Shown: positions 1 through 64,000 of the stretch, piece after piece
Layout of the letters: each line of letters starts with the position of its first letter
Position numbering within the stretch: the stretch's first letter is position 1
Source of the DNA: a virus
Lineage: Duplodnaviria > Caudoviricetes
Length of the DNA stretch: 64,000 bases
IMG/VR virus record: IMGVR_UViG_3300028886_000087
Span: 5,559-69,558 of that record
Direction: 5' to 3' (one strand)
Made by a program: the position numbers and the translations under genes
The notes under the pieces: generated by a model
The model's database searches: none
The model's input: only the letters and a program-made list of their open reading frames with translations
What the model was told of the DNA's origin: nothing

Positions 1-760
1 CATCCACGACATCGCGCGTTTCACCATCATAGAACCGATTCACAAAGCCGCGCTTCTCCAGCCATCTACACAGTTCACCCATTGATTCAAAGTCGCTTGC
101 ATTCTTTACGTTCTTTGGAGTAAACTCACCAGTTTTAACTAGCTTATCATATGAAGCAAGCAACTTATCAAAATCTGCACCCTCTCTAATTCTACAATCT
201 ATCTCATAGGAAATTTTACAGATTTTTAGAGCCTGGTCGCCTTGTAGTGCGCCATTGATATTTTGAGTAAGCAATAAACCATCATAGAGATTTTCTAAGT
301 AGTGTAATGCTTCCTCATCATAGTTGTAGCCCCATTTCTCTTGTAGCTTCCTACGTTTTTCATCTGTGAGTCCAGGGACGACCTCGTCGAGTGCGCCGGC
401 CGCATTGAGTTCGCGATAAGCCTCCTGGTAGGAAGACCAATCCAACTCATCATATTCATCAGAGAAATAAATCAAGTTATAGGCTTTCAATAGGTCGGCC
501 GCAGAGTGCGTTTGACGTAGCTCTTCAAACTTGTCCAATTCAAAAGGAATGTCCAGATATTGACAAATCTTATCCATCACATTCCAATCAAAATCCGATT
601 TCTCCAATCTATCCCCTAGACAGTCAATACATACATCCACATATCCAGTCGGATACATGAACGACTTGGTTCTCAAATAAGAAAAAGAATCCTTCATCTG
701 GCCGCAACACACGCATTTCTTTGAGCTAAAATCTATATCAAAATGCGGATTTAAAGCCAT
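1..760 (-). CDS. Partial ORF (runs off left edge), N-terminal CxxC...CxxC protein; possibly packaging-associated (terminase small subunit-like position)
   Basis: Hand translation from ATG at 760: MALNPHFDIDFSSKKCVCCGQMK...VCIDCL...KWGYNYDEEALHYLENLY..., open to position 1; function is a weak family recollection. Confidence 0.45.
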   Translation of the reverse strand, partial: MALNPHFDIDFSSKKCVCCGQMKDSFSYLRTKSFMYPTGYVDVCIDCLGDRLEKSDFDWNVMDKICQYLDIPFELDKFEELRQTHSAADLLKAYNLIYFSDEYDELDWSSYQEAYRELNAAGALDEVVPGLTDEKRRKLQEKWGYNYDEEALHYLENLYDGLLLTQNINGALQGDQALKICKISYEIDCRIREGADFDKLLASYDKLVKTGEFTPKNVKNASDFESMGELCRWLEKRGFVNRFYDGETRDVVD

Positions 761-762
761 AT

Positions 763-1038
763 CTATTTCTCCTTTTCCTTTTTAGTAGCAGCGTATATAA
801 GGCGTCCTAAGTTGCGTCTTCTGACTCGGTTCATTGATTCAATCGTATCACATAAATCTGACCAGATGTCCGTAAACTCGCGCGGCTGCGATGTCGCGTT
901 CGCATCGTCATTCACTTGGCCGCACTCTACGTCTTCGTATACATCCACACCACAAATTTTACAAATTCCTAAAAACTCAATTGGGTCTAACTCTAGAACC
1001 TTCATAATTAAGTTCTCCGGACTATTCTTACTTTTCAC
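763..1038 (-). CDS. Hypothetical protein
   Basis: 91 aa ORF coupled to neighbours. Confidence 0.7.
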   Translation of the reverse strand: MKSKNSPENLIMKVLELDPIEFLGICKICGVDVYEDVECGQVNDDANATSQPREFTDIWSDLCDTIESMNRVRRRNLGRLIYAATKKEKEK

Positions 1039-2356
1039 TTCTAGATGTCCCCCTTTTCTTCTTTCTTATTTCGCGTTCACATCTTTTACATTTGTTCTGG
1101 AAGCCATCTTTACTTCTAGTTTTCTTAACCCAGTTTCTTCCATCGAGAAGTAAAATTCTACCACAATCAATACATCGTTTAAAGTTCTCTGGAAAGAAAC
1201 AATTTTCAATTGTGTCTTGATGGAGTTTCACCGCTTCATTTATCTTAACAATAATTTTTTGTTTGAATATAGTACTTATATAATTAGCGGTATAGCTTTT
1301 TCCATATTTCTTATTAATATACCCCGCTATATCTGCGTTTTTCTCTTTCTTTTCCTTCAGCCGCAGTATCTCACGCTGTACATCGGTCAGGTCGGCAATT
1401 TCTTCGTAGAACTTTAAAGTATCAAGTAACTTTTCCAAGTTGTTCTCTACCACATGATCATACTTAACCTGTTCTAGTCTGTCGTCAAATTCTTCCCTAA
1501 ATAAGTAAAGCTGATAAACCGCATCTAAATCTCTAAAATCAAATACGTTGTCTCCCAAATAACTTTTCTTTCTCCAAACCAATCCACTAATTAAACGTAG
1601 TTGTTCTTCGTCGAGTGCGGCGGGGTCAAAGTTTGGGTCAAAAACAATGTCCCCAATCTTTCCTTCCTTCAAGCCCAGCGGCAGCACCTCAACGTCGCAA
1701 TCGAAAACAAAACTTCTATCTTTCGGACTATATACAGACTGGGTTATATTGAAAGTCGACCTATAAGAATCTCGAATGGTAAATTGTTCCGTTCTCAACT
1801 CTCTTATGCGGCCACGCAACTTCAAATACCCATATGGATTCAATTTTTGGCTTCGCGCGCGTATACGTTCAATCTCTTCATCGTTAAATCGTTTAATTAG
1901 TTCATCTCTTGGTGGTTTATCTCTTTTTCCTGTAGCTTCCTCGTAGAAGTTAATTTCCAATTCAATCTCATCAATCGTCTTCCATAAATCTTCGAAGGTT
2001 TGGCGCAGAAACTCTGGTGCTTCTTTGCGCGCCTCGTCTCTGTTAAAAACGTCGCGGCCTTTCTTTAGAACAACCGCATCGTTTAGCGTATACAATTGCG
2101 CATTGGATAGGGCAGGATTTTCCAGGACCGCATCTAACGATTCTGCTTCGTTCGGCTTCGTCCATTTCGTTTCCAAACCCGTTCCTTTTCCAATCGGAAC
2201 TCCCTGCTCATCCTTACCCCATAACAAATAGTCCGCAATAGTGGAGGCTTCGGCACTAGTCAAATCGGGAAACTGTACTATATAAGTCTCAATGAACTGG
2301 GCGCGCTCGTATGCAGTTTCCAGTTCAAAGTTCAGTTTAAGTCTTTGTTTTGCCAT
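1028..2356 (-). CDS. Putative transcription factor: C-terminal sigma-region-4/LuxR-like HTH plus zinc finger
   Basis: LTDVQREILRLK...NADIAGYINKKYGKSY...ISTIF followed by CIDC...CKRC; RBS GTAGGAGG upstream. Confidence 0.55.
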   Translation of the reverse strand: MAKQRLKLNFELETAYERAQFIETYIVQFPDLTSAEASTIADYLLWGKDEQGVPIGKGTGLETKWTKPNEAESLDAVLENPALSNAQLYTLNDAVVLKKGRDVFNRDEARKEAPEFLRQTFEDLWKTIDEIELEINFYEEATGKRDKPPRDELIKRFNDEEIERIRARSQKLNPYGYLKLRGRIRELRTEQFTIRDSYRSTFNITQSVYSPKDRSFVFDCDVEVLPLGLKEGKIGDIVFDPNFDPAALDEEQLRLISGLVWRKKSYLGDNVFDFRDLDAVYQLYLFREEFDDRLEQVKYDHVVENNLEKLLDTLKFYEEIADLTDVQREILRLKEKKEKNADIAGYINKKYGKSYTANYISTIFKQKIIVKINEAVKLHQDTIENCFFPENFKRCIDCGRILLLDGRNWVKKTRSKDGFQNKCKRCEREIRKKKRGTSRSEK

Positions 2357-2500
2357 TTACGTTTCCTCCTACATTTCAAGTATATCACAGGTTCGTGCAG
2401 AAGTCAAATTTCGTGAGCATGAGGGGTGAAATTTGAAATTTTTGCGTAAATCGGTTATAATTAAAATATAAAAAGGTTAAACTTAAATGGAGGAAGTTAA

Positions 2501-2713
2501 ATGGAAATAGTACAATGGATATTAACCCATGGAAGTGAAGTTGAATTAACTATTTCATGGTATGACATGAATATCGAATTTACAATGTATACTAGTTCAA
2601 ATAAACGCGTTTGTCGTAAAACCATTGACTACCATGAAATTGAAAATTATACCAATGAAATCATAACATTAATATTAGATTTAATGTATGATGAATTATT
2701 AAAGGAGAATTAA
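2501..2713 (+). CDS. Hypothetical protein
   Basis: GGAGG RBS; promoter TTGAAA-N17-TATAAT upstream. Confidence 0.75.
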   Translation: MEIVQWILTHGSEVELTISWYDMNIEFTMYTSSNKRVCRKTIDYHEIENYTNEIITLILDLMYDELLKEN

Positions 2714-2883
2714 TGGATAATTTAGATATAATAGGTATAATATTATTGTTAGTTGGATTAATAAGTTTAAGTGTTGGTGCAGCACTAACCTTTTTAAACC
2801 CTCTATTCTTCTATGTAGTGGTTTTTGGTTATGTTCTATGTATAATCGCGCCGGTGCTTATACTTTTTGATTTACTTAGATAG
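2713..2883 (+). CDS. Small membrane protein (56 aa)
   Basis: Hand translation MDNLDIIGIILLLVGLISLSVGAAL..., AAGGAG RBS. Confidence 0.65.
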   Translation: MDNLDIIGIILLLVGLISLSVGAALTFLNPLFFYVVVFGYVLCIIAPVLILFDLLR

Positions 2884-2889
2884 GAGGAT

Positions 2890-3126
2890 ATGGTAATGGA
2901 ATATGATAATGTAAACCACCCGGCGCACTATAACACAGGAAAGTATGAGTCAATCGACGTCATGGTTGAAACACAGGGTGCCGATGCAGTTAAAAACTTT
3001 TGCATCTGTAATGCATTTAAATACCTATACCGCCATCGTTTTAAAAATGGAATCGAAGATATAAAGAAAGCCATATGGTACTTAAACAAATATGTGGAAT
3101 TGGAGGAATCTACTAATGGCAAGTAA
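2890..3126 (+). CDS. DUF3310-like (SaV-like) phage protein
   Basis: DNVNHPAHY...FCICNAFKYLYR...KNGIEDIKKAIWYL signature. Confidence 0.85.
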   Translation: MVMEYDNVNHPAHYNTGKYESIDVMVETQGADAVKNFCICNAFKYLYRHRFKNGIEDIKKAIWYLNKYVELEESTNGK

Positions 3127-3283
3127 AGCAAAGTGGAAAAAGGGTATCAATTCATATCTCTGGCATTTTGGACTTAAATCAAAAGGCAGAGGTACTAAAC
3201 GAGTTGATTTCTATACATCTAGTGATAGACAAAAAATAAAACAACAAACGAAAAATCAACTTATGGAGGAAAATAATGACTAA
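3116..3283 (+). CDS. Small basic hypothetical protein
   Basis: MASKAKWKKG start with GGAGG RBS, overlapping previous stop. Confidence 0.65.
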   Translation: MASKAKWKKGINSYLWHFGLKSKGRGTKRVDFYTSSDRQKIKQQTKNQLMEENND

Positions 3284-3620
3284 ACGAGAAAGATTAGAAA
3301 TGGTTATTCGAGGGGAAATTAATGAAGAATTAATTGCCGATTGTAAAAGGGAGTTGGAAAAGTTAGACGTCCACCGCACCCATGCACGGGAGAACGCGAA
3401 TGGACAGGAAAACCGTGAAATGGAAGAGAAAATTATTGATGTTCTCTCGCGGGTTGAGGGACCGGTTCAAATTGATGAGTTGGGAGAGTTGATTGGCTGT
3501 ACGTTTGCGCGGCAGCGTCTGACGGCGATTTGTACGAACCTCATACGAGAGGGGCGTATATATAGCTGTGATGTGAAGACGAAGAAAGGGAAAAGGAAAG
3601 CATACTATATAGAGGGTTGA
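3276..3620 (+). CDS. Winged-helix DNA-binding protein, paralog 1 of 4
   Basis: MTKRE...ELEKLD...C-terminal KTKKGKRKAYYI wing; similar to 8770, 10761, 15793. Confidence 0.6.
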   Translation: MTKRERLEMVIRGEINEELIADCKRELEKLDVHRTHARENANGQENREMEEKIIDVLSRVEGPVQIDELGELIGCTFARQRLTAICTNLIREGRIYSCDVKTKKGKRKAYYIEG

Positions 3621-3965
3621 CGCCCTCTTTTTTTGATTTTTTATTTCATGGAGATTTTTTACTAGGCACCGGGCGCTTTAGCGCGCTAAAGTGCTAAAGT
3701 CCCAAATTCCTACCCCGCCAGTAGGAGTTAGAGAGGTCTAACTTTTTGCATTTAGTTTGGCTTAACTTTTTGGAACCTTCTTTTAGAAAAACTTAATTAC
3801 CTATTAAGGTGGTAGGTTTTAAAAGGTGGGGTACATTTTCCTAAAAATGATGTATAAATATACATTACTATGAATAAAAAATTTTTTATCTTTTTTAAAA
3901 AAAGGTATTGACTTCCGGTTTTATATGAGTATAATGGTATTAGATAAAGACAGGAGGTTAAGACA

Positions 3966-4430
3966 ATGAAAAACAATGAGATTAAAAGAACACTAATTCA
4001 GTTCTACAACAAACACGCTTTTACTCACAACTACATTCTGGGTTTCAGAATGAATGGCAACATCTACTATGTAATCGTTGACGCTAAGGAACTCGACTTC
4101 GTAACAAAGCTCGATAAGGCAAGTCGCGGGGCGGGCTACAGCCTTAGATTTAAGCCAAACAAGGCTCAGAAGAACTACCTTATGAGCCTCGGCGCTGAAG
4201 TGCTCTGCTCTGAAGAGTTCTTCGATGAACTCAAGACAATGAGCAAATACAACTTCGGTGAGCTGTTCGAGAAGCTCGTAACCGAGATGAATGGACAGAC
4301 CTGGGTTAAGGACAACGTACCATTCACAGAGGACGGAGACCTCACAGTTGACGGAGTTGCTTATCAGCTCAAGTTTGAAAAGGCAACATTCATCACTGAA
4401 GCACAGATGATGAGAATGGAGAGGGCTTAA
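3966..4430 (+). CDS. Hypothetical early protein
   Basis: Own promoter, GGAGG RBS, terminator hairpin AGAGGGC-TTAA-GCCCTCT. Confidence 0.85.
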   Translation: MKNNEIKRTLIQFYNKHAFTHNYILGFRMNGNIYYVIVDAKELDFVTKLDKASRGAGYSLRFKPNKAQKNYLMSLGAEVLCSEEFFDELKTMSKYNFGELFEKLVTEMNGQTWVKDNVPFTEDGDLTVDGVAYQLKFEKATFITEAQMMRMERA

Positions 4431-4543
4431 GCCCTCTCCGACTGGAGATAAAGAAGAACAAAGAAGTACAAGATAGGTATTGATAAGCTAAGCTGAAGAG
4501 AGTATAATATAGACAAGCTAAGAGATTGAAAGGAGATAGAACA

Positions 4544-4714
4544 ATGACAGTTAAGGAATTAATCGCAGAACTCGAAAAAATCGAAAATAAAAATATCGAA
4601 ATAACGATGTTAGCCGATGGCGGAGCCTATGATATTGAATCAATAAGTGTAAAAGAGTGGACTAACTCTCACAGTGAAAAAATATTGATATGTGAATTAA
4701 ATGGAGAGGAATAA
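4544..4714 (+). CDS. Small protein, MT(V/I)KELI family
   Basis: MTVKELIAELEKIENK; similar to 5198 and 14298. Confidence 0.75.
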   Translation: MTVKELIAELEKIENKNIEITMLADGGAYDIESISVKEWTNSHSEKILICELNGEE

Positions 4715-4839
4715 GCCAAAAGGCTTATTTTTTTTGACCGGGCCGCCGACAAAAAAACAAAGAAAAACAAAATAAATACTTGACTTTTAATTGTAAAACC
4801 TTTATACTATAGGTAGATAAAGAAAGGGAGGAAAGAAAA

Positions 4840-4992
4840 ATGACAAAGATGGAAATGGTAAACAGAATGATAATTCTCGGATGTATCAAAGAAGTAGACC
4901 GCAACAGATGGATGCACAAGACAAAAGCCGATGTGATGAGATGGTACATTGTAGCAGTGCCACGCAGACTCGAACATCTTGGGAGGGCATAG
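4840..4992 (+). CDS. Hypothetical protein (50 aa)
   Basis: Hand translation MTKMEMVNRMIILGCIKE..., promoter and GGGAGG RBS. Confidence 0.65.
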   Translation: MTKMEMVNRMIILGCIKEVDRNRWMHKTKADVMRWYIVAVPRRLEHLGRA

Positions 4993-4994
4993 AG

Positions 4995-5156
4995 ATGGCA
5001 AAGAAGAAGAACATATCAGTAGGAACAATAAAGGGGATTGATATAGTAAGACAGACTAAACCAATGCAGGATATACCTTTTAGAACAGGCGTTTATACAG
5101 ATAAAAGAAAGAAAAGAGAAAAAATTAATAAAAATAGACTTGACAAATGGTTGTAG
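4995..5156 (+). CDS. Small basic hypothetical protein
   Basis: MAKKKNISVGTIKG; GGAGG RBS. Confidence 0.65.
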   Translation: MAKKKNISVGTIKGIDIVRQTKPMQDIPFRTGVYTDKRKKREKINKNRLDKWL

Positions 5157-5197
5157 ATAGTCTATAATATAGATAGATAAAGGAAAGGAGAAAGAAA

Positions 5198-5383
5198 ATG
5201 AAAATTAAAGAACTTATTGCGGAACTTGAGCGAATAGAAAATAAAGAACTTGATGTAGTGGTGTTTAGTGAGGATTATGGTTATATAACAGATATAGATA
5301 TAGTGGAAACAAATAAGTATTATGGTAAGTCTGAATCATATGGTTGGGAAGCCAAAATAAGAGATTGCGTTGCACTCGTATAG
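5198..5383 (+). CDS. Small protein, MT(V/I)KELI family
   Basis: MKIKELIAELERIENK, near-identical N-terminus to 4544. Confidence 0.75.
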   Translation: MKIKELIAELERIENKELDVVVFSEDYGYITDIDIVETNKYYGKSESYGWEAKIRDCVALV

Positions 5384-5548
5384 TGCAACGTTTTTATTTA
5401 CTTATAAGTCGAACGTATGTTCGCGCCGAGTCGACCGGGCGCAACGACGAACATATGTTCTGTTTTATTAATAAATGTTAAGATAGTTGCATTTCCTCTT
5501 CATTTCTGTTATAATGTAATTACAAAAGATAAGAAAGGAGAAAATGAA

Positions 5549-5698
5549 ATGTTAATGATTATATTTGTGCTTTGGGCTATATTCGCTTTGGTTTGTGCCA
5601 TTCTTATTGAGGTTTACGAACATGAGTTCTTTGGTTTTTTGTTCTTGCTGTCACTTCCTCTTATGTTCTATGTGCCGTTTATAGTTGGATTGTTTTAA
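5549..5698 (+). CDS. Small two-helix membrane protein
   Basis: MLMIIFVLWAIFALV...; AAGGAG RBS. Confidence 0.65.
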   Translation: MLMIIFVLWAIFALVCAILIEVYEHEFFGFLFLLSLPLMFYVPFIVGLF

Positions 5699-5767
5699 AA
5701 TAAAAACTTGACTTTTTTATTAAAATATGATATAATAATTATAGAAAATAAGAAAGGAGAAAAAATT

Positions 5768-6127
5768 ATGGCAGTTTCTAGAAAAGTAGAAAGAGAAATA
5801 TTACGCAACGAATATCTTGAGGCAATTATCCTAAATTTCTTGGAAAAAGATGAACAAGTTTTACGAGTAAAATCTAATGAGATAGCAATTCCCGTTGTGG
5901 GGTGCGAGGGTAATGAAGATTTTATCGTCGTAACCGTAAAAGTTCCAACGGGAGCAAACAAAGGTACTGAACCATACGACGGTTACGAACTTGCGGAAGA
6001 TTATGAGATGAAAATCGCAGAAAAAGAACGCAAGAAAATCGAAACCGAAAAAAAGAAAGCGGAAAAAATCCGCAAAGATAAAGAGATTAGAGAAAAAAAG
6101 AAAGCAATTTCCGAAAAGGGTGAGTAA
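5768..6127 (+). CDS. Hypothetical protein with charged coiled-coil tail, paralog of 14674
   Basis: MAVSRK...VLRVKSNEIAIP...GCEGNEDFIV...KVPTGANKGTEPYDGY shared. Confidence 0.85.
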   Translation: MAVSRKVEREILRNEYLEAIILNFLEKDEQVLRVKSNEIAIPVVGCEGNEDFIVVTVKVPTGANKGTEPYDGYELAEDYEMKIAEKERKKIETEKKKAEKIRKDKEIREKKKAISEKGE

Positions 6128-6304
6128 TCACCCTTTATTTTTTTTGGAATTAAAACGAACATATGTTCATAGAATCGCGCCGGTCCGAAAATTCTCCGAA
6201 AAAGATTGTTAAAAAAATATTTATTTAAAAATTTTCCTAAAACTATTGACATATTCTTTCCTAATATTTATAATATAGATAGAAAAGGAAAGGAGATCGA
6301 AACA

Positions 6305-6595
6305 ATGACAAGCAGACATTACAACAGAGACCGCATCATCAGAGAAAAACTCATCAGAGAAATCGGTGTAGGCAAAGAAATCAAAACAGTAAGGGTTGAC
6401 AAAGGACACCCAAATGGTGCAGAACTCCACACAATCACAACAAACGGAATTATCATTATAAGAAACGAAAGAACAAACAAAATGATAACGAAGTTAATCG
6501 CAAGACCAAATCAGATTAAAAGATATGGCATTGAAGATAAGAAAGTTATCGAGATAGCAAGAAAACATCAGTCTCTCGGATACAATATGATTTAA
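6305..6595 (+). CDS. Hypothetical early protein
   Basis: MTSRHY...VDKGHPNGAELHTITTNG; promoter, RBS, terminator. Confidence 0.8.
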   Translation: MTSRHYNRDRIIREKLIREIGVGKEIKTVRVDKGHPNGAELHTITTNGIIIIRNERTNKMITKLIARPNQIKRYGIEDKKVIEIARKHQSLGYNMI

Positions 6596-6904
6596 ACGGA
6601 CGCAAGTCCGTTTTTTTATTGCCCATAGCGAAAACGATTTCGCTCGCGGCCGGTCCAACTATTCCGAAAATTAGTTTTTAGGGAATAGTTGGCGATTTTG
6701 AGCCTTTAAACCGTTGAAATTTCGTTACTTCAACTATTCCGAAAATTAGTTATATCGGAATAGTTGAAAAGTTGCGAAATCGTTTTCGCAACCGCGCCCG
6801 CGCGAAAAAAATTTAAAAAAGTTTAAAAAAGGTATTGACAGGGCAGTCGCAAAGTGGTATCATATAATTGTCAAAGGAAAGAGATAAAGAAAGGAAACAG
6901 AACA

Positions 6905-7378
6905 ATGACAAAGACAATCGCAACAATGCCAATTAACTACACATACAACGCAGAGAGAAAAGGTGCGCACTACCTCGTAGACGGTCGCACAAACTATGTA
7001 AACGGTGGCGAGTTCGCAGAAATCGTTTGCAAGGCAATCAGAGGTTTTGAAGCCATTAAAGACGCAAACACAAAATTTGATAAGGGTTCAGACATTGAGG
7101 AAACCAAAACATCAATTAAGTCGCACGGTTGCGGACTTACAGACGAGAAACTCGCAGACAACAGAGAGGACTTTCTCGCAGAATACTTCCGCAGAACTCA
7201 CTCAACAAATGTTGATTATGTAGACATTCAGAACGATGAAGTTATAATCTACAATATGGATATGAACGAGTTTAAAGAGTTTACAAACGAGTTCGCAAAG
7301 TGGGATAAACACTGCGCAAAGGTCAGAATTAAGACCACAAACAAAATGAGAGTATGGCTCGATGAAAGGGTCGCCTAA
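6905..7378 (+). CDS. Hypothetical early protein
   Basis: Promoter, RBS, terminator; GGEFAE...DI..TKTSIKS weakly nuclease-fold-like. Confidence 0.8.
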   Translation: MTKTIATMPINYTYNAERKGAHYLVDGRTNYVNGGEFAEIVCKAIRGFEAIKDANTKFDKGSDIEETKTSIKSHGCGLTDEKLADNREDFLAEYFRRTHSTNVDYVDIQNDEVIIYNMDMNEFKEFTNEFAKWDKHCAKVRIKTTNKMRVWLDERVA

Positions 7379-7579
7379 GGGCGATTTCTTTCGTTATAGG
7401 GCAAAATACGGCCTTCTAGACGTATACTCGCGCGCCGGTATGACCGGACCGGTCCGGCGCAGGAAACGCACGGGCGCGTGTATGGTGCGAAAAAATAAAA
7501 AAATTTTTTTAAAAAGGTATTGACAAAACACCGAAACCGTGTTATAATATAGATACAGTAAAGGAAAGGAGACAATTAA

Positions 7580-7798
7580 ATGCTTCGAGAATACACCATT
7601 CGCGGGTGTGTATGCTACCTCTCCGAAGAAACCATTCAGGCTTTCGAAGAGGAACAGAGAGCAATCGAAGACGAGCGCAGAGCGTGGGAAGATATGCATA
7701 GAATGTATCTTATCGCTTGCGAGAGTAATGACCCAATGGATTGGTCAATCTACTCTGACCTCTACAAGGATTGCTACGGATGCAGACCTCGCCACTGA
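7580..7798 (+). CDS. Hypothetical early protein
   Basis: Promoter and AAGGAG RBS; ends YSDLYKDCYGCRP. Confidence 0.75.
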   Translation: MLREYTIRGCVCYLSEETIQAFEEEQRAIEDERRAWEDMHRMYLIACESNDPMDWSIYSDLYKDCYGCRPRH

Positions 7799-8010
7799 AT
7801 AAGTTCGGAGTTCCTCGGTACTTGGCAACAGAAACCGATTTTTTTATTCCCTCTTCATCAAACATATGTTCGGTCGCGCCCGGGCCGCGATCCGGGTGTC
7901 GTTCCGGTCCAGGTTGACCCGGGCGCGACTTTGTGAAAAAATTAACACGATTGTATGTCAACAAATACAAAAAAGATGTTGACTTTCCTATATAGATTTG
8001 CTATACTTAT

Positions 8011-8345
8011 ATTGTCAAGAGGGAAATCGAGGTAGGAGGTTGGTTCTCAAAAAGATTTTGAGAAAAGTAGAAATTACCTCTTGACAATATCACAGAAATG
8101 TGATACAATATAATTGTCAAGGGGAGATGACGACCATCAAGAGAAATCTCTTCGGAGTGGAAATCCACACGCGTATGATGAGCCTAGAGGAATTTCATAC
8201 GGAGAGGACATCGAAAAAAAATGAAAAACTTTTCAAAACCCCTTGACACTATCACAGAAATGTGATACAATATAATTGTCAAGGGGATAAGGTAGAAACT
8301 TCAACGCGCGCGGAAGGTAATTCGATTGACAAGTTCCCCTTGACA
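8011..8345 (+). ncRNA. Three tandem promoter-driven small hairpin RNA candidates
   Basis: No ORF; closing stems 8011-8022/8078-8089, 8115-8124/8239-8248, 8277-8287/8335-8345. Confidence 0.5.
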
Positions 8346-8432
8346 GAAAAACATAAAAAAACAAAATAAAGTGTTGACAAAATAAAAAATCTATGATATA
8401 ATATAGATACAATAAAGAAAGGAGAAAAGTCA

Positions 8433-8567
8433 ATGAGCATTTACACATTCGCAAATCTCGATACATTCGAACTTTTCACAATCGAAGCGTCAACACTTGA
8501 AGAAGCAAACGAACTCGCTTCAAAGGTATGCGAAAACTTCAAAGTTTTCACAAGAAATTCTAAATAA
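8433..8567 (+). CDS. Hypothetical protein (44 aa)
   Basis: MSIYTFANLDTFELF...; promoter and AAGGAG RBS. Confidence 0.6.
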   Translation: MSIYTFANLDTFELFTIEASTLEEANELASKVCENFKVFTRNSK

Positions 8568-8769
8568 GGTATTGACAGATTGAAAAAAATCTGATACAAT
8601 ATAATCACAACAAAGAGTGCTGACGGTGAGTGAGTAGTCGGCAGTGGAACTTCCTAGGCTCGTCCACTAAAATAAAATTTAAAAAAGGTATTGACAAACA
8701 CTCAAAAGTTTGCTACAATATAATCACAAAGAAAAAACAAAACCCAAGTCAGTAGAAAGGAAAAACACA

Positions 8770-9120
8770 ATGACTAACAGAGAATTTTACACAGCAATCG
8801 TTAATGCTTATGATATTGAGCCAACTGAAACACAGTGGGAAGAACTCAAGGCTTTCGCCACAGACGCAATCGCAAAACTTGATGCACGCAACGCAAAGAG
8901 AGCGTCTACACCTTCCAAGACACAGAAGGAAAACGCACCGCTCATCGAGAAGATTGCTTCGCTTCTCACATCTGAGCCGAAACTCGCAAGCGAACTTGCT
9001 TCGGAAATGGAAATCTCCACACAGAAGGCAAGCGCACTTGTCAAGAAAGTTGAGGGTGTCAGCGTGTGCGATGTCAAGGTAAAGGGCAAAGGCACACAGA
9101 AGGGATACTTCTTCGCATAG
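8770..9120 (+). CDS. Winged-helix DNA-binding protein, paralog 2 of 4
   Basis: MTNREFY...AIAKLDARNAKRA...LASELASEMEISTQKASALVKK...KGKGTQKGYF. Confidence 0.75.
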   Translation: MTNREFYTAIVNAYDIEPTETQWEELKAFATDAIAKLDARNAKRASTPSKTQKENAPLIEKIASLLTSEPKLASELASEMEISTQKASALVKKVEGVSVCDVKVKGKGTQKGYFFA

Positions 9121-9296
9121 CCTAAAGGGGGTTAGCACTCGCTAACCCTTTTTTATTGCGAACATATCGAACATATGTTCGCGCGGGCCGGTCCATTGGT
9201 CCGGTCGATTGTTAAAAAAATAACTTTTAAAAAAGTGTTGACAAATTGAAATAATTTGATTATAATATAAGTGTAATAAGAAAGGAGAATAAAATA

Positions 9297-9479
9297 ATGA
9301 TATATGAGATTAACGTATGTAAAAGAGGTATACAAATTATAGATAAAGAAACATATTATAATATTATAAATAATATAACAAACTATGGAATGATAATTAC
9401 TAATAAAATTGAAACTTCTACAAAATGTCATATTGATATTGAATGGAATCCATATGAAAAATTTTATACTCCACAATAA
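9297..9479 (+). CDS. Hypothetical protein
   Basis: Promoter and AAGGAG RBS. Confidence 0.6.
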   Translation: MIYEINVCKRGIQIIDKETYYNIINNITNYGMIITNKIETSTKCHIDIEWNPYEKFYTPQ

Positions 9480-9692
9480 AATTTTAAAAATTACGTATAC
9501 TCGCGCGATGTCAAGGAAACTTTACATCGCGCGAACTTGTACATAGATTGTTAATAAATTAACAACAAAGTCGACCGGGCGCGATTGTGAATTTTTTCAC
9601 GACGGAAAAAACAAAGAAAAACATAAAAAGGGGTTGACTTCCTTAAACTTATCCTTTATAATAAAGGTACAAAAGGAAAGGAGATTAAGACA

Positions 9693-9830
9693 ATGACATA
9701 CGAAGAAATAATTGATAGACTTGAATTTGCAAAGTTAAGAATTAATAATTGCACTTATTCGCCTGAAACGATTGAAGCAATTGAAATAGCAATTTCTATC
9801 GTCAAAGAAAAACAAGAAAATACAAAATAA
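9693..9830 (+). CDS. Hypothetical protein (45 aa)
   Basis: MTYEEIIDRLEFAK...; promoter and RBS. Confidence 0.6.
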   Translation: MTYEEIIDRLEFAKLRINNCTYSPETIEAIEIAISIVKEKQENTK

Positions 9831-9897
9831 ACTATTGACAAACTCTCATAAATAGTCTATAATATAGATACAAAGAAAGAAAGAGAGGAAAACAGAA

Positions 9898-10332
9898 ATG
9901 ATAAAAATTATCAATCTCGATTGCGACGGAACATTCATCAATCTCTATGGCGTGAATGGTTGGCTCGATGACCTTATCAATGAAGATGTTAGACCATACA
10001 GAGAAGCAAAACCACTTGTAAATCTCGTATGGTTCGCAAGAACAATCCACGAATTGCAGAATAAAGGTTGGAAAGTAAATATCATTTCGTGGACTTCAAA
10101 AAATGGCACAAAAGAATACAATGCAAGAGTTAAACAGACTAAACTTGAATGGTTTGAAACTCATATCCCAAGCGTAAAGTTCGATAATGTTTATATCGTA
10201 GACTACGGAACACCAAAAACATCACTTGCAAAAGGTATTCTGTTTGATGATGAAGAACACAACAGAAACGAATGGAATGGAATAGCATTTGATGAAAAAG
10301 ATTTGATAAAGAAAATGAGAGCCTTTCTGTAA
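9898..10332 (+). CDS. HAD-superfamily phosphatase (5'-nucleotidase-like)
   Basis: Motif I LDCDGT, SWT, K..K, LFDD...N..W. Confidence 0.75.
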   Translation: MIKIINLDCDGTFINLYGVNGWLDDLINEDVRPYREAKPLVNLVWFARTIHELQNKGWKVNIISWTSKNGTKEYNARVKQTKLEWFETHIPSVKFDNVYIVDYGTPKTSLAKGILFDDEEHNRNEWNGIAFDEKDLIKKMRAFL

Positions 10333-10469
10333 AGGTTCTCATTTTTATGTATTTATATACACTGCGGCCGGTCGAACGTGTGTTCGACGTGGCCCGGGCG
10401 CGATTGTTAAAAAAATAACTAATGGAAAAAGTGTTGACAGATTTAGAAATTTTTGCTATACTATAATTG

Positions 10470-10694
10470 TCAAGGGGAGAGATGCCCACGGGAAGTGCCG
10501 AGGCAACCCTCCGAAAAAATCTAGGGTTCAGTATTAGGAAACAACTTTAAGAAACACTCCCCTTGATAAAAACATAAAAAAACATAAAAAAGATATTGAC
10601 ACAAACTAAAAAGTGTGCTACAATATAATTGTCAAGAGGAATAGAAAAGAACAAAATAAAAAAAATTAAAAAAGTTCTAAAAAAGTCTTGACAA
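10470..10694 (+). ncRNA. Two promoter-driven small hairpin RNA candidates
   Basis: Closing stems 10470-10479/10557-10566 and 10629-10637/10686-10694; no ORF. Confidence 0.45.
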
Positions 10695-10760
10695 ACCCAA
10701 ACAAATCAGTTATAATAAAGACACAAGTTAAAAAGTTAAAAAAAGAAAGGAAACAAAATT

Positions 10761-11090
10761 ATGACACAGAGAGATTTCTACAACGCAGTTATCAACGCTA
10801 ACATCAACGAGGAAATGACCTCATTCGCAAGCGAAGCAATCGCAAAACTTGATGCTCGCAACGCAAAGAGAGCAAACACCAAGTCAAAGACACAGATTGC
10901 TAACGAGCCAATCATCGAAGCAATTTCGAGAGTTCTCACAGATGAGCCAATGCTCGCATCGAAGATTGCGGAACTCTGCGAGATTTCAACGCAGAAAGCA
11001 TCGGCACTCGTTAAGAAAGTCGAGGGCGTTCAGTCAGTCGATGTAAAGGTTAAGGGAAAGGGAACGCAGAAAGGATACTTTCTCGCCTAA
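10761..11090 (+). CDS. Winged-helix DNA-binding protein, paralog 3 of 4
   Basis: Highly similar to 8770 (AIAKLDARNAKRA, ISTQKASALVKKVEGV, KGKGTQKGYF). Confidence 0.75.
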   Translation: MTQRDFYNAVINANINEEMTSFASEAIAKLDARNAKRANTKSKTQIANEPIIEAISRVLTDEPMLASKIAELCEISTQKASALVKKVEGVQSVDVKVKGKGTQKGYFLA

Positions 11091-11329
11091 CCTTAAAGCG
11101 TATAGTGGGCACGCATAAGTCCCACCCCACTTAAATGGTTTTCATTTCTTTCACCTCCTTTCAAGAAGAAACGCACGCAAAGTGCGTTTTTTCGTTCGTA
11201 GAAAACGAACATATGTTCGCGCCGGCCCGGGCACGACCGGGCGCGATTGTATGGATTTTAATACAAAGAAAAGTGTTGACTTTTCAAAATAATTGCTTTA
11301 TAATTAGAGTATCAAAGGAGGAAATAAAA

Positions 11330-11710
11330 ATGACTGATACTTTCGAATTAGAGAGAGACATCTATTGGTATCTTGTTGCTCGTAAAAAACTGATGCTTGC
11401 TTCAGATATTGCTTATGATAATGATATAACTACACAGAAAGCATCTGTTGTGTTAAAAAAATTAGTTCGTAATGGAGTTATTAAGGAAATACCTTACAAT
11501 TCTAAAAAATGGTATGGTACAGATGAAGCAGGTTTAAACTTTGGTTGTAGTTTATTTTATGACTATAAAAATAATCCAATTAAGGTTGAGACAATCGTAG
11601 AAAACGAAGATAATGTGGTTGAGTTTGAATTTGAAAACTCTAAAAAATCATACAAAGATAAATTTCTATCACTATTATATAATATAGTTTACGATTATTT
11701 TTACAATTGA
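11330..11710 (+). CDS. Winged-helix-containing hypothetical protein
   Basis: MLASDIAYDNDITTQKASVVLKKLVRNG resembles the HTH of 8770/10761. Confidence 0.6.
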   Translation: MTDTFELERDIYWYLVARKKLMLASDIAYDNDITTQKASVVLKKLVRNGVIKEIPYNSKKWYGTDEAGLNFGCSLFYDYKNNPIKVETIVENEDNVVEFEFENSKKSYKDKFLSLLYNIVYDYFYN

Positions 11711-11741
11711 AAAGATTATAAATTAAAAAGGAGAAAATAGA

Positions 11742-11876
11742 ATGGAAGATAAAACTATAAGATGTATACTCAAGTGTAAAATGTCAATTATTGACATTAT
11801 GGAAGAATATGACATCGAAAATGACACAGAAGTATTAATAGAACTTAAAAAATGGATTGAAAAGATTATAAATTAG
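11742..11876 (+). CDS. Hypothetical protein (44 aa)
   Basis: AAGGAG RBS; flanked by 20-bp direct repeat. Confidence 0.55.
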   Translation: MEDKTIRCILKCKMSIIDIMEEYDIENDTEVLIELKKWIEKIIN

Positions 11877-11889
11877 AAAGGGGAATAAA

Positions 11890-12087
11890 ATGGAAGTAAT
11901 AAATATCAGATGTCCCAAGTGTAAGGGCGAATTGATACTTGAAGATGAATATAACGATAGTGATATTTTTAACGATACTTATATAGATATAGGCACTTGC
12001 TATTGTAAACAGTGTGGGTCAGAATATATAATAAATACATATTACAAATTTTCGCACTTTGAACTTGGAGAAGAAATTAAAGAATAA
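11890..12087 (+). CDS. Zinc-ribbon protein
   Basis: CPKC...CKQC. Confidence 0.7.
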   Translation: MEVINIRCPKCKGELILEDEYNDSDIFNDTYIDIGTCYCKQCGSEYIINTYYKFSHFELGEEIKE

Positions 12088-12208
12088 AGCGAACACACGT
12101 TCGCTTTCGCCCGGGCGCCGATTGTTAAAAAAATTAACGACAAACTTTCTACTTGACAAATTTTTAAATTATTGTTATAATTAGGTATCAAAAGAAAGGA
12201 GATTAGAA

Positions 12209-12687
12209 ATGGACAAAACAATAGAAGTAGCAGAAAAAGTAAAAACTTTTTTGATAAATGAAGTAATGAGAAATAATTTTTCTGATGAAGATTATGGAAA
12301 AACTATTATTTATTTACGCAATTGGTTTGAAGCCGAAGCAACCTTTTTGAAGATTAAAGGAGATAGATAAATGAAAACTTATCGTATTACAATGACAACT
12401 GAATATATCATTGAAGCGAATACAGTAGATGAAGCATTGGATATGATTGATTATTCTTACGAAACAGATTCATATTATGATTCTATCGAAGAGTTGTCAG
12501 AAGAGGAGGATTGAAAATGTATCATAAAATTTATGAAAGTGCAATACGTCAAATAGATAATGGTACAATGACAAAAACAGAAGCAATTGAATGGATAAGA
12601 AGTGGTTATCATTCAGAACAGAATAAAAAGAAAGCAATTAGATTGATAGAAATACACTATCTTGGAAAGGAGAAATGCAATGGTTAA
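12209..12687 (+). CDS. Three tiny coupled ORFs (12209-12370, 12371-12514, 12517-12687)
   Basis: Hand translations of 53, 47 and 56 aa, each with AGGAG-type RBS. Confidence 0.6.
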
Positions 12688-12868
12688 ATGTCCAAAGTGT
12701 GGTGTTAAAGGTTGGGAAAATTATTATCCTATTGCTACATTAGATAGAGATTTTACTGATGATATGATGGTAGAAACTAATAAGGTAGAATGCACAGAAT
12801 GTCATCATCATTATATTATCAGAGAATTTTTTAAACTCTCATTCGTAAAATCTTATAATGTCAATTAG
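12680..12868 (+). CDS. Zinc-ribbon protein
   Basis: CPKC...CTEC, resembles 11890. Confidence 0.7.
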   Translation: MVKCPKCGVKGWENYYPIATLDRDFTDDMMVETNKVECTECHHHYIIREFFKLSFVKSYNVN

Positions 12869-13017
12869 CGAACATACGTTCGCTTTTGCCCGGGCCGCCT
12901 TGTGAAAAAATTCACAGGTAAAAAACATAAAAAAACATAAAAAAGGTATTGACTTCCCATAATAAATCGCTTATAATTACATTGTAAGATAAAAGAAAAA
13001 AGAAAGGAAGTAATACA

Positions 13018-13368
13018 ATGAAAGCAATCTATGATATTAAGAATGAAATGAGAATGGTAAAAAGAACTCTTGAAGTTATCGAAACAGAAGTAAACGGAAA
13101 AGATTTCACAGTAAAAGACTTACGCAATAAAAAGGGCGGTTATATGATTAGTGGTGCTTCAATGAAAGCACTTCAGCGTAGAGGACTTATTAAAAAAGTT
13201 GGAGAATGTCCAAGTTCTTTTAAAAAAGAAATTTATGTAGATAGATGCATTGGATATGTTGAGGTTGACATTCCTACTACAGTAAAAGTATATAGACAGA
13301 TACACAATTTTGAATGGTATCAGAATGTAATGCTTAAAACTCTTACTGATGCAGTAATGAATGTATAA
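13018..13368 (+). CDS. Hypothetical, possible winged-helix protein
   Basis: FTVKDL...SMKALQRRGLIKKV; promoter and RBS. Confidence 0.65.
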   Translation: MKAIYDIKNEMRMVKRTLEVIETEVNGKDFTVKDLRNKKGGYMISGASMKALQRRGLIKKVGECPSSFKKEIYVDRCIGYVEVDIPTTVKVYRQIHNFEWYQNVMLKTLTDAVMNV

Positions 13369-13509
13369 GGGTGCGAACGAGTGTTCGCACTCGTTCGCCC
13401 GGGCCGCCTTGTTAAAAAAATAACTTTTAAAAAATTTTAAAAAAGGTATTGACACACCTTTTTTATTTTGCTATAATGTAGATACAATAAAGAAAGGAAA
13501 TAAAACACA

Positions 13510-14151
13510 ATGGAAAAAATACTCATTATAGACACTGAAACGACCAATGATTTGACAGATAGTTTGGTTTATGATTGCGGTTTCATCGTAGCAGATTACA
13601 ATGGAACAATCTATTCTAAACATTCGTTCGTAAACGCAGACGTTTTCTGCGATAAGGAACTTATGGCTTCGGCATACTTCGCAGAGAAAATCCCAACATA
13701 TTGGAAAGAGATTAAAAGTGGTTTGAGAACTCTAACTTCTTTCAGAAACATAATGTGGACACTTCGCCACATAATGAAAGAGAACAACATCACAAAAGTT
13801 TATGCGTATAATTGCAGATTTGATTATTGCGCACTCGCAACAACACAGAGATATTTAACTAAATCGAAGTATCGTTTTTTCTTCCCTTATGCGACTTCGT
13901 TTTGTGATATACTCGCATATTCAAGAGAGGTTTTGAAAACAGATAAAAATTATCGTCAATTCTGCATTGATAATGGTTATCTCACCGCAAGAAATGCAAA
14001 TAGATATACCGCAGAAATAGTCGCTCGTTATTTCTTTGATAATGATTTTGTAGAAGAACACACAGCACTTTTAGATAGTGAAATCGAGTATAAAATCTTA
14101 ATGAAATGTATCGAGTTAGACGGACTTAACTATGATTGTAAAATGTGGTAA
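13510..14151 (+). CDS. DEDDh 3'-5' exonuclease (DnaQ/RNase T-like)
   Basis: ExoI IIDTETT, ExoII AYNCRFD, ExoIII HTALLD. Confidence 0.85.
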   Translation: MEKILIIDTETTNDLTDSLVYDCGFIVADYNGTIYSKHSFVNADVFCDKELMASAYFAEKIPTYWKEIKSGLRTLTSFRNIMWTLRHIMKENNITKVYAYNCRFDYCALATTQRYLTKSKYRFFFPYATSFCDILAYSREVLKTDKNYRQFCIDNGYLTARNANRYTAEIVARYFFDNDFVEEHTALLDSEIEYKILMKCIELDGLNYDCKMW

Positions 14152-14297
14152 CTACCACATTTTATTTTTATGCTCTTTGTTAAAATTTTCACACACCGCG
14201 GCCGGTCACTTGTTAATAAATTAACTTTTTAAAAAGGTGTTGACAAACAGAAATAAAAGAGTATAATTATATTAGATAAAGAAAGGAGATTAAAATA

Positions 14298-14453
14298 ATG
14301 ACAGTTAGAGAACTTATAAATATATTACTTAATTATGAAGTCGATGAAGAAATTGATTTCTTTCTGCTTAAAGAAGATTATACACCACGCATAATAATCA
14401 AAGAGGTTAGCCAAGAATCAGATTTACCATATATCGAATTTAAAGAGGTATAA
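14298..14453 (+). CDS. Small protein, MT(V/I)KELI family
   Basis: Hand translation MTVRELINILLNYEVDEEI... Confidence 0.65.
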   Translation: MTVRELINILLNYEVDEEIDFFLLKEDYTPRIIIKEVSQESDLPYIEFKEV

Positions 14454-14673
14454 TACCTCTTTTTATTTATCTGAAAACGAACAAACGTTCGTATTCGGCG
14501 GCCGGTCACTTGTTAATAAAATAACAACAATCTTTTTCTGCCCGGGCCGCCGCGCAAGTTAGTCAAGACAAACTTTCCCAAATCTTGCACTTTTTAAAAA
14601 ACTTGCAATCTCTGAAAATATCAGTATAATTATAATATAAGATAAAGATTTGAAGTGAAAGGTTAGGTGTCCT

Positions 14674-15036
14674 ATGGCAGTATCAAGAAAAGCAGAACGT
14701 GAACTCATCAGAGCAGATTTTCTCGACAGAGTGTCGAAGTTTCTCTTTGAAGGTGGCGAAGAGGTTCTTCGCGTCAAGTCCAATGAAATCGCAATTCCTT
14801 GCGTAGGTTGCGAAGGCAACGAGGACTTCATCGTTATCAACTTCAAGGTGCCAACTGGCGCGAATAAGGGAACAGAACCATACGATGGTTATGCTCTCGC
14901 AGAGGATTACGTTCACAATCTCGCAGAGAAGGAACGCAAAGCCGAAGAGCGCAAAGCCGAGAAGGCGCGCAAGATTGCACGCGATGCAGAACTCAGACGC
15001 AAGCGCGCAGAGATTGCGGAAAAGGGTGGTAAGTAA
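14674..15036 (+). CDS. Hypothetical protein, paralog of 5768
   Basis: Shared core motifs; higher GC codon usage than its paralog. Confidence 0.85.
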   Translation: MAVSRKAERELIRADFLDRVSKFLFEGGEEVLRVKSNEIAIPCVGCEGNEDFIVINFKVPTGANKGTEPYDGYALAEDYVHNLAEKERKAEERKAEKARKIARDAELRRKRAEIAEKGGK

Positions 15037-15301
15037 ACCACCCTTTTTTATTGGTCAACTATCGAACATATGTTCGGTGGCAGATAAATAGTTATCGTCG
15101 CGCGGATCCGGGCCGATCTGGTCCGGACATTGCCCGGGCTGATTGTCAAATTTTTAACAAAGTCAAATTTTGGGAGCGAGTTTGTTAATAATTTATTAAC
15201 AATTAGAGGTCTCTAACTTAGTTAGTCGTGTCTAACTCGAACATATGTTCCGAACAAATGTTCGTGTGCCGCGGCCACGCGCCGCCGATGTCGGCCGTGG
15301 A

Positions 15302-15502
15302 GGAGCTGCATTAGGGAGCTGTGAAGGAGCTGCAGCTGGCCCGCGCGACGGAGCTGCGCCTGTGCGACGAAAAGGAGCTGCGACTAAGAGCTGCGGGGTG
15401 CCGCCTAAAAATTTGACTTTTAAAATCAAATTTCTTTGGAGCTGTGTCGTCGTCAAAATTTGAAAAATTTTGTCAAATTTTCAGCGCGCATCCCACGAGC
15501 TG
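15302..15502 (+). repeat. (G)GAGCTG iteron-like direct repeats, 8 copies
   Basis: 15302, 15315, 15326, 15350, 15374, 15388, 15438, 15497. Confidence 0.8.
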
Positions 15503-15792
15503 TGACTTCGATGGCGGCTGCGTTCCCACAAATTGAAATTTGAAAAAGTTTCAAAATAGCTTTATAATATATATAGAAAGTGAGAGAGACAATAAAGTAA
15601 AATAAAAGGCTTTCCGCCGAACGTTCTTTCTCACTTTCCCGCAGGATTCAGAAATAAATAATTTGAAAAGTTCTGAAAATTTTGCTATAATATATATAGA
15701 AAGTGAGAGAGAAAAGTAACTTCTCCACCACTATAAAACAACATTCAACGTAACTGGTGCTCACTACCTAGTGTGAGAGAAAGTAGGACAAA

Positions 15793-16146
15793 ATGACAAA
15801 GGTTGAAGCTTACAAGGCAGTTATCGCAGGTGAAGTAACTGAGGAAGTAAAGGAAAAGTTCACAGAAATGCTCGCGGCTCACGAGGCTGAGGGTGAGAAG
15901 AGACGCAACAGAGCAGCTGAGAAGAGAGCTGAGAAGCTGGCTTCGGAGAAGGTGCTTGAGGATGGAGTGCTTGCAGTGCTCGGTGAGGACGCTATGACTG
16001 CTTCCGACATCAGAGACGCTGTCGAGGGCATCGAGACTTCGCAGAAGGCGACTGTAATCGCCAAGAGACTGGTTGCAGCTGGACGCGCTGTTCAGACAGA
16101 GGTCAAGGGCAAGTCTGGAAAGGTCAAGGGCTACATTCTCGTGTAG
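15793..16146 (+). CDS. Winged-helix DNA-binding protein, paralog 4 of 4
   Basis: MTASDIRDAVEGIETSQKATVIAKRLV...KGKSGKVKGYI. Confidence 0.7.
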   Translation: MTKVEAYKAVIAGEVTEEVKEKFTEMLAAHEAEGEKRRNRAAEKRAEKLASEKVLEDGVLAVLGEDAMTASDIRDAVEGIETSQKATVIAKRLVAAGRAVQTEVKGKSGKVKGYILV

Positions 16147-17200
16147 TATACGTAATACTTATACGTAAAAGCACAGGTTTTACACCTGTGCTTTCTCTTT
16201 TGTTCTGTTTTTTTGTGGAAATTTGACAAAAAATTACAAATTTTCGCATTATTTTTTTGTTTTTTGAACACAAAATTTGACTTTTGATGGTGTGTGGGGC
16301 TGCCATTTTTTATAGCTTTTACTACCTATCTCCTGACCCCTACACGACGTTCCCGTAGGCAAGTCACCCTCCCAACAAGTAGACAACCTCTTCGTATACG
16401 TAGCTGCACAATCGCCGCACACTTTTTTACGACTACGGCAACTACTTATACGTATACGTATACGACCTACTTACCTATATACTTATACGTTTATTATTGA
16501 GGTTACCCAACTACGTTTATCGTATCTGCTGCTCCATACGTTTACCGTTATATGTCCTCCTATACCTACCCTCTTACCTCCTATCCGTTTACGTTTATCG
16601 TATACTTGCCGCACTCTACCTCCGGGGTGAGACCCGAGGTACGTTGTTCCGCAGAAGCTGGACCCTTATATACGTATATATATACTTATACGAACTACGT
16701 ATACTAATTGTTGTGGGCCTCCGGGGTGAAACCGGAGGTACGTTGTTTTGTCGCGGCTGGCCGTTGTATATATGTATACTAGCCGTTGCGGTTGTCCGTA
16801 GTAGTTCCGCGGTACGTTCCTGAGCTGCGGGGACTGCGCCCCTTGTCAGGACCGACACGCGGAGCTCACTACATTGGCTTTTTTACGTATAAGTATATGT
16901 ATATATATACGTATACGTAATACGTATACATATATGTATAAGTTTTTCTATTTTGATTATAAGTAGATTTTAGTTTTAATTCCTACTATTTTTTTGAGAC
17001 ACGAATTTTTGGAAAATAAATAGCCTCGCAGATTCCTACAAAATAAATGCTCGTTGAAATTCCTACAAAATTAATTACGACTCTATGTTCCTGTTATACG
17101 TATACTCGCGGCCGTCCCATAGACTGACCGAATGGACGGTTTTCTAGAAAATTTATGACCCGCCGCGAGTATGCGTAGAACTTTCTACAAAATAATTCCC
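16147..17200. other. Non-coding low-complexity region at the transcription convergence point; origin or packaging-site candidate
   Basis: Many TATACG/TACGTA repeats, pyrimidine skew, duplicated CTCCGGGGTGA...GAGGTACGTTGTT at 16620 and 16720, TT(C/T)CTACAAAAT x3. Confidence 0.45.
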
Positions 17201-17220
17201 AATAAAAAAGAAGGGTTAAT

Positions 17221-18339
17221 TCACCCTTCCAATCTTTTCCCGTAAGAACAATAGTCAGTTTCGTTCTTAACCATTCTATGTTCTTCGCAATAAACCAATC
17301 CGACGATGCGCAGCCGGCGCAGCCGTTCACCGCGAGTATGAATACAATCACCACATCGAACCAATTCACACACTCGTTGCTGTTGTAATATACCTATATC
17401 ATCATACCATTCCTTTACTATATATTCTTTCAAGGCAACTTCTCCAATAGTTCAATTTCTTCTAATAGATGTCTTATATACTCATCAATCTTATCATATC
17501 GCACATATCTGCGACAAATTTTACAAGGCTCACATTTGGAATAGCCGTTAAGTCGACAGAGATTTTCTGGAAAATATTCGCCATCGACTTCTACATCTCC
17601 ATCCCAAGCCCAATAACAATCCCATTTTTCCACTATTCTTCACCATTCCAATAATTATCTATTTCAGCTACTTCTTCCGCAGTAGGCGGCCGTCCGTCAG
17701 AATAGCACAAATCAATTAACTTTTCCATTACTGCGATATAGTCGTTATGTTTCTCATAATGTTTTTCCAGCCACTGATAGTGTTCTTCGCACCAGTCTAC
17801 TGCTTCCCAAAATCCTTCCATACGAATTTTTTCTAATTCAGTATGTCCTTTATAATCTGGAAGAGCTCGCGCGCACCATGATTGAGACCTATTAAATTCA
17901 CAATCTTCACAATTATCAACAGGGCAATTCACTTCTTCCATATATTACTCCTACCATATTAAATTACAAATCCATACGCCCAGATTTATACCTATCACCA
18001 TACAAGCACAGGCACCAATTAAACCTAAACCCCATATTATGATTTCTTTAATCCAGCTCATTAATCCCTCCAAATAGCTCTGCCGCAGTGTGGACAAAAC
18101 TTATAATCATGATTTACATCAACCGCGAGTATTGGCTTATCACAGCTTTTACAAAAGAACACATGATACAGAATTTCCTCTGAACCCTCGCGCCGCACCG
18201 GCTGCCAATAAGAAAGTTCGGTATACGGCTCATCCTCATAGGTTGAAATTACCTCATCAAGGTCTGCCCAACTCCAATCTCCATCATGTTCATGTCTCCA
18301 AAAAATAGTATTCAGTTTCTCTTTACAAATTACTTCCAT
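17221..18339 (-). CDS. Block of small hypothetical, mostly Cys-rich proteins (17221-17433, 17430-17633, 17633-17941, 18061-18339)
   Basis: Coupled ORFs with CxxC motifs. Confidence 0.7.
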
Positions 18340-18357
18340 TATAATCTCCTTATATCT

Positions 18358-18681
18358 CTAATCAATAAACTGCACTTCTAAACCTGAAGCCAAACATTCA
18401 TTTACCCTTATGCTAACTGCGCCGGCGCTAAGAATCTGCTCTTTATTTAAGCAAAATTCTACATCGAAGTCTTCGTCTAATGCGCCGCAGTCCTTACAGT
18501 TCCTAAAATTACCATCGTATTGACAGATATGGTAGGCAGAGTTAGTTGAATATCTTGCTTTCCATCTACCATCTATATCTTTCTCATAGGTAAGCTGTAT
18601 ATACTTTCCATGAACCAGAGGCTGGGTCATTATTATTTTCTTGTATTGACTTACATAGTCTTTATTTACTTTGCGCGCCAT
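18358..18681 (-). CDS. Hypothetical protein
   Basis: ORF track; AAGGAG RBS. Confidence 0.75.
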   Translation of the reverse strand: MARKVNKDYVSQYKKIIMTQPLVHGKYIQLTYEKDIDGRWKARYSTNSAYHICQYDGNFRNCKDCGALDEDFDVEFCLNKEQILSAGAVSIRVNECLASGLEVQFID

Positions 18682-18696
18682 TGATACTTCTCCTTA

Positions 18697-18966
18697 TTAC
18701 CATACCACGTTTTCTATAATGTCAGATTCAGTTTTCATAAACAAAACTCTATCCGTACCGCGAAACTCGATAAGGTTATCTGGTGAAATTGGCTTACAAT
18801 GAATTTCGTCAATTTCTTTTTCACCGAAATAATCAGTCACATAATTAACTACTTCATTGATAGTATCGCCCCATACAAAGCAATTAGCTTCAACCATTCC
18901 ATCGGCATTCTTGTATTCTTCTTTTGCGAACTCGTTGTAATAACTTACATATACACTGTATATCAT
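18697..18966 (-). CDS. Hypothetical protein
   Basis: Coupled ORF. Confidence 0.7.
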   Translation of the reverse strand: MIYSVYVSYYNEFAKEEYKNADGMVEANCFVWGDTINEVVNYVTDYFGEKEIDEIHCKPISPDNLIEFRGTDRVLFMKTESDIIENVVW

Positions 18967-19508
18967 AATCCTTTACTCCATTTCCAATCTTCAAATTTAT
19001 ATTTTATATCTCTACACAGGCTACCAATCTTAAACCATGGTGTTCCATAGTAGTCGATAATGTGGGTTTTCTTGTAGTATTTTAAATCTACCCCATAACC
19101 AAAAGCAACTTTATATTTATGTCCACGATAATCCATTTTACATATGTAATAGTCATGGAATTTTCGCGGCCGCACTATAACTTCGGCGTCATCATATACT
19201 GAAGTGAAAAAATACCATTTCTTCCAATAACTCCACTTTTTAAAAGGTTCGCTACCAAAATATATTGTTTCATTATAATTTTCATCAACTGAGCTATATA
19301 TACGCATTACATTTTTATAAAAACCAATAGTAAAATCCTTATCACCTATGTAGCCAAAACAGTTACCAGCTAGCGTCAAGTTGGAACCAACTGATTTACT
19401 TTCATTTATATCACTCCAACCAACCATATCTTCCATTGGAGTAAACATATCAGTTGAGATAAGCTTTCCATCTTTCCACGCAATCGCGCCATAGTCTACC
19501 ATTGCCAT
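18963..19508 (-). CDS. Hypothetical protein
   Basis: 181 aa, AAGGA RBS. Confidence 0.75.
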   Translation of the reverse strand: MAMVDYGAIAWKDGKLISTDMFTPMEDMVGWSDINESKSVGSNLTLAGNCFGYIGDKDFTIGFYKNVMRIYSSVDENYNETIYFGSEPFKKWSYWKKWYFFTSVYDDAEVIVRPRKFHDYYICKMDYRGHKYKVAFGYGVDLKYYKKTHIIDYYGTPWFKIGSLCRDIKYKFEDWKWSKGL

Positions 19509-19521
19509 AAGTTATTCCTTT

Positions 19522-19818
19522 CTACCACAGGTCCTCACTCATTAACTTATCACTTGCTATAATCATTTCAAACTGCTCATCACTCAAATCACTAAGCTGA
19601 CCACACTCAACAGCTTCACATAGTGCATCAAAGCGGCCAAGAAACTCACCTTTCTCAGTAAGAAAACCCTGTTCAATAATTTTAAAATCGCCTGGTTCAA
19701 AACCTAAAGCCTTTAATATAATTCCACCATCACCGTGTCGATGAAGTGGAAGAATTACTTCTCCACCAGTATCATCATGTGGATATAATTGATATTTTAT
19801 TGCAGCACTTACTATCAT
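19522..19818 (-). CDS. Conserved phage hypothetical protein
   Basis: IVSAAIK...RH.D...EQGFLT..GEFL.R..A pattern. Confidence 0.7.
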   Translation of the reverse strand: MIVSAAIKYQLYPHDDTGGEVILPLHRHGDGGIILKALGFEPGDFKIIEQGFLTEKGEFLGRFDALCEAVECGQLSDLSDEQFEMIIASDKLMSEDLW

Positions 19819-19925
19819 AATAATTTTTCCTTTCTTATCTTATACTTAATTATATCAAAAATTCCTAAAAAATTCAAATTTAAAAGACCGCACTCCTATA
19901 CGTAGAAGCGCGGCCGTCCCATAAA

Positions 19926-20255
19926 TTAATCGTTTCTTGTAATAAAATCATATAAGATGTCTGGACTTTGAATTGTCCAAGTGCGACCTGTTTCAGTATC
20001 ATACACCTTATTCATATCTTCCTTCTGACCAAAATTCGTTTCAAAACAGAACCAATCAAGGTCGGTGCCTACATATGGGTCCTTTTCTAATTCGCACAGG
20101 TCAGAAAGTAAATCATAATAATTTGCAATCCAATCTGAGCCTTTCCACTCTGGACTAATATCAAGAGCATCAATCATCTGGTTCTCTTCCTCTAACATCG
20201 TCTTGTAAGTTTCAACTGCTATGCAGAACTGTCTCTTATCAAGCTTCATAACCAA
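19926..20255 (-). CDS. Hypothetical protein
   Basis: ORF track. Confidence 0.75.
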   Translation of the reverse strand: MVMKLDKRQFCIAVETYKTMLEEENQMIDALDISPEWKGSDWIANYYDLLSDLCELEKDPYVGTDLDWFCFETNFGQKEDMNKVYDTETGRTWTIQSPDILYDFITRND

Positions 20256-20745
20256 TCTCCTTTATAAGATTATCACACTGTTCTTTATGGGATAAATAAT
20301 AGTTAACGGCGCCTTCTGTCGCCGCGAACTCACTTGGAATAGAGAAATACATACGAGTAAATTCTTCATAACGCTCTTCATTAAAATCAAGTTGAAGCAT
20401 AAAATAAAGAATATCCCTATCTTTATCAAGGTTCTCATCGTAAGTAACTATATGAAATACCTCATGTAATACCCCCATAATATAAGGATTTATTGATTTT
20501 CCAAATTTATCTAAAACAAAATCATGGAATAATCTGTCTCCCTCTGGATCAGAAACAAAAGGAACATTAATTATTTTCTCACTTATAATACAATAAAACT
20601 CATCACCAGACATATGAACCTTTATTTCTGGGTCAATAGAATGGACAAAGTCCTTAACAAGCTGGTGTATTTTATGTGTGGGAAAAACGTCCTTCAGTAA
20701 ATCTAAATCCCAATTAAAGTATGTATTATTTATTGTAAGTTCCAT
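20239..20745 (-). CDS. Putative zinc metallopeptidase-fold protein
   Basis: HExxH (LHEVFH) with downstream E...A. Confidence 0.55.
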   Translation of the reverse strand: MELTINNTYFNWDLDLLKDVFPTHKIHQLVKDFVHSIDPEIKVHMSGDEFYCIISEKIINVPFVSDPEGDRLFHDFVLDKFGKSINPYIMGVLHEVFHIVTYDENLDKDRDILYFMLQLDFNEERYEEFTRMYFSIPSEFAATEGAVNYYLSHKEQCDNLIKEIGYEA

Positions 20746-20949
20746 AATTATATTCCTTTCTTCACTTTATAATATAATTATATCATTATTTTTTCAATTT
20801 TTCAAATTTGAAGTTATACGTCTACGACCTATGTAGACTGCGGCCGGTCGCCTATGTCGCGACACTATCTCAACTTATGACATTAGAGGTTGAAGCGCCG
20901 CTAAATACGTAGGACAATAAAAAAGACCTAACATAGTTAGGTCTTTTCC

Positions 20950-21267
20950 TTATACAGGATAATATTCACCTTCAGCTACATACCAATCATCCATGTCAAG
21001 CATTTCAACTGATTCATAACCATCATATTCATGAATACGAAACATAGTACCACTTGGCACCTCAACCACCATAAGGTTCTTAAAACCCCCCATATACGGC
21101 GGGCCGCCGTAGATGTCGGTGTAGCCACAAGCCACACACAGCTCCTTCATATCTTCCAATGAAATGCCGCACTCAAACGCTCTAATCAAACGCTCATCGA
21201 ACGCCATTCTCGAGTCATTCCATGTGGACCAACCTGCGCCATAACCTCTACTTATAAGAACCTTCAT
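20950..21267 (-). CDS. Conserved phage hypothetical protein
   Basis: SRGYGAGWSTW...FRIHEYDG.ESV. Confidence 0.75.
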   Translation of the reverse strand: MKVLISRGYGAGWSTWNDSRMAFDERLIRAFECGISLEDMKELCVACGYTDIYGGPPYMGGFKNLMVVEVPSGTMFRIHEYDGYESVEMLDMDDWYVAEGEYYPV

Positions 21268-21275
21268 ATATCCTC

Positions 21276-22123
21276 CTAAACTATGTCATCAACTGTAGGA
21301 TTACCAACTTCAACACCTACGTAAAGATAGGTATCACTATCATACCTTTCATTAAATTGAACATCATCAAGTATGTCTGAAAGAGTATTTAAATATCCCT
21401 TTGTATACTCAGCCATCTTCAAATCATCTTTAATTTCCGCTTCATACTCGTCACATCCAGAGATAGCTTCAAGTTTTTCTTCAATTGAGTTATTAAAAGT
21501 AGCAATTAATGCTCTGCGCTTATCAATCTCTTTCAACTTCTCCTCAGCCTTGTCTATATCGAATACCATTTCATTACGTATTCTCTCAAGGTCTGATATT
21601 GTTATAGGTCTAATCTTTTCCCACGGAGCAAAATTATTAAATAACTGACAGATGTAATTACCTCCAACAAAAGAACCTATTGGAAGAAATGTATTCTCAT
21701 GTCTTATAAAGAACTGTGTATATGTACTCATTACTCTTCTCCTTCCTCACTCATTGGGCAATATTCTGTACCCATGAGCGCGCCACAGGTAAAGATTTTC
21801 TCTTCATCATTCTTATTTGCAAGATGTCTAAAGCACTCTGTATTAGTACATTTAATGCTATCGCTGCACCAAGTTATATCACTTTCAAACCACATCTGCA
21901 TCTATCCCTCCTATCTCTCACGGTATCTCAAATAATTCATATCGTCAAACTTCGCACCCATGATTGCTTCTGGGTCATCGAAGTCATCATATTCAATTTC
22001 TGCGTAAGTTCTTGGTATCTGTTCCTGTTCTCTGAAATGAAGAACAAACTCAATCTCATTCATATCAAGTTCTTCGTCCATATCGAATTCATCGAGTACA
22101 TTTATTAACTGTCTCTTGGTCAT
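21276..22123 (-). CDS. Three hypothetical proteins (21276-21731, 21731-21901, 21911-22123)
   Basis: ORF track plus hand-translated 56 aa Cys-rich ORF; RBS present. Confidence 0.7.
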
Positions 22124-22228
22124 AGTAAAACCTTTCCTTTCCTTATCTTATAATTAATTATATCAAAAATTTTAAAATTTTTCAAATTAAAAAAGACCGT
22201 AGTGTATACTTACACTGCGGCCTTCCCA

Positions 22229-22912
22229 TTACCAGTTCCACCCTGCATAATCAATTATTACCATACTTCCATCTGGTTTCAGGGCGACATTCTGTTCGTG
22301 AATATCTGTTATCCACCACTTACACATAAACACTTCAAACATTCTTTTATATTCTGAAGACATCAGTGATTCCATATAGTCTAAAACCCTATCTTCAGAG
22401 TCGCCTTCCCACCAGTTATCATACTCATCTATTGAATCCCAGTTTGAACTATCAAGTCCATGTGATTCACAGTATTCCTCATATCCATGTTTATATGTAG
22501 CATCAGCAACTGCATCTTCGTTGCAATCCATGTATTCCATAACATAGATACCAGGTGTTTCATACTTACCCTCATCATCATACTGCGGCTCAGCATAGCA
22601 CATACACCAAGCAAAGTTATCAGCAAGTCCTTCCTTTACTGCAGCCTCATAAACCTCAACTTCATGCTGACAGAACTTTTCATATTTTTCATCAAGAGCA
22701 ATCTTGATTACATAGTCGCAATAGTCCTCGTCCCAAAGGACAATACGAGAAGCGCCATAAGCATACTGCATACCCTCTGGCATAGAGCAATAATCCCAGC
22801 TATTAATAATTGAAGTTGGGTCAGTCACATCAAAACCTGCACACTCAACCATATTAATAATGCGGTCTGCCGCTATAGCTGCCTCATTGATTCTGTTAAG
22901 AAGTCTATCCAT
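22229..22912 (-). CDS. Protein-kinase-like fold protein
   Basis: YVIKIA, HEVEVY, YVMEY, DIHEQN catalytic loop, IIDYA. Confidence 0.65.
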   Translation of the reverse strand: MDRLLNRINEAAIAADRIINMVECAGFDVTDPTSIINSWDYCSMPEGMQYAYGASRIVLWDEDYCDYVIKIALDEKYEKFCQHEVEVYEAAVKEGLADNFAWCMCYAEPQYDDEGKYETPGIYVMEYMDCNEDAVADATYKHGYEEYCESHGLDSSNWDSIDEYDNWWEGDSEDRVLDYMESLMSSEYKRMFEVFMCKWWITDIHEQNVALKPDGSMVIIDYAGWNW

Positions 22913-23072
22913 AAAATTTCCTTTCCTTTCTTATATTATAATTATATAAGAAATTTAAGAAATTTTCAATTTTTATTTATCTGCTATGATAAACATATAG
23001 TCAAGTAAATCATATACTATACCCGCCGCCTCAGGAGTATCAAGGTGGTCTTCTAAAACACTAACAACATCT

Positions 23073-24276
23073 TCAAACTTTACTACTCTCATTGTCTTCC
23101 TCCTTCGTATTCTGCGCCGATGCCATCAATTCATTGAAACATTTCTCACATAACTGTCCTCTGAACTTCACCGATTCACCATTTCTATCTTCGATAATTT
23201 TAAAAGGCACGAGTGATTTAGCACCCGCGCACTTACATTTCATACATATATATTTACCATCGCTCATTATGTTCTCCATTCGTATTTAAAATAAACATAA
23301 TAGCCCACAATCCCATACAAATATAATAAGCATTATCACTTATCACATTTAAATGATGTCCTATTATAATTCCAACTAAATATACAGCAGTAAAAATAAA
23401 CATTAATATATTCATTCTTTTTCCTCTTGTTCCTGTTGTTCAAGTGCAGCTTCAATTTCTAGTTCAGTCAACCGCAAATCTAAATCAGACATCAGCAAAT
23501 ATCTTGTGCCTACATAATTAACCATTATAGCAATTAAAAACTCACCCATGGTTAAACGGTCTGTTACAAAATTAAAAGTTATTACAATTAGCACCATAAC
23601 TGAAAATGCTACATCACATATAGTTCTCATTCACACTCTCCTTCGGCTGGCCGCCACGTACAATCAAATCCCAAGTCCGGAGTATATGTTCCATCTGGTA
23701 ACCAGTCACCCATTGCGTCATCGTTTTCTAACCACTCTAAAAGAGTATCTAAATCACTATCAAACTGAGGGTATATATTTATACCCCCAGTATCGGTTCT
23801 ATAATTTTTAACAAAACGATTATATATATCTCTATAACTTTCCATTATTCCCCCATATATGTGATGTCTTTAAAGGTGTCATAATAACAACCTCTATTAT
23901 CAAACATCTTTTTCATAAAGCACATAGCAATACCTTTTTCTTCATCCCACTCATCATCTGGGTGGCATTTCATTACTGTGCGCGTGCCGTCTTTCCATAC
24001 TACACAAATGGTACGCTTAGATTTATTAACTACAACCTGCTTATAAGGTTTCTCTGGCTTACGAGGTCCTTTGATAAGATGCGCCTCGGTAATTGTCCTC
24101 AACGTTGAGTTATTACCAGGTTCGATATGAACTACAGTAATATATGAATCATAACCTTTAAAACCACCACTGCTACCACTAGAAACAATATCATATGTTC
24201 CACCTAGCAGAAGATTAAGATTTGTATTGTAAGCATAAATTTTACAGCCACTTCCAAAAACAACTTTAACTACCAT
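23073..24276 (-). CDS. Four hypothetical proteins (23073-23279, 23412-23630 membrane, 23627-23845, 23845-24276)
   Basis: Coupled ORFs with RBS. Confidence 0.7.
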
Positions 24277-24442
24277 ATATATCTCCTTTCTTATAGTATA
24301 TCAATTGATATATTACTAAGCACATAATTTACAGCTTCTTGATAAAATTTATCTTCGCTCCAATCTTTCGGCTGATTGAGTTCAATTTCCATGAATGAAT
24401 CATCAATCCAAATTTGTACTATTCTTTCATTTATCTCTTCCA

Positions 24443-25527
24443 TTAACAAAACTCTCCTTCTGTAAATCTATATCCATTTACATTACGACAATATGTAAAA
24501 TTATCTGGATTGTCTTTAAACTGCTCCTGTTTTGTGTCTACGAGTTTTTTAAAATCATCAAAACTAACTATTACATCATATTCATTTATAATCACATATT
24601 CTTGTTTATCAACCGTATGAACTTCAAGCCAATTCATTACACCTTCATAAGACCACCATATAATTGGAATATCTCTATATGGTTCATTGACTTCATGGAA
24701 TAAAAAAAGCCAACCATAAGAAGATTTACCTATATGAATAGGTTCCGCTATTGATGGTCTATTTGGCACTACATAATAGTTCGTTCCCATTTAAGCCTCC
24801 CTTATTTTATAGGTCATACCCATTTCAAACTTATCAAGAGCTATATCGCGAATATCAGTAGGTGTTGCATCTAAAGGTACATCATCTTCTGCATAATCGA
24901 CATATACTTCTAAAATCTGCGACCCAAAATAAAATGTAACTATATCACCCATTTGATGCCTCCTTTTAAAATTCTCGTTCAATATTATTAATAGCTTCAA
25001 GAGTTTCATCACTTATTTCATCATAGTCTCCAGACAAAAGCCAATCCCAATAGCCATCAGGTTCCTCATCCCAGTAGCCATCAGATTCTTCGTCCTGCTC
25101 ACATGGCGCCCACTCGTCTGGACCGTCATAGTGACAATATTCAACTGAAATTGGAGTTCCATTTTCGTCAAGGTCTGCCCACCAATATCCACAATTACAA
25201 GCCATATTACTTTCCTTTCTATCCGTAAATCCAACCATTCCTTATAGATTCTTCAAAGTCTTCTCTAATCCTTCGCCTTGCCGCCTCTTCGGCTGACTCC
25301 TGATAGTTCCAACCTTTTGCTACGAACTGAGCGGCCGCGACTACATCGTGAGTGCAACCGATAAATATCCCTCTTTCATAAAGTTCATATTTGCCCTCAC
25401 GTAAATTACCAATTTCTACATAGCATCCACTATCTTCGTTCTCAACCCAGTCACCGAAGTCCATTGCGTTCATCTCGACAACGAGTTCATGGAAGTTCTT
25501 TGGATTTATATATCTGCTCATAGACAC
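24443..25527 (-). CDS. Four hypothetical proteins (24443-24790, 24791-24952, 24966-25205, 25219-25527)
   Basis: Coupled ORFs; 24443 has MGTNYY...HIGKSS.GW.FLF phage motif. Confidence 0.7.
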
Positions 25528-25616
25528 TTTCCTTTCTACTTCTTTTCTTACCTTATATTATAATTATACCAAAAATTTTAAAAATTTTCAAATTAAAAAG
25601 AGGGTATTTCTACCCT

Positions 25617-26807
25617 CTATTCAGATGCTTTGAAATTATAAACTGGCTTAATAATACGTTCAACCTCTACTGTATCTCCGATATTCTCCAATATCTCGTT
25701 CATTGATTTATAAGCCATTGGAGACTCATCAAGTGTAGAACGATTAACCGAAGTAGTATAGATACCTTCCATTGAGGCTTCAAAGTCTTCAAGTGATATG
25801 TTCTCTTTTGCCTTTGCTCTGCTCATAAGGCGGCCGGCGCCATGTGGAGCAGAACAATTCCAATCTTCATTACCTTTACCAATGCCAATAATACAACCAT
25901 CGCGCATGTTGATTGGAATTAGTACACGCTCGCCATACTTTGCAGATATAGCACCTTTACGCACCATATTTGTATCATGTTCAATATAGTTATGAATTGT
26001 TTCAAACGATGACACCGGCACCCATTGCATATGACGACAAATTATATCTGCCATCATTGCACGATTGGCTACGGCAAACTCCTGGCATATTTTCATATCA
26101 TGAAGATAGTTAAGTCTATCTTCGCCCTCAAGATAGCTCAATTCTTTTGGAATACCTTTTGCTTTTGGTTTAAAAGTCTTATGCAATTCCTCAATTGCTC
26201 CTGAAATCTCTTTCTCTCTACCTTGAGCTTTAAGTGATTTAATTAACTCTTTCTGCGCGCGGCCTATGTCGTTGACGCCACTGAGATTTTCAATAGCGAC
26301 TTTCTGATAGTAGTCCGCTACTTGTTTTCCGAGGTTACGCGAACCCGAGTGAATAACAAGATATTTATATCCTGCTGTATCCTCATCAATTTCGATGAAG
26401 TGATTACCACCACCAAGTGTACCAAGTGAACATCTAATCCAATCTCTATTTTTTAAATGGTCATAGCAATATAATTGCTTCATTGTTTTAACTGGATAAG
26501 TTGCACCACCATGTACGTTGCGGCCACTTGGTACGTACATACGAATAACTGAATCCAACTTTGCATAGTCAATGTCAATCTGTCCAAGTTCAACTGTCAA
26601 CATGCCGCAGCCGATGTCAACTCCGACGATATTAGGGATAACTTTCTCGCCAAGGTCAGCAGTAAATCCGATGACACAGCCTGCGCCGGCATGAACGTCT
26701 GGCATGATGCGGACTTTGCAGTCGGTAAATGCTGGCTGAGACATGAGGGTATATATTTGAGAAAGAGCCTGTGGCTCGATGTTGTTTGTAAATATTTTGA
26801 GATTCAT
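25617..26807 (-). CDS. rtcB: RtcB RNA 3'-phosphate ligase
   Basis: MPDVHAG, GVDIGCG, LGTLGGGNHFIE, HSGSR, HNY, RKGA, SAPHGAGR, DESP.AYK. Confidence 0.95.
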   Translation of the reverse strand: MNLKIFTNNIEPQALSQIYTLMSQPAFTDCKVRIMPDVHAGAGCVIGFTADLGEKVIPNIVGVDIGCGMLTVELGQIDIDYAKLDSVIRMYVPSGRNVHGGATYPVKTMKQLYCYDHLKNRDWIRCSLGTLGGGNHFIEIDEDTAGYKYLVIHSGSRNLGKQVADYYQKVAIENLSGVNDIGRAQKELIKSLKAQGREKEISGAIEELHKTFKPKAKGIPKELSYLEGEDRLNYLHDMKICQEFAVANRAMMADIICRHMQWVPVSSFETIHNYIEHDTNMVRKGAISAKYGERVLIPINMRDGCIIGIGKGNEDWNCSAPHGAGRLMSRAKAKENISLEDFEASMEGIYTTSVNRSTLDESPMAYKSMNEILENIGDTVEVERIIKPVYNFKASE

Positions 26808-26895
26808 ATAATTTTCTCCCTTCTTATATATATAATTATATAAGAAATTTGAAAATTTTTCAAATTTAAAAGACCGCAGTAATGCGGTCTAGTTG

Positions 26896-28563
26896 TTAAG
26901 TAAAATTATAAGAAGTTTTTAAATAACGACTATTTTTACGTCGTGGTCCAAAAGTATATTCACTTCCTGCTCCAGAAAAAAAGGCATGAGGATTAGGATT
27001 AATATCGTCTACAATAGTTCCGCTAATTAAATCTTTATGTTGTTCCACAGTAAAAATTAATGGATTACTATTTCGTCCTTCTATAGCTCCTATAATTTTT
27101 TGAAGCATATCAGATGCTAAATAAGGCACTAAATTAACCATATATAGTACATTACCAATATCTCCTGAATATACATTTAAACCTTTATTGCGCGCATCAT
27201 CCATGTATAATAAACTTGAAGAATACATAGACATTAAAAGTTCAAATTGTTTTATTAGTGTATCTATATAATTATCAACTGAATTAAAATTTTTATTAGA
27301 GCCTTCTGTAAAAGTACCAGAACCATTACCCCAAGTATAAGAAATATTATATGATTGAGTATCATATAAATCTTCTATTGCTTCTGAATTAAAGTGTAAC
27401 ATATCTCCTAAACGATCAAAAGATATATTAGAGAAACCAATAGTTAATTCTTGTGCAGTATTTTCTATCATTCCAAAATCAGTAGTACTGTTTTTAACTT
27501 GTATACCATAACCAGCATCAATAATAATATCAGCACTAGCTTGTGTTCCAGATAAACCCGTATGTTGTGCAGCCCATTCAATTGAAGGATAAGCATGAAT
27601 TAAGTCATAAAACAAAATCATAGCGGTAATTTCACCTATTAATCCTGTAATTTGATTTGCATTTCTACCCACAAAAAACATATACGGATTTTTATTTAAC
27701 ATATGATTCATTACTAAATCAAAAGCTCTTGAATTGTATGAATTAATTCCTAATTGTGTTCTAATTTCATCTTTAATCTGTCTATTAATATTATTTATAT
27801 TTTTTATTATTTCAGGGTTTTTTCTCGCGGTTTTTTCTGATAAAGGAACACCACCCTGTGAAGTCAATTGCGCCCATTTTGTTCCAGAATAAATTTTAAT
27901 ACGATTTTGGTTAATTTCTGCATGAGCCTCTAAATCAATACCTTGTTTTGCTAAATCTTTTTTAATTCTAGCAACTGCTTTACCAATTCTAGCAACTACT
28001 GCAGAAGAAGAATCTTTTAATAAAAATTCAGATAAAGCACGATCATCTTTTCTTCCTCCTACCTGACCTCCGCTTCGTTTTAATCCTTTAACAGTAGCAC
28101 CTTTTTCTGAAACTATTACTGTAATAAGATTAGATAAACCTAAATCTTGCAAATTTAAATATTTAAATAAATCTTGTGCATTTAAATTATTAAAAATATC
28201 TTCTGCTAAATGTTCTTTTAAATAATTTACTATATAGATTTCAAACTCTTTTTGTGCCTTTTGTAATTGATTATCCATAGCAGTTTCATAAGGAATGGTA
28301 AAATTTAATCGCAAACCTTTACCCGCAAAATTATTTGCATCAGCTTTAAATTGAGCGATACGATTTTTTAATTCATTTAATCCGCCAAATTTAGCCAATA
28401 AATTTTGTTCTTTTGCCTGTAATGCTTTTGCATCTGCTGCTAATTCTGTTAAAACATGAGTACCATTTAATGCACTTTGAGTAAATTCATTTATTGCTAT
28501 CGCACTTTGTCCCAAAATAGCTTCTACACCCGGTAAAGTCCAATTTTGTGAAGTTATAGCCAT
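26896..28563 (-). CDS. Large AT-rich hypothetical protein with possible PD-(D/E)xK-like motif
   Basis: GLIGE...ADIII...GIQVKN; start MAITSQ with GGAGG RBS. Confidence 0.55.
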   Translation of the reverse strand: MAITSQNWTLPGVEAILGQSAIAINEFTQSALNGTHVLTELAADAKALQAKEQNLLAKFGGLNELKNRIAQFKADANNFAGKGLRLNFTIPYETAMDNQLQKAQKEFEIYIVNYLKEHLAEDIFNNLNAQDLFKYLNLQDLGLSNLITVIVSEKGATVKGLKRSGGQVGGRKDDRALSEFLLKDSSSAVVARIGKAVARIKKDLAKQGIDLEAHAEINQNRIKIYSGTKWAQLTSQGGVPLSEKTARKNPEIIKNINNINRQIKDEIRTQLGINSYNSRAFDLVMNHMLNKNPYMFFVGRNANQITGLIGEITAMILFYDLIHAYPSIEWAAQHTGLSGTQASADIIIDAGYGIQVKNSTTDFGMIENTAQELTIGFSNISFDRLGDMLHFNSEAIEDLYDTQSYNISYTWGNGSGTFTEGSNKNFNSVDNYIDTLIKQFELLMSMYSSSLLYMDDARNKGLNVYSGDIGNVLYMVNLVPYLASDMLQKIIGAIEGRNSNPLIFTVEQHKDLISGTIVDDINPNPHAFFSGAGSEYTFGPRRKNSRYLKTSYNFT

Positions 28564-28901
28564 AATATCCTCCATATGAAAAATGGGCAAGCCTATCGAC
28601 CGCCCAAGAGATATATATAAAAGCCATCTCTATTAATGAGATGTCTGAATTATTTTATTATCATATATAAGTCATTTTTTTATTAAAAGTCTTTAATAAA
28701 TTCAGTAAAACAAAAGTCACTACAAAGTAGTGACAGTTGTTGTTAAAATTTATATTATCAAATAAGAGAACAATCGAAAGACTTCTCATCTTTCTATTTA
28801 TATTATACCCAAAATCCCAAAATTCGTCAAATTTTAAGGCGGTCGCATTGTTCTATGAACTCTCGCGGCCGCCCATGAAAGGAGGTGTACCATGAACTAT
28901 A

Positions 28902-28976
28902 TGGAGCTTCGAGCAGGAGTCGAACCCGCAATCTATTCATTACAAGTGAATTGCCTTACCATTCGGCTATCGAAGC
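28902..28976 (-). tRNA. tRNA-Thr(TGT)
   Basis: Cloverleaf, encoded CCA. Confidence 0.9.
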
Positions 28977-29061
28977 ATAAAGTGGAGTTATTCCGGACCT
29001 CCACTAACCCTATATTTTACAAGTGGGGTTATGACTTGATATAATAATTGCAATTATATAC

Positions 29062-29137
29062 TGGCGATTCGTCTTGGACTCGAACCAAGGACCTAGTGGT
29101 TAACAGCCACTTGCTCTACCAGCTGAGCTAACGAACC
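29062..29137 (-). tRNA. tRNA-Asn(GTT)
   Basis: Cloverleaf, CCA. Confidence 0.92.
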
Positions 29138-29230
29138 ATGGGTATGACGCGGGTTCCTGCCGCGTCGCAGGACATATATATGACAGATGTATGCGTCTGC
29201 CGCTGATTTGCCCTCAGCAGTAAAAGCATA

Positions 29231-29304
29231 TGGCTGGCTCACCTAGATTCGAACTAGGGATAACGGAGTCAAAGTCCGTTGAGTTACCGCTACTCCATGA
29301 GCCA
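29231..29304 (-). tRNA. tRNA-Gln(TTG)
   Basis: Cloverleaf, CCA. Confidence 0.92.
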
Positions 29305-29490
29305 ATATATTCTATAGCTTTCCACCCATTCTACGGTACTCTTTACATCTTTCCGAAATTATCGTGAGCGGCCTTCTCACATTGATATTGTTGTATCACA
29401 GCCACTGACTGCTGCTCGTGACCTGGGACTTCAGGCGGTGGTCTCATAGAAGTTGACTAGTACGTTCTATGTTGCATTGCTATAGATAAA

Positions 29491-29566
<76 letters not shown>

Positions 29567-29580
29567 TCAACAAAATTATA

Positions 29581-29672
29581 TGGACACGGAAGTTTGACTT
29601 GCACAAACTTCTCTAGGTATTTCACCTTACAACTCTTGCGGAGTGTGTTTTACTACATAAACTATTCCGTGT
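29581..29672 (-). ncRNA. Atypical tRNA-like RNA
   Basis: 7-bp acceptor, D arm, variable arm, T-like arm, CCA; no 7-nt anticodon loop. Confidence 0.55.
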
Positions 29673-29679
29673 TAACGCG

Positions 29680-30380
29680 TGAGAGTTTGAGCGTGCTACT
29701 CACAAGCAGCAGAGATTTGTTACCTAGGATTCGCTGAATCTGCCACAACGGACTTCCCACCGTAGAGCTTTACTTCACCCTACTTCGAAGTCTAAAAGGC
29801 CCAACCGTTGTTAGTGCAGACTTGGGTCTCTGCATTCGCCAACCGTTGTTTGTGCGGACTTGGCTCTCCGCAGAGGCATATTTTGATAACCCAGACTTCT
29901 ATGCAAACTGGAGGATTTATCGCAGGTGCCATCGGTGAAGTTCTCCCATTCACATGGGGTAGGCATTTATATCGCGGCTTACCATACTCTCCGCTTTCTA
30001 CGGTGCCGCCGCAGAACGACAGATTCATTTAACGCCAACAAACCTGCAAAGCACGCTTCTTTTATACAGTATGTTCTGTGCCACATTTCTTTCAACGCAT
30101 CGTGCCAGGTGCTACCTGGGTCGGGTTGAAATGCGGCCCCTGTGGCGGGTGCAGGGTTTTTAAATTAGCCGCTAGGTTTTCCATCCTAGCCGAGTTTCGT
30201 TTTTTAAAGTCGAGCCACTCTCCACGACTATATACTACTCTCATTTAATTTGGACTGAAGTGCCGGCGTTCCCGTGGTAGCTACGGACGTACTTCCTGGT
30301 TTTACTTACTATCCCGCCCTTGCCTTGGCGGTTCAGTTGACATAGATATTATAGTCGACTTGTCGCTGTATCATCCCGAC
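29680..30380 (-). ncRNA. ORF-poor structured RNA block
   Basis: Many hairpins; tandem 38-nt repeat with compensatory stem change. Confidence 0.4.
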
Positions 30381-30382
30381 TT

Positions 30383-30439
30383 TGGACAAAGTGGGAGTCG
30401 AACCCACACGCCTTACGATGCGTCCACGTTCATTTGTCC
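30383..30439 (-). ncRNA. Minimal tRNA-like RNA (no D arm)
   Basis: GGACAAA/TTTGTCC acceptor, GTGGG-TTCGACT-CCCAC T arm. Confidence 0.55.
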
Positions 30440-30454
30440 GCTTTTGACAGACCA

Positions 30455-30679
30455 CTACATGGCTAAAACTCTTGTGATGAAATCGCTTTCATCTTGAATA
30501 AGGTTATACGGGCTGTATTCGCCGTATGCTTCCATGTCTGAAACCGTGAGGATCTGCACTCCTCTGTCCAGCGTCTTTCTTCCCAGATAGGAAACGAGCG
30601 CAGAAAGAGTCTTGTCTCTCTCGGCTTCGATTGCCAAGCAGCCACGTTCGTCAAATTTCTTTGCTATTAAGTAGCACAT
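30455..30679 (-). CDS. DUF6718-like host-type protein
   Basis: MCYLIAK...GC.A...GVQILT.S...AYGEY.PY; family name from memory. Confidence 0.55.
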   Translation of the reverse strand: MCYLIAKKFDERGCLAIEAERDKTLSALVSYLGRKTLDRGVQILTVSDMEAYGEYSPYNLIQDESDFITRVLAM

Positions 30680-30870
30680 TTCTGCATCTCCTTTCTGAAA
30701 GATTCCTCATCCTTTATGACGCCTTGTTCGTACAGGTCTCTTAGGTGACGGCCAACACTTGCGTCTTCAATGTACTTGTAGACGTATATGTGCAGCCATT
30801 CATTGAATTGTCTGTCGAACGGAGTAAGTATGTAAGGTGGTGGTGATTCGCTATGAGAGATGACGTATTT
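30669..30870 (-). pseudogene. 5'-truncated reading frame upstream of the DUF6718-like gene
   Basis: Open frame SGKYVISHSESPPPYILTPFDRQF...KEMQKCAT with an upstream in-frame stop and no start codon. Confidence 0.35.
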
Positions 30871-31142
30871 ACCACTCTTTTATTCTCTCTTCTTACCTTA
30901 CATATATATTATAGCAAGCATTTTAGAATTTTTCAAATTATTTTTTGTAGTGTTTATTGAAATAACGCCATTTAGCAATTAACACACCGGCGAACCCTAC
31001 ACAGATAAGAACATCAATCATAATACAATCCTCCTATGTATACGTCCTACGTATTCTGCGGCGGGTCGCATATGTCGCGACATATAGTCTGTGTATGTCG
31101 AAACATATGCGACCGCCCGCAGAGTACATAGGTCACAACCAT

Positions 31143-31230
31143 TGGTGCGAGTGGAGGGCCACGATCCCTCAATCCCACACTGGGCACAGGTTTTTAGGAC
31201 CTGTGTGTATACCAATTCCACCACACTCGC
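31143..31230 (-). tRNA. tRNA-Leu(TAA)
   Basis: Long variable arm; loop CCTAAAA; atypical T loop. Confidence 0.85.
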
Positions 31231-31576
31231 ATAAGCGGGCGATTTCTCGCCCATGGACGTATTCCAGTTCGGCCCTCGTTCAGCCAAAGAGCCTTATTTT
31301 TTTCCTTTTAAAGTCTGGAGCTGACCTGGACTCAGCCGTCTATACGTACTCGGCGGCCGCGCTATCAAAGTTGCGAACTTAGTAGGATAGATATTACTCT
31401 ATGACATTAAGTGTCCCTACAACTACGACAGGTTTATCCGATTTCTCCTCTTGATAAATCGCCTCGTCACCAGCAAAGCGTCAACTTTCCTCACAGTATG
31501 ACCTATCGGCGCGGTATACATTCTGCAGTTATATACTTGCCTCATCTGTCTGGTATTGAAAGAATTTATATAACAT

Positions 31577-32180
31577 CTATTTTCTAATAGATGTAATATC
31601 ATCTTTAAATTTAGCAATTCTTGGAGCCAAGACATTGCCAAGATTACCACTTAAATAATCTTTAGCTACATCATTTATTATATCTTCATACTGCTCGTCA
31701 AATCTTTCTTCATATTCATCACGTCGCATAAACACCACATCATTACGGTCTGCGTAATGTTCAGAAAACTCATAATTAAGAATAAGAAATTTTTCCTCAT
31801 AAGATAACATAACTATATAGCCTTCATCAAGTAAGGCTTTAGCTACATCAAATCCTCTTTCATAATCTGTAAAAGCAAGTTCATTCTTCATAAGTATTTT
31901 CCTCACTCTTCTCTTCATAGTCTTTCCAATAGAGCATATCAAGATAATCTCTATGACCAAAAACTACGTTATTTGAGTCGGCAAACTTGAGATTACTTAC
32001 ATCTCCACCATATACCCATTCAATTTTATAGGTATCACCGATATCTCCACCGCTCATCAAAACAACATATCCATTGGATATGAGTATTTTCTGAATAGTA
32101 GATGCATCTTCATAGGATAATTGAAGATGACCCGATGCACCATGATATAAATGTTCATAAAGTTCTTGCTCTGTAAACAT
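31577..32180 (-). CDS. Two related hypothetical proteins (31577-31891, 31881-32180)
   Basis: Both have (LL/LI)..GY(I/V)V(M/L).S and D.N.VVF motifs. Confidence 0.7.
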
Positions 32181-32246
32181 AGATAATTTTCCTTTCTTAT
32201 CTTATACTATAATTATATAATAATTTTTCAGAAAATTCAAATTATA

Positions 32247-32324
32247 TGGGTCCAACGACAGGACTCTAACCTGCAATTACTGGAATCACAATCCAGCGTG
32301 TCTAACAATTCCACCACGTTGGAC
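32247..32324 (-). tRNA. tRNA-His(GTG)
   Basis: G-1:C73, CCA. Confidence 0.9.
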
Positions 32325-32328
32325 ATAA

Positions 32329-32406
32329 TGGAGAGTAGAGACGGATTCGAACCGCCGTATAACAGGGTTGCAGCCTGCTCCCTTAGCCAGACTTGGGTAT
32401 CTACTC
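32329..32406 (-). tRNA. tRNA-Cys(GCA)
   Basis: Cloverleaf, CCA. Confidence 0.9.
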
Positions 32407-32409
32407 ATA

Positions 32410-33235
32410 AATAAAAAAGTCTCCGAAGAGACTAGAGCTGAGACATTTGACTCTTTTACATACCTTCTCTTGTGGTTGGACACAAGTTGTCACACAGACG
32501 ATTAATCTGTAGGTACGACTGACACCAGTTTCAGTGGCTACTGGCAAACTCTTACTCTATGTTTTTATAGATTTCTTTTCATCACATGCTCGCTTGCGGC
32601 GTTAGGAGATTGCGGTCTCTTAGCGTTGCAACTACTCAATACTCTCTCACACTTCGTCTTGCGAACTCGGCGCGCGTCCATATTTCAGAACGATAAGTCA
32701 GTTTTCAACATAGAGTCGCATACACTTTTGCTTTAATTTATACTATAGGATTTGAACCTACGCTCTATAGTCCCTCTGGCTATTGCTTTCCCAAACTAAG
32801 CTAAGTATATGCTTTTGGACGATGGGGTATGCGTTTGAACATCCGTATCTTTTGAATACGGCCCATTCGCCACCGCCCTGCTCGTTCTTTGGAAAGAACT
32901 ACTTCTCCCTTTCACACCTATCTTTCGATTTAAGACGCTACTTTGTTCGATGAACCCAACACTTGTGTCTCCCAACACTCGCATCGAAGAACCAATAGTG
33001 CTATCCCCAGATTTCTCCGCTGAACACCACGCCGCCCGCGTGATATTTACTCATCATAGGTCTCAGCAGTTGCCCTCGACCCTTAGTAGAGCATAAGCAT
33101 TATCTATTGGTTTTCTGATGAACTCCTTTCGAAGTCGCAACCGCATTGACTTGCGATTACTTTATCCGTATTACTACGCTTATCTATCGACCCGAAACCA
33201 GCCGAAAAGTTTTTAGATTTCTCTCTCAACTTTCT
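32410..33235 (-). ncRNA. About 820-nt ORF-free transcription unit (structured ncRNA candidate) containing a degenerate tRNA at 32736-32810
   Basis: Promoter -35 33265-33270, -10 33242-33247; UUCG terminator 32411-32433. Confidence 0.55.
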
Positions 33236-33284
33236 ATATTAATTATATATAAATTTTAAAACTTTTTCAAATTTTAAGTTTCAA

Positions 33285-33360
33285 TGGCGCGCCCTGAACG
33301 AATTGCACGCTCGTCTCAACGCTTTGGAGGCGCGGATTCTTCTAATTAAACTAAGGGCGT
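33285..33360 (-). tRNA. tRNA-Trp(CCA)
   Basis: Cloverleaf, atypical T loop TGCAATT. Confidence 0.8.
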
Positions 33361-33364
33361 ATAA

Positions 33365-33440
33365 TGGTGGACCAACAAGGACTTGAACCTTGAACCGTCG
33401 GTTTATGAGACCGATGCACTAACCATTGTGCTATTGGTCC
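33365..33440 (-). tRNA. tRNA-Met/Ile2(CAT)
   Basis: GGACC acceptor resembles Ile2. Confidence 0.88.
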
Positions 33441-33443
33441 ATA

Positions 33444-33519
33444 TGGTGCTTAGAGTTAGAGTTGAACTAACGACCACTCGGGCTTCAACCGAGCGCTCTA
33501 CCAGCTGAGCTATCTAAGC
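33444..33519 (-). tRNA. tRNA-Phe(GAA)
   Basis: Cloverleaf, CCA. Confidence 0.92.
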
Positions 33520-33522
33520 ACA

Positions 33523-33607
33523 TGGTCGGAAGGGTTGGACTCGAACCAACGATGTTTCTGTGTCAGGGTTTTACAGACCCCTACCCTCGCCGCTAGGTGA
33601 CCTTCCG
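33523..33607 (-). tRNA. tRNA-Tyr(GTA)
   Basis: Long variable arm, CCA. Confidence 0.9.
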
Positions 33608-33755
33608 ATAAACAGTTAGGCAGCTACCCTTACGCATACTGTTAAATACGGATAGTTCTTTATACAGAAAACTACTATCAACATAAAGACTGGTACTATC
33701 GTGTCACGTCCTACGCCGGATTTTTCAGCTACGGGGTATCCGGAATCTACCCAAA

Positions 33756-33830
33756 TGGTATCCCGCCGCAGAATCGAACTGCGATTAATGGTTTAGAAGA
33801 CCATTATTCTATCCGTTGAACTAACAGGAC
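33756..33830 (-). tRNA. tRNA-Arg(TCT)
   Basis: Cloverleaf, CCA. Confidence 0.9.
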
Positions 33831-33833
33831 ATA

Positions 33834-33910
33834 TGGTGTACCAGAAGGGACTTGAACCCTCATCTTTCTGCTTGCAAGGCAGACGCTTTCCCAAATTAAG
33901 CTACCAGCAC
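33834..33910 (-). tRNA. tRNA-Ala(TGC)
   Basis: G3:U70, CCA. Confidence 0.88.
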
Positions 33911-34018
33911 ATAAATAAGAGGGTCGGCATGGATTATATATTATATAGTATACATCAAATATATAATACACCGTCGCGTTCTAATGACATGCAGTTCTTA
34001 TACTTCATCCCTCTTAAA

Positions 34019-34094
34019 TGGTACACGATACAGGCTCCGCCCCTGTGACCTCTAGTTTGTAAGACTAGCGTTCTCCTAACTGAACTAATCGTGC
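34019..34094 (-). tRNA. tRNA-Val(TAC)
   Basis: Atypical T loop GGCGGAG, CCA. Confidence 0.85.
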
Positions 34095-34097
34095 ATA

Positions 34098-34174
34098 TGG
34101 TACACCCTCTTGGATTTGAACCAAGCACCTCTGCGTTATCAGCACAGTGCTCTAACCTAATGAGCTAAGGGTGC
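34098..34174 (-). tRNA. tRNA-Ile(GAT)
   Basis: Cloverleaf, CCA. Confidence 0.92.
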
Positions 34175-34178
34175 ATAT

Positions 34179-34255
34179 TGGTGGGTCACTTCGGATTCGA
34201 ACCGAAACTTTATAGGGTTTGAGCCTACTTCCTCTACCGATTGGGATAGTAACCC
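34179..34255 (-). tRNA. tRNA-Leu(CAA), short variable arm
   Basis: Cloverleaf, CCA. Confidence 0.85.
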
Positions 34256-34429
34256 ATAAATTTCCAGACGCCAATCTGGAAATTAAACCTAACTTGTTGG
34301 CGCAAATTAAGTCTTTCGTGTTATTTCGGGAAACACCGAAAGTTATCTACCTTGGTAGCGTCACTTTCAAAACCCGCTAGCGCTAACCAGCATATGGTTT
34401 CACTCCTCTCAGCTACTAATATATGCAGA

Positions 34430-34507
34430 TGGTGGGTCACCTGGGATTTGAACCCAGACTGTCATGGTTCTTAGCCATGTTTCTCTACCAAATTGGAATA
34501 GTAACCC
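34430..34507 (-). tRNA. tRNA-Leu(AAG), short variable arm
   Basis: CATGG-CTAAGAA-CCATG. Confidence 0.85.
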
Positions 34508-34510
34508 TTA

Positions 34511-34586
34511 TGGCTGGCGAGAACAAGATTCGAACTTGTTACTATTCGGGAGCGACCCTAGTCTCTACCAATTGGACTACTCGCCA
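34511..34586 (-). tRNA. tRNA-like RNA with irregular anticodon arm (Gln-type acceptor)
   Basis: Good acceptor, D and T arms; anticodon arm TAGGG-TCGCT-CCCGA. Confidence 0.6.
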
Positions 34587-34591
34587 ATAAA

Positions 34592-34666
34592 TGGCATCCC
34601 ATGAAGGATTCAAACCCTCGATTCGCGGTCCGTAGCCGCGCGGTTTATTCACTAGCCTAATGGGAT
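34592..34666 (-). tRNA. tRNA-Arg(ACG)
   Basis: Cloverleaf, CCA. Confidence 0.88.
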
Positions 34667-34669
34667 ATA

Positions 34670-34784
34670 TAGTGCACGCTGAGGTACTGCCCCTCTATTT
34701 TTATATTACCTACTAATATATAAGTAGCCTAGGCTTATATACTTTCAGAAGTCATTTGACTTTCCATCTAATACTGGACGTGCA
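34670..34784 (-). ncRNA. Atypical tRNA-like RNA with expanded interior
   Basis: TGCACGT/GCGTGCA acceptor, GAGG-GGCAGTA-CCTC T-like arm. Confidence 0.4.
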
Positions 34785-34804
34785 TCAATTTGGTGCAAAC
34801 TGAA

Positions 34805-35596
34805 CTATAAATCTGCCCATTCTTCATCTGTGTATTTTTTAATTTCTGAACGTCTACGAGGTAAATTAAGATTATCGCACCATTTACGAATCGCATTATC
34901 AGTAAGATTAAATTGTTTACCTATATCTGTAAAGGTTCTGGTACGAATCATTTCTTTTAATTCATCTCTGGTAACTGGTAAAGTTTTTATAAAATTTATT
35001 TTACGTTGTTGATTATAACATGCTTGGCAATATTCATTACGTACACCTATTAATTTTCCACATATAGGACAAGCTTTTTTGCCAGCACAAACATTACCAG
35101 TTATATATGTACGAGAACGTAGTGGATATTCTAAATCTTCCATTACCCATATTAAACCACGATTAATCTGACTAATAGTAACTTGAGATACGCCATATTT
35201 ATCTCCAATCTCAGTCTGTGACAAAGTAGTATTTAATAACAATTGTTGAATTTCTTCTACATCTGTATAAGAAAGATAGTGCGGATAAGTATTTTGACCG
35301 CCTAATGTCATATTATAACCCTGACAATCTTTAAAACCCAAATAACTCTTATAGTGTTTAATCCAATATTTTTCTCGATTATTTAACTCATTTTTAGAAC
35401 ATTCTTCAATAATTTCAAATTTAAAGTTTTCTAAACCATATTTCCGAATTGCTTTATAAAATACACAATTATAATCCTGTCCACAATTGTTTAAAGAATG
35501 ACTACGATGTATTCGCCATCTTTGAGCAATATTATCAGATTGTCCTATATAAACTTTATTATTGATTAAGTTAGTAACTTTATAAATTCCTATCAT
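34805..35596 (-). CDS. GIY-YIG homing endonuclease (Seg-like) inside tRNA cluster
   Basis: GIYKVTN...KVYIGQS...RW..H; C-terminal HTH and Zn motifs. Confidence 0.9.
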   Translation of the reverse strand: MIGIYKVTNLINNKVYIGQSDNIAQRWRIHRSHSLNNCGQDYNCVFYKAIRKYGLENFKFEIIEECSKNELNNREKYWIKHYKSYLGFKDCQGYNMTLGGQNTYPHYLSYTDVEEIQQLLLNTTLSQTEIGDKYGVSQVTISQINRGLIWVMEDLEYPLRSRTYITGNVCAGKKACPICGKLIGVRNEYCQACYNQQRKINFIKTLPVTRDELKEMIRTRTFTDIGKQFNLTDNAIRKWCDNLNLPRRRSEIKKYTDEEWADL

Positions 35597-35673
35597 ACCT
35601 TTCTCCTTTATTATCTTTGTTCTATATATAAGTAACATTTTAAATAATAAAGTATGTAAGTTTGGTTCAAAAA

Positions 35674-35747
35674 TGGTGAGACCAGGCCGAGTTGAACGGC
35701 CATAAGTAAATTAAAAGTTTACTGTTCTACCCTTAAACTATGGTCCC
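35674..35747 (-). tRNA. tRNA-Lys(TTT)
   Basis: Cloverleaf, CCA. Confidence 0.88.
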
Positions 35748-35752
35748 ATATA

Positions 35753-35838
35753 TGGCCGAGCGCCAGAGAATCGAACTCTGTAGGCTGTCACGCCATCCGG
35801 GTTTTCAAGACCCGTTCCTAACCATTCGGGTACGCTCG
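35753..35838 (-). tRNA. tRNA-Ser(TGA)
   Basis: Long variable arm, CCA. Confidence 0.9.
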
Positions 35839-35840
35839 AT

Positions 35841-35914
35841 TGGAGTATCGTATGGGATTTGAACCCATGACCACGGTTTGGAAGACCGTGATGTTGCCGC
35901 TACACTAACGATAC
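35841..35914 (-). tRNA. tRNA-Gly(TCC)
   Basis: Cloverleaf, CCA. Confidence 0.92.
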
Positions 35915-35915
35915 A

Positions 35916-35991
35916 TGGAGCAGTAAATGGGTCTCGAACCCATGGCCTCCACCTTGGCAAGGTGGCGTTCTACCTACTGAACTACTACTGC
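35916..35991 (-). tRNA. tRNA-Gly(GCC)
   Basis: Cloverleaf, CCA. Confidence 0.92.
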
Positions 35992-35993
35992 AT

Positions 35994-36067
35994 TGGTGCG
36001 GGAAGGGGGAGTCGAACCCCCAATGCGTGGTCCCAAACCACGCCGTTTACCGCTAGCTTACACCCAC
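35994..36067 (-). tRNA. tRNA-Pro(TGG)
   Basis: Cloverleaf, CCA. Confidence 0.9.
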
Positions 36068-36072
36068 ATAAT

Positions 36073-36149
36073 TGGTACCGGAGGTCAGATTCGAACTGAC
36101 ACTGAATAGTTCCTAAGACTATCGCCTCCTGCCGTTGGGCTACTCCGGC
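36073..36149 (-). tRNA. tRNA-Leu(TAG), short variable arm
   Basis: Cloverleaf, CCA. Confidence 0.88.
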
Positions 36150-36154
36150 ATAAA

Positions 36155-36229
36155 TGGCGGTCTATAAGGGAGTTGAACCCTTGTCTCTCGGCTGACAACC
36201 GAATATAATAACCGTTATACTAATAGACC
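36155..36229 (-). tRNA. tRNA-Asp(GTC)
   Basis: Cloverleaf, CCA. Confidence 0.9.
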
Positions 36230-36232
36230 ATG

Positions 36233-36306
36233 TGGTAGGGATACTGGGAATCGAACCCAAGTGAACTGATTAAGAGTCAGCCATTCTACCGCTGAATTAT
36301 ATCCCT
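36233..36306 (-). tRNA. tRNA-Lys(CTT)
   Basis: Cloverleaf, CCA. Confidence 0.9.
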
Positions 36307-36311
36307 ATATT

Positions 36312-36386
36312 TGGTAATCGCACAGAGAGTCGAACTCTGATTTATAGACTGAGAATCTATTGTCCTAACCATTAGACGATGCGACC
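36312..36386 (-). tRNA. tRNA-Glu(CTC)
   Basis: Cloverleaf, CCA. Confidence 0.9.
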
Positions 36387-36390
36387 ATAT

Positions 36391-36467
36391 TGGTGATGGT
36401 ACTGGGGTTTGAACCCAGACTCTTCGGCGTGAAGGGCCGACGTGTTAGCCAATTCCACTATACCACC
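36391..36467 (-). tRNA. tRNA-Glu(TTC)
   Basis: Cloverleaf; loop CCTTCAC (C33). Confidence 0.88.
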
Positions 36468-36845
36468 ACATTTAAAAAGCGGTATTACCCACTTTGAGTA
36501 ATACCGCTTATACACTACCTTTATAGAAAATAATGCTAAATCGGTATTACCCTTTTATCCCTACCATAAAATTTTCCTGTAATAGGGGCGCATGAAACCA
36601 GGCTATCTATGATAACCTCTTCGACTCTATTCAGATTCCATGCGAACGACTTAAACATTATTTTTTCTCCTTTGTATTTGCTTGTATTTTTAAGTGGATT
36701 TTTTTAATATCCTCTCTTTAACTTTCTATATATATTATAAAAGAATTTTTAAAAAATTTCAAATTATTAGTTAATAAGTCAAAACTTATCTAATAGAGTA
36801 ACACTCTCTTATATCTGAATTATTTTCTGTTCCATTGACTACCTC

Positions 36846-37400
36846 TTACATAGTAGAATATGAAATGTTATTAGCAGTAGTTAATGTATAGCTAGGTGTT
36901 GTATAAAGTATGTTCATAGTATTATTAGTACAGAAGAAAATACCTTCACCCGCATCAAGTACTCTACTTGCAATATCTTGGTACAAAGTAGAACACATAC
37001 CATGGGCATCAGAAAGACTATCATTGTAGTATTGAACAACTTCTTTCTTAAAAATTACATAAGTAATTGGATTAGTCATTACTCCTTCAATTGTCACAAT
37101 TTCATCAACAATTGGATTGCCGCGGAATAAGTCTTCATAAATTGATGCTCTCGTACTCTTTGCTTTCTTAAACGTAGGGTTCGCTGGAATTACATTAATT
37201 TGAACAATTACACCACCAAACTCCTTTTCTGTTGGTAATACTGCGGCCATTGCATCAGCCTTTGCAGTGTTCTCTACATAGATGTTAATGATTTGTTCAT
37301 CGGTATCATATACAATACGAACTTCACTATCATGCTTAAATAACTCACACAGTTCCTTGTAGTAAATCTGCCATGGAGCAGACAGCTTTAAAATTGCCAT
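36846..37400 (-). CDS. Conserved phage hypothetical protein
   Basis: LSAPW..YY.EL..LF..D...YVVF.KEVVQY.ND.L.D..G..STLYQDIA. Confidence 0.8.
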   Translation of the reverse strand: MAILKLSAPWQIYYKELCELFKHDSEVRIVYDTDEQIINIYVENTAKADAMAAVLPTEKEFGGVIVQINVIPANPTFKKAKSTRASIYEDLFRGNPIVDEIVTIEGVMTNPITYVIFKKEVVQYYNDSLSDAHGMCSTLYQDIASRVLDAGEGIFFCTNNTMNILYTTPSYTLTTANNISYSTM

Positions 37401-37439
37401 AAAAACTTTTCTCCTTTAATCCCTTTAATATAACTAGCT

Positions 37440-37525
37440 TGGCCGAGTAACTGAGAATCGAACTCAGACAACCTCTCGGTTGGCCGCATTAGCAGTGCGG
37501 TGCGATACCATTACGCCATTACTCG
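37440..37525 (-). tRNA. tRNA-Ser(GCT)
   Basis: Long variable arm, CCA. Confidence 0.92.
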
Positions 37526-37933
37526 CTATCTAACTCATCTAACTCATCTATAACTTTTTCTAAAGCTGTTTGTGCAGCTTCAGGAGTTTTAAAATCATAA
37601 AACTTTACCACATCTCCACAACTTAAACGAAAAAATACTGTTTGTGGATAATAACGTGAAATATGCACGTCAATAATTGCGTCTTGTCGTATATATCCTT
37701 CCTGTGTTTTAATCCAACTCATTCCAATCACCCTAATGGTCTATTTTCTGTTCTATTTCTTCCCAAAATTGGTCATGTGCATTGATAAGTTTAACATTTA
37801 TATCTAAAATCCATTCCCCAAAGTCATAGAGTTTATGAAAAAACATTATAATAACGCAAACCCACCATTTAAGATACCATATAATTTCACCCCATACCCA
37901 TATTGGAGCATGTGCTATTCGATTCCAATTCAT
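37519..37933 (-). CDS. Two hypothetical proteins (37519-37722, 37733-37933)
   Basis: ORF track; first ends at the tRNA-Ser 5' end. Confidence 0.6.
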
Positions 37934-38039
37934 GTCTTTGCCTTTCGTATACGTGCGCGCAGTCGCTCATGTACGTACAATATCTGCGGCTCATGGACGT
38001 ACAAGGACGACCGGCCGCAGAATACGTACAACTTATAAA

Positions 38040-38700
38040 TCCGAGCGTAATTTAGCCTGGTACTTTGGATAGTCGGAATACCCCTTAATTTACGCAAACC
38101 AGGAAGCGTGCGTGCTTTTTGCTAGCGTGGTTTCTTCAAACACGCCACCACAATTAAAACCAGTTTACACCGTTTTTAAAATCGCTATGAAACTGGAAAA
38201 AAGTTACGATTGCTTACTTAAGGTTAAGCCAAACCTTCTTTCGGATTTTATCGTTGCCCGCCAACCTCAGGCCCTTATGTCCTGCATTAACAAAATATTC
38301 GTAGGGCGTGCAGTTTCAATCACGCGATTGGACTCTATGGATTGCGTAGACTTTATTGATTTATCACCTCGCGGCGCTGTGTTCACCCCACAGACGTTCC
38401 AATGTTGAGTCTCACATTATTGTCTTAAGCGAGTTTTAATGCTTCTCTACCTACGAAATAAATAGGGAGGGTAGTTTTCTTGACCTCTTTAATATAGCGT
38501 TTGCTCCTAAGCAGCACATTGCCGTTTCCTTATTCTCCCATGTAACCGGCCTTCGCTGTAGTGTAACTACCAAATCAATGATAACGCTGTGCCTTATTTA
38601 ACGTCGGTGGCCATCCGACAAGGGATATATAGTGGGATTTGTAGCGCGCGCTCCACGGCTGAATATTAAGTCTAATAGCCTGTTCAAGACTCCCACTAAA
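38040..38700 (-). ncRNA. About 600-nt structured ncRNA candidate (ROOL-sized)
   Basis: No coding-strand ORF; H-type pseudoknot at 38045-38103; next to tRNA-like gene. Confidence 0.45.
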
Positions 38701-38772
38701 TGGACGGGATTGGGAAGGTTCGAACTCCCTAAACTAGCTGACACTAATCCTTTCTCCGCAGATACAATCCCA
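38701..38772 (-). ncRNA. Atypical tRNA-like RNA
   Basis: GGGATTG/CAATCCC acceptor, TTCGAAC T loop, CCA, 6-nt loop TGTCAG. Confidence 0.55.
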
Positions 38773-38831
38773 TAAGCGACGCCGTGCTGCGCCCTCCGCT
38801 ATGCAGTAGTGGGTGGCACGGCCGCCATAGA

Positions 38832-39284
38832 CTAAGCTTCAACGGCTCTACAAATGAGAACTCGTTTGCAATGAGGACAACTATATACTACATAGTTATC
38901 TTCAGTGAAGGAGGTATAATCTTTGAAATCTTGTTTCTCTCCTTGAATTATTTTATGACATTCAGGGCATAGGACAATCTCTCTATCCCTATCATAAGGT
39001 ACATGAAACTCTTTTTCAAGTGTCGAAGCAAATCTCCAAAAATTTGAACCCATAATTCATACCTCTCTTAACTTTCTATATATATTATAGCAAAAATTTT
39101 ACTAATTTTCAAATTTGTTGAAGCGTTCTTCAGCGCACCATTCAGTACACCATTTATTCTTAGCAACAAACGCATGATTTTTCAAACAGTATCGTAATTC
39201 AGTTTTTACACAATGCTTACAATTTCCACAATAGCGGTCATTGTAAGGAGTATCTTTAATCTCTATATCCATTATTACCTCCAA
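38832..39284 (-). CDS. Two small Cys-rich proteins (38832-39053, 39102-39284)
   Basis: CxxC motifs. Confidence 0.6.
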
Positions 39285-39285
39285 A

Positions 39286-39545
39286 ATAAGTTGGCGCCCC
39301 GCCCTTCCAACTTCAACGTGCGCCCTCAGCCGGTTATCCCGTCGCCGTACACGTTCCTTTCAAAAAATATGCCCCGTCCTATTGCCGCAGACCAGCGCGG
39401 GCGCCTACTGCGTATGCTCATACGGGGTCTTATGTGCGGCCCAACCCGCACTGGCATGGGACTTCCCATGGAGTTCCTCGACTTTTGACTCTCACGCGTA
39501 TCGAGTGGTAGGACCGCTTGTGTTCGGATGACTTAACTCCAGCCC
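39286..39545 (-). ncRNA. GC-rich 260-nt structured RNA candidate
   Basis: Several perfect hairpins, ends in terminator-like stem. Confidence 0.4.
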
Positions 39546-39549
39546 ACGC

Positions 39550-50802: not shown

Positions 50803-51056
50803 TTGTGTTACCTCCTTTAAGATAGATATAGATATTTCCATTTATAAGTGGGTTTTTGGGAGGTTGAGTATAGATTTTAGACAATAAAAAAGACTACTAT
50901 GTAGTCTTTAATATTATATTTAAATATCTATTACCATCTTACCTCACTCAAATTTTTCTCTTATATAAGTCACAATTTTAATTAACTACTATACCTTTTT
51001 CATTTATAAACAAAAAGGACGGAATTTCACCGTCCTTTCATGTTGAAAATTAATTT

Positions 51057-51299
51057 TCACTTGATACAAACTACTTTAGTTAAGCCATTATCTTCCTCAT
51101 AATATTCAGAAACTTCATATCCAGAAAATACATACGTTTGCTTATCAGTTTCAATAGCAAAAATAGTGGATAATTCATCTTCAAGAAAATCTATGTCATT
51201 AGTATTGACAGTTAACTCTAATATATTAATTTGATTAGAGTCAATATAATGACAAAATTCAACGAGTTCGTACCTTGCTTCAAAAGTTTTAATTTCCAT
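51057..51299 (-). CDS. Hypothetical protein
   Basis: 80 aa ORF with AGGAG RBS. Confidence 0.7.
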   Translation of the reverse strand: MEIKTFEARYELVEFCHYIDSNQINILELTVNTNDIDFLEDELSTIFAIETDKQTYVFSGYEVSEYYEEDNGLTKVVCIK

Positions 51300-51429
51300 T
51301 GCTTTGTTCTCCTATAAATGAAATATAAATCTAACAAAGAAGGTACCTTCTATATATAGTATATCATAAGTTGGTATCTATGTCAAATTTTTAGAAATAA
51401 AACGGGTACTTATGTACCCGCTTTAAAAA

Positions 51430-51909
51430 TTACTTATTCATTTTTGCTATTGCATCTTGAATTGCAGTTTTAACCGTCTGATCAGATGTCTCATTCATCA
51501 TTTGCTTAAGCTCTTCCACCATCTCTGCTTTCGACCCTGTTCTACTATATCCTCTCATCATTGATTGGTCATGCTGCGGAGTCATATACATATAAGAGTT
51601 TCTATCTACATCATATACGGTACGGCCGCCGTATCCGTATGAATTAGTCGGTCCAGCATATGACATATGTCCACCCGGTTGATAGTCAGCATCTATGTAG
51701 TATTTTCTCTGACTATAACCTGGAAGCATTAGTGCTTGAGACTCTTCCTTTTCTTTGTCGTAATGCTCAATTTTACCTAAATTTTTCTCGGTCTCAATTA
51801 AGTCTTTAAGTATATCTAATGACTCATGAGTTAAATTGCCCTTCTTTGCAATCTCTTCAATCTCTCCACAAAGCATCGCGCGGAGAGCATCCATTGTTTT
51901 CTTTTCCAT
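51430..51909 (-). CDS. Cassette gene 6: helical protein with Tyr/Gly-rich linker
   Basis: ORF track; GGAGG RBS. Confidence 0.75.
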   Translation of the reverse strand: MEKKTMDALRAMLCGEIEEIAKKGNLTHESLDILKDLIETEKNLGKIEHYDKEKEESQALMLPGYSQRKYYIDADYQPGGHMSYAGPTNSYGYGGRTVYDVDRNSYMYMTPQHDQSMMRGYSRTGSKAEMVEELKQMMNETSDQTVKTAIQDAIAKMNK

Positions 51910-51920
51910 ACATATACCTC

Positions 51921-52373
51921 CTATGCGATTCTATTGATTACCAAGTTAGAATTAGTTACGTTAATTGACGGAGCAGGTGTTCCTGCTGCATCGTCTACCA
52001 ATCCGCTTACGGCGCGGACGCTAACAGAGAAGCAACAACCACGTGGTACAGTTATAATTGCAGTGCTTGTGACATTGTTATACTCTTCTACCGCGGCCGG
52101 CGTTACAATCGCGCGTGAAGTCGGTCTAGCCTCACCATTTACTGCGACAGACACAGCAATTGGTCCAACTGTTCCACCCTCTGGCACAGCGATATTTCCG
52201 TTAAAAGTAACTTGGTATCTTGCGAAGCAATTCGGTGTAGCACCTCTGAGAATAAAAATTCCAGTTTCATCTTCGTGGATTACATATCCATTCTGACACG
52301 GAATAGAAGCACTGAATACAACTGGCTGATTAAGTTCAACCAACTGCGTTGCATTTGCTAAATATTCTGCCAT
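51921..52373 (-). CDS. Cassette gene 5: beta-sandwich protein, BclA-C/C1q-like
   Basis: G.F.LRG....C.ARY.V.FNGNI...V.PAA...Y.NVS. Confidence 0.55.
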   Translation of the reverse strand: MAEYLANATQLVELNQPVVFSASIPCQNGYVIHEDETGIFILRGATPNCFARYQVTFNGNIAVPEGGTVGPIAVSVAVNGEARPTSRAIVTPAAVEEYNNVTSTAIITVPRGCCFSVSVRAVSGLVDDAAGTPAPSINVTNSNLVINRIA

Positions 52374-52384
52374 GACACTACCTC

Positions 52385-53179
52385 CTAGAATGCACAACCG
52401 CATCCACAGCTATTTATGCTGTTGCATCCGCATCCATTAGGGTTCTGAACGATATATGCTGGACGTGGAACTGGTGCAAGATATTGTTCGAGAGCATTAG
52501 TTTGTGCATCGTTGTTTGCAAGAATCTGAGCTGTTTGTGCGCTCTGTGAAGCAGCGAGATTAGCCATTGTAAGCTGTCTCTCAAGGTCAGCGATTCTTTC
52601 ATTCTTCGCATCAATTTTGTCGTTGCACATCTGGTCAAGGATTCTCTGAACACCTGCACTCTGCGATTCAAGAACATCTCTTAAACCATCAGCAAGAGCG
52701 GTTCTATCTGCACAGTTCTCTGTTGCGATTGTATACTTAAGGTCAGCTGAAGCTAATCTATTGTCGCAGCAGCATTGTGCAAGTTGAGATTGAAGACCGA
52801 AGTTAGTTTGCATATCAGCAATCTGACGAGCATTGTTAGCAATTTCAGCCTGAGCAAAACCATTAGCAATTGAAGCATTAACGCCAGCAAAACCATTGCA
52901 CAGAGCGGCCGCAGTATCTACGAAGCCATTTGTAACGCTGGATTGAATTCCGCTGAGTCCGCCCATTACTGCGCTCTGGTCAAAGCCACGCTGAACTTCA
53001 CTATAAGTGCCGCCATTGCCGTAGCCACCACCCCAGTTACCCCAATTACCATTAAAGATAAAGAGGAAAAGGATAATTAACCACCAAGCGCCGTCTCCGC
53101 CCCAGTTGCCGAAGCCTCCATTACTTCCTGTTACAGCAGCGATATCTGCTGCACTTAAACTACCATCTGTAAGTGACAT
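52385..53179 (-). CDS. Cassette gene 4: Gly-rich, one TM helix, CCC motif, coiled coil, Cys-rich tail
   Basis: GGDGAWWLIILFLFIF, QRGFD, AQCCCDNR, GCGCNS..CGCGC. Confidence 0.8.
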   Translation of the reverse strand: MSLTDGSLSAADIAAVTGSNGGFGNWGGDGAWWLIILFLFIFNGNWGNWGGGYGNGGTYSEVQRGFDQSAVMGGLSGIQSSVTNGFVDTAAALCNGFAGVNASIANGFAQAEIANNARQIADMQTNFGLQSQLAQCCCDNRLASADLKYTIATENCADRTALADGLRDVLESQSAGVQRILDQMCNDKIDAKNERIADLERQLTMANLAASQSAQTAQILANNDAQTNALEQYLAPVPRPAYIVQNPNGCGCNSINSCGCGCAF

Positions 53180-53231
53180 TTAGTCTACCTCCTTTAAAAT
53201 TAAATATAAGTGAGATAGACACAAGACTAGA

Positions 53232-53432
53232 TTACTTTAATAATTGTCGTAACTGATTTGCCGTTTGAGCAAATTGATTAAATTGCTCTTGGCTCATACG
53301 ACCAGATTGTAAAAGTTGTTTTACTTGTTGCTCTGGATTGCCAGAGAAAGTAGAACGAAACTGATTAAATTGAGAAAGAAGATTAGCCATATTATTAGTT
53401 GGCTGATTAAAATCGTTAAATAATGAACTCAT
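53232..53432 (-). CDS. Cassette gene 3: small Gln-rich protein
   Basis: NPEQQVKQLLQSGRMSQEQFNQ. Confidence 0.75.
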   Translation of the reverse strand: MSSLFNDFNQPTNNMANLLSQFNQFRSTFSGNPEQQVKQLLQSGRMSQEQFNQFAQTANQLRQLLK

Positions 53433-53844
53433 TTTTCTTTACCTCCTTTTTCTCTTTAGGTTGCTCTTTTGGTTTTAAATCCGCGAGTATACGTTCAAGT
53501 TCTTCGTGTGTGACATACGTATTCTGCGGCCCAGCGTTCGCCTCATCGGTCGCGACCTTAGATACCTCTTTGTATTCGAAAATGCGAAGAGGTAATGGCA
53601 TACCAGAAACATCTGATGATTTGACATAGAATACATTTGTTTCACTGTCCATAAGTAGTGCCTTCTGGCCTGGCGCCACCGGCACAGCTTTTGCGCCAGC
53701 CTCGCCTTGAACCCAATTGATTGCATTTATCTGCTGGGACGTCGTAGGCGCGGGCGTAGTCCATGTCTGTGCAGGAGTGGCACCGCCGCTGTAAACATAG
53801 GACGGAGACGTATAAGTTTGCGGAAAATAATTATTATAAGCCAT
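53416..53844 (-). CDS. Cassette gene 2: hypothetical protein
   Basis: WVQGEAGAKA.PVAPG...LMDSE...FYVKS.D..GMP.PLR.FEY. Confidence 0.8.
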   Translation of the reverse strand: MAYNNYFPQTYTSPSYVYSGGATPAQTWTTPAPTTSQQINAINWVQGEAGAKAVPVAPGQKALLMDSETNVFYVKSSDVSGMPLPLRIFEYKEVSKVATDEANAGPQNTYVTHEELERILADLKPKEQPKEKKEVKKNEFII

Positions 53845-53849
53845 ATATA

Positions 53850-54227
53850 TCAACTCCTTTGAAAATAATATAACGGTATCTCATTACCAGAATCCCATGA
53901 GTCATAATAGTTTCCATCTATGACACATACTACATGTTCTCCTGTTCCGAGAATGAATGTGCCATATGGACTATTATAACAGAAATCTCTAACTGTATAA
54001 CAGTCAGGACATAAATCTGGCATTTGATGCTTCTTAAATCCTTGTTGTTTTAAAAAAGTTCCCCATACTCTATTTGCTGATGGCATATCGCACATTTCAA
54101 AGCCTTGCCGCGCGAGTGCGTTGTAAGTTTGTTCCCATGTGTAATTTAAAGCACGTGATATAGCGCGGATTGTGCAATCACCGACAGATAAGCCGAGTGG
54201 GTTTGGATTATAATAAACGTAAGACAT
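53850..54227 (-). CDS. Cassette gene 1: possible papain-like peptidase fold
   Basis: NPNP...GDCTIRAIS...HVVCV.DG.YYDSWD. Confidence 0.7.
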   Translation of the reverse strand: MSYVYYNPNPLGLSVGDCTIRAISRALNYTWEQTYNALARQGFEMCDMPSANRVWGTFLKQQGFKKHQMPDLCPDCYTVRDFCYNSPYGTFILGTGEHVVCVIDGNYYDSWDSGNEIPLYYFQRS

Positions 54228-54450
54228 AGTAAACCTCCTGTGTAGGGTTGAGCCTAGAAAAGTTATTTAAAGTAGTTTATTCCTAGGCTCAATTTAGTAA
54301 GTCTTGCGCCTATCAACGGATTTGAGTTAAGAAGTTGAACTTCCTTACTCATTAGTTAAGTAAGAATTGAGTTGAGGGGTTATAATTTTTTGAGTTAAAA
54401 GTTGAAATTTTTTTGCAATAAAAAAGACCCCTAAGGGTCTGATTTATTTA

Positions 54451-56388
54451 TTATGCGGTTCTATGCCAACGATATACATTAATATATGGTTGCATATTAT
54501 TATGAGCTCCTCCACCACCAGTATTTTGGTTAGTTGCCGTAGTAGAACCAGTTGTTCTTGATATACCAAGATCTCCATAACCACTATTCGTAGCAAAACC
54601 ATAGCGATTAGTACCACTTTCCATTCCGAGTAAACCAGATCTATTGGACAGATTTCTAAGCGCTGGGAACATTGCATCAGTAGTTGCCGGCGATACTGGA
54701 GTATGTGAGTGTCCATTTTGTGTATGAGTATGGCTTGGCATTTCTGTAGTAGTTAAGGTATGCGTTGATTCGCCGCCATCTTTAGTACCTTTACCATCGT
54801 CTCCATCTGCACCACTAACTAAATATCCTGTACCAGATGAAACATGAACATATCCTGGGTTTTCTAAAACCCAAGTTCCAACCCATATGGTGTTTGGATC
54901 AAAAGAAGCATCACTAGTTTCATAATATGAACCTTTCGGATAAAAAAAGTCAAGTAAAGCCCTCATTGTTCCAGTTTTATCTTTAAATAAAGCATTCATA
55001 TAACAATAAAAACCTTGTTGAAGAGATGGCCCACCAAAAGCAATACCATGCCCTCCTGCGAGAAAATCCATGGTATAAAATATTTGGGGTACAGTTACAC
55101 TTTTTTCTGCTCCATTGCTTCTATTATCATGTGGAGTTATATAAAAAGTATAAGCTAAATCTTCATTACAACCACTAATTAATGCATAAACACTATCACC
55201 AGTTTGAATAGAACTCCATGTAACATTACCGCTTACTTGTTTTGTAGTAGAATTTCTTGTTGAGTACCAAGTGACGGAATGAGTAACTCCATCTGAACAA
55301 GTTATATTTGGTGCTCCATTTAATGGATAACCGTCTTGACTTGGTATATTCCAAGTAACTGTTACTAAAGCATAGGTTGCTAAACCCGTTTCTTCTGAAG
55401 GCACTCCGCTTACATTAACTCTTTCAATATCTAAATTAATAGATGGAGATACATATTGCTTTACTATTATACTCGGTAAAACTATAGTTGTAGTACCTCC
55501 CAAACTATCTGTTATTGTTAATGTAGGAGTAAAAGTTCCCACAGCACTAGGAGTAATTTCTAATACTCTTGGAGAACTAGTAGTTGGCATTGTAGAAGAA
55601 GTAGATTCAACATTCTGTGAACCCAAGTCTAAACGTAATTTAGATAAATTAGCACTATCATATATAGTCACTCCAGTAACATTTATTGTATATTTTGCTT
55701 TACCATTATAATATGGAGTAAAATCTGGAACTGTATAAGTTCCGCTAGGATTTTGATGCCATCGCGCAGTAAGTGTTACGGCTTGATTAACTCCTGCAGC
55801 AATTGTACCTCCAGCAGAATAATTAACACTATTACTACCACTCCATCCTAAAAAAGTATATCCTTCTCTAGTTGGTTTAGTAGAAGAAAGAGTTAAGGCT
55901 AAATCATAATATTTTTTTTGTGTAGTGGGTGCTCCAGTTCCACCGTTTGCATTATATGTTACATTCCAGCTAGTTCTTGCTGGTATTGTTATAGTAACAC
56001 TATTACTATATCCTCCTCCAGAAATAGTAAGACTTGGAGTTTGGGTGGTTGTTGTTCTAGTGATAGGTTTTGAATAACTAACAGTATATGTTGTATCAAA
56101 AGCTACACTTGATAAAGTAAATACTGAAGATCCATTATAACCACATCTAATTCCAGTTGTATTAAGTTTACTTCGTAATGCACTTAAAGCCCGTCCACCT
56201 AACGAAGAGGTTCCACTAATACTTACTGTTCCAACAACAACTGTTGTAGTGGCCATTGTATATGTAGTATTAGTATAACTTGTGCTATAATTAAGAGTTA
56301 CTGTACATGAAGCAGTTGCAGCTCTTGTAGTTCCACCACCACTACTCTCAGTAACCCTTGCAGAACAAGAAAATTGTAAAGTTGCCAT
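54451..56388 (-). CDS. Tail/baseplate protein with InlB B-repeat-like domain and fibre-type C-terminus
   Basis: VTYNANGGTGAP...PTREGYTFLGW; GGESTHTLTTTEMPSHTH...HNNMQPY. Confidence 0.75.
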   Translation of the reverse strand: MATLQFSCSARVTESSGGGTTRAATASCTVTLNYSTSYTNTTYTMATTTVVVGTVSISGTSSLGGRALSALRSKLNTTGIRCGYNGSSVFTLSSVAFDTTYTVSYSKPITRTTTTQTPSLTISGGGYSNSVTITIPARTSWNVTYNANGGTGAPTTQKKYYDLALTLSSTKPTREGYTFLGWSGSNSVNYSAGGTIAAGVNQAVTLTARWHQNPSGTYTVPDFTPYYNGKAKYTINVTGVTIYDSANLSKLRLDLGSQNVESTSSTMPTTSSPRVLEITPSAVGTFTPTLTITDSLGGTTTIVLPSIIVKQYVSPSINLDIERVNVSGVPSEETGLATYALVTVTWNIPSQDGYPLNGAPNITCSDGVTHSVTWYSTRNSTTKQVSGNVTWSSIQTGDSVYALISGCNEDLAYTFYITPHDNRSNGAEKSVTVPQIFYTMDFLAGGHGIAFGGPSLQQGFYCYMNALFKDKTGTMRALLDFFYPKGSYYETSDASFDPNTIWVGTWVLENPGYVHVSSGTGYLVSGADGDDGKGTKDGGESTHTLTTTEMPSHTHTQNGHSHTPVSPATTDAMFPALRNLSNRSGLLGMESGTNRYGFATNSGYGDLGISRTTGSTTATNQNTGGGGAHNNMQPYINVYRWHRTA

Positions 56389-56405
56389 ATATTTCTCCTA
56401 TAAAT

Positions 56406-58805
56406 TTATCCTAACCATTTTAATTGCAAATTATTTTTTCCGTTTACATTTTGTCTAACTTTCCAACCCCATTTACCAAACTGGTCATTAACTAATGGAG
56501 TACCAACTTCCATTTGTTGTAATACAACAGATTTTGTTATATATAATTGGTCATCACTAACATAAGCAACCTCATTTGCTCCATCATAAAAACTTAATCG
56601 TTGATCTGTTACTTGAACATGGAAATCATTAACATTGCCAATACAAATATCGTCTCCAAAAGAAGCAACTGTTTTATCTCCTTTACGTAAGTTTACTCCA
56701 GCATCATTAATTAATAAATGTTTTTCATTAGTTGAACCAATTATAATAGAATTATCTCCAACTTCCATTAGATTGGAACGATTATTATTACCTGTTCCAT
56801 TTCCAACAACTAATAAAGCATCATCTGAAGGTATATTATATCTACCTATAGCCAATTGACAGGCTTTTTTTGCTATGGTATTATTTCCTGTAGCAAAAGC
56901 ATAAGTACCAATAGCTTGTGCATTTAAACCAAAATTATAATGTGGCCCATAATTTATTTGATCATATGTACAAGTTATTTGAGTCTGGAAATTTTCAAAA
57001 TTTGTTTTATTAGATTCATATGTTCCATACATATTATCTGTTACGGTAAAAGACCAGTTAATACGTGATTCATTTGCTGTTGATACAGCATCAAGCGTAA
57101 AATTATATAAATCATTTCCATCTTTAGAAGCACTAAAAGTATGTGAAACATTAGTAGAACTAAGGGAAAAAATTTCTACATAATCTTGCCATTTTAAAAC
57201 CTCTAGTGATACACTGTCCCCATGTGTTACTAATGCAACTGTCGCTGGAGCTCGAAAAGTAAATTGTACTTCTATTATAGGAATATTATTAAAATTAGTA
57301 ATAATAAAATTATAAGAATCCTCATCTACTGCATAATTTGACCAATTCCACTTAAAAATATCAACGGCATTATTTATTTTTTCTCCAAAATCTATTTGCC
57401 CAAATGGTAAATCATCTCCTAAAAAACTAATTGCATCATTATTAATTATGGTATGAACAGCATCATCTCCACCTATTTGTACAGATTGTCCAAAATGAGC
57501 TACTTTTCCCCAGTGATCTGCAGTTTGAGCTCCACCTCGATAATATGGAGTAATATTACCATATATATCTAATCCATCTGCTATAATCTCAGCAAGCGCT
57601 TGTCCACTCGTACCATCAAAAACTTGTAAGCCATCAGTGGCTTTAATTAATCCACTAATGCTCGCATCAGTAGCATATAATGCACCAGTAGTAGTAACTC
57701 CAAAATTTTGACCAGCAGCAAAAGCCCAAGTTAATTCTTCTGGAGAACCAGCAATAGTTATTCCCTCTGGGGCCTCAGTACCAGGTGATACATAAACATT
57801 TGCATCTATTCCAATACCAGTTGTACCACTATGTAAATCTTCTGCGATTGTAAAATTACCAACCAATCCAGAATCAGCTACAACAACTCCTTTAAAATAA
57901 CCATTATCTGTATAAATACCCCAACCTACTGGCTGATGAGAATTATTATTAGAATCAGTATATGCTGGTAATCCCCCAAGATAACCTATACGTACATTTG
58001 GTATTGTAAAACCAGTTGCACTATCGGTTGTTTTTGTATTTACTCCACCATATATATCTATATAAGTTGATTTATCAACTCCATATGATGTCATCATAAT
58101 ACCAACAGGTTTTAAAGTATTACTTCCGCGTGGGCCAATTTCAAACATTGAAATTGAAATATCATAGCTTTTTAGGTTAGAAGTACCTAACTCAGTTATA
58201 ATAGTTTCTAAAGCAGGAGAACTGATTCCACCTACGGTGAAGCCCCCTTGAGATAAATAGGCTGTTAAATAACCAGTTAATGTACCAAGTGGATAATCTA
58301 CTCCAGTAGAAGTTAATCGTATATTACCAGTTACCATTACATGTGAGCCTACAGGCCAACCTGGAGTTGTACCAGTGGCATATACTGAATGAGTAGTATC
58401 ATTTTCATAAATTTTTACCGCATCAGTAGTAAAATTACCACCACTAACTTGAAAACTTCTATCTTTTGCGGTTCCGGTAATTGTAACTGACATTGGTGTA
58501 TTACCAGAGGTAATAGTAGTACTAACAGTTGGTGATATATAAAAACTACCACCTATATTAGAAATATTTGAATTAGTCCATTTATTAGTATGTAATTCAC
58601 CTTTTACATCTAATAAACCCATTACCTTCGCATTAGTTGCCGTTAAATCTGTAATAGAAGCTTCTGTTGCACTTAAATTCGTAGCAATAAGTTTATTAAA
58701 AATTCCTTCTTCAGCACTAATCTTATCAGCGCTTAAAGAATTAAACTGTGCAATATTTATAAATCTACTTGCCCCGTGGACAATTAAATCTTTTAAAACT
58801 GCCAT
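56406..58805 (-). CDS. Tail fibre / minor tail protein
   Basis: 799 aa, beta-rich, FATGNNT..QLAIGRYN...VGNGT repeat. Confidence 0.65.
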   Translation of the reverse strand: MAVLKDLIVHGASRFINIAQFNSLSADKISAEEGIFNKLIATNLSATEASITDLTATNAKVMGLLDVKGELHTNKWTNSNISNIGGSFYISPTVSTTITSGNTPMSVTITGTAKDRSFQVSGGNFTTDAVKIYENDTTHSVYATGTTPGWPVGSHVMVTGNIRLTSTGVDYPLGTLTGYLTAYLSQGGFTVGGISSPALETIITELGTSNLKSYDISISMFEIGPRGSNTLKPVGIMMTSYGVDKSTYIDIYGGVNTKTTDSATGFTIPNVRIGYLGGLPAYTDSNNNSHQPVGWGIYTDNGYFKGVVVADSGLVGNFTIAEDLHSGTTGIGIDANVYVSPGTEAPEGITIAGSPEELTWAFAAGQNFGVTTTGALYATDASISGLIKATDGLQVFDGTSGQALAEIIADGLDIYGNITPYYRGGAQTADHWGKVAHFGQSVQIGGDDAVHTIINNDAISFLGDDLPFGQIDFGEKINNAVDIFKWNWSNYAVDEDSYNFIITNFNNIPIIEVQFTFRAPATVALVTHGDSVSLEVLKWQDYVEIFSLSSTNVSHTFSASKDGNDLYNFTLDAVSTANESRINWSFTVTDNMYGTYESNKTNFENFQTQITCTYDQINYGPHYNFGLNAQAIGTYAFATGNNTIAKKACQLAIGRYNIPSDDALLVVGNGTGNNNRSNLMEVGDNSIIIGSTNEKHLLINDAGVNLRKGDKTVASFGDDICIGNVNDFHVQVTDQRLSFYDGANEVAYVSDDQLYITKSVVLQQMEVGTPLVNDQFGKWGWKVRQNVNGKNNLQLKWLG

Positions 58806-59263
58806 TACTCCTTTCTCCCCCAAGGATAGAAATATTTCTGTCCTATTCTATAATATGGCTTCTCTGCTAATCCCAATTTCCACTGAAGCCAATCAAGGAA
58901 TGGTAAACTAAAAACCGATATTATAATCCAAATTCCAAAAAATAAAATATTTACTTGATCACCAAGTATGTGGATTGTCCCCCATGTATTACGGTAATCC
59001 CATATAGAAAAATCTCCATTAAACATTATACCAAATAAAAATTCAAATGTAGTACAGCATAAAGCCGAAATTACTACTTGTTTTAAAAAATCAGTATCAA
59101 ATTCAAGAAGATTATTATTTATATTTGCCATAACTAATCCGCACAAGCCGGCGCACAAAAACATGGTCCAATGTGTACGTCCTCGCCATATTAGTTCAAG
59201 CATTGTATATATTAAACCACTTATGACAAAAATACTACCATAAGGAATTATTTTCTGTTTCAT
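58805..59263 (-). CDS. Multi-pass membrane protein (putative ABC-transporter-permease-like phage family)
   Basis: G.IY..LELIWRGRTHWTMF..AG; WDY...GQV...F. Confidence 0.65.
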   Translation of the reverse strand: MKQKIIPYGSIFVISGLIYTMLELIWRGRTHWTMFLCAGLCGLVMANINNNLLEFDTDFLKQVVISALCCTTFEFLFGIMFNGDFSIWDYRNTWGTIHILGDQVNILFFGIWIIISVFSLPFLDWLQWKLGLAEKPYYRIGQKYFYPWGRKE

Positions 59264-59468
59264 TAATAAACCTCCGTAGAAGGCGGCCGTTGGTGTGCGG
59301 CCGCCGTATACGTTTAATTATCCTTTCCTTTCTCACTTACTAAAGTAATAAGTGTTTTAAGTATTAAAAGAAGAATTTTCTTTTGCCAAGAACCTACTTT
59401 TGAATCTGTTTCAGCATATGCATCAATAAGTTCTTGTTCAATTTCTCTATAATCAATTCCATTTTCCA

Positions 59469-60338
59469 TTATTCTTCTCCCTCTCCTTCTTCAGTAGTTT
59501 CTTCATCTACAACTGGTTCAACATCTCGAAAATATTGTGCCTGTAATTGAGCTGCAAGTTCAAGGGCTGGTCCCATAATTGCTTGAGCACGTGCGGCCCA
59601 TTCTTCTGGAAGTTCATCTTCAAAATTAATTGCCATAGCTTCTTCTTTGGTTTCACACGAACGCACCCAATTAATTTTCATATTAACTTCAGTTTGAATA
59701 CGAGTGCTAAAAAATTGAAGCGTAAAATAAACTGCAAGCACATCACGTGCATTATAAAGTTCACAAGGCTCACCATGTCCATGGTATGGAATTGAAATCG
59801 AAAGGTCACCAAGGGCTTGAATTATGAAAATTGCATTGAGCAAATTGGATTGATCTTCAAGATCATATGTAAAATTCTTTATAACTCCATTAAGAAGAGT
59901 TACATCTGTGCCTGCGAAGATAAGTTGCTCGCCCATTTCAGAAAATTTATTTATTTTCCATTCTTTATATTCTTCGAGAGTCATTCCTTCAATGTCAATA
60001 ACTTTATTTACTTGTTCATCAAGACGCTTAACTTGTTCCACAAGAGAAGTTTTTTGAAGAAATACTACTAGTTCATTTGCAAAACCTTCCAGTTGCGAAG
60101 AAAAGTTTCGACCAAGATATGAAATTGATGTATATCCATCGTATTCTGTAAAGAAAGCAACTTCTGCATCTGTTTCATCTACAATTTGAATTGTTTTTAA
60201 ATTTTCAAATATATTGCGAATATTAACAAGATCGTCTGTAGCAAGGCGAAGTTGTGGAGTTCCGCGAAAAGCGTTTGCATCCCATGAGAAAAGAGGGATA
60301 CGGTCGTTTGAATTGATTATTGCATAGTATTGTGCCAT
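59469..60338 (-). CDS. Tail fibre assembly-like protein (DUF4376-like C-terminus)
   Basis: F.Y..EDQ.NL...WHA-type region PYHGHGE.C. Confidence 0.5.
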   Translation of the reverse strand: MAQYYAIINSNDRIPLFSWDANAFRGTPQLRLATDDLVNIRNIFENLKTIQIVDETDAEVAFFTEYDGYTSISYLGRNFSSQLEGFANELVVFLQKTSLVEQVKRLDEQVNKVIDIEGMTLEEYKEWKINKFSEMGEQLIFAGTDVTLLNGVIKNFTYDLEDQSNLLNAIFIIQALGDLSISIPYHGHGEPCELYNARDVLAVYFTLQFFSTRIQTEVNMKINWVRSCETKEEAMAINFEDELPEEWAARAQAIMGPALELAAQLQAQYFRDVEPVVDEETTEEGEGEE

Positions 60339-60350
60339 TTGATTTCTCCT

Positions 60351-60548
60351 TTAGATTTCATAAAATTGATTGGCTTCAATTGAACTTTTAGAAATTTGAG
60401 CGGTATTACCAATTTCAACGAAGCCTAAAGTATAATCTATATTTAATGCAGATGATGATCGCGCGCGGGTATAAATTTTAGAGGTTGAAGTTACATCCAC
60501 GCCATCTGCTTTGATTTCTGATTGTTTTGTTATTTGAACTTGAGACAT
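60351..60548 (-). CDS. Small tail-associated hypothetical protein
   Basis: Own AAGGAG RBS; ends ANQFYEI. Confidence 0.65.
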   Translation of the reverse strand: MSQVQITKQSEIKADGVDVTSTSKIYTRARSSSALNIDYTLGFVEIGNTAQISKSSIEANQFYEI

Positions 60549-60646
60549 TTATCTGTTCTCCTTACTTGTCCTATGTATTCAGCGCCGGTCCGCTAAATTC
60601 GTACACCAGCCGCAGATGTTGAACGCACACTATCCGTGCAGCCGCA

Positions 60647-60764
60647 TTGAGCGAAGCTCAACGGCGAAGCCGAAGGCGGAGCCGCCCATCGTATACGTAT
60701 TTGTCTCTTGTGGTTATGACTGTGGGATGGGCGAAGCCCCATCCACAGGAGTAACCACGAGAGA
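60647..60764 (+). repeat. Cluster of GCGAAGC-type mini-hairpins in an intergenic insert
   Basis: 60647-60661, 60662-60672, 60675-60683, 60731-60737 within stem 60704-60716/60752-60764. Confidence 0.75.
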
Positions 60765-60786
60765 CCGTGTACGTTTAACATGTACA

Positions 60787-64000: not shown

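Follow-up and report, generated by a model that had tools for sequence, protein, structure and literature searches.

LexA-type and Rex-type operator motifs at gene cassette junctions in the putative early region of a large uncultured phage

The window analysed here, a 64,000-nucleotide stretch of the IMG/VR record IMGVR_UViG_3300028886_000087, derives from a large, uncultured gut- or rumen-type phage of ~135 kb, which is apparently virulent and in which neither an integrase nor ParB was detected. Its host is probably a Lachnospiraceae-type member of the Clostridia, the sole link being a MAG whose bin includes one phage-like contig. The region 5410-15264 may be the first to be transcribed, as judged solely from its consensus promoters for sigma-A and a gene for a phage sigma factor, and it carries the elements listed below, in which strand is stated for promoters and terminators, the other elements being strandless.

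5487-14630, + strand: sigma-A-type early promoters, with -35 starts at 5487, 6246, 7979, 9238, 9634, 10434, 11276, 12153, 12949, 13449, 14240 and 14603
5367-14462, + strand: intrinsic terminators ahead of LexA boxes, with stems at 5367-5391, 6115-6136, 10311-10346, 11175-11187 and 14442-14462
~9125-9150 and ~15040-15056: further terminators, read by eye
5410-5423: perfect LexA-type box (CGAACGTATGTTCG), the first member of a double that encloses a GC element, 19 nt past terminator stem 5367-5391
5448-5461: LexA-type box, 1 mismatch, in a promoter-proximal slot and centred 32 bp upstream of the -35 at 5487
6156-6169: LexA-type box, 1 mismatch, starting 20 nt past terminator stem 6115-6136
7859-7872: LexA-type box, 1 mismatch (CAAAC...)
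7878-7885: GCCCGGGC palindrome, with a second CCCGGG at 7918
7931-7948: Rex-type box differing from TTGTKAANNNNTTMACAA at 1 position, centred 39 bp upstream of the -35 at 7979
9168-9181: LexA-type box, perfect consensus CGAACATATGTTCG, with a partial copy ahead at 9159
9209-9226: weak Rex-type box with 3 mismatches to the 18-mer, centred 20 bp upstream of the -35 at 9238
9548-9565: Rex-type box, perfect clostridial consensus TTGTTAATAAATTAACAA, in a Rex-only pair with 9585
9585-9602: Rex-type box, 1 mismatch, paired with 9548, centred 40 bp upstream of the -35 at 9634
10373-10386: perfect LexA-type box
10392-10399: GCCCGGGC palindrome, 5 nt past the LexA box
10404-10421: Rex-type box with 2 mismatches, centred 21 bp upstream of the -35 at 10434
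11206-11219: LexA-type box, perfect consensus, starting 19 nt past terminator stem 11175-11187
11225-11232: GCCCGGGC palindrome
11247-11266: TTGTAT-N8-ATACAA palindrome, filling the slot of the Rex box in other modules; second copy at 7951-7970
12090-12103: perfect LexA-type box immediately past a stop codon, extended to an 8-9 bp hairpin
12109-12116: GCCCGGGC palindrome
12122-12138: Rex-type box with a 5-nt centre (TTGTTAA-N5-TTAAC)
12869-12882: perfect LexA-type box
12888-12895: GCCCGGGC palindrome
12900-12917: Rex-type box with 1 mismatch (TTGTGAA...TTCACAG), centred 40 bp upstream of the -35 at 12949
13374-13387: perfect LexA-type box within an 11-bp-stem hairpin
13397-13404: GCCCGGGC palindrome, where homology with relatives starts, upstream of an exonuclease-like gene
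13409-13426: Rex-type box whose right half is weak (3 mismatches to the 18-mer), centred 31 bp upstream of the -35 at 13449
14177-14194: Rex-type box, 1 mismatch, in a Rex-only pair with 14210
14210-14227: Rex-type box, 2 mismatches, paired with 14177, centred 21 bp upstream of the -35 at 14240
14478-14491: perfect LexA-type box, starting 16 nt past terminator stem 14442-14462
14510-14527: Rex-type box, 1 mismatch
14540-14547: GCCCGGGC palindrome
15063-15076: LexA-type box, perfect consensus, past the terminator of the gene at 14674-15036
15132-15139: GCCCGGGC palindrome
15143-15160: Rex-type box, 1 mismatch (TTGTCAA variant)
15182-15202: 21-bp TTGTTAA...TTAACAA palindrome, past the Rex-type box at 15143-15160
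15238-15264: overlapping pair of LexA-type boxes with a 13-bp offset (15238/15251), conserved in relatives

The earlier note had described this region as repeats of one module, in which the end of a gene or a terminator is followed by a LexA box, a GC palindrome, a Rex box and usually a sigma-A promoter. That order is present in all eight gaps that it named and the elements are real, but they do not form one fixed five-part module; rather, two units meet there, one at a cassette 3' end, made up of terminator and LexA box, and one at a cassette 5' end, made up of GC element, Rex box and promoter. To the eight gaps are to be added the LexA double at 5410/5448, the boxes at 6156 and 11206, the overlapping double at 15238/15251 and the Rex-only pairs at 9548/9585 and 14177/14210, while the sigma-A promoter follows in most modules but not behind those at 15063 and 15238/15251.

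Searching for CGAACNNNNGTTCG with at most 1 mismatch returned 15 matches, 10 of them perfect, as compared to 0.81 expected from shuffles. Every match lies within 5410-15264, with none in the remaining 54 kb of the window, and the 5.5 kb of the record that precede the window hold neither a perfect LexA-type box nor a match to the loose pattern; one of the 15 matches, at 5617 inside a gene, is probably due to chance. The Rex-type boxes, TTGTKAA-N4-TTMAC(AA), share the same ~10 kb with the CGAAC-N4-GTTCG boxes, as TTGTKAANNNNTTMAC with at most 1 mismatch gave 19 strand-hits (2.9 expected), all in 7931-15160 except for one weak A/T-rich match at 10727. Many of the Rex-type boxes in the window have one imperfect half, several of these being right halves (at 9209 and 13409, with 3 mismatches to the 18-mer). 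When 16 transcription-factor consensus patterns were compared with shuffles across 5300-15300, LexA (15 versus 0.27) and Rex (11 versus 0.70) stood far above the others, and the smaller excess of the CRP and Fur patterns merely equalled the shuffle maximum, the CRP pattern TGTGA-N6-TCACA overlapping the Rex-type boxes; the match of the two outer motifs to Firmicutes LexA and clostridial Rex operators is solid both statistically and evolutionarily. In an unbiased count of all palindromes with 5- and 6-bp arms CGAAC-N4-GTTCG ranked first, with 10 copies versus 0 elsewhere, and the GCCCGGGC palindrome is present in 8 copies, each within a module.

The LexA-type box of the window equals the idealised consensus of 85 CGAAC-N4-GTTYG boxes located upstream of lexA in 26 of 30 Lachnospiraceae genomes. 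These host-family boxes have the same centre preference as the phage boxes and frequently occur as pairs offset by 12-14 bp, and it is their 13-bp overlapping arrangement that recurs in the phage double at 15238/15251. Genes for Rex were present in 34 of 41 host-family genomes. Homologues of LexA and Rex are absent from the phages, and a complete relative lacks LexA_DNA_bind, Rex N-terminal and S24 peptidase domains. Recurrence of the module in relatives had been set beforehand as a point to be examined, and it was found in more than 20 related IMG/VR contigs and in two complete ~136 kb relatives, where the boxes are again limited to one early block of 6-11 kb (in the 136.6 kb genome G001 all 9 perfect boxes fall at 31.8-37.9 kb, and in the 135.3 kb genome G006 9 of 10 fall at 116.9-127.8 kb). 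Conservation is deep, with the module retained upstream of the exonuclease-like gene at just 43% protein identity and the Rex-type box 13409-13426 kept in 8 orthologous spacers. The LexA-type half-sites are invariant around an unconstrained R-T-A-Y centre, which resembles the B. subtilis LexA consensus, CGAACRNRYGTTYC, a pattern of conservation suggestive of dimer binding.

Both box types occupy constrained positions, as was established with sets of relatives that were filtered at 75% similarity to be non-redundant and that are still not independent samples. The LexA box lies a median of 16 nt from the terminator stem (IQR 15-20, n=53 non-redundant boxes) and shows no phasing to the promoter, the 14 LexA boxes sitting 30-137 bp upstream of promoters. 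Rex boxes adopt a fixed helical face 20, 30, 40 or 50 bp upstream of the -35, with phasing at ~10 bp (42 non-redundant promoters; Rayleigh p ~2e-10), and are phased among themselves at ~11 bp. Neither type overlaps a core promoter and classical repression is therefore unlikely; the fixed distances from terminators and promoters lead us to infer that host LexA and Rex are probably recruited, and the functional consequences considered here would all follow from such binding.

The reading that we tentatively favour, at somewhat less than even probability, is that host repressors may dock at the boxes and act in cis where one cassette borders on the next. The early region would then be a string of small transcription cassettes with such sites at the junctions, the 3' end of a cassette tending to be an intrinsic terminator followed ~16 nt on by a super-consensus LexA operator, and many cassettes starting with a GC-rich palindrome and a Rex-type operator on one helical face relative to the sigma-A -35. 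A host LexA dimer just ahead of RNA polymerase at the terminator could serve as a roadblock or insulator between cassettes, to be released by the SOS response, while host Rex upstream of the promoter could tune RNA polymerase recruitment (alpha-CTD/UP-element region) according to NADH/NAD+; upon genome replication the sites might also titrate both repressors. We know of no citable precedent for LexA as a roadblock. Counting against this docking model, a crude scan detected a terminator at just 53 of the 136 LexA boxes in the non-redundant set, and the neighbourhood of host Rex genes has few Rex-type sites, all weak (5/30). In relatives, moreover, 4-6 Rex-type boxes may stand in tandem at a distance from promoters, an arrangement better accommodated by a sponge or nucleoprotein array than by docking in cis.

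Titration of repressors as the primary function is a close rival, possible but doubtful in our estimate. Here the boxes would be decoys, and the hundreds to thousands of super-consensus sites of a replicating genome would pull LexA, Rex and other repressors off the chromosome, so that genes for SOS/recombination and for NADH-reoxidising fermentation would be induced with no phage protein needed; the sites would lie between terminator and promoter only because RNA polymerase does not sweep that DNA. The phage sites indeed surpass those of the host, with 10 perfect LexA-type boxes in the window as compared to 0 of 85 upstream of host-family lexA and 1 in the 2.2 Mb MAG, the latter on the phage-like contig, and with 7 Rex-type sites of at most 1 mismatch in 10 kb versus 13 in 2.2 Mb. 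The arrays in relatives, where as many as 6 Rex-type boxes follow one another without a promoter context, the core promoters left free of boxes, and nearby sites resembling operators of other repressors (HisR-type at 3674; LacI/cre-like at 6626 and 6772) are likewise in its favour. A sponge, however, requires no fixed geometry, yet LexA boxes keep 16 nt from the terminator stem and Rex boxes one helical face relative to the -35; moreover, a large non-coding tRNA region is devoid of LexA- and Rex-type sites, and a single incoming genome would supply just ~15 LexA sites.

It is unlikely, though worth weighing, that the palindromes are operators of early winged-helix proteins of the phage itself, by which early transcription would be shut off or organised, their likeness to LexA and Rex operators being mimicry, in competition with the host proteins, or convergence. 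Repeated phage operators are usually bound by phage proteins, as with the mycobacteriophage stoperators and the P1 C1 operators, and several winged-helix proteins are encoded in the early region, candidates being four paralogues at 3276, 8770, 10761 and 15793 and/or a TrmB/ArsR-like protein at 11330. The family of the 8770 paralogue has more than 2,500 metagenomic members and a predicted PadR/ArsR/MarR-like winged-helix fold with long N-terminal helices (pLDDT 89), and the regular arrays of Rex-type boxes in relative L029, with a 33-35 bp period, resemble a cooperative nucleoprotein complex. Against such binders, each of the two unrelated kinds of box fits a global repressor of the host, at 10 and 14 specified positions, and one even copies the host-specific 13-bp double, so that chance convergence on both is very unlikely; furthermore, the box sequence is constant among phages with proteins diverged to 43% identity, and the cassette with the TrmB-like gene is largely absent from most relatives.

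Recombination points similar to the T4 PeSL elements had also been proposed. Like those elements and the lambdoid boundary sequences, the repeats here are intergenic and lie beside small early cassettes where the genome is mosaic; among relatives, entire cassettes are present or absent, and in 8 phages whose genes further upstream differ, the homology ahead of the exonuclease-like gene sets in exactly at the GC element. It is nevertheless very improbable that the conserved 30-50 bp LexA-GC-Rex junction is mainly a homology patch for cassette gain, loss or shuffling, as break points are intergenic in general, without enrichment at the LexA/GC elements (27 of 167 BLAST match ends, or 16%, versus 14% expected in intergenic DNA), conservation takes the form of dimer-type operator palindromes with free centres rather than uniform identity, and the position constraints relative to terminator and promoter would go unexplained.

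The earlier note knew of no comparable array, and our literature search likewise found no published description of LexA/Rex arrays in a virulent phage, but the concept has precedents (PMC2731898, PMC9437464). In the virulent Bacillus phages phi29 and Nf, Spo0A binding was footprinted at sites that overlap and repress promoters (PMC2731898); these are lytic Firmicutes phages with several host-global-regulator sites at early promoters, as here, and also at origins, which tie phage development to host state. Unlike in phi29 and Nf, at least two host repressors are implicated here, with 10-15 predicted sites each, none on a core promoter, and the LexA sites are terminator-anchored. CtrA-binding sites associated with 'lytic deferment' in phages of Alphaproteobacteria (PMC9437464) are also conserved host transcription-factor sites in promoter regions found by comparative genomics; they differ in regulator and host phylum, and in having one site per promoter region and no terminator link or array. 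Temperate GIL01, CTXphi and coliphage 186, as relayed in PMC9437464 (Fornelos et al. 2016), use host LexA directly through 1-2 SOS boxes that overlap the temperate switch promoter, whereas here its use is predicted and the 14 boxes lie 30-137 bp upstream of promoters. With regard to Rex, the clostridial operator consensus TTGTTAANNNNTTAACAA, as quoted from Ravcheev et al. 2012 in PMC5367854 and PMC9600882, is the same 18-bp palindrome as found here, including the G/T alternative at position 5. Host Rex operators function at promoters of fermentation and redox genes, while the phage boxes lie upstream of phage early promoters and, in relatives, form tandem arrays with a 33-35 bp period.

The LexA-type box CGAAC-N4-GTTCG occurs 15 times in the window at one mismatch or fewer (10 perfect copies and five with one mismatch) as compared to 0.81 expected, and a search of the whole window placed every copy within 5410-15264. 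The Rex-type pattern gave 19 strand-hits in the whole-window search as compared to 2.9 expected, in the range 7931-15160, and the 18 bp palindrome TTGTKAA-N4-TTMACAA was found at seven sites with at most one mismatch and at 11 with at most two, 0.70 being expected; the box at 9548 is a perfect clostridial consensus, and several other Rex-type boxes are weak in one half. Among 16 regulator consensus patterns used as controls the enrichment of LexA and Rex lay far above all others; CRP and Fur showed a smaller excess, only equal to the shuffle maximum, and the Rex-type boxes overlap the CRP pattern. The LexA-type dyad ranked first in an unbiased de novo palindrome count. These results agree with the earlier note, which had matched the two motifs to LexA and Rex operators and had described eight intergenic gaps as repeating the order terminator, LexA-type box, GC palindrome, Rex-type box and sigma-A promoter; all eight carry that order and several further ones were found, with the GC element GCCCGGGC present in eight copies, each within such a module.

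The boxes lie in a plus-strand run of small genes (2400-16900), most of which have their own consensus sigma-A promoter, TTGACA-17-TATAAT; this promoter type, together with the phage's own sigma factor, suggests that the block is the early region. The window spans bases 5559-69558 of a 69.6 kb IMG/VR virus contig with a completeness rating of 57%. The genes on it include those for RtcB, a DNA ligase, an endolysin, tail proteins and a sigma-factor-like protein, and 28900-37530 and 41774-42369 hold 30 minus-strand tRNA genes together with a full-length ROOL RNA (291 bits). The tRNAs and ROOL RNA were the only Rfam matches, none falling on the modules; megablast of the region against GenBank phages returned no match, and Pfam and PHROG searches with ten early proteins mostly returned none. 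Domain searches detected no integrase or ParB in G001, a complete relative of about 136 kb, and no LexA DNA-binding, S24 peptidase or Rex N-terminal domain in either the contig or this relative.

When 185,579 bacterial genomes were scanned for the composite pattern, five matches were obtained, one of which is a phage-like contig in a Lachnospiraceae MAG bin, while the other four, in GC-rich genomes, were judged to be chance; the former weakly suggests a host within this family. Of 41 genomes sampled from the family of the MAG holding this distant relative, 38 encode LexA and 34 encode Rex. In 26 of 30 genomes between one and six boxes precede lexA, 85 in total, and their symmetrised consensus, CGAACATATGTTCG, is exactly the most frequent phage box. 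In addition, box pairs offset by 12-14 bp were found in 11 lexA promoters, the same layout as the conserved double box of the phage at 15238/15251. A perfect 10-of-10 match is absent among the 85 host boxes, and the 2.2 Mb MAG has one perfect box, located on the phage-like contig. Because the consensus and paired layout match those of host lexA boxes, none of which is perfect, the phage boxes amount to idealised host LexA operators, surpassing all those seen upstream of lexA in the candidate host family. The Rex-type box agrees with the clostridial Rex consensus in the literature, TTGTTAANNNNTTAACAA (PMC5367854, PMC9600882), including the G/T alternative at position 5. Host-genome support is thinner for Rex than for LexA: only five of 30 rex genes in the candidate family have a nearby Rex-type site (at most two mismatches, at -82 to -131), and the perfect Rex-type sites of the MAG adjoin integrases or lie within a histidine kinase gene, none being beside known Rex targets. 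Sites of this quality would be bindable by any canonical Firmicutes LexA, and we consider it probable that the host LexA binds the phage LexA-type boxes; binding of Rex to the Rex-type boxes is favoured too, though with little more than even confidence.

The earlier note had proposed looking for the module in related genomes, and it is indeed present there: the composite pattern was found in 13 IMG/VR stretches and a looser LexA-gap-Rex pattern in 36, the relatives being mosaic with a DNA identity of 65-90% and of common ancestry, which bears on all counts taken from them. In two complete genomes (136.6 and 135.3 kb) nine of nine and nine of ten perfect boxes, respectively, fall in a single block of 6-11 kb, and in the distant relative from the Lachnospiraceae MAG bin a compact module precedes an exonuclease-like gene whose protein identity is only 43%. 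Across 142 unique boxes from the window and its relatives the half-sites are invariant and the centre, left free in the search, is R-T-A-Y, with an A/T-rich bias to R-N-R-Y (A/G at position 6 in 140 boxes, A/G at position 8 in 126 and T/C at position 9 in 130); fixed half-sites with a free centre form a pattern expected for a protein-dimer site.

The positions of the two boxes were compared over non-redundant contexts (less than 75% similarity) drawn from 24 related loci in addition to the window. At 42 promoters the -35 is preceded by the centre of a Rex-type box at a distance of 20-23, 29-33, 39-42 or 49-52 bp, which is phased with a period of 10 bp (Rayleigh R 0.73, p about 2e-10), and Rex boxes are spaced from one another by multiples of about 11 bp. 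The LexA-type box has no helical phasing with respect to either the promoter or the Rex box, and it starts at a median of 16 nt (IQR 15-20) past the stem of the intrinsic terminator that precedes it (53 cases), the terminators having been detected by a crude scan. In 62 cases the centre of the LexA box precedes the next -35 by 30-137 bp, and none of these boxes overlaps or abuts the core promoter in the manner of a classical LexA operator; the only box of either type to overlap it is a Rex-type outlier centred 9 bp before the -35. When eight orthologous spacers were aligned, homology was seen to begin at the GC element, the upstream genes being unrelated, and the LexA box was still terminal in six of the eight. 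The spacer alignment, the anchoring of LexA boxes to terminators and the phasing of Rex boxes therefore indicate that the module is a junction between a 3' unit (terminator and LexA box) and a 5' unit (GC element, Rex box, A-tracts and promoter). The order of elements reported in the earlier note thus stands, but the five parts are not one fixed module. In the relative L029 (IMGVR_UViG_3300033463_001124) 31 Rex-type boxes were counted in 12.5 kb, in tandem runs of two to six with a 33-35 bp period and spacers bearing CCGG, for example at 10640-10840, and the locus lacks CCCGGG.

Such constraints on position speak for a role in cis. A LexA dimer would start about 7-9 nt past the U-tract, at the front edge of a terminator-paused polymerase, where it may act as a roadblock or insulator that is released by the SOS response, while a Rex dimer held on one helical face ahead of the UP-element region may tune polymerase recruitment according to the NADH/NAD+ ratio. 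A close rival, which we regard as possible though rather unlikely, is that replicating arrays of super-consensus operators (for LexA, Rex and others) act as decoys which strip the repressors from the host chromosome, switching on repair, recombination and redox metabolism to the phage's benefit, with no need of a phage-encoded effector. The super-consensus quality of the sites, the tandem arrays that relatives carry away from promoters and the neighbouring sites resembling operators of other repressors speak for such decoys, for which the fixed geometry would merely hold them away from transcription. A role in cis and a decoy effect are not exclusive and both may hold together.

It is also plausible that the boxes are bound by the phage's own winged-helix paralogues, candidate DNA binders of which four are encoded:

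3276-3617, winged-helix paralogue
8770-9117, winged-helix paralogue
10761-11087, winged-helix paralogue
15793-16143, winged-helix paralogue

The family of the 8770 paralogue has more than 2,500 metagenomic members, and its AlphaFold model (pLDDT 89) predicts a PadR/ArsR/MarR-like winged helix behind long N-terminal helices; Foldseek with a winged-helix paralogue gave only generic winged-helix matches, every E being above 0.03. Binding by a phage protein would, however, make the convergence on two host consensuses and on the host double-box layout a remarkable coincidence. A stoperator-type array of a phage repressor would have these proteins as candidate binders, but the boxes are confined to the early block rather than distributed genome-wide, and the search of the complete relative detected no integrase or ParB. 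The suggestion in the earlier note that the repeats serve as PeSL-like recombination points found no enrichment, as 27 of 167 intergenic BLAST match ends fall at LexA/GC elements as compared to 14% expected; one orthologous spacer does break at such an element, and a purely recombinational role is not supported. An RNA hairpin was rejected as a general explanation of the LexA boxes, since most lie beyond a separate terminator in DNA that is probably untranscribed and their half-sites lack co-variation, although the boxes at 12090, 12869 and 13374 are extended into a longer hairpin. Promoters for the phage sigma factor were likewise rejected, as perfect dyads with a free centre point to dimeric binding proteins.

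To our knowledge the use of host regulators by lytic phages is limited to a handful of cases, each involving a single regulator acting at promoters, whereas the early-gene boundaries here would be built out of operators for two or more unrelated host repressors, in a large-phage family that is widespread. In the literature searched, no virulent phage was described as carrying LexA or Rex operator arrays, the nearest precedents being the Spo0A boxes of phi29/Nf (PMC2731898) and the CtrA sites of alphaproteobacterial phages (PMC9437464). New here are the comparison with host-family operators, the terminator anchoring and the promoter phasing; the box positions suggest non-classical roles as a terminator-linked roadblock, a phased upstream element or a decoy. 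Should binding be confirmed, the arrays would represent a new phage route to sensing or rewiring the SOS and redox state of gut/rumen Clostridia, a test case for protein-assisted termination and a ready-made set of high-affinity operator parts, and would permit host prediction from sequence alone, with operator type and arrangement indicating the host lineage.

Several other elements were observed in the window. Short ORF-free transcripts are predicted from consensus promoters at 8000-8330 and 10460-10640, with the same units in relatives and no Rfam match for either; their 5' end TTGTCAAGGGG can pair with a 3' CCCCTTGACA, which doubles as the -35 of the promoter that follows. Directly after the double LexA box and just before the switch in gene orientation, 15290-15520 holds at least seven copies of GAGCTGC/GGAGCTG repeats along with A/T-rich palindromes, kept in six relatives (L006, L007, L008, L013, L015 and L029), and represents a candidate replication origin or iteron field. 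At 3674-3693, preceding the first early promoter, CGCTTTAGCGCGCTAAAGTG has one mismatch to the Firmicutes HisR consensus cacTTTA-N6-TAAAgtg (PMC9413887), with similar sites in L007 and L011. A nested symmetric block at 6626-6800 has LacI/cre-like dyads, GCGAAAACGATTTCGC and TTGCGAAATCGTTTTCGCAA, flanking two copies of a 36 bp palindrome (CAACTATTCC...GGAATAGTTG), and its elements are found again in L007, L008, L009, L013 and L015. Over the whole window several 6-bp palindromes are strongly depleted (ATCGAT 0 as compared to 12 expected, GATATC 2 to 18 and GAATTC 4 to 15), which suggests restriction avoidance; GCGGCCGC has eight copies in the window, none of them in the early region, which suggests an excess of a GC palindrome. 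The 9-mer CCTCTTCAT occurs immediately 5' of LexA boxes and inside promoter spacers, at 7850 and 5495 in the window and in the relatives L005, L007 and L010-L013.

Follow-up and report, generated by a model that had tools for sequence, protein, structure and literature searches.

The early region of SPO1 brings together dense sigma-A promoters and many short genes, followed by phage sigma factors; to our knowledge, arrays of host-repressor operators have not been described for it. Virulent phages with sites for host regulators are known (Spo0A in phi29, PMC2731898; CtrA, PMC9437464), and LexA of B. subtilis recognizes the consensus CGAAC(n)4GTTCG (PMC4551915). A cluster of boxes of this LexA type lies in the window considered here, a 64-kb stretch of DNA analysed at its full length, which belongs to a 69.6 kb viral contig (~57% complete, 30 tRNAs). 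The phage is uncultured, large and apparently lytic, and its host probably belongs to the gut or rumen Clostridia; Lachnospiraceae and other Clostridia are the candidate lineage by an indirect route, the similarity of the phage RtcB (closest to these groups, 63–68% identity) together with promoter and RBS style. The module that carries the boxes recurs at ~37 low-GC loci of related viruses, and no fewer than 30 related phage contigs share the arrangement.

The motif GAAC-N4-GTTC occurs 14 times in the 64 kb as against 0.63 expected (shuffles: mean 0.63, maximum 3; 0/100 reach 14). The matches start at 5411, 5449, 5618, 6157, 9169, 10374, 11207, 12091, 12870, 13375, 14479, 15064, 15239 and 15252, all confined to 5411–15263; the remaining 54 kb of the window contains no match, and neither do the 5.5 kb of contig sequence that precede it. 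An earlier note on this DNA had noticed 14 boxes in 10 kb and none in the remaining 54 kb, and had proposed a comparison with shuffled sequence; the counts match, and a similar density is seen neither in the shuffles nor in the rest of the window. Ten of the 14 extend to the full 14-mer CGAAC-N4-GTTCG, and 13 are intergenic with an RNRY centre. The statement that every centre fits RNRY had been made from eight listed centres and fails for a ninth, unlisted one (ATGA), that of the match at 5618 (GAACATGAGTTC, 5617–5630). The match lies inside ORF 5549–5698 (codons E-H-E-F) and is probably a coding coincidence and no operator; the same coding box is found again in one complete relative, G003.

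The boxes occupy an early block of short genes with ~30 near-consensus TTGACA-17-TATAAT promoters (3908–14630), all on the + strand. The block ends in a GC-rich non-coding stretch with six iteron-like GGAGCTGY direct repeats (15302–15445, + strand), after which the first class-2 promoter lies at 15540. A sigma-like protein is encoded at 1028–2356 and early winged-helix paralogs at 3276, 8770, 10761 and 15793; an early 5'-deoxynucleotidase is also present.

At the left end of the box array, CGAACGTATGTTCG (5410–5423), which follows a terminator (5367–5391), forms a pair with CGAACATATGTTCT (5448–5461) at a spacing of 38 bp; a TTGCAT-17-TATAAT promoter (5491) lies 30 bp beyond the second box. 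CGAACATATGTTCA (6156–6169) follows the terminator at 6115–6136 and precedes a −35 at 6246 by 77 bp; in relatives, all five orthologous upstream regions hold a box as well. The box CGAACATATGTTCG recurs at 9168–9181 (−35 at 9238, 57 bp on), at 11206–11219 (after the terminator at 11175–11187, with GCCCGGGC 6 nt downstream and a −35 at 11276 that serves the weak winged-helix gene 11330–11710) and at 15063–15076, after the last early gene (14674–15036). CGAACGTGTGTTCG (10373–10386) follows the terminator at 10311–10346, with GCCCGGGC again 6 nt downstream and a −35 at 10434. Two boxes sit almost against gene ends: CGAACACACGTTCG (12090–12103) lies 4 nt past the stop of gene 11890–12087, with GCCCGGGC 6 nt downstream and a −35 at 12153, and CGAACATACGTTCG (12869–12882) lies 2 nt past the stop of gene 12680–12868, then GCCCGGGC, the Rex-type TTGTGAAAAAATTCAC and a −35 at 12949. 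CGAACGAGTGTTCG (13374–13387), which forms part of a 10-bp inverted repeat centred on TTCG, precedes the DnaQ-like exonuclease gene 13510–14151, and CGAACAAACGTTCG (14478–14491) follows the terminator at 14442–14462, with a −35 (TTGCAA) at 14603. A tandem double box, CGAACATATGTTC-CGAACAAATGTTCG (15238–15264, 13-bp pitch), forms the right boundary directly before the GGAGCTGC repeats and is kept in 6/7 aligned relatives.

Eleven window boxes end 30–112 bp before the next −35, so that their centres fall between about −71 and −153 relative to the start of transcription; the three boxes at the right boundary, the conserved tandem pair included, have no sigma-A promoter downstream. The range of 50–120 bp given previously for most boxes is to be adjusted to these values, while no window box overlaps a core promoter, in keeping with the argument that they lie too far away for ordinary steric repression.

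The box belongs to a composite module, of which it is the element farthest upstream; the order is terminator or gene end, LexA-type box, GCCCGGGC 5–6 nt later, Rex-type palindrome, A-tract and −35/−10. Eight copies of the GC palindrome GCCCGGGC (7878, 10392, 11225, 12109, 12888, 13397, 14540 and 15132; 7878–15139) are found in the block and nowhere else in the contig, and family-wide it usually follows the box by 5–6 nt. The earlier reading had overlooked this module, as well as a one-mismatch box at 7860 (CAAACATATGTTCG, 7859–7872) that has GCCCGGGC 6 nt later (7878–7885) and the same module downstream. Twelve Rex-type palindromes (TTGTKAA-N4/5-T(W)MAC, 7931–15158; for example 9209, 9548 as a full 18-mer, 10404, 12122, 12900, 13409, 14510 and 15143; compared with the Rex sites of PMC5886521) follow the GC element and precede the −35, with which they are helically phased across the family. 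At other promoters the slot holds other operator types, CodY-type among them, and further palindromes (GACACATA..TATGTGTC, AGTTAGT..ACTAACT and CGGGAGCATATGCTCCCG). The 373 kb of family loci contain 56 full Rex-type 18-mers and seven exact CodY-type 15-mers, as against 0 in simulations; given these exact consensus matches in relatives, host-regulator operators are the best reading of the LexA-, Rex- and CodY-type sites.

A family profile was derived from 225 unique boxes of the ~37 loci, in which the arms are fixed by the search and all other positions are unselected. The unselected positions return C-GAAC-RTAY-GTTC-G, with C at −1 in 85%, G at +12 in 83%, and a spacer of A (81%), T (77%), A (76%) and T (67%) or C (29%); information content is ~0 beyond the flanking C/G and the spacer. 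An RNRY spacer is present in 80% of family boxes versus 11% of background, and a GTTT variant is tolerated, as in the Gram-positive LexA operator. Anchoring on GCCCGGGC, an independent element, gives 193 modules, with an exact box in 90, a box with one mismatch in 8, one with two mismatches in 6 and no box in 89, all eight single mismatches falling at the outermost arm positions (AAAC in three, GTTT in five). This exact-or-absent split, with few intermediates, argues for purifying selection on the box. Selection had been claimed before on the strength of fixed GAAC/GTTC arms, which is true by search design and not itself a test; the unselected positions and the GCCCGGGC-anchored modules now uphold it. 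Upstream of orthologous exonuclease genes the arms are kept with differing spacers in 7/11 relatives, despite unrelated sequence farther upstream. The complete relatives G002, G003 and G004 each hold 10–15 AT-centred boxes in one 6–12 kb block, matches outside it having GC-rich centres that fail RNRY, and in every relative boxes lie 40–80 bp upstream of 25–50% of early promoters.

The contig and four 100%-complete relatives encode no protein with the Pfam LexA_DNA_bind or Peptidase_S24 domain, no tyrosine or serine recombinase (integrase, resolvase) and no ParB, in keeping with the earlier note, which had seen no lexA- or CI-like gene and had asked for an integrase or LexA-like repressor to be sought. 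A profile built from Clostridia LexAs returned nothing from 4,410 ORFs (best E 0.48), and a PDB sequence search of phage proteins found no LexA-like domain. With LexA, S24 repressor, recombinase and ParB all missing from these genomes, a prophage induction switch is unlikely, as had been argued.

We infer LexA binding, and with it the direction and size of an effect on transcription, from what is observed directly: the match, its clustering, the selection on it and the lack of a LexA encoded by the phage. The boxes are probably bound by host LexA, as its predicted operators; modification of the phage DNA may be a caveat to such binding (a search found no ThyA-type hydroxymethylase, but the early 5'-deoxynucleotidase is encoded). 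As to their function, we tentatively prefer a model in which the boxes control some of the early units from a distance and in an SOS-dependent manner. On this view, large and apparently virulent phages that infect Clostridia-type Firmicutes would have adopted host LexA operators as the first module element before early promoters read by host RNAP (sigma-A). In an undamaged cell, LexA dimers would sit on the boxes and, from −70 to −150, modulate a defined subset of early units, most probably in concert with whatever occupies the neighbouring Rex-type site and GC palindrome, or by halting transcription that runs on from the unit before; occlusion of RNA polymerase would be a less likely mode. 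Upon SOS induction, LexA cleavage would take this input away, so coupling the early programme to host physiological state, as for phi29/Spo0A and CtrA 'lytic deferment'. We know of no LexA repression from −70 to −150, and for a virulent phage it seems counter-productive to hold down its early genes while the cell is healthy.

Best placed among the alternatives, if still unlikely, is that the boxes bind LexA without regulating phage genes: replication to hundreds of genome copies with 10–15 perfect operators each would deplete LexA and so release the host SOS regulon from repression, with no need for DNA damage or a phage protein, the Rex- and CodY-type sites acting likewise. The phage has ten full 14-mers in 10 kb versus 0–4 in each of ten Clostridia genomes or MAGs of 1.5–6 Mb, where nearly all have GC-rich centres. 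The lexA genes of RtcB-matching Clostridia genomes have GAAC-N4-GTT(C/T) boxes upstream; these operators are imperfect, whereas the phage sites are perfect consensus and stronger, a feature no less compatible with sequestration than with tunable regulation. Operator-bound LexA escapes cleavage (PMC3159453), which makes sequestration physically meaningful. Boxes that leave core promoters free or, like the tandem pair, adjoin no sigma-A promoter point the same way, as do the loosely constrained box-to-promoter distance (41–98 bp family-wide, with weak 10-bp phasing, R = 0.26) and the co-occurrence of consensus sites for three global repressors. For titration, however, any intergenic region would do, yet the boxes of the contig and its complete relatives lie only in the sigma-A early block, class-2 intergenic regions being present throughout the genome. 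Nor does depletion predict the fixed 5–6 nt to GCCCGGGC or the association with particular genes (5/5 for gene 6305, 0/29 for winged-helix paralog genes), although the latter may reflect shared ancestry of 70–90% identical relatives instead of selection. The spacer called optimal, ATAT, makes up only 38% of family boxes, and no precedent of a phage operator sponge was found in the literature searched. The decoy or roadblock role proposed earlier is not supported as stated; confinement to the early block, GCCCGGGC spacing, gene-specificity and the other operators in the slot suggest promoter-upstream wiring.

Somewhat less probable again is a phage DNA-binding protein (an early winged-helix paralog or the 11330–11710 product) that reads or mimics the LexA site and auto-regulates or shuts off early transcription, comparable to SPO1 TF1, which acts at its early promoters. 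The early block does encode such candidates: the paralog model (pLDDT 81) has PadR/ArsR/MarR-type regulators as its top fold matches, and the 11330–11710 protein gives sub-threshold TrmB/HTH_20 hits. The slot's other palindromes are as expected for phage-specific repressors, and in GIL01 a LexA homologue, gp6, acts on LexA-like sites (PMC6182141). No LexA structure, however, is among the top fold matches, and the Pfam, lineage-specific and PDB searches found no LexA-like domain. Wherever the search left a position free, the 14-bp profile agrees with host LexA, and two more module motifs match host Rex and CodY exactly, such that three coincidences would be needed; the paralogs' own genes, moreover, have no box upstream. 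It is very improbable that the box has no dedicated binding role and hitch-hikes in a repeated promoter cassette as a homology patch shuffling early-gene cassettes (compare the promoter-early stem-loop modules of T4-like phages): early regions are mosaic among relatives, homology-block ends are about twice as frequent within 30 bp of a box (3.46 per site) as at box-less promoter-upstream points (1.59) and the ten boxes of G002 share the spacer AAAT, as after recent copy-and-paste, yet the enrichment is modest, 14 bp is too short for homologous recombination, decayed intermediates are nearly absent, the 14 bp are conserved within uninformative flanks, spacers are held to RNRY, and boxes survive spacer change at orthologous sites.

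Set against described systems, the phage boxes share with the Gram-positive LexA (DinR) 'Cheo box' CGAAC-N4-GTTCG of B. subtilis and GIL01 dinBox1 (PMC4551915) the same 14-bp palindrome, an RNRY/AT-rich spacer, tolerance of GTTT and the occurrence of tandem boxes. They differ in lying 70–150 bp upstream of starts, where the known boxes cover the core promoter or come shortly after it, and in numbering 10–15 per genome, mostly of perfect consensus as read from sequence. The temperate switches of GIL01 (LexA with gp7 and gp6), coliphage 186 tum, CTXphi and SPC32H (PMC9437464, PMC6182141) likewise use host LexA in place of an SOS-sensitive repressor of their own; they have one to few boxes on a key lytic or antirepressor promoter, whereas this family has many, distal ones, and its complete genomes are without integrase, resolvase, ParB, S24 repressor or LexA homologue. 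The ~30 consensus sigma-A promoters on one strand, the short genes, a second promoter class for the rest and the sigma-like protein recall SPO1, although this phage has no detectable sequence relationship to cultured phages. With the Spo0A boxes at phi29/Nf early promoters (PMC2731898) and the CtrA-site clusters of Alphaproteobacteria phages (PMC9437464) the array shares high-scoring host-regulator sites of highly skewed distribution within a virulent phage genome, concentrated in the promoter regions of one block and recurring in related phages; here the predicted regulator is LexA, joined in the family by Rex- and CodY-type sites, and the sites are promoter-distal, set within a composite module of fixed layout that includes a GC palindrome. 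The array suggests that these phages sense or manipulate the host stress state.

The LexA-type motif GAAC-N4-GTTC (hereafter box, named by its position) occurs 14 times in the window, where shuffled sequences average 0.63 and reach 3 at most, and all 14 copies fall within 5411–15263, 15% of the window; none is present in the rest of the source, a 69,558-bp IMG/VR viral contig (CheckV completeness ~57%). The enrichment claimed by the earlier note is thus borne out, while its claim that every centre fits RNRY holds for 13 of the 14 boxes, all of them intergenic. The exception, box 5618 (centre ATGA), lies inside an ORF (5549–5698, codons E-H-E-F), and we treat it as fortuitous because it is coding and recurs as coding sequence in the relative phage genome G003. 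Ten boxes are full CGAAC-N4-GTTCG 14-mers and a further four are 12-mers; an additional one-mismatch box (CAAACATATGTTCG at 7860) is followed by the same downstream elements as the others. Paired boxes 38 bp apart (5411/5449) mark the left end of the box block. Box 13375 belongs to an inverted repeat (13374–13397; CGAACGAGTG-TTCG-CACTCGTTCG) whose 10-bp arms match perfectly around a TTCG centre, and its orthologous site in two loci of the phage family (L009, L051) has the reverse-complement spacer (ACTC).

The box region lies inside a block of ~30 near-consensus TTGACA-17-TATAAT promoters (3908–14630, plus strand), placed ahead of short genes that carry strong AAAGGAGG ribosome-binding sites; the boxes therefore belong to an early block served by host RNA polymerase through sigma-A promoters. 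Outside this block a second, very uniform promoter motif, AAATTTGAAAA-N-TATAAT-ATATATAGAA (class 2), is used everywhere and on both strands (plus strand at 2433, 15540, and 15663; ~20 sites on the minus strand, e.g., 20805, 22969, 25591, 26863, 28830, 33270, 36762, 39112, 43331, and 46246). Class-2 promoters probably serve the middle or late stage and may be recognized with the help of a sigma-like protein whose gene lies at 1028–2356. Other genes of the contig include DNA ligase, tail proteins, and RtcB (25617–26807), the last adjoined by 30 tRNA genes (28902–37525, ~8.6 kb, minus strand). Neither megablast of 5000–16000 nor tblastn with two large proteins found any match among 50,697 cultured-phage records, and an Rfam scan of positions 1–20000 gave nothing relevant (sub-threshold mir-297 matches only).

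Most early proteins belong to unknown families. The block also encodes a 5'-deoxynucleotidase-like protein (9898–10332; NT5C, just below the Pfam cut-off) and, at 13510–14151, an exonuclease of DnaQ type. SPO1-like thymine replacement was considered and set aside: no ThyA-family hydroxymethylase was found in the phage family, and base replacement, though conceivable, is hence not indicated. A pair of paralogous genes of ~120 aa (5768–6127 and 14674–15036) adjoins the box pairs near both block ends; their products (MAVSRK...LRVKSNEIAIP.VGCEGNEDFIV, with a tail rich in lysine, arginine, and glutamate) belong to a family widespread in the relatives, whose sole match is phrog_18482, of unknown function.

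Each box is part of a module with a regular order: terminator or preceding stop codon, box, the GC palindrome GCCCGGGC (typically 6 nt after the box), Rex-type palindrome, A-tract, and −35/−10 elements. Box centres stand at approximately −71 to −153 relative to transcription starts, and in the window no box overlaps the core of any promoter; three boxes, including a conserved tandem pair, have no sigma-A promoter downstream. A role as terminator substitute was rejected as a rule, most window boxes directly following a terminator. GCCCGGGC, which contains a SmaI site, stands out no less than the boxes do in this AT-rich genome, with eight copies found only at 7878–15139, usually 5–6 nt after a box. 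The Rex-type palindromes of the window (TTGTKAA-N4/5-TTMAC at 7931–15158; TTGTTAA-A4/5-TAAC, TTGTGAAAAAATTCAC, and similar) lie between GCCCGGGC and the promoter. Full 18-mers of the form TTGTKAA-N4-TTMACAA (compare the Rex sites in PMC5886521) number 56 in 373 kb of family loci versus 0 in composition-matched simulations, and family-wide the Rex-type sites stand 28–31, 40–42, or 48–49 bp before the −35 (R = 0.80 at a 10-bp period), steps of ~10 bp that place them on one helix face relative to RNA polymerase.

The slot upstream of GCCCGGGC can hold other operators. In a sub-lineage (loci L009, L032, L034, L048, and L053) seven exact CodY-type 15-mers, AATTTTCAGAAAATT, stand where a LexA-type box stands elsewhere, versus 0 in simulations (CodY consensus: PMC5314169 and others); the window's own early block has none. 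The palindrome AGTTAGT-N2-4-ACTAACT occupies the same slot in loci L014 and L038, from genomes G001 (180 kb) and G005 (120 kb) respectively, and is dominant in those two lineages, where LexA-type boxes are few. Further same-slot palindromes are GACACATA-N5-TATGTGTC and CGGGAGCATATGCTCCCG (listed loci L010, L025, L028, L046, and L057; L009 and L034).

At its right end the block closes in conserved non-coding DNA, in which box 15064, GCCCGGGC, two Rex-like palindromes, and a CTAAC/GTTAG palindrome are followed by a tandem double box (15239/15252, 13-bp pitch), six GGAGCTGY direct repeats, and the first class-2 promoter. The boundary (15085–15540) itself holds several palindromes (GATAAATAGTTATC; a 21-bp TTGTTAATAATTTATTAACAA; AAATTTGAC...TCAAATTT; also CTAACttaGTTAG) and, with the tandem box pair and the GGAGCTGY elements as iteron-like repeats, could be an origin of replication, a packaging site, or the place of an early-to-middle switch.

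Relatives were found by a composite pattern (box, 3–12 nt, GCCCGGGC) that matched 54 IMG/VR loci, ~37 of them low-GC, from ~30 contigs, and with multiple boxes and GC palindromes. Early-block nucleotide identity between the window and these family loci is 66–98% and mosaic. Every family locus has a one-strand array of 10–27 consensus promoters, and in each of the ~37 loci a box ends 40–80 bp upstream of the −35 at 25–50% of the early promoters. The complete relatives G002, G003, and G004 (135–140 kb) confine their AT-centred boxes to one 6–12 kb block whose ends are marked by paired boxes, as in the window; their matches outside the block have GC-rich centres failing RNRY. In G002 (139.7 kb; block at 48557–60926) all ten block boxes have a single spacer (AAAT/ATTT), against the mixed spacers of the window, which suggests either that the boxes spread recently by copy-and-paste or that this lineage prefers that spacer.

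At the positions left free by the search, 85% of 225 unique family boxes have C at −1 and 83% have G at +12, the spacer is A (81%), T (77%), A (76%), and T (67%) or C (29%), and the flanks beyond −1/+12 have essentially no information. RNRY is found in 80% of these boxes (91% on either strand) versus a background of 11%, and ATAT, ATAC, and GTAT together make up 64% of the spacers. With GCCCGGGC as an independent anchor, 193 unique modules prove bimodal: the box is exact in 90, has one mismatch in 8 and two in 6, and is absent from 89. All eight one-mismatch boxes differ at arm position 1 or 12 (AAAC three times, GTTT five times), and the gap from box to GCCCGGGC is 5–6 nt in 55 of 98 modules. 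Upstream of the exonuclease gene (13510) the arms are kept with differing spacers in 7 of 11 relatives, the sequence further upstream being unrelated. Such a distribution, exact or absent, with arms kept and spacers varied, is not expected from neutral decay of a duplicated cassette; it looks like a protein-binding site of 14 bp kept by purifying selection, and the earlier note's preference for selection over simple duplication is upheld.

By its sequence the motif agrees with the Gram-positive LexA-operator class in every testable feature except where it lies relative to the promoter. The refined LexA operator consensus has an RNRY centre and a GTTY arm (form CGAACRNRYGTTYG). The boxes match the Gram-positive operator (Cheo box) in being 14-bp palindromes with an RNRY, AT-rich spacer and outer-arm degeneracy, and depart from it in not overlapping or abutting the core promoter of a regulated gene; the B. 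subtilis-type consensus is CGAAC(n)4GTTCG (PMC4551915). We consider it likely that LexA would bind these predicted operators.

The nearest pointer to a host is RtcB, which is closest to homologs from gut or rumen Clostridia, Lachnospiraceae among them (63–68% identity). RtcB-selected Lachnospiraceae genomes, a candidate host lineage, have GAAC-N4-GTT(C/T) boxes upstream of their lexA genes. Ten Clostridia genomes or MAGs (1.5–6 Mb) hold only 0–4 perfect 14-mers each, nearly all with GC-rich centres, and one phage genome therefore exceeds a candidate-host chromosome in perfect operators. Counts of perfect CGAAC-N4-GTTCG in these ten genomes equal or fall below those of the non-complemented reverse control (0–4 versus 0–15 per genome), so natural SOS operators there are sub-consensus. 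That RtcB-carrying bacterial contigs were binned phage relatives was ruled out, these coming from genomes with 0–3 perfect 14-mers and without arrays.

The phage family appears virulent from its gene content. The contig and four 100%-complete relatives lack Phage_integrase, Resolvase, ParB_N, Peptidase_S24, and LexA_DNA_bind, and this lack of lysogeny genes, together with the tRNA array and the sigma-like gene, indicates a virulent phage. A temperate lifestyle was accordingly rejected (no integrase, resolvase, or ParB in the complete relatives), and GIL01-type LexA-held lysogeny is not supported, there being no lysogeny apparatus, no SOS-cleavable repressor, and no box on a −35/−10. The doubt already voiced about a prophage induction switch appears justified.

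In the mechanism that we regard as likeliest, held tentatively and at somewhat short of an even chance, the boxes would modulate some of the early transcription units from a distance, according to the SOS state of the host. Several observations point to such wiring into early transcription. Boxes occur only in the sigma-A block though class-2 intergenic regions are found genome-wide, the spacing from box to GC palindrome is fixed, one slot holds differing operator types from promoter to promoter, and the neighbouring Rex-type sites are strongly phased with the −35. Box presence also follows the orthologous gene: 5 of 5 for gene 6305, 7 of 11 for the exonuclease, and 0 of 29 orthologous regions upstream of winged-helix paralog genes. 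This regulatory reading meets a real difficulty, since a virulent phage would hardly be expected to have its genes repressed in healthy cells.

A position-tolerant role, as sponge or roadblock, is what the perfect consensus and distal placement of the boxes point to, as do the broad distance from box to −35 (41–98 bp, weak phasing at R = 0.26) and the three boxes that face no sigma-A promoter. We nevertheless think it unlikely that the boxes serve as a LexA sponge. In a wider form, to which we give equally little credence, the early region would be a protein-free operator sponge in which replication-amplified perfect operators titrate several host global repressors, so that the infection would be fed by the induced host SOS, redox/fermentation, and nutrient-acquisition regulons; the operators concerned would be the LexA-type boxes, the Rex-type sites, and, among relatives, the CodY-type sites.

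A binder encoded by the phage itself is improbable. LexA_DNA_bind and Peptidase_S24 were absent from a six-frame search of the contig and four complete relatives, and with filters off none of 4,410 ORFs matched a profile made from the LexAs of five Clostridia (best E 0.48). With PDB sequence searches of three early proteins likewise negative, a phage-encoded LexA was rejected. The early block and its flanks do encode four winged-helix paralogs of 109–117 aa (3276–3620, 8770–9120, 10761–11090, and 15793–16146), with ~50 distinct homologues in relatives. The model of a paralog (pLDDT 81) has a helical N-terminal part and a generic winged helix, and the folds closest to it are those of PadR/ArsR/MarR-type regulators, none reaching E ≤ 0.001; the top matches include no LexA structure; the predicted fold neither assigns box binding to the paralogs nor excludes it. 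Three independent matches to host-repressor consensus sequences make host operators much likelier than LexA look-alikes of phage-specific binders. Hitch-hiking of the boxes, or a function as recombination linker, is very improbable, homology-block ends being only ~twofold enriched within 30 bp of boxes relative to box-less promoter-upstream points.

The family consists of uncultured phages of 120–180 kb (at least 30 contigs), apparently virulent, whose hosts are probably gut or rumen Clostridia. Each genome has 10–15 perfect predicted LexA operators, which are promoter-distal and share their fixed module with Rex-type and, in certain lineages, CodY-type consensus sites. Should LexA bind, the phages may use the host's own sensors to follow DNA-damage, redox, and nutrient status or, alternatively, may manipulate those regulons by sequestering repressors; either option would extend the concepts of lytic deferment or host takeover to anaerobic Firmicutes.

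Use of host LexA is known for temperate phages, with one or few boxes on the switch promoter, and as a system the box arrays are unlike these switches (GIL01, 186, CTXphi). To our knowledge, virulent phages use host global regulators in a few systems only (Spo0A, CtrA), and neither LexA-box arrays in virulent phages nor operator sponges of phages turned up in a limited literature search. PeSL-like recombination-linker promoter cassettes, in which mosaic breakpoints gather at the repeated module, offer a further, at most tentative comparison, homology-block ends near boxes being ~twofold enriched here. With the host transcription factor site clusters of virulent phages the predicted LexA boxes share a skewed position (all within the early 15% stretch), promoter association, and recurrence in relatives. 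Closest in how they work as a system are phi29 with Spo0A (PMC2731898) and CtrA-dependent lytic deferment (PMC9437464).

Follow-up and report, generated by a model that had tools for sequence, protein, structure and literature searches.

Candidate 5′-clamped leader modules in the early promoter stacks of an uncultured cattle-gut phage

The strong promoters stacked in the early region of one uncultured phage from the cattle gut are separated by short non-coding stretches. What are these stretches, and what would become of the RNAs that start in them? We address this question in a window of 64,000 nucleotides (positions 5,559 to 69,558 of IMG/VR record IMGVR_UViG_3300028886_000087), which is the whole stretch of DNA analysed, and in related contigs. 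A first-pass annotation had read the stretches as a family of early small RNAs whose 5′ ends pair with the −35 region of the next promoter. We favour, with a probability of roughly one half, a reading in which they are self-closing 'clamped' non-coding modules, or 5′-clamped leaders, that fill tandem early promoter stacks ahead of winged-helix genes.

Non-coding units between stacked promoters

The promoters of both stacks are of the sigma-70 type, close to consensus and preceded by an AT-rich region (Table 1). The + strand of the window carries five copies of the motif ATTGTCAAGRGG, each of them 5 nt past a −10 box, against an expectation of 0.00 (100 shuffles of the window, none expected). 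Counting all matches in the window gives six, namely the five unit starts and the complementary arm of unit 1. The motif CCYCTTGAYA is matched 10 times in the window versus 0.39 expected. Every one of the five ATTGTCAAGRGG units is free of ORFs, 69–138 nt long and closed by the complement CCYCTTGAYA. These units were identified by direct reading of the sequence together with folding, which confirmed the first-pass description of five ORF-free units that start after a −10 box and end in the complement; the stem extensions given for individual units (GAGG/CCTC, GGGG/CCCC, GGGGA/TCCCC and GGGGAG/CTCCCC) are likewise as claimed. The predicted folds of the units are branched. Transcription start sites were inferred from promoter geometry: in every unit the 5′ arm begins 5–6 nt past the −10 hexamer, and it does so too in independently found homologues of unit 2.

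Table 1 Promoters, units and genes of the two stacks and of a third site in the window
Feature	Position	Strand	Details
Promoter 1, stack A	7979..8007	+	TTGACT-17-TATACT, TG-extended −10
Unit 1, clamped module	8011..8089	+	helix 8011–8022 with 8077–8088, 12 bp, z −4.4
Promoter 2, stack A	8081..8109	+	−35 TTGACA within unit 1 3′ arm
Unit 2	8113..8250	+	helix 8115–8124 with 8239–8248, 10 bp, z −5.5
Promoter 3, stack A	8243..8271	+	−35 within unit 2 3′ arm
Unit 3, clamped module	8275..8347	+	helix 8277–8287 with 8335–8345, 11 bp, z −2.8
Promoter 4, stack A	8374..8402	+	12/12 consensus
Two more promoters	8572..8719	+	8572–8600 and 8691–8719; flank an ORF-free 90-nt spacer without a terminal helix
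Winged-helix gene 1	8770..9120	+	116 aa, MTNREFYT...
Promoter 1, stack B	10434..10462	+	
Unit 4, clamped module	10466..10568	+	helix 10468–10479 with 10557–10568, 12 bp including one G·U, z −2.7
Promoter 2, stack B	10596..10624	+	
Unit 5, A-rich clamped module	10628..10696	+	helix 10629–10637 with 10686–10694, 9 bp, z −4.4
Promoter 3, stack B	10688..10716	+	12/12 consensus; −35 within unit 5 3′ arm
Winged-helix gene 2	10761..11090	+	109 aa, MTQRDFYN...
Same principle, other sequence	15540..15691	+	two promoters, 15540–15568 and 15663–15691; common start ATATATAGAAAGTGAGAGAGA

The interior of unit 1 combines a conserved GGAGG block with a covarying hairpin (8044–8064). The 3′ arm of unit 4 has CTTGATA at its end, which gives rise to the G·U pair, and unit 5 is A-rich filler with the weakest helix of the five. 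The 3′ arm supplies the next −35 in units 1, 2 and 5 only. The pairing of the 5′ end with the next −35, as originally proposed, therefore holds for these three units and fails for units 3 and 4, where about 29 nt separate the 3′ arm from the next promoter; in unit 3 this arm offers no working −35 and A-tracts come next. Over 46 distinct single units, the next −35 falls within the 3′ arm in 35, and a promoter lies 23–35 nt downstream in 10 of the 11 others. Palindromic promoter spacers are frequent.

Promoter 4 of stack A leads into an ordinary A-rich leader and ribosome-binding site, then a 44-aa ORF (8433–8567). Two further stretches had been put forward as related units. That at 15576–15638 embodies the same principle in another sequence: the first transcript of this site has a 14-bp closing helix (z −4.1). 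The stretch at 8610–8672 does not: the region 8606–8675 has no terminal helix and is no more structured than its shuffles (z −0.41), and it therefore falls outside this unit class.

Covariation between unit ends

Copies of the cassette occur in 48 phage contigs of IMG/VR, and several contigs from MAGs and metagenomes carry it as well. Contigs of relatives with 90–99% identity are also present in an RNA-labelled run (X24) and in three other runs. Neither the DNA nor the winged-helix protein led to a cultured relative in the phage collection.

Of the 126 TGTCAAG starts that lie close to a promoter in 49 loci, 72 are matched by a perfect complement of at least 8 nt within 320 nt, compared with 0 of 126 in a reverse-only control. 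The helix spans 58–257 nt across units. Position 8 covaries between the unit ends (A:T 35, G:C 20, G:T 6, A:C 4; Fisher p = 5e-8), and the unit 1 family exhibits a compensatory change (GAGG/CCTC versus GGGG/CCCC). For the unit 2 family, 97.1% of cells are paired and the covariation score is 0.214, a value matched by 0 of 500 shuffles (slid controls, 0.02–0.09). Covariation in homologues, to which the first-pass annotation had pointed as a check, is thus present both within units and within homologous families. The variant arms TATCAAGGGGAGAGG/CCTCTCCCCTTGA and TGTCAAAGGGAGAAC/GTTCTCCCTTTAGACA retain their pairing even though the 3′ arm has lost its −35 role. Consistent pairing is also predicted by folding, with a mean pairing probability of 0.82 for the first 10 nt of clamped transcripts (n = 62) versus 0.33 for other promoters in the same loci (n = 536; p = 2e-29). 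The 82 homologous matches between unit interiors are all same-strand, the inverted matches being internal hairpins only. This fixed orientation, together with the G·U pairs, indicates that the pairing takes place in + strand RNA and not in DNA.

That conclusion bears on a reading in which the arms (CTTGACAA/TTGTCAAG) act as DNA, whether as winged-helix operators, as cruciforms or as PeSL-like recombination ends, and RNA pairing plays no role. The arrays do lie upstream of genes for winged-helix proteins, which have a DNA-binding fold, the promoter spacers are often palindromic, and modules are shuffled among relatives with joints at promoters, as in PeSLs (PMC2839356). We nevertheless consider a DNA-level role very unlikely. 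Covariation joins unit ends that lie 60–250 nt apart and is not seen between the two arms around one promoter, of which 10 of 23 pairs are Watson–Crick; the + strand accommodates G·U pairs, pairing persists after −35 function has been lost, interiors are never inverted, and loops of 45–230 nt are implausible for cruciforms. The first-pass suggestion of cruciforms that couple tandem promoters fails for the same reasons, given loops of 45–115 nt, arms flanking a single promoter that do not covary, and the tolerated G·U pairs.

Several other candidates were rejected. An inversion switch between the inverted arms is at odds with the finding of no inverted interiors, and a promoter-flanking palindrome as the selected unit with covariation that runs within units and not across promoters. 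Integron attC sites, CRISPR repeat mimics, retron msr-msd and type III antitoxin repeats were considered and set aside, as the core motifs, direct repeats or partner genes that mark such systems were not seen.

Predicted transcription into the winged-helix genes

Terminator-like sites are absent from 7979–8770 and 10434–10760. No terminator follows any of the 46 distinct single units, where A-rich sequence or promoter spacer is found and there is no T-run. The first terminator of stack A lies 3′ of winged-helix gene 1 (hairpin 9129–9148, T-run 9149–9154). With no terminator and another promoter directly after each unit, transcription must continue into the winged-helix gene.

A winged-helix gene with the start MTxREF... 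lies downstream of the arrays in nearly all loci. The AlphaFold2 model of the winged-helix gene 2 product (pLDDT 91) is a MarR/PadR-like winged helix. A fold search with the winged-helix protein returned generic MarR/PadR/ArsR-type matches only (E above 0.02), pointing to no specific function, and comparison with Pfam and PHROGs gave nothing above threshold. For an abundant homologue of the winged-helix protein, a single short contig was recovered.

The helices might alternatively be processing or insulation sites, cut by a nuclease that acts on double strands, for instance host RNase III, which would strip off the leaders of all upstream promoters and produce uniform mRNA 5′ ends. Leader processing that generates a common mRNA 5′ end is known from the T7 R0.3 site and the SP82 early RNA sites, and an RNase III site is a double-stranded stem of roughly two helical turns. 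The phage helices are suitably placed, since each stack has them right at its last promoter or immediately ahead of it, and B. subtilis scRNA is reported to be processed by RNase III (PMC1935012). At 9–13 bp, however, the helices are short for RNase III, and the contig (about 57% complete) carries no RNase III gene. We regard this reading as improbable.

Interchangeable interiors

The unit interiors are interchangeable non-coding cassettes. Their distribution among relatives is mosaic, with many joints at promoters in the run contigs, and modules appear from these sequences to be exchanged between phages. The longest ORF of the units has a median length of 22 aa. In unit 4, a 1-nt indel in a 97%-identical homologue disrupts the sole ATG frame. 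The unit 2 family is taken to be non-coding because its ATG is missing in 8 of 12 homologues. A unit 2 micro-ORF (MTTIKRNLFG...) is open in three homologues and was rejected, as most of the 12 homologues lack the ATG and the conserved 3′ block is not kept in one frame.

The unit 2 family, a structured RNA of about 135–145 nt that occurs in 12 versions with covarying hairpins, is absent from Rfam 15 and constitutes a new candidate structured RNA family (about 140 nt). A T-loop family present in several contigs has GGGTTCRAATCCC and a hairpin with a GACG loop, and in L038 a tRNA-like gene occupies the equivalent slot. No Rfam family was detected in units of the window or relatives at gathering or E-value thresholds, the Rfam 6S models did not match the units even at E ≤ 5, and neither ARAGORN nor Rfam RF00005 identified a cloverleaf in units of the window or relatives, T-loop units included. 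The idea that the units carry a duplex TTGACA as a promoter mimic was abandoned, because the helix would be A-form RNA and no 6S-like family of Rfam was matched. Overall the interiors are weakly structured (mean z −0.7), and their folding shows no strand preference; given the weak structure, selection may in many units act on the helix alone. As for interior hairpins, to which the first-pass annotation had drawn attention, some covary as well.

These features are relevant to the proposal that the units are stand-alone, trans-acting small RNAs, serving as host-takeover factors or anti-defence decoys, expressed in a common scaffold of early promoter and terminal helix, and freed from read-through precursors by an endonuclease or by 3′ trimming back to that helix. 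Each unit has its own near-consensus promoter, and terminal helices of 10–13 bp are characteristic of stable RNAs. The covarying hairpins of the 12 unit 2 versions, which share no conserved ORF, the recurrence of the T-loop family, the tRNA-like gene in the L038 slot and a swapping of modules between phages that resembles the behaviour of accessory genes all fit this proposal. It does not account for the lack of a terminator or other defined 3′-end mechanism, for units such as unit 5 that are A-rich filler, or for the average interior being barely above shuffles in structure. The units also keep close company with a single family of downstream genes and hold fixed places in the stack; in relatives the unit 1 family comes first in 9 of 9 cases and the unit 5 family last in 7 of 7. 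We view stand-alone small RNAs as possible but somewhat doubtful. What stands of the original small-RNA claim is the RNA helix and the promoter-driven non-coding units, whereas discrete RNAs of 60–135 nt would have to arise despite the missing terminators and the promoters that follow.

A pure leader role, for its part, leaves the diversity of the interiors unexplained, as well as the conserved covarying interiors and the tRNA-like gene of L038. A speculative reading, which we think rather unlikely, is that the stacks are hypervariable 'RNA islands' of a gut phage clade, in which a standard scaffold, made up of a consensus promoter and a terminal helix that draws on the next −35 box, presents swappable small structured RNAs at the very start of infection, with the winged-helix proteins as partners or regulators. 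Such islands, if real, would be to RNA what anti-defence or host-takeover gene islands are to proteins.

A model for clamped leader modules

Under the clamped-leader reading, host RNA polymerase would transcribe each module from its own near-consensus promoter, and RNA nucleotides 1 to 10–13 (UGUCAAGRGG...) would pair with the last 10–13 nt of the module (...CCYCUUGACA). The 3′ strand doubles as the −35 hexamer of the next promoter in about three quarters of the modules, which would explain why the 5′ arm must read TGTCAA. The helix would be located at, or 1–3 nt from, the 5′ triphosphate end, and would therefore be expected to hide this end from 5′-end-dependent decay (RppH, RNase J1). It would also fold each inter-promoter segment into a domain of its own, so that upstream read-through leaders would be stable and the downstream ribosome-binding site undisturbed. 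Modules whose interiors are conserved and structured, those of the unit 2 and T-loop families, may also be cut back to the helix and survive as small stable RNAs.

A stabilising effect of the helix is proposed by analogy with other systems. Bacterial mRNAs are protected from 5′-end-dependent decay by 5′-terminal pairing and by 5′/3′ pairing (PMC3997798, PMC7509114, PMC5737220). In the ompA and ermC leaders, STAB-SD, the SP82 polypurine stabiliser and the B. subtilis hbs 5′/3′-UTR interaction, a 5′-end structure or bound ribosome blocks decay; the phage helix is predicted to start at about +1. Like these stabilisers, the phage 5′ region is purine-rich and Shine-Dalgarno-like, and the unit 1 family retains a GGAGG block. 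Unlike them, the phage helix has a partner strand 60–250 nt away that doubles as the next −35 box, and the closed segment, for which stabilisation would be the presumed outcome, is a swappable non-coding cassette of which there are two or three per stack.

The stacks share with T4-type PeSLs (PMC2839356, PMC4122927) repeated near-consensus early promoters, AT-rich upstream tracts and a hyperplastic early region, and the phage cassettes differ among close relatives in a manner consistent with recombination at conserved promoter parts. In PeSLs the stem-loops are local GC hairpins, serve as terminators and flank ORFan genes, whose shuffling they mediate, whereas the phage helix spans an entire non-coding cassette and is no terminator. 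The T7 promoters A1, A2 and A3 are tandem early promoters whose processed leader contains the R0.3 RNase III site. The phage arrangement is similar in having several strong host-type promoters about 100–160 bp apart that feed one early transcript, and differs in that there is no long RNase III hairpin and the inter-promoter RNA closes on itself via the next −35 box. The paired 5′ and 3′ ends of the units recall tRNA, 6S RNA and bacterial Y RNA, and some modules have a tRNA-type T-loop hairpin. 6S RNA is a rod of about 180–200 nt with a central bubble. In contrast to these RNAs, the phage units have no Rfam match, cloverleaf, 6S-type rod with a central bubble or defined 3′ end.

The organisation amounts to a compact design rule: a single hexamer is the −35 box of a promoter and, at the same time, the 3′ strand of the terminal helix that closes the RNA before it, which forces each transcript to start with TGTCAA. 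To our knowledge, this rule has no earlier description. The modules represent a widespread and testable class of early non-coding elements in uncultured gut phages. Should the helix prove to stabilise or insulate leaders, it would be a natural part for promoter stacking; should modules be released, they would amount to a large and so far unexplored reservoir of small RNAs in phages. The 5′ arm is also seen, in related contigs and MAGs, as a short local 5′ hairpin with the ribosome-binding site directly after it.

Paired unit ends between stacked promoters

Direct reading and folding recovered all five ORF-free units proposed in the first-pass annotation, units 1–3 (stack A) preceding winged-helix gene 1 and units 4 and 5 (stack B) preceding winged-helix gene 2. 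The entire contig has exactly five + strand copies of ATTGTCAAG, each 5 nt past a −10 hexamer; the chance expectation for the 12-mer ATTGTCAAGRGG is 0.00, and CCYCTTGAYA is seen 10 times against 0.39 expected. As had been claimed, the start of each unit (5′ arm, TGTCAAG...) meets its exact complement at the unit end (3′ arm, ...CTTGAYA), giving terminal helices of 12, 10, 11, 12 and 9 bp, and entire units fold with z-scores of −2.7 to −5.5. The claim that the 3′ arm doubles as the next −35 region stands except for units 3 and 4, where about 29 nt, with phased A-tracts, separate the 3′ arm from the next promoter. A further promoter comes after every distinct unit: in 35 of 46 its −35 box shares bases with the 3′ arm, and in 10 of the other 11 the promoter is 23–35 nt downstream. 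Two related units had also been put forward: the upstream one has no terminal helix (z −0.41) and was discarded, and the downstream one is a true analogue of other sequence, set between two promoters with a common start sequence.

Judged by their sequence, the units are non-coding. The longest frame per unit has a median of 22 codons, and unit 4 is separated from a 97%-identical homologue by a 1-nt indel. A reading frame in unit 2 was rejected, its ATG being missing in most homologues (AGAGACG, AGTGACG, ACTGACG) and the frame being out of step at the conserved 3′ block.

Positions of features in the window
Feature	Position	Strand	Remark
Early region	3.9–14.3 kb	+
GC-rich palindromic elements	7860-7935, 9165-9215, 10355-10410		upstream of promoter modules
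Unit 1	8011-8089	+	stack A
Unit 2	8113-8250	+	stack A
Unit 3	8275-8347	+	stack A
Promoter spacers	8081-8109, 8243-8271, 8572-8600, 9238-9266		often palindromes
Discarded related unit	8606-8675		proposed near 8610-8672
Winged-helix gene 1	8770-9120
Earliest terminator	9129-9154		hairpin and T-run, behind winged-helix gene 1
Unit 4	10466-10568	+	stack B
Unit 5	10628-10696	+	stack B
Winged-helix gene 2	10761-11090
Further winged-helix family member	11135-11710
Related unit	15576-15638
RtcB-type RNA ligase gene	25617-26807	−	Pfam E = 9.5e-57; adjoins tRNA block
tRNA genes (n = 30)	28902-37525	−
Promoter and 76-nt RNA	30829-30936	−	within tRNA region
ROOL RNA, full-length	41774-42369	−	Rfam RF03087, 290.9 bits

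The arms pair within a unit

Covariation of the arms was scored at position 8 in 67 distinct units, with the first downstream CTTGAYA taken as the partner. Pairs within units were A:T 35, G:C 20, G:T 6 and A:C 4 (odds ratio 29, p = 5e-8), whereas of 23 pairs of arms flanking one and the same promoter only 10 were Watson–Crick at this position. The 5′ arm therefore has its partner at the opposite end of the unit it belongs to and not across the promoter. Arm extensions, described earlier as covarying per unit, also do so within the unit 1 family (GAGG/CCTC in six sequences, GGGG/CCCC in one), in which the inner hairpin covaries too. Covariation in homologues, a check set beforehand, was found in the unit 2 family: in 12 distinct members, taken from contigs of viral and metagenome origin, 97.1% of cells are paired and the covariation score is 0.214, a value reached by 0 of 500 shuffles, with slid controls at 0.02–0.09. 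Variant arms still pair where TTGACA is lost from the 3′ arm, and G·U is tolerated, both in unit 4, which ends in CTTGATA, and in 10 of 12 sequences of the unit 2 family, where it closes the inner hairpin. Interior homologies are same-strand in 82 cases and inverted relative to the promoter in none.

Three tests (covarying arms, compensatory changes and orientation) thus agree and point to pairing of the arms in the + strand RNA. The same results are at odds with cruciforms coupling tandem promoters, an earlier suggestion that entails loops of 45–230 nt, and with a simple protein operator; we regard a role of the arms at the DNA level as unlikely. The predicted pairing probability of the first 10 nt averages 0.82 for transcripts from the TGTCAAG promoter class and 0.33 for other promoters in the same loci.

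A constant framework with exchanged interiors

The 21-nt pattern of −10 box plus arm matches 48 IMG/VR contigs (up to 190 kb) and 21 MAG contigs. A perfect complement of at least 8 nt lies within 320 nt of 72 of 126 promoter-proximal TGTCAAG starts, against 0 of 126 in a reverse-only control. Unit interiors form about 40 unrelated sequence groups of 58–257 nt, and the units of the window are spread mosaically among relatives (unit 1 in 6 loci, unit 2 in 2, unit 3 in 1, unit 4 in 2 and unit 5 in 12). This spread, together with the many promoter-to-promoter joints in contigs of public runs, indicates that modules are exchanged while the promoter-and-arm framework stays constant. Modules keep to set positions: the unit 1 family, which has a conserved GGAGG block, comes first in the stack in 9/9 cases, the A-rich unit 5 family is last in 7/7, and T-loop modules are usually last.

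The units belong to no Rfam family. They evolve in a similar way to the PeSL cassettes of T4-type phages but fall outside the PeSL definition (PMC2839356), because the cassettes lack an ORF and their helix does not serve as a local terminator. A limited literature search found no description of a transcript 5′ end pairing with the next promoter's −35 box.

The stacks lie ahead of winged-helix genes in an early region

About 25 near-consensus TTGACA-17-TATAAT promoters, most followed by an A-rich leader with a strong ribosome-binding site and then a small ORF, mark a typical early region driven by host polymerase. No terminator-like site was found within either stack. Stacks nearly always precede one gene family of 105–117 aa (MTxREF..., KLDARNAKR...), with several paralogs per phage, and the same family lies behind the stacks of relatives and of more distant, GC-richer contigs found via unit 2 alone. 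Metagenomes yielded over 1,100 homologues of the winged-helix protein, for which no Pfam family was found; its confident model (pLDDT 91) has a generic MarR/PadR-like fold.

The contig (69.6 kb, about 57% complete, 64 kb of it in the window) also carries baseplate and lectin-type genes. Its DNA is present in bovine gut metagenomes, and the phage collection searched contained no cultured phage resembling it.

A proposed role as clamped leaders

What selection would maintain in every case is the burial of the 5′ end of a transcript begun at an upstream stack promoter, in a helix that closes off the stretch between promoters. Since another promoter has to come immediately afterwards, its −35 box and the few bases before it are the least costly strand to pair with, a choice that would fix the RNA start as TGTCAAG plus the covarying extension. 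5′-end-dependent decay and 5′ stabilisers are described in Firmicutes (PMC3997798, PMC7509114, PMC5737220). By analogy, the helix should protect the triphosphate end and hold the leader apart from the downstream ribosome-binding site. In its working the design would resemble a T7-style stack of tandem promoters joined to a 5′-terminal stabiliser. At the end of each stack, the final promoter has an ordinary A-rich leader with an early ribosome-binding site and needs no helix.

We give this clamped-leader reading a probability of roughly 0.5. It leaves unexplained the conserved structured interiors and a tRNA-like gene in the equivalent slot of one relative's stack (L038). That some modules are released as stable small RNAs is a tentative alternative; cleavage at the helices seems unlikely.

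Related clamps and palindromes

Within the tRNA region, a TTGAAA-17-TATAAT promoter precedes a 76-nt ORF-free RNA whose 5′-terminal bases, TATGTAAGGT, pair with the 3′-terminal ACCTTACATA, in what its sequence suggests is another +1-anchored terminal helix. The palindromic promoter spacers differ per promoter (ATCACAgaaaTGTGAT, CAGATTgaaaaaAATCTG, CAAATTgaaatAATTTG; in relatives, for example, ACAAGAtgaaagTCTTGT) and could form a hairpin in read-through RNA or be a protein site. The GC-rich palindromic elements (CCCGGGCGCG, GGCCGG and similar) are accompanied by a CGAACATATGTTCG-type box.

One clamped module that recurs (L011:3384-3471 (−), L011:1738-1825 (−), L018:453-575 (−), L032 near 13582, L075 and L078) has a tRNA-type T-arm (GGGTTCRAATCCC) and, after it, a hairpin with a GACG loop and a covarying stem (GTGAG/CTCAC, TGACG/CGTCA, CAGAG/CTCTG). 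Neither Rfam nor ARAGORN recognises these modules as tRNA. The L038 gene (12307-12418 (−), 112 nt; 37 bits against Rfam tRNA) fills the third slot in its promoter stack, directly 3′ of the −10 box, where other phages hold clamped modules. Both in Lachnospiraceae-type MAGs and in other contigs, the 5′ arm pairs locally, in a short hairpin just ahead of a ribosome-binding site. Five Clostridia/Lachnospiraceae MAG contigs (L068, L071, L079, L080, L083), probably other phages or prophages with a 5′-hairpin version of the clamp, share the promoter and ATTGTCAAGAGGG start with a local partner, TGACAAT, 15–20 nt on, forming a short 5′ hairpin directly upstream of a ribosome-binding site and ORF.
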